Source: Malacoraja senta
Lineage: Eukaryota
Assembly: GCA_038087875.1 (NCBI GenBank)
Contig: JAXLNO010005255.1
Location: 62,001-126,000 of the forward strand
DNA length: 64,000 nt
Reading direction: 5' to 3'
Part shown: positions 1 to 64,000 of the stretch, in pieces
Numbering within the stretch: the first letter of the stretch is position 1
How the letters are laid out: every line of letters begins with the position of its first letter
Notes under the pieces: generated by a model
What the model was told of the DNA's origin: nothing
Database searches by the model: none
The model's input: only the letters and a program-made list of their open reading frames with translations
Translations under genes and position numbers: made by a program

Positions 1-66
1 CCTACTTCCACGTTTCTCCATCTCATCCCACAATATAATTATCATGATTGTACTCTCTTGTTGCAG

Positions 67-759
67 ATCATGGAACAGGCAAAGACAACGTCGGGCATGA
101 TCACCTCTTTCTCACAGCCAAGGACGTCCCATGAGAGAGTTGTGCATGCATATGCAATGTTCCTCAGGGAGGAGATGTTCTTAATCCCTGAGGAAAATTG
201 GCAACGTTATAGCATGGAGGGATTGTCCTTGGCAAGGGCGCACAGACTTCCGCAGCCAGTAAAATATTTAAATCAAAGTTCATTGAAATTAAAAAAGTTT
301 TAAATTAATGCCGTCTATGATTCATTTACTACTGTTTTCTTTGTGTTGCAGAGTCCGATAAGGCATATGCCATTAGTGCCACTGCAACAAAGGAGGATGC
401 CACCACAATATCCCCACCAGGTACACTGTGAAACATTTTTGAGTCTTCAGCCTGACTCATGATTTTCTCTAACACACAGCTTGTGAAAGGTTGTGATTTG
501 TTTTATATGATTTGTTTGGCACCGATACATATTGATACGCTTATGTGTTTTGCCCACAGGCAAGGATGGAATACCGTCCTGTGACATACCCCTGGATGGC
601 AGCCCCCCCCCCCCCCACTATGTCAGTGGACACACCCCACCGCAACATAGTTCATCACGTGGCATGGATAGTCTTGGGGAAGGCGAATTCCATGTACAAT
701 TTGAGGTTCCCGAAGATGGCACAAACTCCAGCACCGATGACGCAGACGTATATAATTAA
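67..759 (+). CDS. 3' exons of the Harbinger second gene (putative Myb/SANT/MADF-type accessory protein): exons 67-258, 352-420, 560-~759; 5' part lies outside the window
   Basis: Polypyrimidine-TGCAG/CACAG acceptors before 67, 352 and 560 and GT donors at 259 and 421. All junctions are phase 0 and splice into one frame (IMEQAKTTSG...RLPQP/SPIRHMPL...YPHQ/ARMEYRPVTYPW). The gene converges on a Harbinger transposase. A poly-C run near 605-618 makes the final frame ambiguous. The DNA-binding domain itself is not visible here. Confidence 0.55.
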
Positions 760-1299
760 TAAGAATGACATGTGCCGTAGGAGTGACGTTGCCCCCAAAA
801 TTCACTGTTGTGCCTGCTTGTGTGTTGCACATTACCGTTCAATTCACTGTTTTCTCACGACGTTATTTGTTTGCTTTCACTAATGAACAATGTTCTGTTG
901 AATTGCTTGTTTTTCAATATGTTAATTGTTTCCACTAAATAAACAGTTTAAATTTAATATAGTATTGTGGAAAAAAGTGTCTGTTAATCGCGGCGTAGAT
1001 CTCATATGGAAACAACCTGAAATGATGGAATGCATCTCACATACAAAATCATTGATTTATTAGAGAAATAAAACACAAACAGGCATAGAATAGCATTGAA
1101 TTACAAAAAAATTTCATTATAAGCCATGAAAATAATACAATGGCATTTAAGCCCTTTCAAGATCAGGCAACTTTAAAATAGGTGATGTAGGTGGTACTAT
1201 TAACACAGATTCAATAATTTCGCAATGTAAAACCATCCATCAACATACATAGATCGCACTTTTGTAAGATCTGGGGCCTTCATGATCGGGTACCTCTGC

Positions 1300-2442
1300 C
1301 GTGAAAACACAACCCTGACATCCCCTGTTTGCTTTTGATCCTCAAAACACATTGTCCTGGTGCGGATCAGGTTATGGAGGACACATGCCGCGTAGACAAT
1401 GGCCTGCACATTCTCGGGCTCCTGCTCCATTGTTGTAAGCAGGCATCTGAATCTGCTAGCAAGGATACCAAAAGCATTCTCCACTACCCTCCTAGCCCTG
1501 GACAGCCTGTAATTGAAGATCCTTTGCTCCCTTGACACCCCTCCTGTGAGGGTATGGCTTCATCATCCATGGCCTGAGTGCAAAGGCATCATCACCAACC
1601 AGTGCGTAGGGGATGTCAGGGATGTCAGGGTTGTCTTCTCCAGGCAGAGGTTCTGGATCCGGAAGGCCTGCTCTCCCTTCTTCCAATGCTTGCCCAAGGG
1701 AGGTCTCTCTCCAGATCCCTCCATCTGCGGCACTGCCAGGTGTGCCCACATTCACAAACATGAAGTTGTAGTTTGCATCTACCACAGCTAACAGCACGAT
1801 GGAATGGAACTTCTTGTAATTAAAGTACACAGAACCTCCCCCGGGTGGACACCGGATGGCCACATGCTTCCCGTCAACAGCCCCACATGTGTGCAGGAAG
1901 TTCCATCTGCTTTGAAAGCCGTGCGCCACACTCCTCCACCCGTCTGGTGTAGTTGGGCAGTCAATAAGCTCATCATATGTTTTGTTGATGGCATCACACG
2001 TCTCTCGGACTACACCGCTGATGGTGTTGTGAGCCACACGGAAGTTGTACGACAGGCTCTTGTAGGAATCCCCTGATGCAAGGTAGCGGAGGGTGATGGC
2101 TAGGCGCAGGCCTGGTTCCAGTGACTTCCGCATGACGGTGTCCATTTTCTGCAGTAGAGGTCCGACTCGTGTCTTGAGCTCCTGAAACAGGTCAGGCGGG
2201 ATCCTGGTGAAATTTCTAAAGGCAGCATGATCTACCCGCTGCAGATCCGTCATCATGGTCTCATACTGGCCCAAAGTAGGTCTCATCAGGAACAAAGGCC
2301 TCATCCACACAGACCTCTTCCTGGGCTTCTTCTTCATAACCTTCTTTGTTGAACTGCTGCACGGATGACCTGCAACCATGATGGCTGCTGCTAAGAGAAG
2401 ATTATGTTGGTGTAGCAGCAATGCAATGTCAATGTCTTCCAT
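1300..2442 (-). pseudogene. PIF/Harbinger DDE transposase (HARBI1-like, DDE_Tnp_4 type), frameshifted near 1540, 3' end rearranged
   Basis: ORF 1492-2481 contains RLAITLRYLASGDSY, GAVDGKHV, AADGGIW and [16 protein letters not shown]. The ORF 1200-1538 frame continues with [25 protein letters not shown]...ACVLHN. These are canonical Harbinger motifs. Likely start is MEDIDIALLL at 2442. Confidence 0.92.
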
Positions 2443-3652
2443 TGTGCAGTAGTTTACAGGTCCTAATCGAGTTTGCTGCAAGATTAAGAGAGAATAAGTG
2501 TGAATATTCCGAAAATTTTTACGTGTGGAGAGTTGACAGGTCTTTGTGGGCCAAAGGACCTGTTCCTGTGTTATACTGTTCTATGTTCATGGTCTCTCTA
2601 AGAAAATGGTTCTCAGATTTACAAACTCCATGCAGACAACCACGAGTGACCACTGATTTATTTTTGTATATACATCATCCTATTGTTATTACTAACTTTG
2701 TTATTGCTGGTCTACAATTGTTAGACCCTAACCCCTTTGTAAAATTGACTTTTATAAAACACATTTCTATAACACATGTTGTTTTAAGAACAAAAAATAG
2801 CCAGCGACTTCTGTTTACCTGAAATAAAGATGGCGTCAGGCTCGAGCTTTCCAGACTCTGCTCCAAATGGCGTCAGGCCCGAGCTTGACTCCTCTCAAAA
2901 TGGACGTCCCCCTCCCTCCTTCCCTCCAAATATGCTTATTTCCTTAAGAATGTAAACATGTTCTACTCAACTGATGAAATAAAGATCTTTTGGGCAATTC
3001 TAAAGCTAACTATGGCCTGTCTCACGAGTCTGTGGTCATTTATAAAATAGACTTTTATAAAACACATTCCTTTACTTTTTGTTTACCTGAAATAAAGATG
3101 GCGTCAGGCTCGAGATTTCAAGACTCTGCTCCAAATGGCGTCAGGCTCGAGCTTGAAAAAAAAATGGACGTTCCCCTCCCTCCGTCCCTCCCGTCAAAGT
3201 CCGGGATCGCATGCTCGTTCGACAGGCCGTGCGATGATCACCCGACGTACGTGCAACAAAAGCTTCTGGTAAATCAACATTTTTTTTAACCTACCGCAAG
3301 CACGTGGGACCCGCCCTATTTGATTCACTCGGCCCCCGCGCAGCATCCGCGCGATGCTCCGGTGGATAGGCTCGACGCTCTCGCCGTTGCCGCGCGGACC
3401 TCGCTACCGTCTACACCGCGCTTCACCGCCGATGACCGCAAACAGGTAAGACACGGCCTTTACCCTGTGATTCCAAAGTCATACATTGCGCCACATTTTG
3501 GAATAAAAGGTCGCCCATTTGATTGATTGATACTTTATTACCATATGTGTCATGTCACAGTGAAATTCTTTGTTTTGCATGACATACAACGAGTCACCAT
3601 GTATAGGGTGTCGACACAGTTACAAAGTAATCATTACAGTCCCCAATGGTCC

Positions 3653-3890
3653 CTCTTTGTTCTCGGCAGCCCCTCCATGTTGGGTTCACCTGTGTTATCC
3701 GCGCCCCCCCCCCCCCAACCCCAGGACCATCTTTGTTCTCGGCAGCCCCTCCATGTTGGGTTCACCTGTGTTATCAACGGCCCCCCAACCCCGGGACCAT
3801 CTTTGTTCTCGGCAGCCACTCCATGTTGGGTTCACCTGTATTATCAGCCCCCCCCCCCCCACCCCGAGACCCTCTTTGTTCTCGGCAGTC
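3653..3890. repeat. Tandem repeat of ~70-76 bp, ~3.3 copies, with a variable poly-C run
   Basis: Unit ctctttgttctcggcagcccctccatgttgggttcacctgtgttatc...ccccc recurs at ~3653, 3729, 3799 and 3872. Confidence 0.9.
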
Positions 3891-6097
3891 CTCCCTTGCC
3901 AGGTTCTTCTTTAAAATAGCTACGAAGAAGATTTATTTTCCAGGAGGTGTATGATTTGCCTGAACATTCTATTCCAGCTGTGAAGACAAGGTGAATGAAT
4001 ATTTTCCAGGTTGAGATATAGAGAGTTTTAGATCAGAAATGAATCAAAGGTAGCAGGAATAATGCAGTAAACTGATCGAAATCAGATTGGACATAATGTT
4101 ATTGAATGATGCAGTCTGTTCAAGGGGGCTTACAGCTGATTATTAATCTTATTTTATATAAAACATAAAAATGTTCATCTCAGGAAGAGGCCCTTTGGCC
4201 CACAATGTCTGTGGTGAACATGATGAGATGCTAAACTGATCCCATCCAACTGCAACATGATCCATATCCCTCTATTTCCTGCAGATCAGTTTGTCAATCT
4301 AAAAGCCTCTCAAACATCATATACATATCTTGCCTGAGATAGACACAAAAAGCTGGAGAAACTCACCGGATCTGACAGCATCTCGGGATACAAGACATAG
4401 GTGACATTTCAGGATGAGACCCTTGTTCAGACTCCAGAAATGCTGTTTGACCCGCTGAGTTACTCCAGCTTTTTGAGCCTATCTTTGGTTTAAACCTGCA
4501 TCTGCAGTTCGTTCCTAGTTATTTTGCCACTTCTCTTTGTCACATACTGTAAGCTGCATTCCTTGTTCACATACCTGATGGTGTAGTGGAGAAGTAATTG
4601 CCTTTGCATTTAATGCTTCACTCAGTGCTTCAAGTATTTGATGGGCCAGTCAACAAGGATCTTTGTTTTCAATACGAACCATGCTCTACACCACAGCTTA
4701 CATAATATTGCTTAGTTTAGTTGAGTTATACAGCATGGATGCAGAGCCTTCAGCTCATCGAGTTGATACCAACCATCCAACACACCAGTTCTATGTTATC
4801 CCTCTTTCACATCTGCTTTCCATACACTAGAGCAATTTTACAAAGGCCAACTCACCTACAAACCTGTACATCATTGAGATGTGCGAGGAAACCGGAGTAC
4901 CGGGAGAAATCCCACGTGGTCACAGGGAGCACATGCAAACTCCACATAGACAACATCCCAGTACCATGTCCAGTGAATATTTATGGAACATGGTAACGTA
5001 TGGGGGCTGTGTTTTGTTGACCTGACAGAGCACTGGGAACAATACTCATTATCAAAGATGTGGTGTAATAGCTGTGGAAGTGTTTTATGTGCAACAGACT
5101 GAGAATTTCATTGTATATCCACCAGTGTCATTTCTGAATTATGAGCATTTAATAAAATACTTTTGAATGAGTTTTACCAAGACGTTAGCATGCTATATAC
5201 TTGTTTTGTCATTGTTAATACTACAGACAGCTATTTACTCTATCATAAGTTCATAAGATCAAAAGTGATAGGAACAGAATTAGGCCATTCGTCCCATCTA
5301 CTTAGCTGTAAGGAGACACACTCTCTACAGTAACTTTCTCACATGACTGAACTTTGAGGATCAGTTTGCACATGGTATGTTTGAGAGCTATTTCCATTTA
5401 CTGGGAGACATCACAGCCTAGCCTGAACTAGACTGCATGCTACTCCATAGTTAAGGGCGAGAACAAGGCTTTTTGTCTGTCAGTCTGATATTGATTACAG
5501 TTGAATTCAGGAAACCCAATACCAAGCACAGCCTTTCACGAGGAAAAGCAAACAAATTGTGGCATTTACTTCAAGAAATACTCACTCTCCCTATTGGACA
5601 ATGTTAATGAATTCTGTTTCAAACAATGAGTTCAAACCATGCTAAACAAGTCCAAAACATTCTTAATGTAAACAAAGGAACTGCAGATGCTGGTTTAAGC
5701 CGAAGATAGACACAACATGTTGTAGTAACTCACAGGCACAGGCAGCATCTCTGGATGGAAGGAATGGGTGATGTTTTGGGTTGAGATCCATTGGGGGGAA
5801 AAATCCTCCTGGCCTATGTGTAAATCGCATGTCAATGAGAATGGAGATGTTGACTGTGAAATGTGAGTCAGTGGGATTTGGATGGAAATGTGAACTTATA
5901 AAATTTAAAAGTAGTCTATTGGATCTGAACACATCTTGGTCTGAAGTAGGGTCTCGACCCACAATGTCACCCATTCCTTCTCTCTAGAGATGCTGCCTGT
6001 GAGTTACTCCAGCATTTTGTGTCTGTCTTCCGTGTAAACTGGCAGTTCCTTCCAGCACATTTGGTATGTGAATCAGTATTGTGTGACTGGCTAATAT

Positions 6098-6225
6098 TTT
6101 GAATGGGGGTGTTCTTCAGAATGGTGTTGGTGGGTGCATTTTTGAATGGGGTATGTGATTCAGAATGGTGTGAATGGAGGAATTTTTGAACGGGGCATGT
6201 GATTCAAAATGGTGTGAACAGATCA
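6098..6225. repeat. Degenerate ~43-bp tandem repeat, 3 copies
   Basis: ttttgaatggggtatgtgattcagaatggtgtg-like unit at ~6098, 6141 and 6184. Confidence 0.65.
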
Positions 6226-6769
6226 AGCTTATCAATGACAGCTACATTTATGCAATTAATCTATATTTATCATATCTAATTTTATAACATAAATATGAAC
6301 TTCAAATTGAATTAATTACGTTCCACCCTGTTACTTGATCTTTTAGATAGTTGAGAAGATATTGAAAGAGTGCCTTGTTCACTCAAGACCCCAGGCAATA
6401 GTGGACAGTTTATCAGCAAACACTTGGCCCAGTGCCTGAGGTGCTCCAGTCACTAAGTGATGGAAATGTATTTGTCATTCCACAAATCTCACATTGTGTA
6501 AGAGGTTGGGGCTGGAGTCTCAGCCCAACAGATCAGTCAGAAGAGGTACAGGTACAGAGGCAGGGTGAATGTGTGCTTTGTAGACTATCAAATACAGAAT
6601 ATTACAGGTCAGGAACTCACCCTTTGGCCCACAATGTACATGCCGAATGTAATGCCAAGATAAACTGACCTAGTCGAATGCAAACAGAAATTTTACATTC
6701 GATGAACTCTTTCACATCATACAACCCATCTCCAATGAAAATTATCTCCTTCCTTCCATGACTTTTAAA

Positions 6770-8290
6770 CATAGAAACATAAGTGCAGGAGGAGGCCATT
6801 CGGCCCTTCGAGCCAGCACCGCCATTCATTATGATCATGGCTGATCATCCCCTATCAATAACCCATGCCTGCCTTGTCCCCATATCCCTTGACTCCACTA
6901 GCCCCTAGAGCTCTATCTAACTCTCTCTTAAATCCATCCCGTGATTTGGCCTCCACTGCCCTCTGTGGCAGGGAATTCCATAAATTCACAACTCTCTGGG
7001 TGAAAAAGATTTTTCTCACCTCAGTCTTAAATGACCTCCCCTTTATTCTAAGACTGTGGCCCCTGGTTTAGTTATGGAGTCATGGAGTGATACAGTTTTG
7101 GAACAGGCCCTTTGGCCCAACTTGTCCACAACGGCCAACATGTCCCAGCTACACTAGCCCCATCTGCCTGCCTTTGGTCCATATCCCTCCAAACCTGTCA
7201 TATTAATGTACCTGTCTAACTGTTTCTTAAACGAGGGGATAGTCCCAGCCTCAATTACCTCCTCTGGGAGCTTGTTCCATACACCCACCACACTTTGTGT
7301 GAAAAAGTTACCTTTCGGACTCCTATTAAATCTTTTCCCATTGACCTTGAAACTATGTCATCTGGTCCTCGATTCCCCTACTCTGGGCAAAAGACTCTGT
7401 GCATCTACCCGAACTATTCCTCTCATGGTTTTGTATACCTCTTACAAGATCACCCCTCATCCTCCTGCGCTCCAAGGAATAGAGACCCAGCCTACTCAAC
7501 CTCTCCCTATAACTCACACCCTCTAGTCCTGGCAACATCCTTGTAAATATTTTCTGACCAGTTTCAACCTTCACAATATATTTCCTATAACATGGTGCCC
7601 AGAACTGAAACAATATTCTAAATGCGGTCTCACCAACGTCTTATACGACTGCAACATGACCTCCCAACTTCTGTACTCATTATTCTGACTGATGAAGGAC
7701 AATGTGCCAAAAGCCTTTTTGACCACCTTATCTACCTGTGACTCGACATTTAAGGAACCTTGCACTTGTACTCCTAGATCCCTCTCCTCTCAACACTCCC
7801 CAGAGACCGACTATTTACTGTGTTAGACGTCCCAAAAAGCAACACCTCACACTTCTCTGTATTAAATTCCATCAACCATTCCTCGGCCCACTGGCCAATC
7901 GATCCAGATCCTGCTGCAATCGTTCACAACCATTGTCTACCTGCAATCATTCACAACCATCTTCACTATCTGCAAAACCACTCACTTGCGTATCATCAGC
8001 AAACTCGCTAATCTTGGATAATTATATCATCCAAATCAATTATGTAGATGACAAACAGTAACGGGCCCAGCACCGAACCCTGAGTCACACCACTAGTCAC
8101 ACCAATCAGTGAAGCAACCTTCCACCATCATCCTCTGCTTCCTTCCATGGAGCCATTTGCTATCCATTCAGCTATCTCTCCTTGGATCTCATGTGATCAA
8201 ATCTTCCAGAGCAGCCTACCATGCGGAGCCTTTTCGAATACCTTTCTGAAATCCATGTACAAAACATCTACAGCTCTGTAGAGCTTCCAC
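6770..8290 (-). mobile_element. Two CR1-clade LINE 3' fragments (6770-7075 and 7080-8290)
   Basis: Minus-strand ORFs give LVRPHLEYC, LPGLEGVSYRERLSRLGLYSLERRRMRGDL (CR1 RT C-terminus). 3' tails are (TTCTATGT)n and (CTATGACT)n. Confidence 0.85.
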
Positions 8291-10149
8291 AGCTTGAGTT
8301 GTGCAAAGTCATGGAGAACACATCTCCGGTCAGTCAGCTAATTTCCATTGTGTTCAGTGTGTTGGACTGAGGGAGAAAAATGGGATTAAAGGATGAGATT
8401 CGTTCTCCAGTTGCTGTGATACATTGTAAATGGATCGATTGTAATGTGTATGAAGGAACTGCAGATACTGGTTTAAACTGAAGATAGACATAAAAAAGCT
8501 GGAGTAACTCAGCGGGGCAGGCAGCATCTCTGGAGAGAAGAATTGAAGAAGGGTCTCAACCTGAAACGTCACCCATTCCTTCTCTCCAGAGATGCTGCCT
8601 GTCCTGCTGAGTTACTCCAGCTTTATGTGTCTATCTTCAGATCGATTACAATCATGTATTGACTTTCTGCTGACTGGTTAGCACACAACAAAAGCTTTTC
8701 ACTGTAAACAGCTTTCACTATTTCACAATAAACTAAACTGAACTGAGACTATTAATACTTCATACCTGTGCATAAACCTGGGCAAATGAATTTTAAAATA
8801 ATTCTTGTCTATAACCTGCTTATGTATTCAAGTGACAGTGGGTGCATTGATTCAATGGTTCAATGGTACTTTATTGTCACATATACCTGGGTTCAGTGAA
8901 ATTACTTTTTGCCTACAGTTCTGTCAAACATTTACAATCCACAAGGACAATCATACTTTAGTACAAGACTACAGGAAATATAGATTACATTGAGACAATA
9001 CACAAGAGTTACCACATTTCCACTAACATTTTGCATAAATCAAAACTCCAAAGTTGTAAACAATGTAGAGATTTAACTTGACCTTATAACCTATTGCTTT
9101 GGTGGCAGCACTGGTTTGGAGCTGCAGGGTTTAGCCCACATTATTTGGTATTAGTGTAAAGTTCACAATATCAGGATTAATCTTGCATGGAACAGACACT
9201 GGTCCACGGCCCTAACTTGAATCTGACTTTATGAAATAATTGAGCATTGTACACTTGACCTGACATTCCTTATCAAGATTACTAGAAGCGACAACCTGCC
9301 CAGCCAATGTTACCTCAAAGTGACTATGAGTGTGATGAACATGGATTGACTTGGAACGTTTCCTGAAAGATCAGCACACATTGAAATGATAACGCAATCA
9401 ACTGTTATTCAATGCGTAGATTACTTTGCCCAGAGTAGGGGAATCGAGGACCAGAGGACATAGGTTCAAGGTGAAGGCGAAAAGATTCAATAGGTATCCG
9501 ACGGGTACACAAAGGGTGGTGGGTTTATGGAACAAGCTGCCATAGGAGGGAGTTGAGGCTGGGACTATGCTATTGTTTAAGAAACAGTTGGACGTACATG
9601 GATAGGACAGGTTTGGGGGGGATATGGACCAATCGCAGGCAAGTGGGACCGGTGTAGCTGGGACATTGGTGGCCGGTGTGGGCGAGTTGGGCCGAAGGAC
9701 CTGTTTCCAAACTGTATCACTCTATGACTCTATGATATTATTACTAAAATTAATTAACGACAATCAAGTAGATTGTTTGAAGCTGTTCCCATTCCTTATG
9801 CAGATACCAAGTAACCCAATCAAGGTAAATCAATGTTAGGTGCCTGGAAAATGTAGAGTACTCAGTAATCAAGATCTGGGACTTTAGTGACCTTCCTTCC
9901 TTCCTTCCATTATAAAGTCAAAAGTGATTGTCTGTTGTTGATTGCACAATGCTCAATTTCATTTCCTCGTTTAGTCACTGCACCACAAGCTTTAACCAGC
10001 GACAAAACACACTGCAGATACGTGTCATCTAGCCCATCAGAACATTCCAAACTCAACATCTCAAGCACAAGAACAACAAGGTCAGCAGATGTGTGAGAAC
10101 CTGACCTGGGATCCATCCTGACTTAGAATTGAATCACCATTTGTTCATA

Positions 10150-10455
10150 ATTGAGTTTGGTTTAGAGATATGTCATGCCGGCAGTTCGAAATAAACAGGT
10201 CGGGAGAGGGTAGAAGGCCGGCACAGGGGGTCATAGAGGAGGGGGAATGTTGGATACGGAGGACGGTGTTTTCATTGGGAGGTGAGGACTCCTTCCCGTA
10301 GAAAAAGGCTCGGAAGCGGAGGCAACTGAAGAAGAGCTCTACATCATGGTAAGCCCTGAACTCGTTGAAGTGGGGGTGTAGGGATACAAAGGTAAGGCCT
10401 CTGTTGAAGACTGACTGTTCTGTATCAGAAGGAAGTCGCAGGGGGGGGGGAAGGA
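10150..10455 (-). mobile_element. Penelope-like element ORF, N-terminal fragment
   Basis: EQSVFNRGLTFVSLHPHFNEFRAYHDVELFFSCLRFRAFF resembles the L(S/N)(K/R)GL(T/S)F(V/C)P N-terminal region of vertebrate Penelope ORFs. Confidence 0.6.
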
Positions 10456-10759
10456 TCCCAGACAGCTCTACCATACATTGTAGGGGCCAATGGCCGAAAG
10501 CTGGGACTGCAAACCATGTGAGTTGATGTCTTTGGCCGGCTGGTGGCCGGTGACGAGGCGAGGATCGGCGGAGTCAATGGGCCCACGACGGGCTAGAGTA
10601 CAGGTGAAGGTTGGAGGCAAGCATGGCCTGGAAGCTTTGTGGGCCGATGGTGGCATCGGCAACAGTGTCAGTAGGTCAGGCCTGGAAGCTCCATTAACCA
10701 TTCTTCAGCCCACTTGTCTCACTGATCAAGATCCAGCTGTAATTTTTGATAACTATGTT

Positions 10760-11470
10760 CACTGTTTATGATACCAACTATGTCAATGTCATCTGCAAAG
10801 TTTCTAATCATGCTGCACATTTTCATCTAAGTTGCTCATATAAACCATCAGCAATGGGCCCAGCACTGAACCCTGAGGGACACCTCTAGTCACAGGCCTC
10901 CTGTGTGAAAAGCACTTCCACTATCACCCTATGCTTCCTTCCATGAACCTAATTCATTGGTTAGGCAGCTAGTTCTCCCTGAATGCCATGAGCTCTAATC
11001 ATCAAGGGCAGCCTACCATGCAGAAACTTATCAAAGGCCTTGCTGAAGACCATATGCACAATGTCTATGACCTTATCATCATCAACCTTCTTGGTTACTT
11101 TTTCCAAAAACTACCAGATTGGTGAGGCATGATCTCCCATGTCCAAAACCACGCTGACCAGCCCCCGTCTCTCCAAATGCATATTTATCTTCTCTCTCTG
11201 AATCTTCTCCAGTAACTTACCTACCGCAGATTGTAGGCCCACTGATTTATAGTTTCTAGGTTTTGCCCTGTAGTCCTTCTTAAATAGATGCACAACAATT
11301 GCCAACCTCCAGTTATCCGGCACCTCACCCATGTCTAACAATGATTCATATCTCTCAATCAGGGCGCTTGCAATTTCTTCTCTAGCTCCCCACATTGTCC
11401 TCTGATATATGTGATCAGGTCTGGGTGAATTATCTACTTTCATATGTCTTAGGATTTCCAGCACATCATG
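10760..11470 (-). mobile_element. Degenerate CR1 LINE RT fragment
   Basis: KVDNSPRPDHIY...EVPDNWRLAIVVHLFKK..RAKPRNYKSVGL.S.VGKLLEKI matches the CR1 ORF2 region before the RT core. Confidence 0.8.
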
Positions 11471-11634
11471 TAGAAGGTACAGGAGCCTTAAAACTGTAAC
11501 GCCAGGTTCAGGAATAACTTCTACCCTACAGCCTTTAGGCTATTAAACACTACAGCCTTAAACAAGCTCTTAACTACATAGACTATTATTGTTATTGTTG
11601 CACCATTATTGTTTGTTTTTTGTGTGTACATACG

Positions 11635-11722
11635 AGTGAGTGTGTGTGTATATATATATATATATATATGAATATGATCTGTATATATGTGTATTTGTGA
11701 GTATGTGTATATATATACACAC
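11635..11722. repeat. (TG)n/(TA)n compound microsatellite
   Basis: tgtgtgtgtatatatatatatatatatg...tgtatatatatacacac. Confidence 0.9.
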
Positions 11723-11827
11723 CCAGATATTTTTATTTCTTGTTTCTTATATTGTTTACAGTGTACTATGTTTACATATTCTGTTGTGCTTGCTGCAAGT
11801 AAGAATGTCATTGTTCTATCTAGGACA

Positions 11828-12357
11828 TCTCTATATAACTAAAAGTCTTTGGCTTGTTTGTGCCCACGGTGTGTCTCTGTGTGTGTCAATCTGGTTAATT
11901 CCTATCTTCTTCCTAATGCTAGGCCACAGCTTTCTCATTTTCACACGTCGTACTCACATTTTTCCCGTGGTGGCGATAAACATCTTCCCGTCACATTTCC
12001 ACCTATATTTCCGAAGTTATTAATCGTTAAATTTTTTTAAACAGTCTGATTTCTTCAAACTCTTCCATTTTGGAAACAAAATCCGAGTGACTTCACAATG
12101 CACTCGCAAGGTAGGACAGGGCCACTCCAGGAGGGATGGGCACTCCAGTGCTCCAACCCTCCCTCCCCCCTCCCCACCCCCCTCCAGTGCACCAATCACG
12201 ATGGGCTCTCAAGCTGCCGAGTGCCACACCCCCTGCCCCCTCCCCCTCATCATGATTAAAGTTTTTTTTAAAGCCAAACGGGTTGCGTTGGGGGAACGGA
12301 TGAGTGCTGGAATATTTTGTCGGGGGGAGCAGACCCGATCTGCACTTGGTCTAGTAT
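11828..12357 (-). mobile_element. Possible non-autonomous Helitron/Helentron-like element
   Basis: On the minus strand it begins atactagaccaagtgcagatcgggtctgc (short subterminal hairpin) and ends ttttagttatatagag. These ends resemble HINE/DINE-type elements. No coding content. Confidence 0.35.
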
Positions 12358-13559
12358 GACAATAAAACAATATTGACTCTTGAATGTATATAAAGTATCT
12401 TTGGATTCTTTGCCAGAGTTGACACCAAAATTGATAAGTATATTAGGTAATGATAATTGTTGTCTAAGATTACAAAATAATGTTGATCAACCGGAAAGGT
12501 ATGGAGGTGAGGGGATGGGAGGTGAGGGGGTGTGGGGAAGGAATGCCAGTTGAAATCTAACTCAAACAAGTGTGATTTGATGCCTTTTGGGAATTCAAAT
12601 CATGACTGGCCAAATCTATTGCAGGATTGTAAATGGAGCTGTACCTTGGTGTACAATTACATAGTTCCCTGAGAATGGCATCATAGTTTGATCGGGTAGT
12701 GAAGGGAATATATGTCTGAAGAATCGCCTCGACCCAAAACGTCACCCATTCCTTCTCTCCAGAAATATTGCCGCTGAGTCTCTCTAGCTTTTTGTGTCTA
12801 TCTTCGGTTTAAATTAGCATCTGCTGTTCATCCCTACACAGAGTATATGTTATGCCTTGTTTCCTCAGCCATGGTACTGAGGACTAGGGTTGGGGTGTCG
12901 TGTTACAGTTGTACAGAATGTTGAACAGGCAACCATTAATCTGTCCAGGGGCTCAGCTGATTTGTTGCACAATAGACTCTAATCCAAGGTCTGAACTCTG
13001 AAAAGAAAATCAAGAAATTCAAGTTGCCACTCATCCAGGGACTGAATAACAAAACAATCTTTGTTTTGCTTATCTGGCTTGAGAACTCTTAACATTGATC
13101 TATTTTCCTTCATAGTGTACTCCCTTTATAAAATGGCCATCCCCAGACATCTATCCTGTGTCCACACTGTTTTCCAAGGGCACCTCACCTATTTTCAGCT
13201 CTGCTCTTAACAAGGATCAATCACATTATCCCTCTCTATCTCCCTATATCTCTCTATATCTCTCTCCATCTATTTATCTCTCCATCTCTCATCCCTCAGC
13301 TCTATCTCTCTTTCCTTCATCTCTTTCATTTCTGCAAATTGAAATAATTAATCAGTCTGAGAGCACTGTGTGTGACTGAATGACATCAGAGCATCAGTCC
13401 CTGAGGCATACCACTGGTCACAGGCTTCCTATGTAAAAAAAAACAACCCTGCACTACCATTCTCTGACTCCTGCCACCAAGCCAACTTTGTGTCCAATTG
13501 ACTAGCTCACCCTGTTTTCCAACCTAATGGACCAGCCACCCATGTGGGGCCATGCTGAA

Positions 13560-13872
13560 GGATGGCATGGTGGCATAGTCGTAAGGCTACTGCTTTACAG
13601 TGCCAGAGACCTGGGTTCAATCCTGACTACAAGTGCTTTTCTAAATGGAGTTTGTACGTTCTCCCCGTGACCTGCGTAGGTTTTCTCCAAGATCTTCGGT
13701 TTCCTCCCACACTTCAAAGACGTACAGGTTTGTACGTTAATTGGCTTGGTATAAAAGGTTAAATTACCCCTAGTGTGTGTAGGGTAGTGTTAAAATGTGG
13801 GGATCGCTGGTCGGTGCAGGCCCGGTGGGCTGTTGGGTCTGTTTCCTCACTGTATCTCTAAACTAAACTAAA
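13560..13872 (+). mobile_element. tRNA-derived SINE (HE1/V-SINE-like); representative of ~20 copies, e.g. 14470-14790(-), 18750-19035(+), 28550-28860(+), 34095-34385(+), 35780-36130(-), 42895-43210(-), 45110-45405(+), 46960-47160(+), 53005-53200(+), 63160-63450(-)
   Basis: Pol III A/B-box-like head (tggtggcatagtcg...gggttcaatcc), central tcggtttcctcccac motif, CR1-like tail gggcc(g/t)aagggcctgtttcc and (CTAAA)n end, recurring across the window. Confidence 0.85.
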
Positions 13873-14115
13873 CATAGACAACATCTGTCATCCAATCACA
13901 CACTGGGCAATTTACAAAATTCAATTAACCAACCAACTCGCATGTCTTTGAGATATAGGAGGAACGGAGCATTTGGTGGAAATCCACGTGTCATAGGGAG
14001 AACAAGAAAATGATACACGTTGTACCCGAGATCAGGATTGAATCCAAGTTGCTGTAGCAGAGGGGCACCAATTCTGCCAGTTGCCTCAATGTACTGCCTT
14101 TTAAAAAGAAAATTC

Positions 14116-14432
14116 AAAGCCTGTCCCAATGTACGAGGTAATTCAAGAGCTCTCCCGAGTTTAAAAAAAAATCAAACTCGTGGTAAGCACGTAGATGGTA
14201 CGTAGCTGGTACGTCGGAGCTCGGGACATCTCCTAGCGGCTCGTAACGCTAACGGCAGGTACTCGGGAAACGCGGTAAGCTCGTGAAGACTCGTGAAGAT
14301 TTTTCAACATGTTGAAAAAAGTCCACGAGAGCCCCAAGTACCTACGAGCGGCTATTACCGTAATTCTCCGAGTTCGAATCAGGGGAAACTCGGGAGAACT
14401 CTTGAATTAGCTCGTACAGTGGGACAGGGCCT
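14116..14432. mobile_element. Harbinger-type MITE with ~45-bp TIRs
   Basis: Left agcctgtcccaatgtacgaggtaattcaagagctctcccgag matches the reverse complement of the right end (aggccctgtcccactgtacgagctaattcaagagttctcccgag). The right end is followed by TTA. Confidence 0.8.
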
Positions 14433-15194
14433 TTAAGCTGTGTCTGCGTTGTCCATGCACACACTCTCAGGGCAGAATTAGTTTAGTTTAGTTTAGAGAT
14501 ACAGCATGGAAACAGGCCTTTCGGCCTACCAAATTTGCGAAGACCAATGATCCCTTTACATTGGCACTTTCCTACACACACTAGGTACAAATTACAATTT
14601 ACAAACCAATTAACCTACAAACCTGTACGTCTTTGGAGTGTGGGAGGAAACTGGAGCACCCGGAGAAAACCCATGCGTTCACCCAACATACAAACTCCGT
14701 GTGGACCGCACCCATAGTCAGGATCGAACCCTGGTGTCTGGTGCTATAAGGCAGCAACTCTACCGCTGCGCCACCCTGCCGCCCCTAAGTATAGATATAG
14801 GGAAAGATACAGCAGCCTGAAAACCGTGACAACCAGATTCAAGAATAGTCTCTTCTCAGCAATCATCAGGCTCTTCAACACCACACAAAACTAACTTCAG
14901 CATCTATGATCATCTACGGACTGTCTTTGAATGTAATATGAATTTAGTTTTTTGCACTATTATGATAGTCCAGTATTACAGTTATTAATTTATTGTTATA
15001 TTGATTGTTTTATATTATCTCTGTGTTATTGCAGTTACATGCAGGTGAAGCTGCAGCAAGTCAGAATTTTGTTGTTCTATTGTTGATACATAAGACAATT
15101 AAACAACTCTTACCTCGCATTTGATTTTGGGTAAAGCTCACTCCATATTACCCCCACCATACACTCAGGAAAAGTACAAGGAACAAGTACATGT

Positions 15195-16230
15195 TTAAGA
15201 AAGAACTGCAGATGCTGGAAAAATCCAAGGTAGACAAAAATGCTGGAGAAACTCAGCAGTGAGGCAGCATCTATGGAGCAAAGGAATAGGTGACGTTTTG
15301 GGTCGAGACCCTTCTTCAGACTGATATGGGGGTGTGGGGCGGGAAGAAGAAAGGAAGAGGTGGAAATAGTAGGCTGTGGGAGAGCTTCGAAGGGGAGGGG
15401 AAGGAGGGAGAAAGCAAAGACTACCTGAAAATGGAGGTCAATGTTCATACCGCTGGGGTGTAAACTACCCAAGCGAAAAATGATATGCTGCTCCTCCAAT
15501 TTGCGGAGGGTCTTACTCTGGCCGTGGAGGAGACCCAGGACAGAAAGGTCGGATTCTGAATGGGAGGGGGAGTTGAAGTGCTGAGCCACTGGGAGATCAG
15601 GTTGGTTAATGCGGACTGAGCGGAGGTGTTGGGCGAAGCGATCGCCAATCCTGCGCTTGGTCTCACCGATGTAGAGCAGTTGACACCTAGAGCAGCGGAT
15701 GCAATAGATGAGGTTGGAGGAAGGGCAGGTGAACTTCTGCCTCACTTGGAAAGACTGCTTAGGCCCTTGGATGGAGTCAAGGTGGGAGATAAAGCGACAA
15801 GTGTAGCATTTCCTGCGGTTGCAAGTGAAAGTGCCAGGGGAGGGGAAGGTTAAGGAACGGGGCTTCTTCTCTTCGACTGTAGATGAGGCTCTCAGCAGGG
15901 TCTCTTCTATATCTCGTTGCTCCGCTCTCACTCCCCATCCCCCCACTCGTGACAAGTCCCCCTTGTCCTCACATTACACCCTACCAGCCGTCACATACAA
16001 CAGATAATCCTCCGACATATTCGCCACCTCCAACGGGATCCCATCACTGGCCACATCTTCTCATCTTCTCCCCTTTCAGCTTTCTGAAGAGACTGCACCC
16101 TCTGTAACTCCCTGGTCAATTTGTCCCTTCCCACCCAAACCACTCCCTCCCCTGGTACTTTCCCTTGCAACTGCAGGAAATGCTACACTTGTCGCTTTAC
16201 CTCCCCCCTTAACTCCATCCAAGGACCTAG
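15195..16230 (-). mobile_element. Penelope-like element 3' fragment (GIY-YIG endonuclease) with an adjoining inverted segment (15870-16230, +)
   Basis: CNRRKCYTC...FTCPSSNLIYCIRCSRCQLLYIGETKRRIGDRFAQH...PVAQHFN...RKLEEQHIIFRLGSLHPSGMN (Cys motif plus GIY-YIG). Confidence 0.92.
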
Positions 16231-17019
16231 GCATGCCATGCTATCCAAACAGATTGGATATACCATACAGAGATATAATCAATTAAAAGGGGAATAATAT
16301 CATGCAGCATAACGATCTCAGCATTGTAGCGCATCAGTTCCAGTGAGAAACACCAATGATCTCGGTGGATAGAGGTAAATCATACTTACCATAACCTACA
16401 GAAAAACTGTTCAGTAGCCAGATAACAGAGGGGAAGAAGCTGTCGCTGAGGCTGGTGGTACGTGCCTTCAATCTTCTGCACCTTCTGCCAAACGGGAGCC
16501 AAACTTATCCATGCCTTTCATAATTTTACATACTTCTATCAGGGCTCCCCTCAACTAATTGGAGCAGGGAACCAATGTAAGGACAGTTTTGGCAATGATA
16601 CAAAAATAGATGAAATGGCACGGTTTAATGAGGAAAGTATGATTTTACAACAGGATATAGATAGCTTGAGTGATTAGTCAAAACCTGGCTAATGTGTTTA
16701 ATGTGGGAAACTGTGAGGTCATGCTGAAGATAGACACAAAATGCTGGAATAACTCAGCGGGACAGGCAGCATCTCTAGATAGAAGGAATGGGTGACGTTT
16801 CAGGTCGAGACCCATTTTCGGACTGTAGAACTCTCGTTGGAGAGAGGAGAACTTCTTCAAAGTAGGCATACCTTGAGGAGATTTCTCAGTGGAGCAGCCA
16901 AATTGTGTAGGAAGGAACTGCAAATGCTGCTTCACACTGAAGGTAGACACAAAATGCTGGAGTAACTTAGCAGGACAAGCAGCATCTCTAGGTAGAATTG
17001 GTGATGTTTCGAGTCATGC

Positions 17020-17560
17020 TCTTTGGCATAAGGAATCAAGTCAGCTTGCCCCAATCAGTATCAATGGTGCCAAAGTAGAAATGGTTGAGAGCTTAAAATT
17101 CTTTGGTGTAAATATTACCAACGAACCTTGATGGACCAACCACATTGAAGGGACAGCCAAGAAGGCACACCAATGCCTCCATTTCCTCAGACGACTGAGG
17201 AAATTTGGTATGTGTCCAATGACTCTTACCAACTTCCATAGATGCACCATAGAAAGCATACTATCAGGTTACATCACAGCTTGTTTTCAGAATAGCTTTG
17301 CCCAAGACCACAAGATATTGCAGAGAGGTGTAGATGTAGCACAGTCCATCACACAGACCAGACTGCCCATCATTGTCTCCATTTACACTTCCTGCCTCTT
17401 CAGGAAGACAGCCAACATAGTCAAAGACCTTTCTCACACTAGTGATTCCTTTTTTCTCCACTTCCATCAGGCAGAAGATGCAGAGCTTAAAGGTGTAGAG
17501 CACCAGACACAGGAACAGCTTCTTCTCCTCTGTTATCAGGCTTTTGAATGTTCCATGTGC
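17020..17560 (+). mobile_element. Rex1/Babar-clade LINE 3' fragment
   Basis: EMVESLKFFGVNIT...TAKKAHQCLHFLRRLRKFGMCPMTLTNFHRCTIESILSGYITACF. Confidence 0.8.
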
Positions 17561-20500
17561 TAGGACCCATTCCCAATTCTCCTTTACCTCAATATGGCCA
17601 TTGGATTTTGTCTCTGGAACTGTTGTACAATAATGTTGAGAGCTATATTCTTCACTCTGTATCTTATCCTTCAATCTGCCTATTGTACTTGCGTTTGGCT
17701 TGATAGTATTTATGTATACAACAGCAAACACAATGCTTTTCACCGTACCTTGGTACACATCACAATAACAAACCTCAAGCTAAACCTTAAATGGTGGATT
17801 CTTGTCTAAATGGAGAGAGACTGTAACTGAGTGAAGTTCAGATGGGATCTTGGTATTCAAGTGCATGCATCAAATTAAGTTAGTAGCAGGCCCAGTAACC
17901 AATGGAAAAAATGCAGTCTTTACTGCAAAGGGGATGGAATTTAAGAACAGGGAAGTTATATTGGAATTATGCAGGATGATAGTGAGTCAATAACTGGAAA
18001 ACCGCACACAGTTTAACATTAAATAGGGTATAGGAGCATTGGATGCAGACCAGGTGAAATTCACCAAACTAAGTCAAGAGATGAAAAGGTTGTCCCATCA
18101 AGAGCGGTAAACACTTTAGGTCTGCATTCCTTGGAGTGTAGAAAGTGATGAGTGACCTTATTCACACATGCAATATCTTAAGGGGCTTTTCATGATAGAT
18201 GTTGAGATGTTTCACTGGTGGGAAAGTCTAAAAACAATGGGAAACAACTACAGAATAAGGGACCAGTTGTTTAAAAGTGAGGTACATAAAAATTACTTCT
18301 TTCAGAACGGTGTGAATCGCTGGAATTCTGTGCCCAGAGGTGGTGGTGGCTAAGGCATTAGATATGCTTATGAACAGATAGAGAAATCTTTGAAAGATTC
18401 AGGCAATTGACGGTTTTGGGGTAAAGGAACAGAGGAGTAGTCCACTTCTGCTATTTTTACTTGTGTTGTGGACGATTACCCTCATGAATAAAGTTAGAAC
18501 TTGCAACCAACATTTCAATCAGAGGGGCACAGCAGTGGAGTTACTTCCTTGCAGTACCTGTGACTCCGGTTTGATCCTGACTAAGGGTGCTGTCTGTACC
18601 AACTTTGTATGTTCTCTCTGTGACTGCATGGGTTTTCCCTGGTGCTTTCGTTTCCTCCCAGTTCCAAAGACCTGCAGGTTTATAGGTTAATTGGCATCTG
18701 TAAATTGTCCTATGTGTATAGGATAGAACTGTGTAGGCAGCATGGTGACGCAAAGGGGTGGCACGGAGTAGCAGCGGTAGAGTTGCTACAGTGGCAGAGA
18801 CCCAGGTTTGATCTTGACCATGGGTGCTGTATGTATGGATTTTTTACGTTCTCCCTGTGACCTGTGTGGGTTTTCTCTGGGGCTTCCAGCTTCCTCCCAC
18901 ACTCCAAAGACATGCAGGTTTGCAGGTTAATTGCCCCAGGTGTGTGTAGGATAGTGTTAGTGTGGGGGGATCACTGGTCAGCACAGACTCAGTGGGCCTA
19001 AGGGCCTGTTTCAAGGCTGTACCTCTAAACCAAACTAATCTAAGGAGCTGAGGCCAACTGAACAGTGATCATTTTATTGAATGGTGGGACAAGTTTGGTG
19101 ACTATTCTCAGGGGCTGATAGCCTACTACTGTTCTATTTCCTCCTGTTCTTGATAGTTCCCCTCATGGAGGAAACTAGACCTTGGAGGCCAAGGTTTCAA
19201 ACTGAGGAGAAAATTGTTTTATTTTTCTCCCAGATGATAACGAATCATGGGAATTTTCAACTGCAGAGTGTAGATTCATTACGTTACTGAGAAGGATGGA
19301 TTTGTTTCTTTGGGAAGTTGTTGGTTACTGGCTACAGACTCTTCTGGTCATGAGTAGATCAGTCATGACCTAATTGAGCTGCAGAACAGACTTTACTCAT
19401 GGCCAACAAGTACTTCATTTTTCTTGTGATCTCTACAATTACCCACTACAATCATTGCACTCTTACTTGTTTATGATTGCACTCATGTATGGTGTATTAT
19501 GACTGGATAGCATGCAAAACATGGTATTTCACCATATTTTTTGTACACATTACAATAATAAACTCAACTTTAGGGAGAAGGGAGCAGAATAATGTGGCCT
19601 CTATCAGTGGTTGAGTAATATGGACTAAAACATTGGTTTGGACTAATTCTGCCAGTGGCTTGTGGGCCTATTCCTGCTTCTCCTTTCTTGTGTTCATGTA
19701 TTTGATGTCTCTTGCTTACTGTGGTCACTGCTGTGAGTTATAACTCCAGTAACATAAGCAAATTAGTTCAGCACTATCCGAGCAAAATTAAAAGCATTTT
19801 TAAAAATGCAGACTTAAATCTGATGTAGTGAGGGAGAAACACAGACATCTTTGGGTTGATTGAAATGATTTTGGTTAAGAGCTGAAAATTAAAATGAATA
19901 GAAATTAACATTTTGACATTAGACTTCAGAGGTACATCATGGAAGCAGGCCCTTCGGCCCACCGAGTCCTCGCTAACTCCCCGTACAATAGTACTATACC
20001 ACGACAGGTGACAATTTACAATTTTACCAAAGCAAATTAACCTAAAAACCTGTACTTCTTTGAGATGTGGGAGGAAACTGGAGCACCCAGAGAAAAACAA
20101 TGCAGTCACGCATGGAGATGCAGGGAGAATGTACAAACACCGTACAGACAGCACCGTTAGTCAGAATCGACCTGAGTCTCTGCTGCTATAGGCAGCAACT
20201 CTACCGTTGCAACACTGAGGATATCTTGAATTACAAAAGCAATATTTTGGGCTCATCACCAACCATACCAGCACCTGCATTCTTTATATGGTACATTGAT
20301 ATGGAGTTTATTGCATTGAAACAGGCCCACAAGCCTGCCCTGTTGTTCAATACAATCCCTCAGTCATTCCTGATCTGGTTTGATTAGGATGCAAATAAAA
20401 GCTTTTCACTATATCACAATACAAGTGACAATAATAAACCAATACCAATGCTATTGTGTAAGTTCTCCCCATATCGGATATAGATCCTTGATAAATTTGT

Positions 20501-20830
20501 AGACACCATCGCCGTCTATATCCACCACCATTTGCTCCACAGTTTCAATGTCCAAACTAGCTTCCAATATAACTGTTTTACAGAATTCCATTTTGAGTTG
20601 AAAGATACAACATGGAAACAGGCCCTTCAGCCCACCATGCTGACCACCGGTCACCCCTTCATACTAGTTCAATGTTAGCCCACTTTTTTGTCCAATCCCC
20701 ACACACACTAGGGGAAATTTACAGATGTCAATTAACTGACAAACCCACACACCTGTGGAATGTGGGAGAAAACCAGAGCACCCGGGAAGAACCCAGGTGG
20801 TCACAGGAAGAAGGAACAAAATCTATACAG

Positions 20831-21038
20831 TAGCTAGACAAAAATGCTGGAGAAACCCAGGGGGTGAGGCAGCATCTATGGAGCGAAGGAATAGTTTTGG
20901 GTCAAGACCCTTCTTGGAGGGTTTCGACCAGAAACGTCGCCTATTCCTTTGCTCCATAGATGCTGCCTCACCCGCTGAGTTTCTCCAGCATTTTTGTCTA
21001 CCTTCGATTTTTCCAGCATCTGCAGTTCTTTCTTAAAG
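20831..21038. mobile_element. Foldback mini-element made of two inverted Penelope 3' ends, inserted into a SINE with a 13-bp TSD-like repeat
   Basis: Arms agacaaaaatgctggagaaac...ggagcgaaggaatag and ctattccttt...ccagcatttttgtct are inverted. Flanks are aaaatctatacag (20818-20830) and aaaatctacacag (21039-21051). The SINE sequence resumes after the second repeat. Confidence 0.75.
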
Positions 21039-21599
21039 AAAATCTACACAGACAATACCAGAGGTCAGGATCTAACGCTGGTCTCTGGTGCTGTGAGGCA
21101 GCAGCTCTACCTGCTGTGTACAGTGTTTGGTTTCCTCCTTTTTGTTCTGCATTGTAATGATTCAAGTCAGGATAGGCATTGGATTTATGGGTCTCCTGAA
21201 TGGTAACATAAGGAGCAGTTAGCAGCATAAGAATGGAGTTATCTGAAACGTAATTACAGTTCCAGGCAACTACGCCCTGCCTTTCCATTCCATTTGCTAT
21301 AGAGTGCGATAAAACCAAAGTGCTGGAGTAACTCAGCAGGTCGGGCAACATCTCTGGAGGACATTGACAGGCGCTGTTTCAGATTGGGACCCTACTTCAG
21401 ACTGACAATAGTCACCTATCCTTTTTCTCCAAAGATGCTGCTCGACCCGTTGAGTTACTCCAGCGCTTTGTGTCTATCGTCACCTATCTATGCCCTCCGG
21501 AGTTGCCACCTGACCTGTTGAGTTACACCAGCACTTTGGGTCTTTTGTTGTTGTAAATCAGCATCAGCACCTCCTCATGTCTCCATTACAGTCAATTGT

Positions 21600-21930
21600 T
21601 TCCTGCTGGTTCAATGACATCGCTCGACAACTGGTGTCGACCCGTGGTATTTTGATTCTGATTGCATGATGAGATCCTGCTTTGATGTTGGTGAAGTTTG
21701 GCTCAGTTGCTGCTGTTGATGCGAGAGGTTGTGCGTGAAATGATTCTGTTCATCTTGTTGAGTTTCTTCCGCGTACAAGGGGCTCAAGCAGGTAAGTTAA
21801 TGATTCTCATTTTATTCGCTACTGGCTAAAAGCGTCTTGGCTTTATCTCAATCTTGACCGGAGGCGACTGAGTTTAAACAAGCGCGCAATACACATTCAG
21901 TCTGGTTCATGGTTCATGCGGACGGACGTT
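21600..21930 (+). promoter_or_regulatory. Putative promoter / CpG-enriched first-exon region of the MHC class I-like gene
   Basis: Non-repetitive and locally CpG-enriched (cgctcgac, gtcgacccg, gcgcgc, gcggacggacg) in an otherwise CpG-poor window. It surrounds the leader exon. Confidence 0.5.
21740..21791 (+). CDS. MHC class I-like gene, exon 1 (signal peptide MILFILLSFFRVQGAQA)
   Basis: ATG at 21740, hydrophobic core, A-Q-A cleavage motif, consensus donor G|GTAAGT. The phase-1 G joins GG at 45774 to give Gly1 of GPHTLIYYY. Confidence 0.8.
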
Positions 21931-22079
21931 AAAAGGGTTTAATCTCCACTGTTTCAGTACAATCCAGACTGGAATTTCTGCTTTGATTTGCACAATGCCC
22001 CGTTTCCTTTGTGGAAGAAGGAACTACAGATATTGGTTTAAACTGATTTTAACTCGTGTAAAACAAACAGGAGCGAGGC

Positions 22080-22990
22080 ATTCACTAGGGTTTCCTCGCT
22101 GCTCCGCTCTTGCTCTCCCTTCCCCCCACATTCGTAACAAGGACAGAGTCCCCCTTGTCCTCACCTTCCACCCCATCAGCCGTCGCACAGCATATGATCC
22201 TCCATCATTTTTTGCCACCTCCAACAGGATCCCAATACTGGCCACATCTTCCCATCTCCACCTCTTTCTGCTTTCCGTGGAGACCATTCCCTCCGAAATT
22301 CCCTGGTCAACTCGTCCTTTTCCACCCAAACCACCCCCTCCCCAGGTACTTTCCCCTGCAACCGCAGGAGATGCAACACGTGTCCCTTTCCCTCCCTTCT
22401 CGACTCCATCCAAGGACCCAAACAGTCTTTCCAGGTGAGGCAGAGGTTCACTTGCACCTCCTCCAACCTCATCTACTGTATCCGCAGTTGCAGGTGTCAA
22501 CTTCTCTACATCAGTGAGGCCAAGCACAGGCTCGGCAATCATTTCACTGAACTACTCCGCTCTGTCCATCTTAACCTACCTGATCTCCTGGTTGCTCAGC
22601 ACTTCAACTTCCCCTCCCATTCACAATCTGACCTTTCTGTCCTGGGCCTCCTCCATTGTCAGGGTGAGGCCCAGTGCAAATTGGAGGAATAGCACCTCAT
22701 ATTTCACTTGGGTAGTTTACACCCCAGCGGTATGAACATTGACTTCTCTAACTTTAAATTGCCCTTGCTTTCCCTCTCTATCCCCTCCCCCTTCCCAGTT
22801 CTTCCACTAGTCTTAGTGTCTTCAACTACATTCTATCTTTGTCCCGTCAACTCCCCTGACATCAGTCTGAAGAAGGGTCTCGACCCGATAGGTCGCCCAT
22901 TCCTTCTCTCCAGAGATGCTGCTGGCCTGCTGAGTTACTCCAGCATTTTGTGTCTACCTTCGAGTTAAACCAGCATCTGCAGTTCTATCC
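22080..22990 (+). mobile_element. Penelope-like element 3' fragment (GIY-YIG plus terminal repeat)
   Basis: NKDRVPLVLTFHP...RQRFTCTSSNLIYCIR...LYISEAKHRLG, followed by ctgaagaagggtctcgaccc and the common terminal block. Confidence 0.9.
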
Positions 22991-23219
22991 TACACAAAGT
23001 GCATTGTTTGACAGGTTCAAGTTTATGGCCAAATTCCTCGTATGTTGCAAAACATACTTGGCGAATAAAGTGTGATTCTGATTCTGATTGATCTGATTCT
23101 GAAATGTGGGAAGAGAGCGAGGCACTAGTACAATGCAAAATCATTAAAAGATTAGCACACACTGTGGATTTTGCTATTGACTGAGTGACAACTCTTAGCT
23201 CCAAACGTGCGGTCGTCAC

Positions 23220-23800
23220 GTTTATGTTGTTTAGTAGTGATGTGGCCAAGTTTGCAGATGATGCTAAAATAGGTGGAGGGGCAGGCAGTGTAGAGGATGC
23301 AAGGACTTTGCAGAAGGACTTGTTCGGGTTAGGAGAGTGGGCAGAGAAGTGGCAGATGAAATCCAGTATAGCAAAGTGTGGAGACATGCATTTTGGTAAT
23401 AAGAATAAAGGCGTAGATTATTTTACAAATGGAGAGAGAATCCAGAAATCGGAGGCACACAGTGACATGGGAGTGTTGGTGCAGGACTCCTAAAAGGTTA
23501 ATTTGCAAATTGAATCGGTAGTCAGGAAGGTGATTTATATCAAGAGGACTGGAATACAAAAACAGAAAATGCCGCCCGATTTGTAAGAGTGTCAAAGGTC
23601 ACAGGGAGATGACAGGAGAACGGCATTGAAAGGGAACGATAGGTGAGCCATGATTAAATTGTGGAGTAAACTCGATGGGCTGAACAACCAAATTCTGCAC
23701 CTTTGACTTATGAAGTGAGTCAAAGTTCAGAACATGAGGGATGATCTTTTTATTTCTCCCCAGACTGGTGTGTCTGGAACCAAAATTCACAGTTTAAAAA
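23220..23800 (+). mobile_element. Degenerate CR1 RT fragment
   Basis: VAKFADDAKIGG...LQKDLFGLGEWAEKWQMK. Confidence 0.8.
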
Positions 23801-26800
23801 TAAGGCTTCAGACATTCTTATGGCACCAAAACATGGTGACACTTGTGTATTGCCTAGGTTAGGTCTGCTATATGATTTTACCGTTGTATGCGAAACAAAG
23901 TATTTCACTGTACCTAGGTGCATGTGACAATAAAATATCATTGAATCGTTGAATTCAGTGCAGTAATGAGATGAAATCTTTTCACCCAGAGGGTAATTAG
24001 TCTTTCAAATTCTCTGTCCAAGAAGGCTGTGGGCATTCAGTCAATCAGATGCTTGAGGCAGGGATAGGAAGATGCTTGGATACAAAAGGAATCCAGAATT
24101 CGGAAAAATGGTTGTCTGCTGGAGGATCGGTTATGATCTTATAGAATATCAGAGATTGGGAACAAAGGATGAATGGCAACATTTTGCTTAGGTTAGGTTT
24201 GATCCCACTCCACAAGAGAATCCAGAAGGAAAGAGAGTATAGAGTGTTCAATTGTCATATGTGCTGACTACAAAACAATGAAATTCTTGTAGCAGCTTAG
24301 CAGACCTGTAAGACAAAACAAATAGATAACATACTAAAAATCCAGTTAATTGATAATCCCAATACATGTGCAAAAACACCTCGAATGCTTAGTTTAACCA
24401 AAGACAGTCCATAGGTCTACAGGGTCCGACTCGACACATTACCTATCCATGCTGCCTGATCTGCTGAGTTACTCCAACACTTTATTTTGTTCATTAATCA
24501 TAGCTGAGTGTAGTGTAGTTCAGGGTTCAATATACGGGAAGATTTTAATGATCACATTCCAGGACGCATCTCTAGAGCCAAACAAAACAATGACATTCTC
24601 CTTTGATGGTAATAATCTAATTTGGTGAATGGGGAAACAGGCTTAGATATAAAGAATAACATTTATAGCAGTTCCAATGTAGGAAAATGCTTCAATGAGA
24701 TTCGTAAGAATATTATTCTGTAACATTTTACTTCGAGCAGTATAATGGCATGACATGACAATTAGCAAAATAAACATTTAAGGTGCATCTTAAAGGAAGG
24801 GATATTTAGAGAGCAATTCTATTACTTAGGCCTGCTCTTCAGATGAAATACTTAAATTTGTGAATAATCAGGAAGTTATACTGCCCGGTTCATCGTGGGT
24901 TCTGACCTCACCACCATCTAAGGGATCCACACGAGACGCTGCCTCAAAAAGGAAGGCAACATCATCCCCCTGGCCACGCTTTCATTACCTCCCACCATGG
25001 GGAAGAAAGTATAGGTGTCTGAAAACCATGACAACCAGGTTCAAGAATAGCTTCTTCCCAACAACTATCACGCACTTGAACAATACACAAGGCTAACCTC
25101 AACTGTGAAATTGTATGGACTGTATGCATGCCGAGGGAGGAGCTGCGTAGGAAGGAACTGCAGATGCTGGTTTAAACCGAAGATAGACACAAAATGCTGG
25201 AGTAACTCAGCGGGTCCGACAGCGACTCTGGAGAAAAGGAATAGGTAGCGTTTCAGGTCGAGACCATTCTTCAGACTGATAGTCAGGGGAAAGGGAAACG
25301 AGAGATACAGGCGGTGATATAGAGATATATAAGAACAAATGATTGAAAGATATGCTTTGAATGAAAGAGCTGTTGGTCTTAGATATTGAAATACAATGAT
25401 CAGAGTTTAAAATCTGAATATTTTTCAATCAGAAAGATGATGGGTGAATGGGGTGGAGCAAGTTAGCACAATGATGACAAAGTTTGAAGAAGGGCCTCAA
25501 TCTGAAACATCACCCATTCCTATTCTCCAGAGATGCTGCCTGACCCACTGAGTTATTCCAGCATTTTGTGTCTATCGCTAAGTGCTGGAGTAACTCAGCT
25601 GGTCAGGCAGCATCTCCGGAGAACGTGGCTAGATGACGTTTAGGGTAAACACCCTTCCACAGAGTGAAGAAGGGGTCTTGACCCGAAACATCTATCCATC
25701 ATCACATATCCGTGATCTCCAGGGATGCTGCCGGACCCACTAAGGTGCTCCAGCACTTTGTGTCTCTTTGTGAACCAACATTTGTAGTTCCTTGTTTCTA
25801 CAGTGTAAATTGACTGTCATTTGTAGGTAAGTGATAGAATCTGGAGAGAGATGATGGGAATTTGCAGAGAATAAGAATGGGTTGGTCAAGAGCAAGGGTT
25901 TAATTGTCATCTGTACTGGCAATGGAACAATGAAATTCTTATACACATATTAAATATACAACAATCAATGGTAAAATAAATTACTATTAGTTATACTAGG
26001 TAACCAGACCATAACAGTGGAAAAACAAACGTCCTTACTGCAACCAAAATAAAGTCCATCACAGATCAGAGTTGTTGAGGTAAGGTTGTGGTTCGTGTTG
26101 TGCAGTGTTTAAATGCCCGCTGCTCATGAGAAAAAAGCTGCTCTTAAACCTGGAGCTAACAGTTCTCAGGCTCTCTAACCTCAGAGACAGTTGATTGGTT
26201 CAACGGTATTTTATTTGTGGCAAGTACCGAGGTACAGTGAAATTCATTATTGTATACAGTTTAGTACAAGTATCACTATACATAAGCCCTTAGATACATC
26301 TTAGATAAGCATCTCGGATACAGTATAAGTGTATAGCAGTAGTACGCTGAGACAGTATACAGTGTCGCCAGTTTATGGTGCCATTTTCACGTCCCAGTTG
26401 TTGTAAGTGAGGGTTCTTGGCCTGACCATGAGGCCCATTGTCCTGGTGTTGTTGCAGGGTTGACCTGTCCAATCGAAGCTGTGGTGTCCTCTACTGCTGC
26501 AGGGCGCAACTGGTCCATGTGCCCGGCCTCTTGGAGCAGCGCCTGGAACAGCCGAGCCCCAGGCTGCTGCAGGGCCTCCAGCACCCACACCACTGTTGAG
26601 GCAGTCCATTCCCTCCCGCAGCCTGTCTGCCTATAAGCCATCCATCTGACTCCTTCCACTCTGGGCGGGCAAGCTGGGCCTTCCAGGTGGGTCCTCCATC
26701 CACGGTCCACAGCGAGCAAGAACTCAGTCCGTGATGGATGGGCCAGATCTTCCGGGCGAATTCCTGGTCCAGGGTGGCTGGCCCCGAGAGTATGGCCAGG

Positions 26801-29800
26801 GTGGTGTGGGTCTCTGATGATATTAGCTGTCTTTCTGAGGCAGCACCTCCTGTAGATTTATTCAATGGTGGGATGGAATGGTATGGAATGAGTGCTTCAT
26901 GGTCAGAGTGGACTGTCGGCTGAAGGTTCTATTTGTGTGTCTCTGTGACTATATGTGTGGAGAAGGCTTCAAAAGAGTAGGCGAAGGGGCATTCTAAATG
27001 ATGGGATGCACATATCATTGTAAACGGGGCCCTCAAAGTATTGATCTGTAAAATGCTAAATCTGCATTTCATTGCAGGGGACTAGTGTTTAATGGTAGCC
27101 AATCCACATAAACACTTGTCTCGTCTATGGAGAGTTTTGCAGACTGCTCCAATTACAATAAATTAATATATAACGAGTGGGGTACAAGAAGATACATTCC
27201 TTTTATCCATAGATGCTGCCTGTTCCACTGCGTTACTCCAGTATTTTGTCTCTATCTTTGGTGTAAGCCAGCATCTGCAGTGCCTTCCTACACAGACACA
27301 AGAAGGATCCCAACAATGAGTTCTGTTTGTATGGAGTTGATACGTTCTCCCTGTGAACGCTCGGGTTTCCTCTGGGTGCTCAGAGGGCAGTGGAGGCCGG
27401 TTCTCTGGATACTTTCAAGAGAGAGCTAGATAGGGCTCTTAAAGATAGCGGTGTCAGGGGATATGACAAGAAGGCAGGAACGGGGTACTGATTGGGGATG
27501 ATCAGCCATGATCACATTGAATGGCGGTGCTGGCTCGAAGGGCCAAATGGCCTACTCCTGCACCTATTGTCTATTCTCTATTGTCTATTGTTTCGTCCCA
27601 CGTTCCAAAGACGTGTGGGTTTGTAGGTTTATTGGCCGCTGTAAATTGCCCCTAGTGTGTAGGATGTGAAACAGGGAAAACATAGAACTAGTGTATGGGT
27701 GATTGATGGTCAGTGAAGACTCAGTGGGCAGAAAGGCCAGTTTCCATGCTGCATCTGTTAAAAAAGATTGGTGAGCATGATACCCGAATTCAAACGTCAC
27801 AGAGAAACCAACACATTTTAGTTTGTACAGACAAGAACACCCAAGAATGTTTGTATTCAAACAGACCAACAAAGTAATAAAGGTTTGCAGGTACAAAGAC
27901 CAACAGTGAGCATTGCTTAATCTAATCTTATACTCAGAACATTGTAGACGTAGGGCATTCAGCACAGGGAGGCTGTCCCATTGAGGGGGACGAGAACAAA
28001 TGAGGTACTGTGGGGATGGGGGCGCCACCAAGAATGAAGGGGGAACTGGTGGGGATGGTGTCTGCTGCCATGTGCGGCAACAGGCAGTGGATAGGACTGT
28101 TCGGTACTTTGTAACTTTGTCTGCGCTAACACATGACGACATATTTGTACTGCCTAGGTTCAGTTTAATTTATTGTCACGTGTACCGAGATACAGTGAAA
28201 AGCTTTTTGTTGCTTACTAACCAGTCAGTAGAAAGACAATACATGATTACAATCAATGCATTTACAGTGTAGAGACACATGATAAAGGAATAATGTTTAA
28301 TGCAAGGTGAAGCCAGCAAAGTCCGGTCAAGGATAGACTGAGGTTGTGTGGAAAACAAAGCATTTCACTATACACAGATACCTTGGGTACATGTGACAAT
28401 AGAGTATCATTCAATCATTCTTTCATTCATCAGTCCTATTCCTCCCAATTTATTTTCCATATAACACTGGCACCCATGGCCGCCAATGCTCCTTTGATTT
28501 TCTTTGCCATTTACGTGTGTTGATCTGGCTAATGGGTTTTGTGAAGTACAGCATAGTGGTGCAATGGTAGAGAGTTGCTGCCTCGTAGCGCCAGAGACCC
28601 AGGTTCAATCCTGACTTCAGGTCTGTCTATGTGGAGTTTGCACATTTTCACTGTGACCGAGTGGGTTTCCTCCAGGTTTTCCGGTTTCCTCCCACAACCC
28701 AAAGGCATGCAGCTTTGTAGGTTAATTGGCCTATGTAAATTGCCCCTAGTGTATAAAGAGTGGACAAGAAAGTGGAATAACTAGAGTGAATGGGAGATCA
28801 ATGGTCAGCATGGACTCAGTGGGCCGAAAGGCCTGTTTCCGCTATAACTCTAAACTAACCTTAAAACCCACTAAAATTACTGATTTATTGCAAGTAGCTA
28901 GATTCAAAACTATTTAAACTACTGAAGACGGGTCCTGACTCAAAACATTACCTGTCCATTCCAGCCACAGATGCTGCCTGACTCACTGAGTTCCTCCAGT
29001 ATTTCATTGCTCAAGATTCCAACATGTCTCGATATATAACTACTTGTTTGAATAACACTGTTGTTTGGTATTTTTATGATCTTTTTACGGTAGAATTGCA
29101 TGCTGAAATGTTCATACCTTGAACATAGTTGAAAAGGATAGTAATTCATTAATGCATGCAGGAATAGTATTATTAAAATTGACTTTAGTAAAATACCGAA
29201 TACACTGGCAATATGCAGTAGGTCAGGCCGCATCTGTGGGCAGGAAAGCAGAGCTAATGTTTCAGGCCAGAGACCCTTCAGGACTGGGAAGGAGGAGAAA
29301 GAAGAAAGGAGGAACTGAAGATGCTGGTTAACATAAAAAGATACAGTGTTGGAATAACTCAGTGGGACAGGCAGCATTACTGGAGAGCGTGGGATGCTAA
29401 GGTTTTGGGTCAGGACCATTCTTCAAACTGATTGTGGGGGTAAATAAAGCTAGAACAGAGGAGGGGCAGAACAAAGTATGGCAGATGATAGGTGATAGAT
29501 ACCAAAATGAGAGAGCAGTCCTGAACTACTATCTGCATCATTGGTGACCCTCGTACTTTCTTTGATCGGACTTTACTGGCTTTACCTTGCACTAAATGTT
29601 ATTCCCTCATCATGTATCTCTACACTGTAAATTGTTAGTTTGTAATCATGTATTGTCTTTACGCTGACTGGTTAGCAGGCAACAAAAGCTTTTCACTGTA
29701 CCTCTGTACACGTAACAATAAACTAAACTAAAATGTTGCAGAGAGGATTTTCCGACAGGCAAATGATTGGACAAAGGCCAGAGATGAAAAGACAAAAGGA

Positions 29801-29929
29801 ATTAAAGAATGGTGAATTGTGAAAATAGAGGAATGGATGAAGGGGACGGGGGAGGGCAGAAATAGATGCAAGTCCAGATGGGGCACAGGGGAGGGCAAGA
29901 AATGGGGGGGTAGGTTACCTAAAATTCTC

Positions 29930-30370
29930 ATCACTTCCCACCCAAACCATCGCATCCCAGGTAATCTCCCCTGCAACTGCGGATGTAACATCTATTCCTG
30001 TACCTCCTCTGTGGTCTGCCTCGAGGGACCACAGCAGCCCTTCTAGGTGAGACAAGAGATTCATGTACACCTTCTCTAAACTGATCTATTGCATCCGGTG
30101 TTCCCAATGTGGCCTTCTGTATATCGACGAGACCAAGCATTGACTCCACGACCATTTCGCCGAAAATATGCACTTGATCTGCCATGGACTTCTGCACTGG
30201 ATCTCCTGGTTGCTAACCATTTGAACTTCCTTTCCCATTGCCATATTGACCTTTCTGTTTTGGGTCTCCTCCATTGCCAGTGTGAGGTCACATGCAAACA
30301 GCCCCTAACATTCTTCTTGGGTAGCTTTCAACCTGATGGTGTGAACATTGAACTCGCCAAATTTAGGAAA
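29930..30370 (+). mobile_element. Degenerate Penelope GIY-YIG fragment
   Basis: Nucleotide similarity to the other copies (ctgatctattgcatccggtgttcccaatgtggccttctgtatatcgacgagaccaagc). Confidence 0.8.
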
Positions 30371-31379
30371 CCTAAGCCCTACTCTCCTCCTCCTCCCCTT
30401 TCTCCCCCACACCCATATTTCTCCCCACTGTTGCCCCCCTCCCCTGAAGCCCACCTGGACTAGCACCTATTTCCCTCCTCATCCCCTACCTTCTAAATTT
30501 GCCATTTGCAACTTTTCAATTATTTTGTTGCGCACCTTCTGTATTTTTAACTCTGGCCCTTGTCCAATAATCTCCCCATCAACTCCCCCCATTACCGCCT
30601 CCTCACCTATGTCCACATATTACCTGCCCCTCCTTTCATCCAGTTAATTTCATCTCCCCCTCCCCCTTCCCCCTCTACAATGCCCATACCAACCCGCCCC
30701 CCAACCTCCCACAATTAGTCTGAAGAAGGATCCTGTTCCACAACACCACATATCCATGTTTTCCAATGATACTGCCTGACCCGTCGAGTTGTCCCAGCAC
30801 TTTGTGTCTTTTTCCAGGAGAAAAAAAAGAAGCATGTTAAGCTGCAGGAAGTGTGGGGGAGGGAGAATGTCTTTCAATGATAGACACAGAAAGCTGGAGT
30901 AACTCAGCGGGACAGGCAGCATCTCTGGAGAGAAGGAATGGGTAACGTTTCGGGTCGAGACCCCTTTTCAGACTTTCCAAGCCTTATCTGGTAGAATTTA
31001 ATGAGATAGACATCTGTTTGTGGTCGAATGCATTATCTGAAAGCTGAATGTAAATTGTACTGTTAAGGCTTTACAATACGTCATTGGTAAAAATGTGCAT
31101 GGATTGAGCATATGGGCTTAATTGTCCTCCTGCTTTGAAGGAAAGCTCACAGCATGTCTCAATTGCATGTCAACCTAGTATCATAAAAACAACTACTGTA
31201 GGAACTCAGGTGGTAGAGGAACATCTTTGTAAGAAGGAACTGCAGATGCTGGTTTACACTGAAGATAGACACAAAATGCTGGAGTAACTCAGTGCAGCAT
31301 TTCTGGCAAAAAGAAATAGGTGACATTTCAGGTTGAGACCTTTCCTCACATCTTCAAGAGTCAAGAGTATTATAGACAA

Positions 31380-32110
31380 TAGACAATAGGTGCAGGAGTA
31401 GGCCATTCGGCCCTTCGAGCCAGCACCACCATTCAATGTGATCATGGCTGATCGTCCCCAATCAGTACCCCGTTCCTGCCTTCTCCCCATATCGCCTGAC
31501 TCCGCTATTTTTAAGAGCCCTATCTAGCTCTCTCTTGAAAACATCCAGAGAACCTGCCTCCACCGCCCTCTGAGGCAGAGAATTCCACAGACTCACCACT
31601 CTCTGATAAAAAGTGTTTCCTCGTCTCCGTTCTAAATGGCTTACTCCTTATTCTTAAACTGTGGCACCTGGTTCTGGACTCCCCCAACATCGGGAACATG
31701 TTTCCTGCCTCTAGCGTGTCCAAGCCCTTAACAATCTTATATGTTTCAATGAGATCCCCCTCATCCTTCTAAACTCCAGAGTGTACAAGCCCAGCTGCTC
31801 CATTCTCTCAGCATATGACAGTCCCGCCATCCCGAGAATTAACTTTGTAAACCTACGCTGCACTCCCTCGATAGCAAGAATGTCCTTCCTCAAATTAGGG
31901 GACCAAAACTGCACACAATACTCCAGGTGTGGTCTCACTGGGGCTCTGTACAACTGCAGAACGACCTCTTTGCTCCTATATTTGATTCCTCTTGTTATAA
32001 AGGCCAACATGCCATTCGCTCTCTTCACTGCCTGCTGTACCTGCATGCTTACTTTCATAGACTGATGTACAAGGACCCCCAGATCCCGTTGTACTTCCCC
32101 TTTTCCCAAC
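31380..32110 (-). mobile_element. CR1 LINE 3' fragment
   Basis: QRDLGVLVHQSMKVSMQVQQAVKRANGMLAFI...VRPHLEYCVQFWSP; tail (CTATTGT)n. Confidence 0.9.
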
Positions 32111-32284
32111 TTGACTCCAGTTAGATAGTGTTTTATTGTCATATGTCCCAGATAGGACAATGAAATTCTTACTTGCTGCACAACAGAAGGGAATGAAATT
32201 TGGAGGGAATTAAGTTTTTCACAATGATTTTTAACTGGTACAGTAAGTCACTTCTATTATTCATAAACCATTTGCTGGAGTATG

Positions 32285-33977
32285 TAGCAATGTTACAAAA
32301 TTTTGAGATTTTAAAAATCAAGTCTGCAATTTATCCCATCAGATAAAGCATAAAAGAAGTTTAATTTGACACCTAATTCACTTTCATATCTTCAGTATTA
32401 AAAAAGTTATGGCCATTTTCATACTCGTAAATTAGTATCTTGTTCCCTATTGCTTTTCCATTGACTTAACACAAAAGCTGTGATCGAGGACAGTCAAAAG
32501 CCCATAACGTTCTTAGAAATTAAAGGCCTGTCTCACGAGTTTGCGATCATTGGCGGTGAAACAGGAAGTATCTACCGCTCGTGGACCGCCAGAGACCGCG
32601 GGTTCGGTCAAACGCACTCTGCCGGGGCCGTGCGGCGTTGGTCCCAACACCGCACGGTGCTCACAAAAAACCAACAATGTTGAAAAATCTTTTCCTACCG
32701 CACAGCCGCCGCCAGTGAGGCACGAGTGCAGCACGGGCACCGCCACAGCCGCCGCCAGTGCGGCACGAGCGCCGTGAGTCCAACTTTCACCGCCACAGCC
32801 GCCGCCAGTGAGGCAAGTGTGCGGCACGGGCACCGCCACAGCCGCCGCCAGTGAGGCACGTGTGCGGCACGGGCACTGCCACAGCCGCCGTCACAGCGCC
32901 GCGATCACCACTACCACCGCCACAGCCCCGCGATACGAAATGACGTCATCGCGTAGCGCGTCGCATTGCGCGATAATGTCATAGCATAGCGTGTCGCGTT
33001 GCGTGATGTCGTCATCACCCGACGCCGCAGGCTCGTGGAACCGGCCGTAAGGAGATCACTCGGCCCCCGCGCAGCATCCGTGCGGCGCTCTCGCGGTTGT
33101 CATGCGGTCCCCTCTTCCGGCGACGCCGCGCTTCACCGCCAATGACCGCAAACCTGTGGGACAGAGCCTTAAAGAGAACTTAATGAAGTTTTCAGTTATT
33201 ATAGATTGAAGCATTCTGAAACAAATATGAAACAATCTTACTTAGATGACCTGAAATTAAAGCATATAATTAGTTAGTTACCCAATTGTAGCTAATTACA
33301 AAATTCAATTACTAGATCTAAATATCTATCCATTTCTTAAGAAAAAGTTAACATTTTTAAAAAGCCTAAGTGTCCAAATAACATTCACACAAGAATTCAC
33401 AATAAAACATTATTTTTTAATCTCATTGTCATTAATTTATAGGCCAAATGGAAGGAATTTAGTGTTTAATTCCTGTAAATTAATGGCCATTTAAATCATC
33501 TTGCGAGTGGGATTTTGTGGAACGCGCTGGTTTGGAACGTTGCGGTTACACTGAATTAAACCCCAATATCGGCAGGAAAAATACTGCCGGTTGGTATATT
33601 TACATAATCACATTTTCGCAACTTGAAATTTTTATTAAAGGCATCCTAAGAAGCAAGTTTATATGAAAAAATAAACGGTGTACCTTGCCTTGTCCCGTGC
33701 GTGAAATCCGTCCCGTTGTCGGCGTTGACGGCATTTGAAGATGATTTTAATTTTACTCCAACAATTAAATTATAAAGCGCTAATTTTAATAAACTTAATA
33801 AAACGGCAGTCGAAGCGATTTTTCTTCATCAACTATTTAACCTGTTCAAGATCGTTTAGAACAGGCTGCCGAAATATCGCATTTTAAACCCGCCCCCCTC
33901 TCAAAGGCGCCAAAGTCGTGCACACGGGCAGTGACAGAACTGCAGCGCCGCTGAAGGAAAGTTTTGTAACATACCTA
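32285..33977. mobile_element. Non-autonomous TIR DNA element (superfamily uncertain, hAT-like ends) carrying a nested MITE
   Basis: Ends are tagcaatgttacaaaa and ttttgtaacataccta (reverse complement taggtatgttacaaaa). The flanking direct repeat gagtatg(tag) lies at 32278 and 33978. Confidence 0.6.
32524..33169. mobile_element. Harbinger MITE (646 bp) with TAA TSD and an internal 43-bp GC-rich tandem repeat (32701-32890)
   Basis: TIRs aggcctgtctcacgagtttgcgatcattggcggtgaa / aggctctgtcccacaggtttgcggtcattggcggtgaa. TAA at 32521-32523 and 33170-33172. Confidence 0.88.
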
Positions 33978-35013
33978 GAGTATGTAGTAATATTTTCAAA
34001 ACAATATTTGAAATGACATAAGACCAAGACTGCATGAGAAGTCATCTTCTGATACAGTTTAGGATTTGGCAGGAAATGCTAAAAATATGGTTTGGCACGG
34101 TGGTGCAGTGGCTGATCTGCTGCCTTACAGCGCAAGGACCCGGGTTTGATCCTGACTACGGTTTCAGTCTGCAAGGAGTTTGTACGTACTTCCTATGACA
34201 GGCGCAGGTTTCCTCTGGGTGCTCCGGATTCCTCCCACACTCCAATGACATACCAATTTGCTCAGTAAAATTCTAAATTGTCCCAAGCGTGCATAGAATA
34301 GTGATAGTGTGCGGGGATCGCTGGTCGGCGAGGATTCGGTGGGCTGAAGGACCGGTTTCTGCACTGTATCTCTAAATTAAACTAAATACCCAGAAAGCAA
34401 GGAAAAGTTCAAGCCTAAGGAGAGGAAATCTGAATTCACGTTCTAGACCTTCATCATTTAATTTGGCAACTAAATTGTTGCAACTCTATTTACCTCCACA
34501 GATGCTGTTGGATCATTTCCAACATGTTATATTTCTGTGTCAAGTTTATAGCAACATGTCATTATTTTACCTTATTTTCCACTGAAAATGGAAAGGTTGT
34601 TTGATAGATTTGTAATGTAATCATAGCCTAGAACATGGGTCTTTTGCTGATTAATATTGAGAGTCGAGTCCAGCAATACATTCCTCAGGGCTTGAGCAAT
34701 TGTGCTCTTGACCTGCTGTGAATTTATCAGAGAGAAGAGTAAGGATGTGTAAAAGTGTAGTTATGCCGGCTGAAGTATGTACATTTTTGAGATGGTAGAG
34801 AAAATGGGAAGATGAATCACTTCTGTTCAGAAGACATTTAACAAGGTTACACTTAAAGTGTTTATAAACATTTGTGAGGTAGGATCAGGTTATTTGACTG
34901 GAAGGTAATTTTCCCCAAGTGAATGTGGGTGGTGGGAAAATTGAGAGAGGAGATTAATTGGAATGTGAGATTTACATGGAAACATAGAAACTACTGTAGG
35001 TGCAGGAGTAGGC

Positions 35014-35480
35014 ACGTAAGCCAGACCCGTTTAACCCCCTGGAGATGGTCTGTAGTGATACCTTCTAACGAGGTTTTATGTAACTAACAATATTGCTAGT
35101 TCAGAGTCTATAAGGCTCTTAGGGACCTTAACATTCTGGTGTAGATGTGTGACCCCACACAACCCAAGGTCCATGGGATATGCAAACATCTAGTTTGACC
35201 TTATGCCCCTGGTCTACTCTGCTTGACTAAGTCATAAATATAAAACCTTATTATTGCCCGCAGATCTTCCTATCCAGTGTTAACTTATGCAATGACTGGA
35301 CCCGTTGCGCTGAACTCAGCGCCATGAGCATAATCACTAGTAAGTGAGTTTGACCAAGGACAGGGATGTAGCTGGAGCCCACCGGCGAATTGACGTAGCA
35401 CAATGTTAACAACCCATATCTCCACGTCTCTAGGCCTGAGTTGAAGATACCCTTCATAATCTAGATGTCAGAGGGTGAAG
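35014..35480 (-). mobile_element. DIRS-type tyrosine recombinase fragment (decayed)
   Basis: Minus-strand translation across frames gives MKGIFNS, LMALSSAQRVQSLHKL, YDLVKQSRPG, AYPMDLGLC and KVSLQTISRG, in the order expected for a DIRS1-like tyrosine recombinase. Confidence 0.75.
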
Positions 35481-36144
35481 ACCGCGCCAGCACGCATGCT
35501 GATCATCCAAAATCAGTACCCCGTTCCTGCTTTTTACCCATATCCTTGAGTCCATTAGCCCTAAGAGCTAAATCTAACTCTATCTTGAAAACATCCAGTG
35601 AATTGGTCTCCACTGCCTTCTGTGGCAGAGAATTCCACAGATATACAACTCTCTGGGTGAAAACGTTTTTCCTTATCTCATTCCTAAATGGCCTATCCCT
35701 TATTTTTAAACTATGACACAAGTTTCTGTGTTCGATGACTTTATTCTCCTCAGTGATTTGGTGCACACGTTAATAGTTTAGTTTAGAGATATAGAGCAGA
35801 AACAGGCCCTTTGGCCCACCGAGTCTGCACCGGACAGCGATTCCCACACCTTAACGCTACCCTACACACAAACCTGGGACAATTTAATATTTACACCAAG
35901 CCCATTAACCTATAAACATGTATGTCTTTGGAGTGTGGGAGGAAATCGATGGTCTTGGAGAAAACCCATGCAGATCACAGGGAGAACGTACAAACTCCAT
36001 ACAGACAGCACCTATAGTTAGGATCGAACCCGGGTCTCTGGCACTGTGAGGCAGTCACTCTACCAGGTCTACAGAATCTGGGTCTCTGGCACTGTGAGGT
36101 AGTCACTCTACCTCTACTGCACCGTGCCACCCATAATAGTGCTG

Positions 36145-37075
36145 CCCAAAAGTCAAGAGAGTTTTTTTGTCATGTGTCCCAGATAGGACAATGAATTCTT
36201 GCTTGCTGCAGCACAACAGAATATGTAAACATAATACAGAGATAAAAGTTCAGTGTGTCTGTATACCATAGACCATATATATACACAATAAATAAACATT
36301 TAAAGTGCAATAGGCTGTTATTGTTCAGAGTTTGTTTGATGTCGTGTTTAATAGCCTGATGGCTATGGGGAAGAAGCTGTTCTTGAACCTGGATGTTCCA
36401 GATTTCAAGCTCCTGCACCTTCTTCCTGATGGCAACGGAGAGATGAGTGTGTGGCCAGGATGGTGCGGGTCTGTTGGCAGCCAGTTTGAGGCAGCGACTG
36501 CGATGGATCCCTTCGATGGAAGGGAGGTCAGAGCCGAAGATGGACTGGGCAGTAGTCACAAACTTTGTGGATTCTTTTCCGCTCCTGGACGTTCAAGTTG
36601 CCGAACCCAGCCACGATGCAACCAGTCAGCATGCTCTCTACTGTGCACCTGTAGATGTCCGAGAGAGTCCTCCTTGACATACCAACTCTCCGTAAACTTC
36701 TCAGGAAGTAGAGGCGCTGCTGTGCCTTCTTTATGATTGCATCAGTGTGTTGGGACCTGGAAAGATCTTCGGAAATACGCACGCCCAGGAATTTGAAGTT
36801 CTTGACCCTTTCCACCATCGTCCCGGGATATAAACGGGATTGTGGGTTCCTATCCTACCTCTTCCAAAGTCCACAATCAGTTCCTTGGTTTTACTGGTGT
36901 TGAGGGCCGGGTTATTGTGCTGGCACCATTTGGTCAATCGGTCGATCTCACTAATATACTCTGACTCATCACCATCAGTGATTCGTCCCACAACAGTGGT
37001 GTCGTCGGCGAACTTGATGATGGAGTTCGAACTACGTCTGGCTGCGCAGTCATGAGTTTAGAGTGAGTACAGAAG
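36145..37075 (-). mobile_element. Rex1/Babar-clade LINE 3' fragment
   Basis: KFADDTTVVGRITDGDESEYISEIDRLTKWCQHNN.ALN.SKTKELIVDF...VKNFKFLGVRISEDLS...KKAQQRLYFLR. Confidence 0.9.
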
Positions 37076-37499
37076 AACAGTTTTCTTGTTTTTCAGTCAT
37101 CAATATTCTCACTAGAATGGGCCATAAAAAAGTACTTCCTGTGGAAAAAGTTCAGTAACTTGGGGGAAAAATATTTAAACTAATTGGTCAACTAAATTGT
37201 AAAAGACAATGTGAAAAGAATACACATGTGATCCATGAACTAGTTCAAAGAGCTGCCTTGCCTCGGGCACCATCCACTGAATGCTGCCGAGTGGTGTATT
37301 GTGGAATACTTTGTAAGATTGCATGGAATAAAAATATACATCAATCATAATTAATTTAAATGGCACAGAGGATGCCAGGTTTTATTTACACTCTGTTGTG
37401 TTAAAGAAGGAACTGCAGATGCTGGAAAATCGAAGGTACACAAAAATGCTGGAGAAACTCAGCGGGTGCAGCAGCATCTGTGGAGCGAAGGAAATAGGC

Positions 37500-37527
37500 A
37501 ACGTTTCGGGCCGAAACCCTTCTTCAG
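37500..37527 (-). ncRNA. Minimal hammerhead-ribozyme core at a Penelope terminus
   Basis: Minus strand reads CUGAAGA-A-GGGU(UUCG)GCCC-GAAAC-GUU: intact CUGANGA and GAAA boxes, closed stem II, and palindromic ACGU in place of stem III. Stem I is short and cleavage is unproven. Confidence 0.6.
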
Positions 37528-38149
37528 ACTGAAAGGGGGTGGGGAGAAGAAAGGAAAAAAGGAAAAAAGGCGGAGGAGGAGCCCGAGGGCTGGGTGAGGG
37601 GAGGAGACAACCAGAGGGCTGATGGAGGGGAGGGAACAGCAAGGGCTAGCAGAGTTGGGAGAATTCAATGTTCAAGCTACCAGGATGTAGACTACCCAAG
37701 CGGAATATGGGGTGCATTTCCTCCAATTTACGGTGTTGCTCGCTGTGGCCATGGAGGAGACCCAGGACAGAGAGGTCAGATACGGAATGGGAGGGGGAGT
37801 TGAAGTGCTGAGCCACCGGGAGGTCAAGTTGGTTATTGCGGACCGACCGGAGGTGTTCGTCGAAACGATCGCCAAGCCTCTGCTTGGTCTCACCGATGTA
37901 GATCAGCTGGCATCTAGAGCAGCGGATGCAATAGATGAGGTTGGAGGAGATGCAGGTGAACCTCTGTCGCACCTGGAACGACTGCTTGGGTCCTTGGATG
38001 GAGTCGAGGGGGGAGGTGAAGGGACAAGTGTTGCATCTCTTGCGGTTGCAAGGGAAAGTACCCGGGGAGGGGGTGGTACGGGAGGGAAGGGAAGAATTGA
38101 CAAGGGAGTTACGGAGGGAGCGGTCTTTGAGGAAGGCAGACATGGGGGG

Positions 38150-39310
38150 AGATACATAGATACATAGAAAATAGGTGCAGGAGTAGGCCATTCGGCCCTT
38201 CGAGCCTGCACCGCCATTCAATATGATCATGGCTGATCATCCAACTCAGTATCCCGTACCGGCCTTCTCTCCATACCCCCTGATCCCCTTAGCCACAAGG
38301 GCCACATCTAACTCCCTCTTAAATATAGCCAATGACCTGGCCTCAACTACCCTCTGTGGCAGAGAGTTCCAGAGATTCACCACTCTCTGTGTGAAAAAGT
38401 TTTTCCTCATCTCGGTCTTAAAGGATTTCCCCCTTATCCTTAAGCTGTGACCCCTTGTCCTGGACTTCCCCAACATCGGGAACAATCTTCCTGCATCTAG
38501 CCTGTCCAACCCCATAAGAATTTTGTACGTTTCTATAAGATTCCCTCTCAATCTCCTAAATTCTAGCGAGTATAAGCCAAGTCTATCCAGTCTTTCTTCA
38601 TATGAAAGTCCTGACATCCCAGGAATCAGTCTGGTGAACCTTCTCTGCACTCCCTCTATGGCTATAATGTCCTTCCTCAGATTTGGAGACCAAAACTGTA
38701 CGCAATACTCCAGGTGTGGTCTCACCAAGACCCTGTACAACTGCAGTAGAACCTCCCTGCTCCTATACTCAAATCCTCTTGCTATGAAGGCCAACATACC
38801 ATTCGCTTTCTTCACTGCCTGCTGCACCTGCATGCCTACTTTTAATGACTGGTGTACCATGACACCCAGGTCTCGCTGCATCTCCCCATTTCCTAATCGG
38901 CCACCATTTAGATAATAGTCTGCCTTCCCGTTCTTGCCACCAAAGTGGATAACCTCACATTTATCCACATTATACTGCATCTGCCAAACATTTGCCCACT
39001 CACCCAGCCTATCCAAGTCACCTTGCAGTCTCCTAGCATCCTCCTCACAGCTAACACTGCCCCCCAGCTTAGTGTCATCCGCAAACTTGGAGATGTTGCT
39101 TTCAATTCCCTCGTCCAGATCATTAATATAAATTGTAAATAGCTGGGGTCCCAGCACTGAGCCTTGCGGTACCCCACTAGTCACTGCCTGCCATTGTGAA
39201 AAGGACCCGTTTACTCCTACTCTTTGCTTCCTGTTTGCCAGCCAGTTCTCTATCCACATCAATACTGAACCCCCAATACCGTGCGATTTAAGTTTGTATC
39301 TTAAATCACA
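38150..39310 (-). mobile_element. Young CR1 LINE 3' fragment (~1.16 kb), open RT C-terminus
   Basis: WIENWLANRKQRVGVNG...SGVPQGSVLGPQLFTIYINDLD...ISKFADDTKL...GEKAGTGY*; tail (CTATGTAT)n. Near-identical by eye to 50200-51360. Confidence 0.95.
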
Positions 39311-39687
39311 CGGGAAGATGTGGCGAGTGGTGGGGTCACGTTGGAGGTGGCGAAACTGACGGAGGATCACTTGTTGTATGTGACGGCTGGTGGGGTGAAA
39401 GGTGAGGACTAGGGGGACTCTGCCCTTGTTGTGAGTGGGGGGATGGGGAGAGAGAGCAATGTTGCGGGGTATGGCAGAGACCCTGGTGCGAGCCTCATCT
39501 ATGGTGGAGGAGGGGAACCCCCGTTCCCTGAAGAATGAGGACACTTCAGATGCCCTGGTGTGGAACGCCTCATCCTGGGAGCAGATGCGGCGTAGACGGT
39601 GGAATGTTTACACTCTATTTGGAGACACAGAACAATGCTGCACAAGGCACGATGTACAGGAAGGAACTACTGATGCTGGTTAAAACT

Positions 39688-40376
39688 CTCCAGTGAGTCC
39701 CTCAGCACGTACTCCTGCAGTCTGGAATGGACAGATGATGTTTTGGGTCAGACACTTCTTCAGACTGATTGTAATAGAAAGCTGAAAAAGAGATGTGGAG
39801 CTGGGACAAAGCCTGGCAAGTGATACAGGCGATAAGACACAAAAAGCTGGAGTAACACAGGCAACATCTCTGGAGAGAAGGAATGGGTGATGTTTCTGGT
39901 CGAGACCCTTCTTCAGACCCTTTGTCACCTTTTCACCTCTAGCCGTTGCCACTTACTCCACCCGTCTACTTATCATAATCTGTTCTCTAGTCGCACCAGC
40001 TTCTCGTTTTCACCCAACAAATAAATAACAATGGCCTGTTTCCTTTATCATCGTTACTTTTTTGCATATCTTTCATTCATTGTTCTTTATCTCTCAACAT
40101 CATTGTCTATATCTCTTGTTTCCCTTATCCCCAACTAGTCTGAAGAAGAATCTCGACCTAAAAAGGCACCCATTCCTTCTCTCCAGAGATGTTGCCTGGC
40201 CCGCTGAGTTACTCCAGCATTTTATGTCTTATCACCTGTATTACTTGCCAGGCTTTGTCCCAGCCCCACATCTCCTTTTCAGCTTTCTATTACAATCAGT
40301 CTGAAGAAGCGTCTGACCCAAAACATCATCTGTCCATTCCAGACTGCAGGACTACGTGCTGAGGGACTCACTGGAG
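39688..40376. repeat. Long inverted repeat (~230-bp arms, ~220-bp spacer) built from Penelope terminal segments
   Basis: 39688-39918 is the reverse complement of 40138-40376, including the shared junction ctccagtgagtccctcagcacg / cgtgctgagggactcactggag. Confidence 0.85.
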
Positions 40377-41119
40377 CTTGTTGCAGCCAACACCAAGGCT
40401 CAGTGGGGGTCTACAGTCTAGGGTCCTTCGTGGCAATACATTGGGGGGCTGCAACTGGTGAAGACGCCCCTCAAACAAGGGACGGGCTATTAACCCAGGA
40501 GGGCTATACGAGTGCCAAGGGTGCTTGATATAAGGGTAGTTTGTGAACACAACCAAAAATAACCGTAATTAATCCATGTGTGGACACTGAGTATGGCAGA
40601 AATGTTGTTTGCACTGTTCTTATTTTGTATACATTTCATTATTCTGAATAATATTTATCCTTGGTGGGGAAAAAATCCCTCCAGATATTACCTGACCTGC
40701 TGAGTCCCTGCAGCCCTTTGTGTTTTGCAGTGGATAGTATATATGATGTGGATGTGAATATTGGTGGTTTGATTAGTAGGTTTACAGATGACATGTACAT
40801 TGAAGAAGGTTGTCTATGGATCCAGTGGGATACAGATTAGCTGGAGAGCTGGATGGAGCAATAGCAGAAGGAATGTAATCCAGACATGTGTGAAGTTGTG
40901 CGTGTCGGCATGTCATGTTCTGGTAGGACATAAACGGTAAGAACCTGAGGGGTGTTAATATACAGAGTGTCCTTGGGTTGCAAGTTCATTGATACGTGAA
41001 AATGCCTATCAATGAACTTGCAACCCAAGGACACTCTGTAACATGAGTGTAACAAGGGTAGACAGGAAAGCAAAAAATGCACTTTGGCATGTTTGTCCAC
41101 TTAGACATAGCAACATATA

Positions 41120-41690
41120 AAATTGGTGCAGGAGTAGGCCATTTTGGCCTTCAAGCCAGCACCACCATTCAATCTGGTCATGGGTGATCAACCAGAATCA
41201 GTACCCTGTTCCTGCTTTCTCCCCATATCCCTTGATTTCGTTAACCCTAAGAGCTAACTCTCTCTTGAATACATTCAGTGAATTGGTCTCCGCTGCCTTC
41301 TGTGGCAGAGAATTCCACAGATTCACAACACTCTGGGTGAAAAGGTTTTCCCCATCTCAATCCTAAATGGCCTACCCCTTATTCGTAAACTGTGACCCCT
41401 GGTTCTGGACTCCCCCAACATTGAGAATATTTTTCCTGCATCTAGTCTGTCAAATCCGTTATTAGTATTCTATTTCTATCAGATCCCTTCTCATCCTTCT
41501 GAATTCCAGTGAATATAATCCCAGTCGATTCATTCTTTTATTATATGACAGTCCCGCCATCCCGGGAATTAACCTGGTGAACTTTGCTGCACTCCTTCAA
41601 TAGCAAGAATGTCCTTCCTCAAACTAGGCGACCAAGACTGCACAAAATACTCCAGGTGCAGTCTCACCAAGGCCCTGTATAACGGAATAG
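41120..41690 (-). mobile_element. CR1 LINE 3' fragment, decayed
   Basis: Same sequence family as 31380-32110 and 38150-39310. Confidence 0.85.
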
Positions 41691-42008
41691 ACTCTGGCAT
41701 CAAGTATATGAGTTGAGAAATCAAACAAAACATTGGTTAGGCTGCACATGGAGTATTGTGTAGAGTTCTGATCGCTCCACTACTAACGTTACTGTGTGGG
41801 GATCACTGGTTGGCGTGGGCCGAAGGGCCTGTTTCTGCAATGTATCTCCAAACTAAAAAGGATGTGATGGCATCAAAAATAGTGCAGAAGGGTTTTGCCA
41901 GGTTGTTGCCTGGAATAGAGGTCTGGTGTTATGTGAAGAGATTGGATAAGCTGCATTTATTCTCACTAGAATGCAGGAGTGAAATAATGAGGGCTATAGA
42001 TTGTGTCG

Positions 42009-42457
42009 GAAGGATCTGCAGATGCTGGTTTAAACCGAAGAAAGACACAAAAAGCTGGAGTAACTCAGTGGGACAGGCAGCATCACTGGAGAGAAGGAAT
42101 AGGTGATATTTCAGGTCGAGACCTTTTCGGGTTGAGTCCCTTCTTCAGGAAGGATCTACAGATGCTGGTTTACACCGAAGACAGATGTAAAAAGCTGGAG
42201 TAACTCAGTGGGACAGGCAGCATCACTGGAGAGAAGGAATGGGTGACATTTTGGGTCGACATCCTTCTTCAGGAAGGATTAACAGATGTTGGTTTACACT
42301 GAAGACCGACATAAAATGCTGGAGTATCTCAGCAGGACAGGCAGCATCTTTGGAGGGAAGGAATGAGTGACGTTTCTAAACATCATCCATTCCTTCTCTT
42401 CATAAATACTGCCTGCCCTGCAGAGTTACTCCGTCCGGCATTTTGTGTCTATCTTTG
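42009..42457 (-). repeat. Three head-to-tail copies (~125-140 bp) of the Penelope terminal block plus one inverted copy
   Basis: Units start gaaggat.(c/a)ag at ~42009, 42149 and 42273. The first two end in ccttcttcag, and the third runs into an inverted copy (42380-42457). Confidence 0.85.
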
Positions 42458-44103
42458 GGGTATAGATAGTATAGAGAGTAACTGTCTCTTTCCCAGGGCA
42501 GTGGAGACTAGAACTGGAGGTTTAAGGTGATGGAAGAGAAATGTCAAGGGGATCTCACCGCAGTAGTTATCTAGAATGAGCTGCAGGGGAGATAGTAGAG
42601 GCAGACATAATCACAATGTCTATAAAGCATTTGGACTTTTGGTAGGAAAGTCAGGGAGGGATAAGGGCGTAATGTAATTGTAGATAAACATCTCGGTCAG
42701 CATAAACAAGTTTGGGCAAATGGGCCTGTTTATATGCTGCATGATTCAGTATATTTTAAGATTCTTTCTGTGGTTTACATGTTGCTATCTCTATTAGCCA
42801 GTATAAGCACTGAAAATGGCTCAATCAGTCTACACCAGAGAGAACACTGCCTGAACCAAAGGAAGTGAGATATGTAACATAGGTTCTTTAGTTTTTTTTA
42901 GTTTAGATACACAGCACGGAAACAGGCCTTTCGGCCCACCGAGTCTGCACCGACCAGCAACTAACCCGCACACTAATACTATCCTTTGCACACGAGGGAC
43001 AATTTGGCACATGCATCAAGCCAATTAACCTACATTCCTGCATGTCTTTGGAGTGTGGGAGGAAATCGAAGATCTCAGCGAAAATCCAGGCAGGTCACGG
43101 GGAGAACGTACTAACTCCTTACAGACAGCACCCATAGTCGGGATTGAAACCGGGTCTCTGGCACTGCAAACACTGTAAGGCAGCAACTCTACCGCTGTGC
43201 CACTGTGCTGCCCTTATTGGTAACTTTGTGTGATCTTATTTTGTTATGATGCAAATTCTATGGGAACGCTTTCTCAATGAGATAGATAATGATGTAGAAA
43301 CAACGAACTGCAGATGCTGGTTTGTACCAAAGAGCTGGAGTAACTCAACGGGTCAGAGGTGTGCTACAGTATCTCTGTAGAAAAAGGATTGGTGATGCTG
43401 GGTGAAGCTTCAGGTTGGGATCCTTCTTCAGACTGATGTATCGGGTTGGGACCCTTCTTCAGAATAACCCTGCTTGAGACTGAAGTAGGGTCCTGACACG
43501 AAGTGTCATCCAGCCTTTTTCTCCAGAGATGCTGCAGGTCTCGCTGAGATACTTTAGCACTCTGTGTCTAAGGTTGATAATGAGTTGTTCAATCCTGATG
43601 TTTTGTGATGTTAATTTCTGCATGTTCACAGGGCAGACTGTGAGAGTAAACAGTTGAAAAACTAGTCTAGCAGGAAATGTGTGGTATTTGAGTAAGTGTG
43701 ATTGTGGGGCCTCTCCGGTGAGATGATTGGGGAACTCCCTGACAAAGGGGGATGTGGTGAACAAGTCACCAGGAGGTCATATCAAAGCAGAAGTTAAATG
43801 TTACATTGATATTTTTAGTCTGCTCTTGATGTACTGGCATGGTGCAATCCGATTTGGACAACTTACTGTATATTGCAGCTCAAGATGATATAGATATATA
43901 GCATTGGAACAGGCTCTTCAGCCCACCAAGTCCACGCTGAACAGCGATCACCGTACAGTAGCAATATCCTATAGACTTGCAACAATATATAATCTTTACC
44001 AAACCCTATTAAACTACAAACTCATCTTTGGAGTGTGGGAGGAAGCTGGAGCACCCAGGGAAAACCCACAGGTAGAATGTAAAAACTCCATACAGACTGA
44101 TTC

Positions 44104-44570
44104 CCGGGATGGCAGGACTTTCATATGAGGAAAGACTGGATAGACTTGGCTTGTACTCGCTAGAATTTAGAAGATTGAGGGGGATCTTATAGAAACTTAC
44201 AAAATTCTTAAGGGGTTGGACAGGCTAGATGCAGGAAGATTGTTTCCGATGTTGGGGAAGTCCAGAACAAGGGATCACAGTTTAAGGATAAGGGGGAAGT
44301 CTTTTAGGACCGAGATGAGAAAATCATTTTTCACACAGAGAGTGGTGAATCTGTGGAATTCTCTGCCACAGAAGGTAGTTGAGGCCAGTTCATTGGCTAT
44401 ATTTAAGAGGGAGTTAGATGTGGCCCTTGTGGCTAAAGGGATCAGGGGGTATGGAGAGAAGGCAGGTACAGGATACTGAGTTGGATGATCAGCCATGATC
44501 ATATTGAATGGCGGTGCAGGCTCGAAGGGCCGAATGGCCTACTCCTGCACCTATTTTCTATGTTTCTATG
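44104..44570 (+). mobile_element. CR1 3' fragment inserted into a minus-strand SINE
   Basis: DRLDAGRLFPMLGKSRT...GEKAGTGY*; tail (TTCTATGT)n. SINE halves at 43900-44100 and 44570-44650. Confidence 0.9.
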
Positions 44571-45773
44571 ACAGCACCCATGGTCACGATTGAACCTGGC
44601 GGTCTCTTGAGCTGTAAGGCAGTAACTCTACCGCTGTTCCACCGTGTCACCCTTTTGTGGGGGATCATGCAGAAGCCTCCTCGTGGCGATCCACGGAACC
44701 GACAACACGATGCACTCTGGGACGCGTCGGGCGACCTATTCTGTCAACATGTTGGACGACGACAGAAGCCAACAGTGAGCTACACCTCGTCTGACACACG
44801 AGCGAATGAACCCTTGTTAGACTAATCAACTGAAGGTTACGACTTATAAATATGATGTGATGCAACTAATTGAGAGTGCAGCATAGAGAGTGCAGCACAG
44901 AAACAAGCCCTTTTACCTATTGTCCATACTAACTATTTTGGGACCTGATCTCTTTTTATCTTCCTGATATTTCCAATACCTACCCCTAGATTTTACTCTT
45001 TAACGACACACGGAGCAATAAATGGTGGCCTGTGAACCAAATAACTGCCGTGACTTCCCTTTGTGGGTGGAATATCTGAATATCATATTTCCAAATGTTG
45101 ATCAGTAAGGGCGACATGGTGGGGCAGCGATAGAGTTGCTGCCTTAAAGTGTCAGAGCTCCGGGTCCGATCCTGACTATGGGTGCTGTATGTGCGGAGTT
45201 TGTACATTTTCCCCATGACCAATGGGTTTTCGCCAAGATCTTCGGTTTCCTCCCACACTCCAAAGACGTACAGGTTTGTAGGTTAATAGGCTTGATATAA
45301 ATGTAAATTGTCCTTCGTGTGTACGATAGTGTTAATGTGCGGGGATCTGTGCGGACTCGTGCTGAAGGGCCTGTTTCCACACTGTATCTCTAAACTAAAC
45401 TAAAATAATCTAAGTAAGCTTGACATTTAGAATCATGTACAGCATAGAAACAGGCCCTTCAGCCCAGCTTATCTATGCCAGCCAAGATGCCCCATCTACC
45501 CTTGACCCATCTATCTATATTTTAGCTTAGTTTAATTTATTATTAATGTCACGTGTACTGTTTTGCAGTGAAAATGTTTCTTGTGTGCTATCCAGTCAGT
45601 GAAAAGACTACATTACTATGAAGCCGTTCACAATCTATAGATACAGGGTAAATGATATCATGTTTAGTGCAATGTAAATCCAATTGGTGTTTTGCCGATT
45701 TCCCTCCAAACCTTTCCTATCCATATAAATTTCTATTACTTGACAATAATTGCATTATTTTATTTGTGTCTAG

Positions 45774-46034
45774 GGCCTCACACACTGATCTACTACTACA
45801 CCCTGAACCACGGGAGTACTCATCTACCAGAATATAGTGTCGTGGGTGAACTGGATGGTTGTGAGATACAGTATTATGACAAAAACATGGTCATTACAGT
45901 TCCAAGACAGAAATGGATGGCGGCTGCATTTGACAGGAATTACTGGGTAACAAATACGGTCTCTGAAACTGATTTCCATGGAATCATCAAAGGGCAAGTC
46001 GATGAATGGATGCGGAGGCAGAACGAAACAGCAA
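45774..46034 (+). CDS. MHC class I-like gene, exon 2 (alpha1 domain)
   Basis: GPHTLIYYYTLNHGSTHLPEYSVVGELDGCEIQYYDKNMVITVPRQKWMAAAFDRNYWVTNTVSETDFHGIIKGQVDEWMRRQNETA aligns with class I alpha1 (H3, Y7, P20, G26, D29, D37, P-R-x-x-W, Y59-W60, N86 sequon N-E-T). Acceptor tttgtgtctAG, donor A|GTTAGT, 261 nt, phase 1/1. Confidence 0.93.
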
Positions 46035-46763
46035 GTTAGTTCATTCATTTCAATACATTTGGAGTGTGATCAATGTTCATAAAAAAACATCTCAAAGAAA
46101 TTTCTCGCTGTGCCAGAGACCCAGGTTTGATCCTGACTACACGTTCTCCCTGTGAACACAGATATTTCTGCCAGGTTCTCCGGTTCCGTCCCATATCTTG
46201 AAAATGTGAGAGTTTGTAGGTTAATTGGGCTCTGTAAATTACTCTTGTGTGCTGAGAATGGGTGAGGAAAGAGGGATTACATAGATGTGTAGGAAGGAAC
46301 TGAAGATGCTGGTTTACAGCAAAGATAGGCACAATGTGCTGGAGTAACTCAGCGGGACAGGCAGCATCTCTGGATACAAGGAATGGATGACTTTTCAGGT
46401 CAAGACCCTTCCTCAGACAGAGTGTTTCCCCTGACTTACTCCAGCATTTTGTGTCCATTTTGGGATAACATAGAACTAGTGTGAAAGATGATCGATGGTT
46501 GGCATGGAATTGGTGGGCAGAATGGCCCATTTCCATGCTGAGTCACTAACCTAAGAACTGCAGATGCTGCAAATGTGAAATAAAAACCAAAAATGCCATT
46601 GTCTGATGGCTTCATTGTCAGTTTATCACCATGGAAACCTGTCATTACCTTATCAGTGATACTCCCTATGTCCAACCATGCCTCCCACTCCTGTCTGTAA
46701 CTTACACATTCTCACAATTCTGAAGCATTAATTTTGTATCTCTTTCCATAGGTTCCATAGGTA

Positions 46764-46829
46764 ACCAATATTTCAATGATTTGTAAAATGATGTGCTTCC
46801 AGCATTTTACAAATCATTGAAATGTTGGT
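46764..46829. other. 27-bp near-perfect inverted repeat with a 12-nt loop
   Basis: accaatatttcaatgatttgtaaaatg-atgtgcttccag-cattttacaaatcattgaaatgttggt; the single mismatch is a G-U pair on the + strand. Confidence 0.85.
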
Positions 46830-48194
46830 GGCTTTTTGAATGGTTAAAATCCCTTGCGTACCTCACCAATTGTTTTTACTTTTATTGACAAATTTAGAAT
46901 GAAAAGTTGTGTGAAATATTTAAAGGATAACCTAAATGTCATTGTGGTTCAGCCGTAGTGATGGTGCCGTAGTGCTATTGACCCAGGGTTGATCCTGGCC
47001 TCAGGTGCTGTCTGTACAGAGTTTGTACGTACTCCCCGTGACCTGCGTGGGATTTCCCCGGGTTCCCCGGTTTCCTCCCACACTCCAAGCCTGTATGCCA
47101 AAGGGGATCACTGGTCACTGTGGACTCTAAGGGCTGTTTTCGTGCTATATCTCTAAATTATCTTGGGCACCAATTGTAAAGTAAGCTGTCCAAATCCATC
47201 TGCACCACACTTGTATATCCATATAAGTTGCAATTGGACATGTTTTATATTGTAAATCAATAAGTCCTATCACCATTACTGTGTTAATTCAATGACATTC
47301 GTAGTGTACCATTGAACAAAGCAGGACTAGGCATGGGGGAACCATGGTGAGGTGGGGGGGGGGGGACAAAGGAGGACCTGGTGTGGGAGACTTTATAACT
47401 TTGTCGGTGCCCTTTATGTGAAGAATCTTGAAATACGTTGGGTTTACAAAACAAAGAATTTCACTGTGACTTGTCACATGTCACTATAAAGTGTCATTCA
47501 TTCATGATTAATTATTTCTGAAAACATTGCTTTTTGTTACCTCTTCGGTTACACATTAAACACATTATATTATTAATCTTTAACTGGACTAAAACAGGGT
47601 GAGGGTACAAACAGGGAACAATACATCAAAATATTATGCACTGGGCATAATTTCTATCAATTTTCCACATCTTGCAATATTTATTATTATTTTCAAATTA
47701 TATGTGAATACATGTGAATGACGTTTATTACATTATCATCTGATTCATTGAACCATGTTTATTGAATCATATTGCCTTCAAAAATATTTTTTTAATTTGC
47801 ATTATTTATGGTGCACATATTATCTGCAACATTGTTATGTTTATGAGATTTATGAGCATATTGTCGGGGCTCAAGGGTGGGAACAAGAGGGAGAGATTGG
47901 GCAAGCCAGGGCTTTATTCCATGGAGCACAGGAGGCTGAGGGGTGATCATATAGGGGTGCTTAAAATCATGAGGGGAATTGATAGATGTATGCCCAGAGC
48001 CTTTTACCCAGAGAAGGGGAATCAAATAACCAGAGGACATGGGTTGAATGTGAGAGGGGGAAGATTTAATTGGAACTTGGGGGCAAACTTTGTGCTCAGA
48101 GAGTGGTCAGCATATGGAATGACCTGCCAGAGAATGGAGTTGCGGCAGGTACAATAACAATATTTAAAAGACACATGGACAGGGACATGCATAG

Positions 48195-48672
48195 GTAGAT
48201 AAAAGTGCTGGAGAAACTCAGCGGTTGAGGCAGCATCTATGGAGCGAACGAAATTGGCAACGTTTCGGGCCGAAAACCCTTCTTCAGACTGATGTGAGGG
48301 TGGGTGGGAGGGGGGGAGTGGGGCGCAGGAAGAAGAAAAGAAAAGGTGGAGCCAGTGGGCTGAGGGAGAGCTGAGTAGGGGAGGAGAAAGTAAGGACTAC
48401 CTGAAATTAAAGAAGTCAATGTTCATACCGTTGGGGTGTAAACTGCCCAAGCGAAATATGAGGTGCTGCTCCTCCAATTTACGGTGGTCCTCACTCTGGC
48501 CATGGAGGAGGCCGAGGGAAGAAAGGTCGGATTTGGAATGGGAGGGGGGAGTTGAAGTGCTGATCCACCGGGAGATCAGGTTGGTTGTTGCGAACTGAGC
48601 GGAGGTGTTGGGCGAGGCGATCGCCAAGCCTGCGCTTGGTCTCACCGATGTAGAGCAGCTGACATCTAGAGA
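48195..48672 (-). mobile_element. Penelope 3' fragment with an intact hammerhead-like core at 48259-48287
   Basis: RKLEEQHLIFRLGSLHPNGMNIDF; minus strand CUGAAGA-A-GGGU(UUUCG)GCCC-GAAAC-GUU. Confidence 0.85.
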
Positions 48673-49589
48673 GAAACGTTTTGAATGATGTCTACCCATT
48701 GCAGGGTAAATGGGACTAGCTTAAATGGGGTATCTTGATTAGCATGGACAAGTTGGGCCAAAGGGCTTGTTTCCCTGCTGTGTGACTCTCTCTATGACTG
48801 CTTTATAGCAAAGAGCGCTGCTGCCTCACAGCGCCAGTGATCCGGGTTCAATCATCTCCAGTGCAGTCTGTGTGGAGTATAAGCATTCTCCCTGTGACAA
48901 TGTTTGTTCTCCAGTTTCCTCCCACATACCAAAATGTGCTGAATTAGTAGATTAAGCCACCGCTGCAAATAGGTGGATTTGTGGCATTGATAGAAATGAG
49001 AAAGATCCGTTTTGGGGAAAATTAGTGTTGGAATAATTTTGTTCTCTGGGCTAGAGTGGGCTCAGGAGGCTGAAAGGCCTCTTTCTCTGTCACATGGATT
49101 TATGGGCCGTTATTTATCCTTGAATTGCCTTCTTTCTCAATTTAGTCAACAATGTAAAATTGAAGTAATTGTCTGGATTGAACTATTTAACAATTGTAGA
49201 TGAAAGGAAGAGCAGAGGCTGCTTTCCTCCACACAAAATGCTAAGGAACTCAACGGGTCAAGCGGCATCTTTGGAGAACATGGGAAGGCAGATATTTTGG
49301 GTGAGGATCCTACTTCAGACTGAAGTTGGGACACGTTAGAACATGCTTTGTACTCACACTTGCAGTCCAGTGTTAGTTTTCAAGGATTTTTTGTTATTCA
49401 CAGCTTGTAGTTGTTACATATTCAGCAGACAGAACATGAGCAAACTAAAGCACCTGCAAAGCACAACTAAAAGACCGCAGAAAGAAGCTTGAAAAGAAGG
49501 CTCTTATCTAAACAAAGTACTTTCAAGAGAGAGTTAGATTTAGCTCTTAAGACGAAAGGAATCAAGGGATATGGGGGAAAAGATTAGTT

Positions 49590-51360
49590 AAAACAAATGT
49601 AGGTCCCTTGCAGTCAGAAAAAGGTGAATTGATCATGTGGAACAAGGACATGGCAGACCAATTGAATAACTACATTGGTTCTGTCTTCACTAAGGAAGAC
49701 TTAATTAACTGCCGGAAAGAGCAGGGGACTGGGGGTCAAATGAGATGGAGGAATTGAGTGAAATCCAGGTTAGCCGGGAAGTGGTGTTAGGTAAATTGAA
49801 TGGATTAAAGGCCGATAAATCCCCAGGGCCAGATAGAGTGCATCCCAGAGTACTTAAGGAAGTAGCCCCAGAAATAGTGGATGCATTAGTGATAATTTTT
49901 CAAAACTCTTTAGATTCTGGAGTAGTTCCTGAGGATTGGAGGGTAGCTAATGTAACCACACTTTTTGAAAAGGGAGGGAGAGAGAAGTGGGGAACCTGCT
50001 AGAGTCAGTTATTAAAGATGGGATAGCAGCACATTAGGAAAATGGTGAAATCATTGGACAAAGTCAGCATAGATTTATGAAAGGTAAATCATGTCTGACG
50101 AATCTTATAGAATTTTTCGAGGATGTAACTAGTAGAGTGGATAAGGCAGAACCAGTGGATGTGTTATATCTGGACTTTCAGAAGGCTTTCGACAAGATCC
50201 AACATAAGTGATTAGTATACAAACTTAAAGCACATGGTATTGGGGGTTCAGTATTGATGTGGATAGAGAACTTGCTGGCAGACAGGAAGCAAAGAGTAGG
50301 AGTAAACGGGTCCTTTTTAGAATGGCAGGCAGTGACTAGTGGGGTACCTCAAGGCTCAGTGCTGGGACCCCAGCTATTTACAATATATATTAATGATTTG
50401 GACGAGGGAATTGAATGCAACATCTCCAAGTTTGCGGATGACACGAAGCTGGGGGGCAGTGTTAGCTGTGAGGAGGGTGCTAGGAGGCTGCAAGGTGACT
50501 TGGATAGGCTAGGTGAATGGGCAAATGCATGGCAGGTGCAGTATAATGTGGATAAATGTGTGGTTATCCACTTTGGTGGCAAAAACAGGAAAGTAGACTA
50601 TTACCTGAATGGTGGCCGATTAGGAAAAGGGGAGATGCAACGAGACCTGGGTGTCATGGTACACCAGTCATTGAAAGTAGGCATGCAGGTGCAGCAGGCA
50701 GTGAAGAAAGCGAATGGTATGTTAACATTCATAGCAAAAGGATTTGAGTATAGGAGCAGGGAGGTTCTTCTGCAGTTGTTCAGGGTCTTGGTGAGACCAC
50801 ACCTGGAGTATTGCCTACAGTTTTGGTCTCCTAATCTGAGGAAGGACATTGTTGCCATGGAGGGAGTACAGAGAAGGTTCACCAGACTGATTCCTGGGAT
50901 GTCAGGACTTTCATATGAAGAAAGACTGGATACACTCTGCTTGTATTCGCTAGAATTTAGAAGATTGAGGGGGGATCTTATAGAAACTTACAAAATTCTT
51001 AAGGGGTTGGACAGGCTAGATGCAGGAAGATTGTTCCCGATGTTGGGGAAGTCGAGAACAAGGGGTCACAGTTTAAGGATAAAGGGGAAATCTTTTAGGA
51101 CTGAGATGAGAAAAACATTTTTTACACAGAGAGTGCTGAATCTCTGGAATTCTCTGCCACAGAATGTAGTTGAGGCCAGTTCATTGGCTATATTTAAGAG
51201 GGAGTTAGATGTGGCCCTTGTGGCTAAAGGGATCAGGGGGTATGGAGAGAAGGCAGGTACAGGATACTGAGTTGGATGATCAGCCATGATCATATTGAAT
51301 GGCGGTGCAGGCTCGAAGGGCCGAATGGCTTACTCCTGCACCTATTTTCTGTGTTTCTAT
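49590..51360 (+). mobile_element. CR1 LINE, 5'-truncated (~1.8 kb); 338-aa open RT C-terminus at 50254-51270
   Basis: KLNGLKADKSPGPDRVHPRVLKE...VPEDWRVANVT, then SGVPQGSVLGP...KFADDTKL...GEKAGTGY*. Internal deletion near 50000. Confidence 0.95.
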
Positions 51361-51963
51361 GTTTCTAAAAGCAGGAATGGGGTACTGATTCTAGATGCAG
51401 GCATGATCATATTGAATGGCGGTGCTGGCTCGAATGGCCGAATGGCCTGCTCCTGTGCCTATTTTTCTATGTTTCTATAATTAGTATACATTCGGCTATT
51501 GGTGGTGTTTCTTGAAAACACGAAGACGAGAGAATGTAAAGGATCTGCAGAACAACTAAAAGACTGCAGAAAGCAGCTTGAAAAGGAGGCTCTTCATCTA
51601 TACAACATAATTATGTTTTATTCAGCTATCATTGTTTGTAGAGTTTCTTATTGGTATGAAAACATCATCCAAGTTTTGACCCTTCCTTATTACTCCTGGT
51701 CCCAGGGGCATGGTTGGCATTAGCTCATTACATTCATCCTAATAAAGGGTTGGTGTTCACAGTTGTGCCTAGATTTTTATCAATTACAACCTTGAGTTCA
51801 CAAACTGTTCTTTGTCTCTGGGCTAAAGTTCACAGACTCTCCTTTTCAAGGAGTGAGCAGTTTTAAGCAAACTGACTTCAGCAAATCCTTACAAATTCCA
51901 TCACCCCCCCCCCCCCACTTTGATTCATCAATCAATGCCAGAGGGAATGAATCATCTAAGTAA

Positions 51964-52645
51964 AGGGGCCTGTCCCACTTACGTGCCCTTGGAATGCAAA
52001 TTACGCGTTGAGCCACGATGGTCCGGCGAAGGTCGGGTGCGATTACATGCGTACGCACAGCCGTCTGGAGCGCGTGACGTTATTTGAAGATGGACACAAA
52101 GCTGGAGTAAGCCAGTGGGACCGGCAGCATCTCTGGAGAGAAGCAATGGGTGACGTTTCATGTCGAGACTCTTCTTCAGTCTGAAAAGAAGGGTCTTGAC
52201 CCGAAACATCACCCATTGCTTCTCTCCAGAGATGCTGCCGGTCCCGCTGAGTTACTCCTGCATTTCGTGTCTATCTTCAATTTTCTTGGCCCCGCTCTGG
52301 GAGTAGAAGTGGGGGCGGATCCGGACTGCAACGGCTGTGAGCCCCAGGCCGAGTTCGGCGATCGTTCGCCTGCTTCTGCTCCTGTTGAAAGTGAGACTTT
52401 GCGTCGCGCCAGGGTCTTGGGCCTGTCCCACTTTGGCCGTCAGTTCCGCGACAGGCCGTTGGCGCGCGAAGATTTCGTTCACTACAAAATTATTGGAGCC
52501 CCGCGCGATGTCGCGCACAACTCCATACCCCTCCGCGCTTCCAAGTGGGACCGGCCCCGCGCGGCCATACGATGCCCGTGCGCTTCAACGCGACCACAAG
52601 GTCGCATAATTTGTGTGCCAAGGACACGTAAGTGGGACAGGCCCT
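51964..52645. mobile_element. Harbinger MITE with TAA TSD that contains a Penelope-end foldback (52088-52280)
   Basis: TIRs aggggcctgtcccacttacgtgcccttgg / agggcctgtcccacttacgtgtccttgg. TAA at 51961-51963 and 52646-52648. Confidence 0.85.
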
Positions 52646-53635
52646 TAAGAATACCAAGGAAAGGTAGCGCAGCTACACATCACTGGATATCTTTAACCTG
52701 TTCAATGCCACCGCCGAGTACACTAGGGGTCATGGCCAATAGTGAAAAATAAACTTGGCAGTGAACAGCTTAATGGTCTCCATATTTTAGAGAAAGCCTT
52801 CAATGCCCATGAGGGGTGAGCCTTATTATATCTATGTTTCTCTAAATATAGGAAGCACTTTTGTGGTAAAAGATGGGTCAGCTCGGGCCTCGAAAAGATC
52901 CAACCTTATGTGCAGCTTTATATTTGTTTATATGCAATAAGCAAAAAGAACACAATAGAAGATAAAACATGATAATAACTATAAGCAAAGCCAAGAGATC
53001 GTGGCCTTACACGAGTTGCTGCCTTGCAGCACCAGAGACCCTGGTTTGAACCTGACTACGAGTGGTGACTGTACGGAGTTTGCATGTTCTCCCCGTAACC
53101 TGTGTGGCTTTTCTCTGAGATGTAGGTAAATTGGCTTGGTGTAAATGTAAATTGTCCCTAGTATGGGCTGAAGGGCCTGTTTCAGCACTGTATCTCCAAA
53201 GCAGTGGGGGGGTCGTGACCCCCAAGGGGGTCGTTTGGGGTTTTCCGGGGGTCATGAAGGGGTTGTAAAGAACATCAATTTGTTGAGCCCATTTTTAGGA
53301 ACCTAACAAAGGTACATACCACACACAGTTTTTTATTCACGTATGCGCGTACGTATACACGGGGCCTATGAGAGGGGGGTGCAGGGGGTACATCGTACCC
53401 GGGCTCGGAGTCCAAAAGGGGCCCGGGAGCTGAAGGAAGGGGGGGGGGCGGGAATTTCCTGAAATCTCAGAAAATTTTTGCATATATTTTGTGAAGACTA
53501 GCATTCACATTTTGTGCCTTCAGAGTTTTATATATCGTAATTCGTAGAAATTGTGATCCATAATAAAGCAGGGAATTTTCACAAGCGGATGTGTGGTCGG
53601 GGTAACCTGATTAAAAGAGGGGGAAGGGGAAGACC

Positions 53636-54230
53636 CATCACTACTGATGGATCCTCCCTGTAGGAGGAGGGAGAGCACTAGGACCCAGCAGAGTCATCAC
53701 TACTGATGGGTCTTCTGTGTAGGTGGGGGGGAGCACTAGGACCCAACAGAGTCATCACTACTGATGGATCCTCCCTGTAGGAGGAGGGAGAGCACTAGGA
53801 CCCAGCAGAGTCATCACTACTGATGGATCCTCCCTGTAGGAGGAGGGAGAGCACTAGGACCCAACAGAGTCATCACTACTGATGGATCCTCCCTGTAGGA
53901 GGAGGGAGAGCACTAGGACCCAGCAGAGTCATCACTACTGATGGGTCTTCCGTGTGGGGGGGCAGGGGGGGGGAGCACTAGGACCCAGCAGTCATCACTA
54001 CTGATGGGTCTTCCCTGCAGGAGGGGGGAGAGCACTAGGACCCAGCAGAGTCATCACTACTGATGGGTCTTCCCTGCAGGAGTAGGGGGAGAGCACTAGG
54101 ACACAGCAGAGTCATCAATACTGATGGGTCTTCCCTGCAGGAGGGGGGGGGGGAGAGCACTAGGACACAGCAGAGTCATCAATACTGATGGGTCTTCCCT
54201 GCAGGAGGGGGGGGGGGGGAGCACTAGGAA
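53636..54230. repeat. 59-bp minisatellite, ~10 copies
   Basis: Unit catcactactgatggatcctccctgtaggaggagggagagcactaggacccagcagagt. The register shifts by 1 nt per 60-nt line; later units vary in a G-run. Confidence 0.95.
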
Positions 54231-54529
54231 CCAGCAATCAGACCATGTGCTGTCTGCATGGTTTAGGTTGTGGGCCTGGTGCTATGCCGGGAACTCTGGT
54301 GAGGTGATGGCTCTGGCCCGCTGGTGGCCGGTGGAGAGGCGAGGGTCGGCAGAGTCGCTGGTGGAGGCCCGTGGGGAGCTGGAGTAGAGATATGGGCAGC
54401 AGCATCATTGGCTTTCTGAAGACAGTGAAGGTCGGCGACAGTGGCTGCGGTGGCCTCGCCCAGGGAGGTGGTGAGAGTCAGGAGCCGCGGCTGTTTCAGT
54501 GGTCCGGGCCTGGGTTTGGGTCAGTGTGT

Positions 54530-54559
54530 GGATGGGTGGGTGTGAGTGAGTGGGTGAGG

Positions 54560-54590
<31 letters not shown>

Positions 54591-54636
54591 TATGTGAGTA
54601 GGTGAGTGAGTGTGTGTCTGAGTGTATGTGTGTGTT
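54530..54636. repeat. (GT)n/(GTGA)n microsatellite
   Basis: gtgtgtgtgtgtgtgtgtgtgtgt flanked by gtgagtgagt. Confidence 0.95.
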
Positions 54637-55975
54637 AGTGGGAGGGTGAATTTTATAAATGAAGTTAAAACCATTAGATCTGTTGAACTTGTTAACAGAC
54701 TATTGACTTGGTAACCTGTTTCCAAATGTTTGTGTTAGCTTCAGAATACTATTAACAATTCCAGCAACAGTAGCTTCTGCAGAGGTCATTTAGCAAACTC
54801 AAGCTGATTAAGAATTATTTAAGGTCGACAATGTCTCATGAATGTCTTGTGGATTTGGCCAGGCTAAGTATTCAAAGTTAAAGTCAGTTTTATTCATCAC
54901 ATACACCCGAAGGTGCAGTGAAGTGAATTTGCCAGCAGTGATACACGTAAAAAGAACACACAATACACAATAAAATTGAACACAAACATCCACTACAGCA
55001 TTCTTCACTGTGGTGGAAGGCAACAAGTTTCAGCCAGTCCTCCTCCTTTGTTCACCTGTGTTCGGGGCCATAACCCCTCCGTAGTCGCATCTAGGGACGG
55101 ACCAATGTACAAGGCCCTCTCGTCGGGATGATCCAAACTCTGACGTTGGGACGGACAAACACACTCTGCGGCTTGGAGGTCCCGACTCGGCACTTTCCTA
55201 GTGGAGACCGCAGCTTCAGGATGTTATAGGCCGCAGGCCAGCGGTTCGAGCTCGTCTCTGGTGAACCCCGGCAAGGGATCCCAGGATCCGGATGGTAAGT
55301 CCACGCCACGCTCGCGGTTAGAAGCTCCGCAGACCACAGCTCCACGGTGTCAACGTATTGAATCAATAGTATTGAATCATACATTGCCAGAACAATACAT
55401 TTTCATGCTGTGATTTGACATTTTTCACACAAAAAAGGCCAGGAAAGCTCTTTATATAAAGTAAATTTATATAATAAAAGTAAAACTTTTACTTTTTACT
55501 AATAATTATGTCTTTTGATGATATGATCTGCATTGAAACATAAAAGGATGTTTCAATGTGAATTCTTTCTCCTTATCTGTATTGTAGCATAAACAAAGAT
55601 GTTCAAAACAAAGGTAGATAAAATGCTGGAGAAACTCAACGGGTGAGGCAGCATCTATAGAGTGAAGGAAAACAAATGTGCTTTCTGATCCTTTTATGTT
55701 ATTTATACTTATTTATATTTATCATGGAGGGTGTATAGGGACATAAGGCCTCAAATGCAGAAAATCAACAGAGCGCCCCATTCCACCCCTCTCTCATCTT
55801 CCGTACCCCTTTTTGCCGTGCAGGCTACAGCTCATGGCATAAAACTGTAGCATAGTGGATAAAAACAGGATGACTAATGGAGAAGGGAAGGGGGCCCAAA
55901 ATAAACTTTGTACCCACTGATAAAATTCCTCTGAGGCCCTGCGTATACACGCACAAACAGTGTGTGTTGTGAACC

Positions 55976-57724
55976 ATGTCTTCCAAGACGCGCATGTATA
56001 GTGAAACATTTCACAAGTTGGGCTTCACAAGCATTGTTCCAAATCCGTGGTCAAGCTGCAATGTGTTCTCTGTGCCAAGGTGTTGAGTCACGAGAGCATG
56101 AAGCCCAGCAAACTGAAGATCCATTTGGAGTCTTGTCACAGCAACCTGGCGGGGAAGAGCGTGGACTATTTCAAACGAAAAGAAGCCATAACTCAAGGGA
56201 TCCCGCATCTATTCAACGGGTCACTGTGCTCATCAAAATGAAGCAGCGTTGGAGGCTTCATACCGGATTGCTTATCGAATCGCACAGACTAAGAAACCTC
56301 ACAGCATCGGTGAAGAGCTTATCAAGCCATGCCTTCTCGAAACAGCGAAGTTGGCGCTGGGGGAAGAGCAGTCAAACAAGTTCAGGCAGATTTCCCTTTT
56401 GAATGACACAGTCAAAAGTAGAATCTCGGATATGAGTAATGATATTCTGCTGCAAGTAGTGAGGGCTGTGACGAGCAGTCCAGTGTATTCACTGCAACTG
56501 GGCGAGTCAACAGATGTTGCCTCATGTTCCCAACTGCTAGTCTACATTCGTTACCTCGATGGAGTAGCCATGACGGAGGAGTACATGTTCTCGGAGCCAT
56601 TGGCTACTACCACTCGGGGAGAAGATGTGTTCAGAATGCTGGAAGCCTTCCTCATCAAACATGAGCTTGGCTGGAAATGCCTTGTTGGGATGTGTACAGA
56701 TGGGGCACCTTCCATGGTCGGTTGCAGATCCGGTTTCCAAGACTTCGTGAATGATGTCGCTCCACATGTCTCCTTCCCCCACTGCATGATACATCGCTAT
56801 GCTTTAGCGATGAAGACTCTCCCTCTTGGTCTTCGAGAAGTGCTTTCAGATGTGGTGAAGATTGTGAACCACATCCGAGAGAGTGCAACAAACTCAAGAA
56901 TCTTCAAGCGATGTGTGAAGAAATGGGCATCGATTTCACTATTCTGTTATTCCACACAGAGGTGCGCTGGCTTTTGCGTGGTAAAGTTCTCAATCATGTG
57001 ATTCAACGTTGAGAGGAAATAGTGTTGTTCTTGGAGAGAAGGGGTACTGAGAAGGAGAATCAGCTTCATGAAAAGATGCAAGTTGAACTGTTCGTGATGA
57101 AGGTTGCTTACTTGGTTGACTTCTTCGCTGAGGTGAATTCCTTGAACCTGTCGCTTCAAGGAATCCTCCCAATGGCATTCAGGAGGAACCTTTACCAGAG
57201 AACAGACGGTGACATGGCTATCTTCCCTGAGATGACGACTCTCCTGGATGCTACGCCTGATGCTGAATGCCACTTCCACGAGGAGATCTCAACCCACCTT
57301 CTGGCAATTAGTGAACCCATCGAACGTTACTTCCCCAGACTGGACGACCGCTCTCGTGATGAGTGGATGCTCTGACCCTTTTCCGTTGAAGACGGTGGCA
57401 TCAGCGATACTGACGTGACCGAAGGTTGAATTTTACTGAATTCGTGAAGATGCGCAACTCAAGAGTGACTTCATGGAACAAGAGCTCGCCACGTTTTGGC
57501 TGAAAGTGAAGGAATGTCCTGCTCTTTCGAAGAGGGCCCTGACCCTATTGGTCCATTCCCCCTCAACCTCTCACTGTGAGGGTGGATTCTCAACTATGGT
57601 AACTCTGAAAACGAAGGTACGCAATAGGCTTGTGATCGACACTGACATGAGGTGCTGCCTGTCGAGCATTCGTCCACGTTTTGATTGCCTGATGACTGCG
57701 AAGCAATTTCAGCCATCCCATTGA
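55976..57724 (+). pseudogene. hAT Charlie-type transposase (ZBED5/ZBED8-like family) with multiple frameshifts
   Basis: MSSKTRMYSETFHKLGFT, LQCVLCAKVLSHESMKPSKLKIHLESCH (BED-like finger), EASYRIAYRIAQTKKPHSIGEELIKPC, SLQLGESTD, CTDGAPSMVG, HCMIHRYALA, CEGGFSTM, KQFQPSH*. Confidence 0.93.
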
Positions 57725-57949
57725 CTGAGCAATGGCAGACATGTTTTAATAAATCGGGCTGTTTTTTTTCAAATTTTGTTTCAGAGGTCACGGTACTGAT
57801 CAAGAGTGCCTGATGGGGTCGTGGGGCCAAAAAGGTTAAGAACCACTGCTCTAAAGCTTAAAACTAAAGGGGCTAATAAAGGCCACAAAGTGGCTTTAGT
57901 GAGTCGGATTACAGAAAATCCCACATCTTTTTCATGGTTTCATGGTTAG

Positions 57950-58640
57950 TTTATTGTCACATATACCAATTAAGGTACATTGAAATGCAGACTACCATAC
58001 ACCATACTAAAAAAAAGCAACAAGACACACAATAACATAAAAGTTAACATAAACATCCACAACAGAGGAGCCCGCACGTTCCTTACTGTGATGGAAGGCA
58101 ATAAAGTCTAATCTCCTTCCTCTTTATCTCCCGCAGTCGGGGCAATCAAACAATCTGCAGTCGGTGGTCGAAACCCCCCGTTGAGGAATCGAAACTCCCA
58201 CGTCGGAGCGGTCGAAACTCTTGCGGCTTGGAGATCCCGGATGTCGGTCTCGACCGTAGACCACGGGCTCCGCGATGTTAAAGTCTTGCAGGCTCTCACA
58301 GTTGGAGCCCTAAAGTCGATCCCCGACAGGGATCGCGAGCTCCATGATGGTAAGTCCACAGGCTCCTGCGATGGATCTCCCGGTCGATCTCTAGCAAAGG
58401 CCGCCATTCATCAATGTTAGGCCGCATTGTGGACGGAGATACGATACAGAAAATATCGCATCTACGTCGAGGTAAGAGATTAGGAAAAGTTTCCCACAAC
58501 TCCCCCAACCCCCACCCCCAAAACAAGCTAAAGAACACTAAAGAATATACATTTAACACGTACAAAACAGACACAAAGAAGGAAGGGACAGACGACTTTT
58601 GGCGAGGCAACCATTGCAGCAAAAGGTGGATTGCTTAAGG
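57950..58640 (-). repeat. Unclassified non-coding interspersed repeat (related copy at ~54880-55340)
   Basis: Shared blocks taacataaacatccac.acag, actgtg.tggaagg and ggatggtaagtccac. No recognisable ORF. Confidence 0.5.
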
Positions 58641-58739
58641 ATATAGAAGGGAATATGTGCTTGGAGTTTGGCGAGGTTTGGTTTCACCAAGGAAGACATG
58701 TAGAATAGTAAGGACCATTAATAGTAAGTACATCATAAA

Positions 58740-59530
58740 ATCCTCCAACATTTTTGCCACCTCCAACGGGATCCCACTACTGATCACATCTTCCCATCTC
58801 CACCCGTTTCTGCTTTCCGCAGAGACCGTTCCCTCCGAAACTCCCTGGTCAACTCGTCCCTTCACACCCAAACCACCCGCTCCCCGGATACTTTCTCCTG
58901 CAACTGCAGGAGATGCAACACCTGTCCCTTTATGTCCCCCCCTCGACTCCGTCCAAGGACCTAAAGTCTTTCCAGGTGAGGCAGAAGTTCACTTGCACCT
59001 CTTCCAACCTCATCTACTGTATCCGCTGTTTCAGTTGTCAACTTCTCTACATCAGTGAGACCAAGCGCAGGCTCGGCGATCGTTTTGTTGAACACTTCCC
59101 CTCAGTCCGTCTTACCCTACCCGATCTCCCGGTGGCTCAGCACTTCAACTCCCCCTCCCATTCCCAATCTGACCTTTCTGTCCTGGGCCTCCTCCATTGT
59201 CAGAGTGAGGCCCAGCCCAAATTGGAGGAACAGCACCTCATATTTTGCTTGGGTAGTGTATACTCCAGCGGTATGAACATTGACTTCTATTACTTTCGAT
59301 AGCCCTTGATTTCTCTCTCCATCCCCTCCCCCTTCCCAATTCTGCCACCAGTCTTACTGTCTCCGCCGACATTCTATCTTTGTCCCTCCCCTGACATCAG
59401 TCTGAAGAAGGGTCTCGACCCAAAACAATGCCCATTCCTTCTCTCCAGGGAAGCTGCCTGACCCGCTGAGTTACGCCAGCATTTTGTGTCTCTCTACGAT
59501 TTTAACATCTGCAGCATCTGCAGTTCTTTC
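58740..59530 (+). mobile_element. Penelope 3' fragment (GIY-YIG plus terminal block)
   Basis: FTCTSSNLIYCIRCFSCQLLYISETKRRLGDRFVEH...PKLEEQHLIFCLGSVYSSGMNIDF. Confidence 0.92.
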
Positions 59531-59657
59531 TTACACATGGAGAATCAATGTGGAGAATGCTAACATGCAGGGACACTTTGAAGTTAAGCAAGAAGGAGAT
59601 GTTGGATCACTTGAAGAGAAATGTGGATAAATCCCCAGGATAGAGGGGTGTAGTGGA

Positions 59658-60065
59658 TGATAATAATAATCGTTGAAAACATTAGTGCCGTGCTGGTTTC
59701 CGATGGGCACGGTGACGGACGCACCACACATCTCTCCTCCATGCAACTGGCAAGCTCCTCTTTTATCTCTACACATGCGTCTTCCATCAACGTCTTCTGC
59801 ATCATCTTGATTGGCCGTCCTGGGTCAAGTCTTCCATGGGTGGGTTCCCACAGCACAACCTTGTTTGCTGGCATTTCTGGGTGGCGGAGCCAGTGACCTG
59901 CGAGCCTCATCCTTCTCAACGTGATCTTCTCGGTCAGAGGTGGATTCTCCCCATAGAGCTGGGCGTTGGTGATGTGGTCCCTCCATCTGACATTTTGAAC
60001 TTTTCCGAGCATTCGGGTGTAGGTACCATCGAGAGACTAGGACAGTGCTGGAGTGAGAGTCCATG
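59658..60065 (-). mobile_element. RTE-clade LINE 3' fragment
   Basis: QNVRWRDHITNAQLYG...RRMRLAGHWLRHPE..ANKVVLWEPTHGRLDPGRP; short (ATT/ATC)n tail. Confidence 0.8.
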
Positions 60066-60270
60066 CCTCACACCCGTACAATAATATGGTCTCTACAGTT
60101 GTACGGAAGGCCAAATATTCAGGCTGTAGTTCAGTGACAAGTAGAGTTCTGCAGGGATCTGTGCTGTGACCCTTGCTACTTGTGACATATATAAATGACT
60201 TGGACCCTGGTGTTCAGAAATTACCCAGTCATAACAATTAATCAAATAATGATTTTTATTTTTATTTCAG

Positions 60271-60544
60271 ATTATCACTACGTTCAAGGACAGTTTGGTT
60301 GTGAGGTGAACGATCACAGTCCCACTGTAGGGATATTGAAGTTGGCTTTTGATGGAAGATATGCATTTAGTTTTGATAAGGACAAACTAAAGTGGACGGT
60401 GCATGATCCAATAGCTGAGCTTCAAAGAGAAATGGGACAAGAATGAAAAAATGAACCGTTATTTCAAGAGCTTGTTAGAACATGACTGTGTGGATCTATG
60501 GCTTACATACTATGCAATTGGAAAGACATACCTGACCAGAAAAG
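60271..60544 (+). pseudogene. MHC class I-like gene, exon 3 (alpha2 domain) with a frameshift at ~60420
   Basis: Acceptor tttttatttcAG, donor G|GTGAGT. Reads (N)YHYVQGQFGCEVNDHSPTVGILKLAFDGRYAFSFDKDKLKWTVHDPIAE / FKEKWDKNEKMNRYFKSLLEHDCVDLWLTYYAIGKTYLTRK, with the C101-C164 pair, DG119-120, W133 and K146-W147. Length is 274 nt versus the canonical 276. Confidence 0.92.
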
Positions 60545-61209
60545 GTGAGTTCAGAACAAAGGATGTTGTTTTGTGATGGTAGGCAATGAGTAATATTTCA
60601 CTCTGAGGCAATGAGTAATATTATCTCTGACCCAATCATGACAGAGGGAAAGGTCATTCGGCCCATTGATTCTATGCTAGTTTTCTATGCAATGTCGACA
60701 AACTGTTCCACAGCTCTCTCTCACAACTTGCACTCAGCTCCCTCGGATTCTCCTTGCATTCAGCTCTACGACGGATAATTTGCAATGTCCAACTAACTCA
60801 CCGGCACGTCTTTGGTATACGGGACAAAACTGGAGCACATGGAGGAAGCCAACTGAGTCATAAGGTCATAAGTGATGGGTGCAGCATTAGAACATTCGGC
60901 CCATCAAGTCGACTTCGCCAGTCAATCATGGCTGATCTATCTCTCCCTCCTAACCCCATTCTCCTGCCTTCTCCCCATAACCCCTGACGTGCATACTAAT
61001 CAAGAATTAAAAATATCCATTGACGGACTCCACAGCCTTCTGTGGTAAATAATTCCACAGAATCACCACCCTCTGACAAAATAAATTCCTCCTCATCTCT
61101 TTCCTAAAGGAATGTCCTTTAATATTGAGACTATGACCTCTCGTCATAGACTCTCCCACCATTGGAGACATCCTCTCCACATCCACATCTATCCAAGCCT
61201 TTCACTATT

Positions 61210-62535
61210 TGTTTGTTTTTAAAATATTTTTATTAGAAGCATGTGCATATCATAATACAAACATTTCTTATATATCAATCCTACTTAGCTAATAGGTGGG
61301 AGTCCAGCTATCAAAATAATAGTGGTCCTCCTTTATCAATTGTATATTAAATCTGCTTCTATTTAGTTTTTTTTTATAGATAGAAAGTGAGAAATTAAAA
61401 AAAAAAGGCATGAAAAAGAAGAATGGAATAATTTACCAATAATACAACTTTGGAGATAGGTCCGTAGGTTATAAAGCATAACTATTCATCTAATCCTGAG
61501 CTTGGATTTCAGTCAGATTCCTATGCTGAACCAATTTACCCTTTCAAAAAATCAATAAATGGAGACCATATTCTATTAAATAATTCATGTTTTTCAATTA
61601 AGACAAGTCTAGTTCTTTCCAAATGTAAGGTCTCCGACATTTCCATAATCCACATTTTAATTGTGGGGGTTATAGGACCTTTCCAAAATTTTAATATTAA
61701 TTTTTTCCCAATTATTATACTATAATCAAGAAAGTTTCTTTGGTTTATTGTAAGTCTTAGGCTTTGTTCTGATATTCCTAATATTATTATGAGTCGGGAT
61801 CCAATTGGGTATTGACTAATTCAGAAATTATTCTGAAAATGTCCGTCCAGAAATTTTTGATTTTTATACAATTTACAAAGGTATGAGTTAAGTTAGCCTC
61901 TAAATGCTGGCATTTATCACAAATAGGAGAGATATGTGGGAAGATTCTATTTAATTTTGTTTTAGAATAATGTCATCTATGTAATACTTTAAATTGTATT
62001 AAGGCATGTCTGGCATTTAATGAGCATTGATGTATATATTGTAGACTTTCGTCCCAAATATCTTTCGTTATGGGTTGGCCTAATTCATTTTCCCATGTGT
62101 GTCTATATAAATCCGTCGGCGGGACCTCACTATCTAAGAGGGTATTATAAATATGAGATATTAATTTTTCTGTATTAGGATGTTTATTCAAACATTCATC
62201 AAGGATTTCTGGTTCCCTAGTTCTGTAATCTTGTGTATTTGATTTAATGTAATCTCTAAGCTGTAAATATCTAAAAAAGTTATTTGAGTGTGGTCCGTAA
62301 ATCTGTTGTAACCCCTGAAATTACAGAAAAGTGCCTTTCCTATAAAGATGTCCCATCTTTTTAATTCCTTAATTTTTCCATTGTGTAAAGCCTTTATCCA
62401 ACATGGAAGGTTTGAATAAAGGGTTGTTTATAATGGGGAGACAGTGACAATTATCCAATTTTAAAGTCTTTTTTAACTGTTTCCAAATTCGTATACCACT
62501 ATATATTATAGGATTTTCACTATAGGTGTTTTAAT
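61210..62535 (-). mobile_element. L1-clade LINE ORF2 3' fragment
   Basis: LISHIYNTLL...WENELG..I..DIW..SLQ.IHQCSLNARHALIQFKVLHR, downstream Cys/His knuckle region, A-rich tail at ~61210-61235. Confidence 0.85.
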
Positions 62536-62539
62536 GCAA

Positions 62540-62830
62540 TTTTGTGGGAGCAAACATAATCGAACCAATTTCAAAAGGCAAACAGTCTTTCACTATTTTG
62601 TATGATTCAATGAGGTCCCCCCTTATTCTTCTAAACCCCAGCAAGTACAGGCCCACTGCCATCAAATGGTCATCATATGTTAACCCATTCAATCCTGGGA
62701 TCATTCTTGTACACCTCCTCTGGACCCTCTCCAGAGCCAGCACATCCTTCCTCAGATATGGTGCCCAAAATTGCTCACAATGCTCCAAATGTGGCCTGAC
62801 CGGCGCCTTATAGAACCTCAGCATTACATC
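62540..62830 (-). mobile_element. CR1 RT fragment
   Basis: FYKAPVRPHLEHCEQFWAPYLRKDVLALERVQRRCTRMIPG. Confidence 0.85.
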
Positions 62831-64000
62831 CCTGTTTGACAGGGAGAAAGTGTAATTGATGTCTTTCATATTAGTTAACCATGGATTTTCTTGACCACAG
62901 TTGACAGCCCCTAATGGGATTGCATGTCTATCACACGTCTCTATAGAGCACAGCGTTAAGCTTCGAAGGGCAAAATTTACACGAGATGTGCAGGTCAAGT
63001 GTTTTTTTGCACAGAGAGAGCTTGATACCTAGAATGCGCTACCAGGAGTGGTGGTAGAGGAGGACATGATAATGGTGCTTAAGAAAGTTTTGGACAGGCT
63101 CGTGGGTATGCAGGGAATACAAGGATATGGAACACATGCAGGCAGTGGAGATGAGTTTTGGTTTAGTTTAGAGATAGAGTATGGAAACAGGATCTTTGGG
63201 CCACTGAGTCTGCACTGACCAGCAATTGCCCATTCACTATTTTTGTCCTACAAGCTAGGGACAATTTACAGAAGCCAATTAACCTACAAACCTGCACGTC
63301 TTTTGTATTTGGGAGGAAACCGGAGCCCCCAGAGAAAACCCACAAGGTGACAGAGAGAACGTACAAACTCCGTCCAGACAGCACTCTAGTCAGGATCGAA
63401 CCCGGGTCTCTAATGCTGTAAGACAGCCACTCTATCACTGCGCCACTGTTTTGCCTTAGTTTAACTTGGTATCCTGTTCGACATGGACATTGCAGGCTGA
63501 AAGTCCTGTTCTTGTACTGTTCTATGTTCTATATATTCTCATTGGACATGGCAGAGTTTTCCACTCCTCCAGCCTCCATGTTGAATACTTACTCCCAGTT
63601 TAAATCTGATTCAATTAGTCAATCCATTTCTCCCTCCCCTCCTGCCCTGATCCCCATTCTATATTTTGAAATAGTCATTCCCTTTTTCACTCCCTGGTCT
63701 GTCTACTATCCCCACAACTTTCCTCTACTTTCCTGTCTTGGTGCATGCAACATCTATCCATTTACCTCTTCCCTTCCCACTGTCCATAGACCCAGGTAGT
63801 TCTTCAAAGTGAAACAGCGTGAAACACTTGCACTTCCAGTCAAATCTACTGCATATGGTTTTCATGACGTAATCTTCCACATTGCATCAATGAAACAAAT
63901 TGAATGGCTGCTTTCTGGAGAACCTGCATTCAATCCATGGGACTTTCTAAGATTCCTAATTCCTGCCACTTTAATTCTCCATTCAACACCCACCATGATC

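What the first reader, a model, noticed from the sequence alone, without database searches (positions are those of the whole stretch)
45774..60544. Divergent nonclassical MHC class I with a hydrophobic predicted groove
Seen (by-eye alignment, HLA-A2 numbering): Y7, Y59, R84, K146, W147 and Y171 are retained, but Y/F123>A, T143>F, Y159>L and W167>L. Groove-facing positions are largely hydrophobic or bulky: Y9, F70, I73, I74, W81, V95, F99, L114, L116, F143, F156, L159. Established: classical class I conserves the peptide-terminus anchors, whereas CD1/MR1-type molecules lose them and bind lipids or metabolites. Cartilaginous fish have several nonclassical lineages. Inference: a molecule binding hydrophobic peptides, lipopeptides or other non-peptide ligands. 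It may be a known or an unnamed lineage; I cannot tell which by eye.
Basis: partly seen in the sequence, partly recalled or inferred. Interest (0 to 1): 0.75.

Follow-up and report, generated by a model that had tools for sequence, protein, structure and literature searches.

The report
Skate UGA gene, frameshifted null allele
This is the front half of a skate's copy of UGA, a known shark-and-ray MHC class I-like gene reported to carry lipids rather than peptides. The copy in this genome is switched off by a 2-base deletion that is still variable in the species.

Summary
Exons at 45774-46034 (alpha1) and 60271-60544 (alpha2) encode a non-classical MHC class I groove. I also found the leader exon at 21719-21791. 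Alpha3 is not in the window.

Y7, Y59, R84, K146, W147 and Y171 are kept. Positions 123, 143, 159 and 167 are A, F, L and L.

The lineage is not new. The closest solved structure is PDB 9CH4, "shark nonclassical MHC class I, UGA". In a maximum-likelihood tree the window sits inside the UGA clade (support 100/99), among skates. It is 94% identical to the Amblyraja radiata orthologue and well apart from classical UAA.

A 2025 review reports, as a personal communication, that UFA and UGA bind CD1d-type lipids.

The alpha2 exon is 274 nt, not 276. CC is missing after 60419, which gives a stop at 60444-60446. Public read contigs show the deletion is real. A second sample of the same species also carries the CC form, and a related species carries only the CC form. 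This is a segregating null allele, not an assembly error or an old pseudogene (dN/dS 0.2-0.4).

The scan had already noted a frameshifted skate UGA on another piece of this genome (s1-140082).

The parts
21719..21791 (+). Exon 1: start codon and signal peptide (24 codons plus 1 nt), donor G|GTAAGT
   Evidence: tblastn with the Leucoraja orthologue P0001 hits residues 1-25 almost identically. Sequence and donor were read. The exon is 92% nt identical to the Amblyraja exon 1 at L001 10001-10073.
21792..45773 (+). Intron 1 (about 24 kb), full of transposon remains
   Evidence: Collinear at 86-92% nt identity with the Amblyraja intron. A reverse-transcriptase ORF lies at 38246-39544 on the minus strand.
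45774..46034 (+). Exon 2: alpha1 domain (261 nt, open, phase 1/1), N-glycosylation site NET at HLA position 86
   Evidence: Matches 9CH4 at E 7e-36. 91% aa identity to Amblyraja P0154. 93.9% nt identity to L001 41881-42141.
46035..60270 (+). Intron 2 (14.2 kb), carrying LINE and other transposon remains
   Evidence: RVT_1 ORF at 50254-51270. ORFs at 56249-57724 have no Pfam hit. Partly collinear with the Amblyraja intron.
60271..60544 (+). Exon 3: alpha2 domain, 274 nt instead of 276. C101 and C164 are present. The frame changes at 60419/60420.
   Evidence: blastn against three skate orthologues gives a 276-nt exon with 2 gap letters in the window.
60419..60420 (+). Site of the 2-nt deletion. 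CC is lost from GAG CCC TTC; the other skates have GAA CCC TTC or GAG TCC TTC.
   Evidence: MAFFT of four skate exons. Read laying shows 'CC put in behind 60419' in run X2 (same organism, other sample) and in X4 (related species). It is absent in X1 and X3.
60444..60446 (+). Premature TGA. After ...PIAE come 8 out-of-frame codons (LQREMGQE), then the stop.
60545..64000 (+). Start of intron 3. The alpha3, transmembrane and tail exons lie beyond the window.
   Evidence: tblastn finds no alpha3 match in the window. The window end aligns to L001 66074, and the Amblyraja alpha3 is at L001 74155-74436.

Best explanation
The window holds exons 1-3 (leader, alpha1, alpha2) of a skate orthologue of UGA. 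UGA is an old shark-and-ray non-classical MHC class I lineage whose shark member has a solved structure, PDB 9CH4.

Shown: the intact form of the gene, seen as an allele in the same species and in all relatives, encodes a class I heavy chain. It has the C101-C164 disulphide and the N86 glycan site. It keeps part of the A- and F-pocket residues (Y7, Y59, Y171, K146, W147). It also has lineage-invariant replacements: F99, L114, F156, L159, G97, W81, mostly F143, and L167.

Inferred from the report on the lineage and from orthologues:
- It pairs with beta2-microglobulin.
- It is routed through endosomes by a Tyr-x-x-Ile/Val tail, seen in orthologues. That exon is outside the window.
- It holds a lipid-like ligand with its acyl chains in the greasy groove, for display to T cells, as CD1 does.

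Shown for the allele in this window: CC is lost after 60419, which shifts the frame and ends at a TGA at 60444-60446. The product would lack the alpha2 helix, alpha3 and the membrane anchor.

Inferred: the mRNA is probably degraded, because the stop lies well upstream of later exon junctions.

Shown: the deletion is recent and still segregating. The rest of the exons are clean and under purifying selection.
For: - Lineage, structure hits: alpha1 and both alpha2 pieces hit 9CH4 far above everything else. The E-values are 7e-36, 4e-15 and 3e-12, and the next hits are at 1e-9 or worse. The 9CH4 entry title is 'Crystal structure of shark nonclassical MHC CLASS I, UGA'.
- Lineage, protein search: among 1.84 billion representatives only 3 proteins reach E<1e-30, then there is a jump to 1e-18.
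- Orthologues: named orthologues exist in Amblyraja, Leucoraja, Rhinoraja, Pristis, Mobula, Hemitrygon and seven shark genera.
- Tree: the careful ML tree gives the UGA clade 100/99. The window sits in the skate clade (100/98). The classical Triakis UAA clade is separate.
- Gene structure: exons are collinear with the Amblyraja gene and have the same boundaries.
- Deletion is real: contigs from X1 (0 differences over 60100-60632) and X3 carry it.
- Deletion is polymorphic: in X2 the shared contig ends exactly at 60420. A separate contig carries the CC at depth 1087, against 2414 for the flank. Related species X4 has the CC and no other frame change in the exon.
- Selection: dN/dS over alpha1+alpha2 is 0.36 against Amblyraja, 0.30 against Leucoraja and 0.19 against Rhinoraja.
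- Expression: a spliced full-length mRNA contig of the Leucoraja orthologue exists (L005).
- Function: the lipid report for UFA and UGA is in PMC12562908. Groove replacements are conserved across 18 UGA rows. The Y-x-x-I/V tail is present in orthologues.
Against: - The ligand is not shown by anything I could run or read. The lipid statement is a personal communication in a review, and I could not see the ligand in 9CH4.
- Y7, Y59, Y171, K146 and W147 are kept, so peptide or lipopeptide termini could still be held.
- The crude hydrophobic share of the groove is only slightly above classical molecules.
- The kind of runs X1 and X2 is not on record, and their depths (227 and about 2400) are too high for plain whole-genome data. 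'Heterozygous individual' is therefore an inference from contig structure.
- X1 may be the sample the assembly came from.
- Exons 4 onward were not seen, so further defects in this allele cannot be excluded.
Confidence: 0.85

Rival explanations
1. The frameshift is an assembly or sequencing error and the gene in this animal is intact.
For: The deletion lies in a short C run (CCC to C), a context where errors occur. All other features of the exons are intact.
Against: Contigs built from other public runs carry exactly the window's sequence across the site. These are X1, one 556-nt contig with 0 differences, and X3, 60380-60498 with 0 differences. In X2 the contig graph branches exactly at the site, with both forms present.
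Confidence: 0.03
2. It is an old, fixed pseudogene: UGA has been lost in this skate species.
For: There is a premature stop in alpha2. Earlier scan notes report other broken class I-like copies in this genome (AI notes, unchecked).
Against: There is only one lesion. Splice sites, start codon, cysteines and glycan site are intact. dN/dS is 0.19-0.36. The in-frame CC form is present in another sample labelled as the same organism.
Confidence: 0.05
3. The intact protein presents hydrophobic peptides or N-acylated lipopeptides, as chicken YF1*7.1 or Mamu-B*098 do, rather than CD1d-type lipids.
For: Y7, Y59, Y171, K146 and W147 are conserved across UGA. After 9CH4, the next best structural matches include YF1*7.1 with N-acyl ligands (Z 21.6).
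Against: All class I folds score within Z 20-21.6, so the match does not discriminate. T143, Y159 and W167 are replaced throughout the lineage. The only statement on record says the lipids are like those of CD1d (PMC12562908).
Confidence: 0.2
4. It is a divergent classical (UAA-type) peptide-presenting gene.
For: The class I fold, R84, K146, W147 and three of the four anchor tyrosines are present in the window.
Against: The tree places it in UGA at 100/99, away from the Triakis UAA clade. The Amblyraja orthologue model is about 30% identical to shark UAA 6LUP, against 55-58% to UGA 9CH4.
Confidence: 0.01

Closest known systems
UGA, elasmobranch non-classical MHC class I (PDB 9CH4, shark)
   Same: Same lineage. 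Identity to 9CH4 is about 65% in alpha1 and comparable in alpha2. Domain lengths are the same, including four residues between positions 141 and 146 once CC is restored. The invariant groove residues are the same: F99, L114, F156, L159, G97, W81. The clade has 100/99 support.
   Different: This is the skate orthologue, not the shark protein that was crystallised. The allele carries a 2-nt deletion and is null. Only exons 1-3 are in the window.
Annotated skate orthologues: Amblyraja radiata XP_032898133.1, Leucoraja erinacea XP_055521885.1 and XP_055486429.1, and the Rhinoraja longicauda protein P0164
   Same: 94% identity over alpha1+alpha2 to Amblyraja (85-98% per exon piece across Amblyraja and Leucoraja). 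The exon boundaries are identical. The introns are collinear at 86-92% nt identity.
   Different: Those genes have a 276-nt alpha2 exon and open frames. NCBI names them only 'class I histocompatibility antigen, F10 alpha chain-like'.
'UGA-sister' lineage (Leucoraja XP_055486430.1, P0006)
   Same: It is the nearest other lineage (joins UGA at 100/98). It shares L159, F156, Y155 and G97. In Leucoraja it lies about 42 kb upstream of UGA in the same orientation.
   Different: It is only 43-46% identical, with C at 99, W at 167 and an insert between alpha2 and alpha3. There is no copy of it in this window.
CD1 (lipid-presenting class I-like family of tetrapods)
   Same: The reported function is the same: lipid display (PMC12562908). 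Orthologues have a tyrosine-based Y-x-x-I/V tail like CD1b and CD1d. Peptide anchors at 143, 159 and 167 are lost.
   Different: There is no sequence-level membership. No CD1 chain appears among the PDB sequence hits of alpha1 or alpha2. Chicken CD1-1 matches the fold no better than classical class I does (Z 20.7). Y7, Y59, Y171, K146 and W147 are kept.
Classical elasmobranch class I (UAA; Triakis scyllium alleles, PDB 6LUP)
   Same: Same fold, disulphide, glycan site, and R84/K146/W147 in the window.
   Different: It forms a separate clade at about 30% identity (Amblyraja model against 6LUP). UAA has T143, Y159 and W167.

Membership tests
UGA lineage (elasmobranch MHC-Ib) | Groove domains cluster with the named UGA structure 9CH4, to the exclusion of other class I lineages | tested here: met
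   9CH4 is the top hit for all three pieces by wide margins. The entry title names UGA. The clade has 100/99 support.
UGA lineage (elasmobranch MHC-Ib) | Lineage-constant groove residues (F99, L114, F156, L159, L160, G97, W81, L167, Y155) | tested here: met
   All are present in the window. Each occurs in 17-18 of 18 UGA rows.
UGA lineage (elasmobranch MHC-Ib) | Full class I heavy-chain layout: leader, alpha1, alpha2, alpha3 (C1-set), transmembrane region, short tail with Y-x-x-I/V | tested here: inconclusive
   Leader, alpha1 and alpha2 were found. Alpha3, the transmembrane region and the tail lie beyond the window end by collinearity with Amblyraja. They are present in orthologues.
UGA lineage (elasmobranch MHC-Ib) | Open reading frame (a working member) | tested here: not met
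   The alpha2 exon is 274 nt, CC is missing after 60419 and there is a TGA at 60444-60446. The deletion is confirmed in independent contigs. An intact allele exists in the species.
UGA lineage (elasmobranch MHC-Ib) | Linkage to the MHC (class Ib cluster) | not testable with these tools
   The window holds no other gene. There are only indirect hints: in Mobula and Heterodontus, UGA and other class I genes share one chromosome record. Verissimo 2023 (PMC10751288) maps elasmobranch Ib genes to the MHC.
UGA lineage (elasmobranch MHC-Ib) | Binds lipid | not testable with these tools
   The only source is a personal communication in PMC12562908.
CD1 | Sequence homology to CD1 alpha1/alpha2 closer than to other class I | tested here: not met
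   No CD1 chain appears among the PDB sequence hits at E up to 1. CD1-1 gives Z 20.7, no better than classical chains.
Classical class I (UAA) | Full set of peptide-terminus anchors (Y7, Y59, R/Y84, T143, K146, W147, Y159, Y171, plus W167 and Y/F123) | tested here: not met
   Positions 143, 159, 167 and 123 are F, L, L and A. The classical rows have T, Y and W at 143, 159 and 167, and S, Y or F at 123.
Classical class I (UAA) | Falls in the UAA clade | tested here: not met
   The Triakis UAA clade is separate, at 99/95.

The most novel reading that the evidence does not exclude
A common, naturally segregating knock-out of a CD1-like lipid-presenting gene in a wild skate. Animals with two deleted copies, as X1 and the assembly suggest, would live without UGA. 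That would give a natural experiment on whether this 400-million-year-old lineage is dispensable, or is backed up by the neighbouring UGA-sister gene.
Probability: 0.4. Interest if true: 0.45.

Novelty: new member of a known kind. Interest (0 to 1): 0.25.

Why it matters
The finding matters little for discovery. UGA is a named lineage with a deposited structure, and skate orthologues are already in NCBI under generic names. It does give three useful results:
- A correct label for an unannotated, frameshifted gene in this genome.
- Evidence that the reference allele is a null that still segregates. Anyone cloning UGA from this species, or using this assembly to count functional class Ib genes, needs to know this.

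If the null is frequent, it offers a natural loss-of-function test of a CD1-like system in cartilaginous fish.

Tried and rejected
- Pfam on the pieces: alpha1 gives no hit, and the alpha2 N-part is just under the MHC_I cut-off (28.2 against 28.3 bits). Pfam alone would have missed the gene.
- Paper searches for 9CH4, UGA/UFA and CD1-like shark molecules found only two papers that mention the lineages and no primary report.
- No alpha3, transmembrane or second class I gene is in the window (tblastn).
- I could not fold the window's own protein. The tools take no read-through of the frameshift by reference, and I did not type the joined sequence. I folded the 94% identical Amblyraja ectodomain instead (pLDDT 78).
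- No coordinates are returned, so pocket volume and surface hydrophobicity could not be computed.
- The crude hydrophobic count over 42 groove positions separates UGA from classical chains only weakly, so I do not lean on it.
- The RNA search in the same species found no run of known RNA type. Only relatives' RNA runs hold 2 of 22 words.
- The search of earlier findings by sequence was blank.
- The fetch of an annotated region does not hold the Amblyraja record.
- 8GM8, possibly UFA, was considered as the lineage. It was rejected because it is far weaker than 9CH4 for the window. The neighbouring lineage P0006 also matches 9CH4 far better.
Full report
**What is there**

Alpha1 is 45774-46034: 261 nt, ctAG|GG acceptor, A|GTTAGT donor. 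Alpha2 is 60271-60544: cAG|AT acceptor, G|GTGAGT donor.

Alpha1 is open. Alpha2 is 274 nt, which is 3n+1. Its first part reads through ...HDPIAE and then runs into a TGA at 60444-60446. The rest of the domain, from ...KWDKNEKMNRYF to the end of the exon, is open in the next frame. C101, C164 and the N-glycosylation site (NET at position 86) are present.

tblastn with an orthologue also found the leader exon at 21719-21791. It has a start codon, 24 codons and a G|GTAAGT donor. There is no alpha3, transmembrane or tail exon in the window.

**Which lineage**

Against all PDB sequences, alpha1 hits chain 9CH4_A at E 7e-36, about 65% identical. The next hits are near 1e-9. The two alpha2 pieces hit the same chain at 4e-15 and 3e-12.

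I folded the Amblyraja orthologue (pLDDT 78) and searched the PDB with it. This returned the title of 9CH4: "Crystal structure of shark nonclassical MHC CLASS I, UGA", released 2026-03-18. It was first by both Foldseek (E 1e-33) and VIA-align (Z 24). All other class I folds fell between Z 20 and 21.6.

A profile-free search of 1.84 billion representatives found only three proteins at E<1e-30, and then a gap to 1e-18. These and further relatives are NCBI models called "class I histocompatibility antigen, F10 alpha chain-like" or "MR1-like". They come from Leucoraja, Amblyraja, Rhinoraja, Pristis, Mobula, Hemitrygon, Pristiophorus, Heptranchias, Heterodontus, Stegostoma, Scyliorhinus, Cetorhinus and Mustelus.

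The window is 91% (alpha1) and 96-98% (alpha2) identical to Amblyraja radiata XP_032898133.1.

I built a careful maximum-likelihood tree of 75 alpha1+alpha2 rows:
- The UGA group gets 100/99 support.
- The window sits inside the skates (100/98), next to Amblyraja+Leucoraja, with Rhinoraja outside.
- A Leucoraja gene of the "UGA-sister" kind (P0006) joins UGA at 100/98.
- The clade holding the polymorphic Triakis scyllium classical alleles, named, is elsewhere.

**The literature I could read**

Verissimo et al. 2023 (PMC10751288) describe the elasmobranch class Ib clusters and mention UFA as CD1-like, citing unpublished data. [quoted passage not shown] It also says that crystal structure and mass spectrometry suggest they bind lipids comparable to those of human CD1d, as a personal communication. 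I found no primary paper.

**Residue check**

I aligned the window with MAFFT against 17 other UGA rows, the sister gene and seven classical rows. The results:

| Position (HLA-A2 numbering) | Window | 18 UGA rows | Classical rows |
|---|---|---|---|
| 7 | Y | Y16, F2 | Y in six, V in one |
| 59 | Y | Y17, Q1 | Y in six, F in one |
| 171 | Y | Y16, F1, L1 | Y in six, F in one |
| 146 | K | K17, R1 | K |
| 147 | W | W18 | W |
| 84 | R | Q7, R5, K4, E2 | R |
| 143 | F | F13, L3, M1, S1 | T |
| 159 | L | L18 | Y |
| 167 | L | L17, Y1 | W |
| 123 | A | A12, I5, V1 | S, Y or F |

Further lineage constants are F99, L114 and F156 (18/18), G97 and W81 (17/18), I74 (17/18), and F or I or L at position 70.

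My one reservation is about "largely hydrophobic". A simple count over 42 groove positions gives 0.67-0.76 for UGA against 0.57-0.71 for classical chains. The case rests on which residues changed and how constant they are, not on the overall share.

**The frameshift**

blastn of the exon against three skate loci gives a 276-nt exon with two gap letters in the window. MAFFT places the gap after 60419. The window has GAG--CTTC where the other skates have GAACCCTTC or GAGTCCTTC. With the CC, the text reads ...AE-PFKE-KWDK..., exactly as in Amblyraja and Leucoraja. It also has the four residues that 9CH4 has between positions 137 and 142 of its own numbering.

I laid the contigs of four public runs on 60100-60700:
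- **X1** (organism A): one 556-nt contig with no difference from the window.
- **X3** (labelled organism B): three contigs covering 60191-60498 with no difference.
- **X2** (organism A, a different sample): a shared contig ends exactly at 60420. A separate contig with "CC put in behind 60419" has depth 1087, against 2414 for the flank. Further depth at that place comes from contigs without the insertion.
- **X4** (organism C, about 3% diverged): its only contig has the CC. Its four exon substitutions are one synonymous change plus T>N, H>N and L>H, all states seen in other skates. It has no other indel in the exon.

The deletion is therefore not an assembly error. It is not fixed in the species, and it is absent in a close relative.

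dN/dS over alpha1+alpha2, with the broken codon masked, is 0.36 against Amblyraja, 0.30 against Leucoraja and 0.19 against Rhinoraja. dS is 0.09-0.21, similar to the 8-14% divergence of the collinear introns. The gene was under purifying selection until very recently.

The earlier scan note s1-141691 on this window offered "recent pseudogenisation, null allele or assembly error". The reads favour null allele.

One caveat: the run kinds are not on record, and the depths (227 and about 2400) are odd for whole-genome data. "X2 is a heterozygote" is an inference from the contig graph.

**Surroundings**

Window 14435-64000 is collinear with the Amblyraja UGA locus (L001 73-66074) at 86-92% identity. 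In Amblyraja:
- alpha3 lies 20 kb after alpha2, at L001 74155-74436;
- the transmembrane exon is near 80.7 kb;
- the tail exon, ending in DYQNIPPNQNVPC, is at 87.7 kb.

All of these correspond to places beyond the window end.

The rest of the window is transposon debris:
- a Harbinger-type DDE_Tnp_4 ORF at 1492-2481;
- reverse-transcriptase ORFs at 38246-39544 and 50254-51270;
- GIY-YIG (Penelope-like) ORFs at 15110-15955 and elsewhere.

In Leucoraja the UGA-sister gene lies about 42 kb upstream of UGA on the same strand. The 21.7 kb upstream of exon 1 in the window do not reach it.

A 1,992-nt spliced contig from SRR13269358 carries the whole Leucoraja open reading frame, so the orthologue is transcribed.

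**How it most likely works**

Shown: the intact allele encodes a class I heavy chain of the UGA type.

Inferred from the report on the lineage and from the conserved features:
- It associates with beta2-microglobulin.
- It cycles through endosomes by its Y-x-x-I/V tail, conserved in orthologues.
- It binds a lipid-like ligand in a groove where F99, L114, F156, L159, L167, F143 and W81 give a greasy lining and G97 gives depth.
- The retained Y7, Y59, Y171, K146 and W147 may hold a polar head group.

A lipopeptide or hydrophobic-peptide ligand, as in chicken YF1*7.1, is not excluded.

The window's allele makes none of this. Translation stops eight codons after the deletion.

**Verdict**

The scan had met the same kind of thing before in this genome. 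s1-140082 is a frameshifted skate UGA with a 2-base deletion on another piece. s1-140219, s1-140134 and s1-140274 cover UGA 3' exons and the tail. I checked the UGA label myself through the PDB title and the tree.

Noticed in passing
window 1492-2481 (-), 38246-39544 (-), 50254-51270 (+), 15110-15955 (-), 37646-38230 (-), 58913-59302 (+): The introns and upstream region are packed with transposon remains. There is a Harbinger-type DDE_Tnp_4 ORF, two reverse-transcriptase ORFs that are about 95% alike to copies in the Amblyraja locus, and several ORFs with a GIY-YIG motif (Penelope-like elements).
   Followed up: partly
window 56249-57724 (+): A run of ORFs of 250, 117 and 83 aa looks like a decayed transposase (hAT-like by eye). 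Two of them were scanned against Pfam and gave no match.
   Followed up: partly
L002 and L004 (Leucoraja contig JAMYXN010000384.1): The nearest other lineage ('UGA-sister', XP_055486430.1) lies about 42 kb upstream of the UGA gene on the same strand, so the two lineages form a tandem pair. Against the PDB it matches 9CH4 at 3e-60 but 8GM8 only at 3e-32.
   Followed up: partly
proteins P0152, P0153, P0155, P0169 (Leucoraja LOC129716032 isoforms X1-X4): NCBI gene models fuse the UGA heavy chain to a GPR139-like seven-helix receptor. This is probably a read-through artefact of annotation. The same clustering put a plain GPR139-like protein in the UGA cluster.
   Followed up: no
window 45860-45862 (Cys at HLA-type position 31, motif LDGCEI): There is an extra, apparently unpaired cysteine in the third strand of alpha1. 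In the 15 orthologues aligned it is C in all but one (Y in Pristis P0165), and it is absent from the sister gene and classical chains. Its role is unknown.
   Followed up: no
window 60100-60700, runs X1 and X2: Contig depths of about 227 and about 2400 over intron and exon alike are far above what whole-genome data of a skate would give. The runs' kind is not on record. They may be enriched libraries.
   Followed up: no
window 60114-60205 and 60604-60687: Short interspersed repeats flank the alpha2 exon. Hundreds of contigs at 80-90% likeness pile up there in every run laid.
   Followed up: no
window 54540-54600: A (GT)n microsatellite lies inside intron 2. It is seen as VCVCVCV / THTHTH ORFs.
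   Followed up: no
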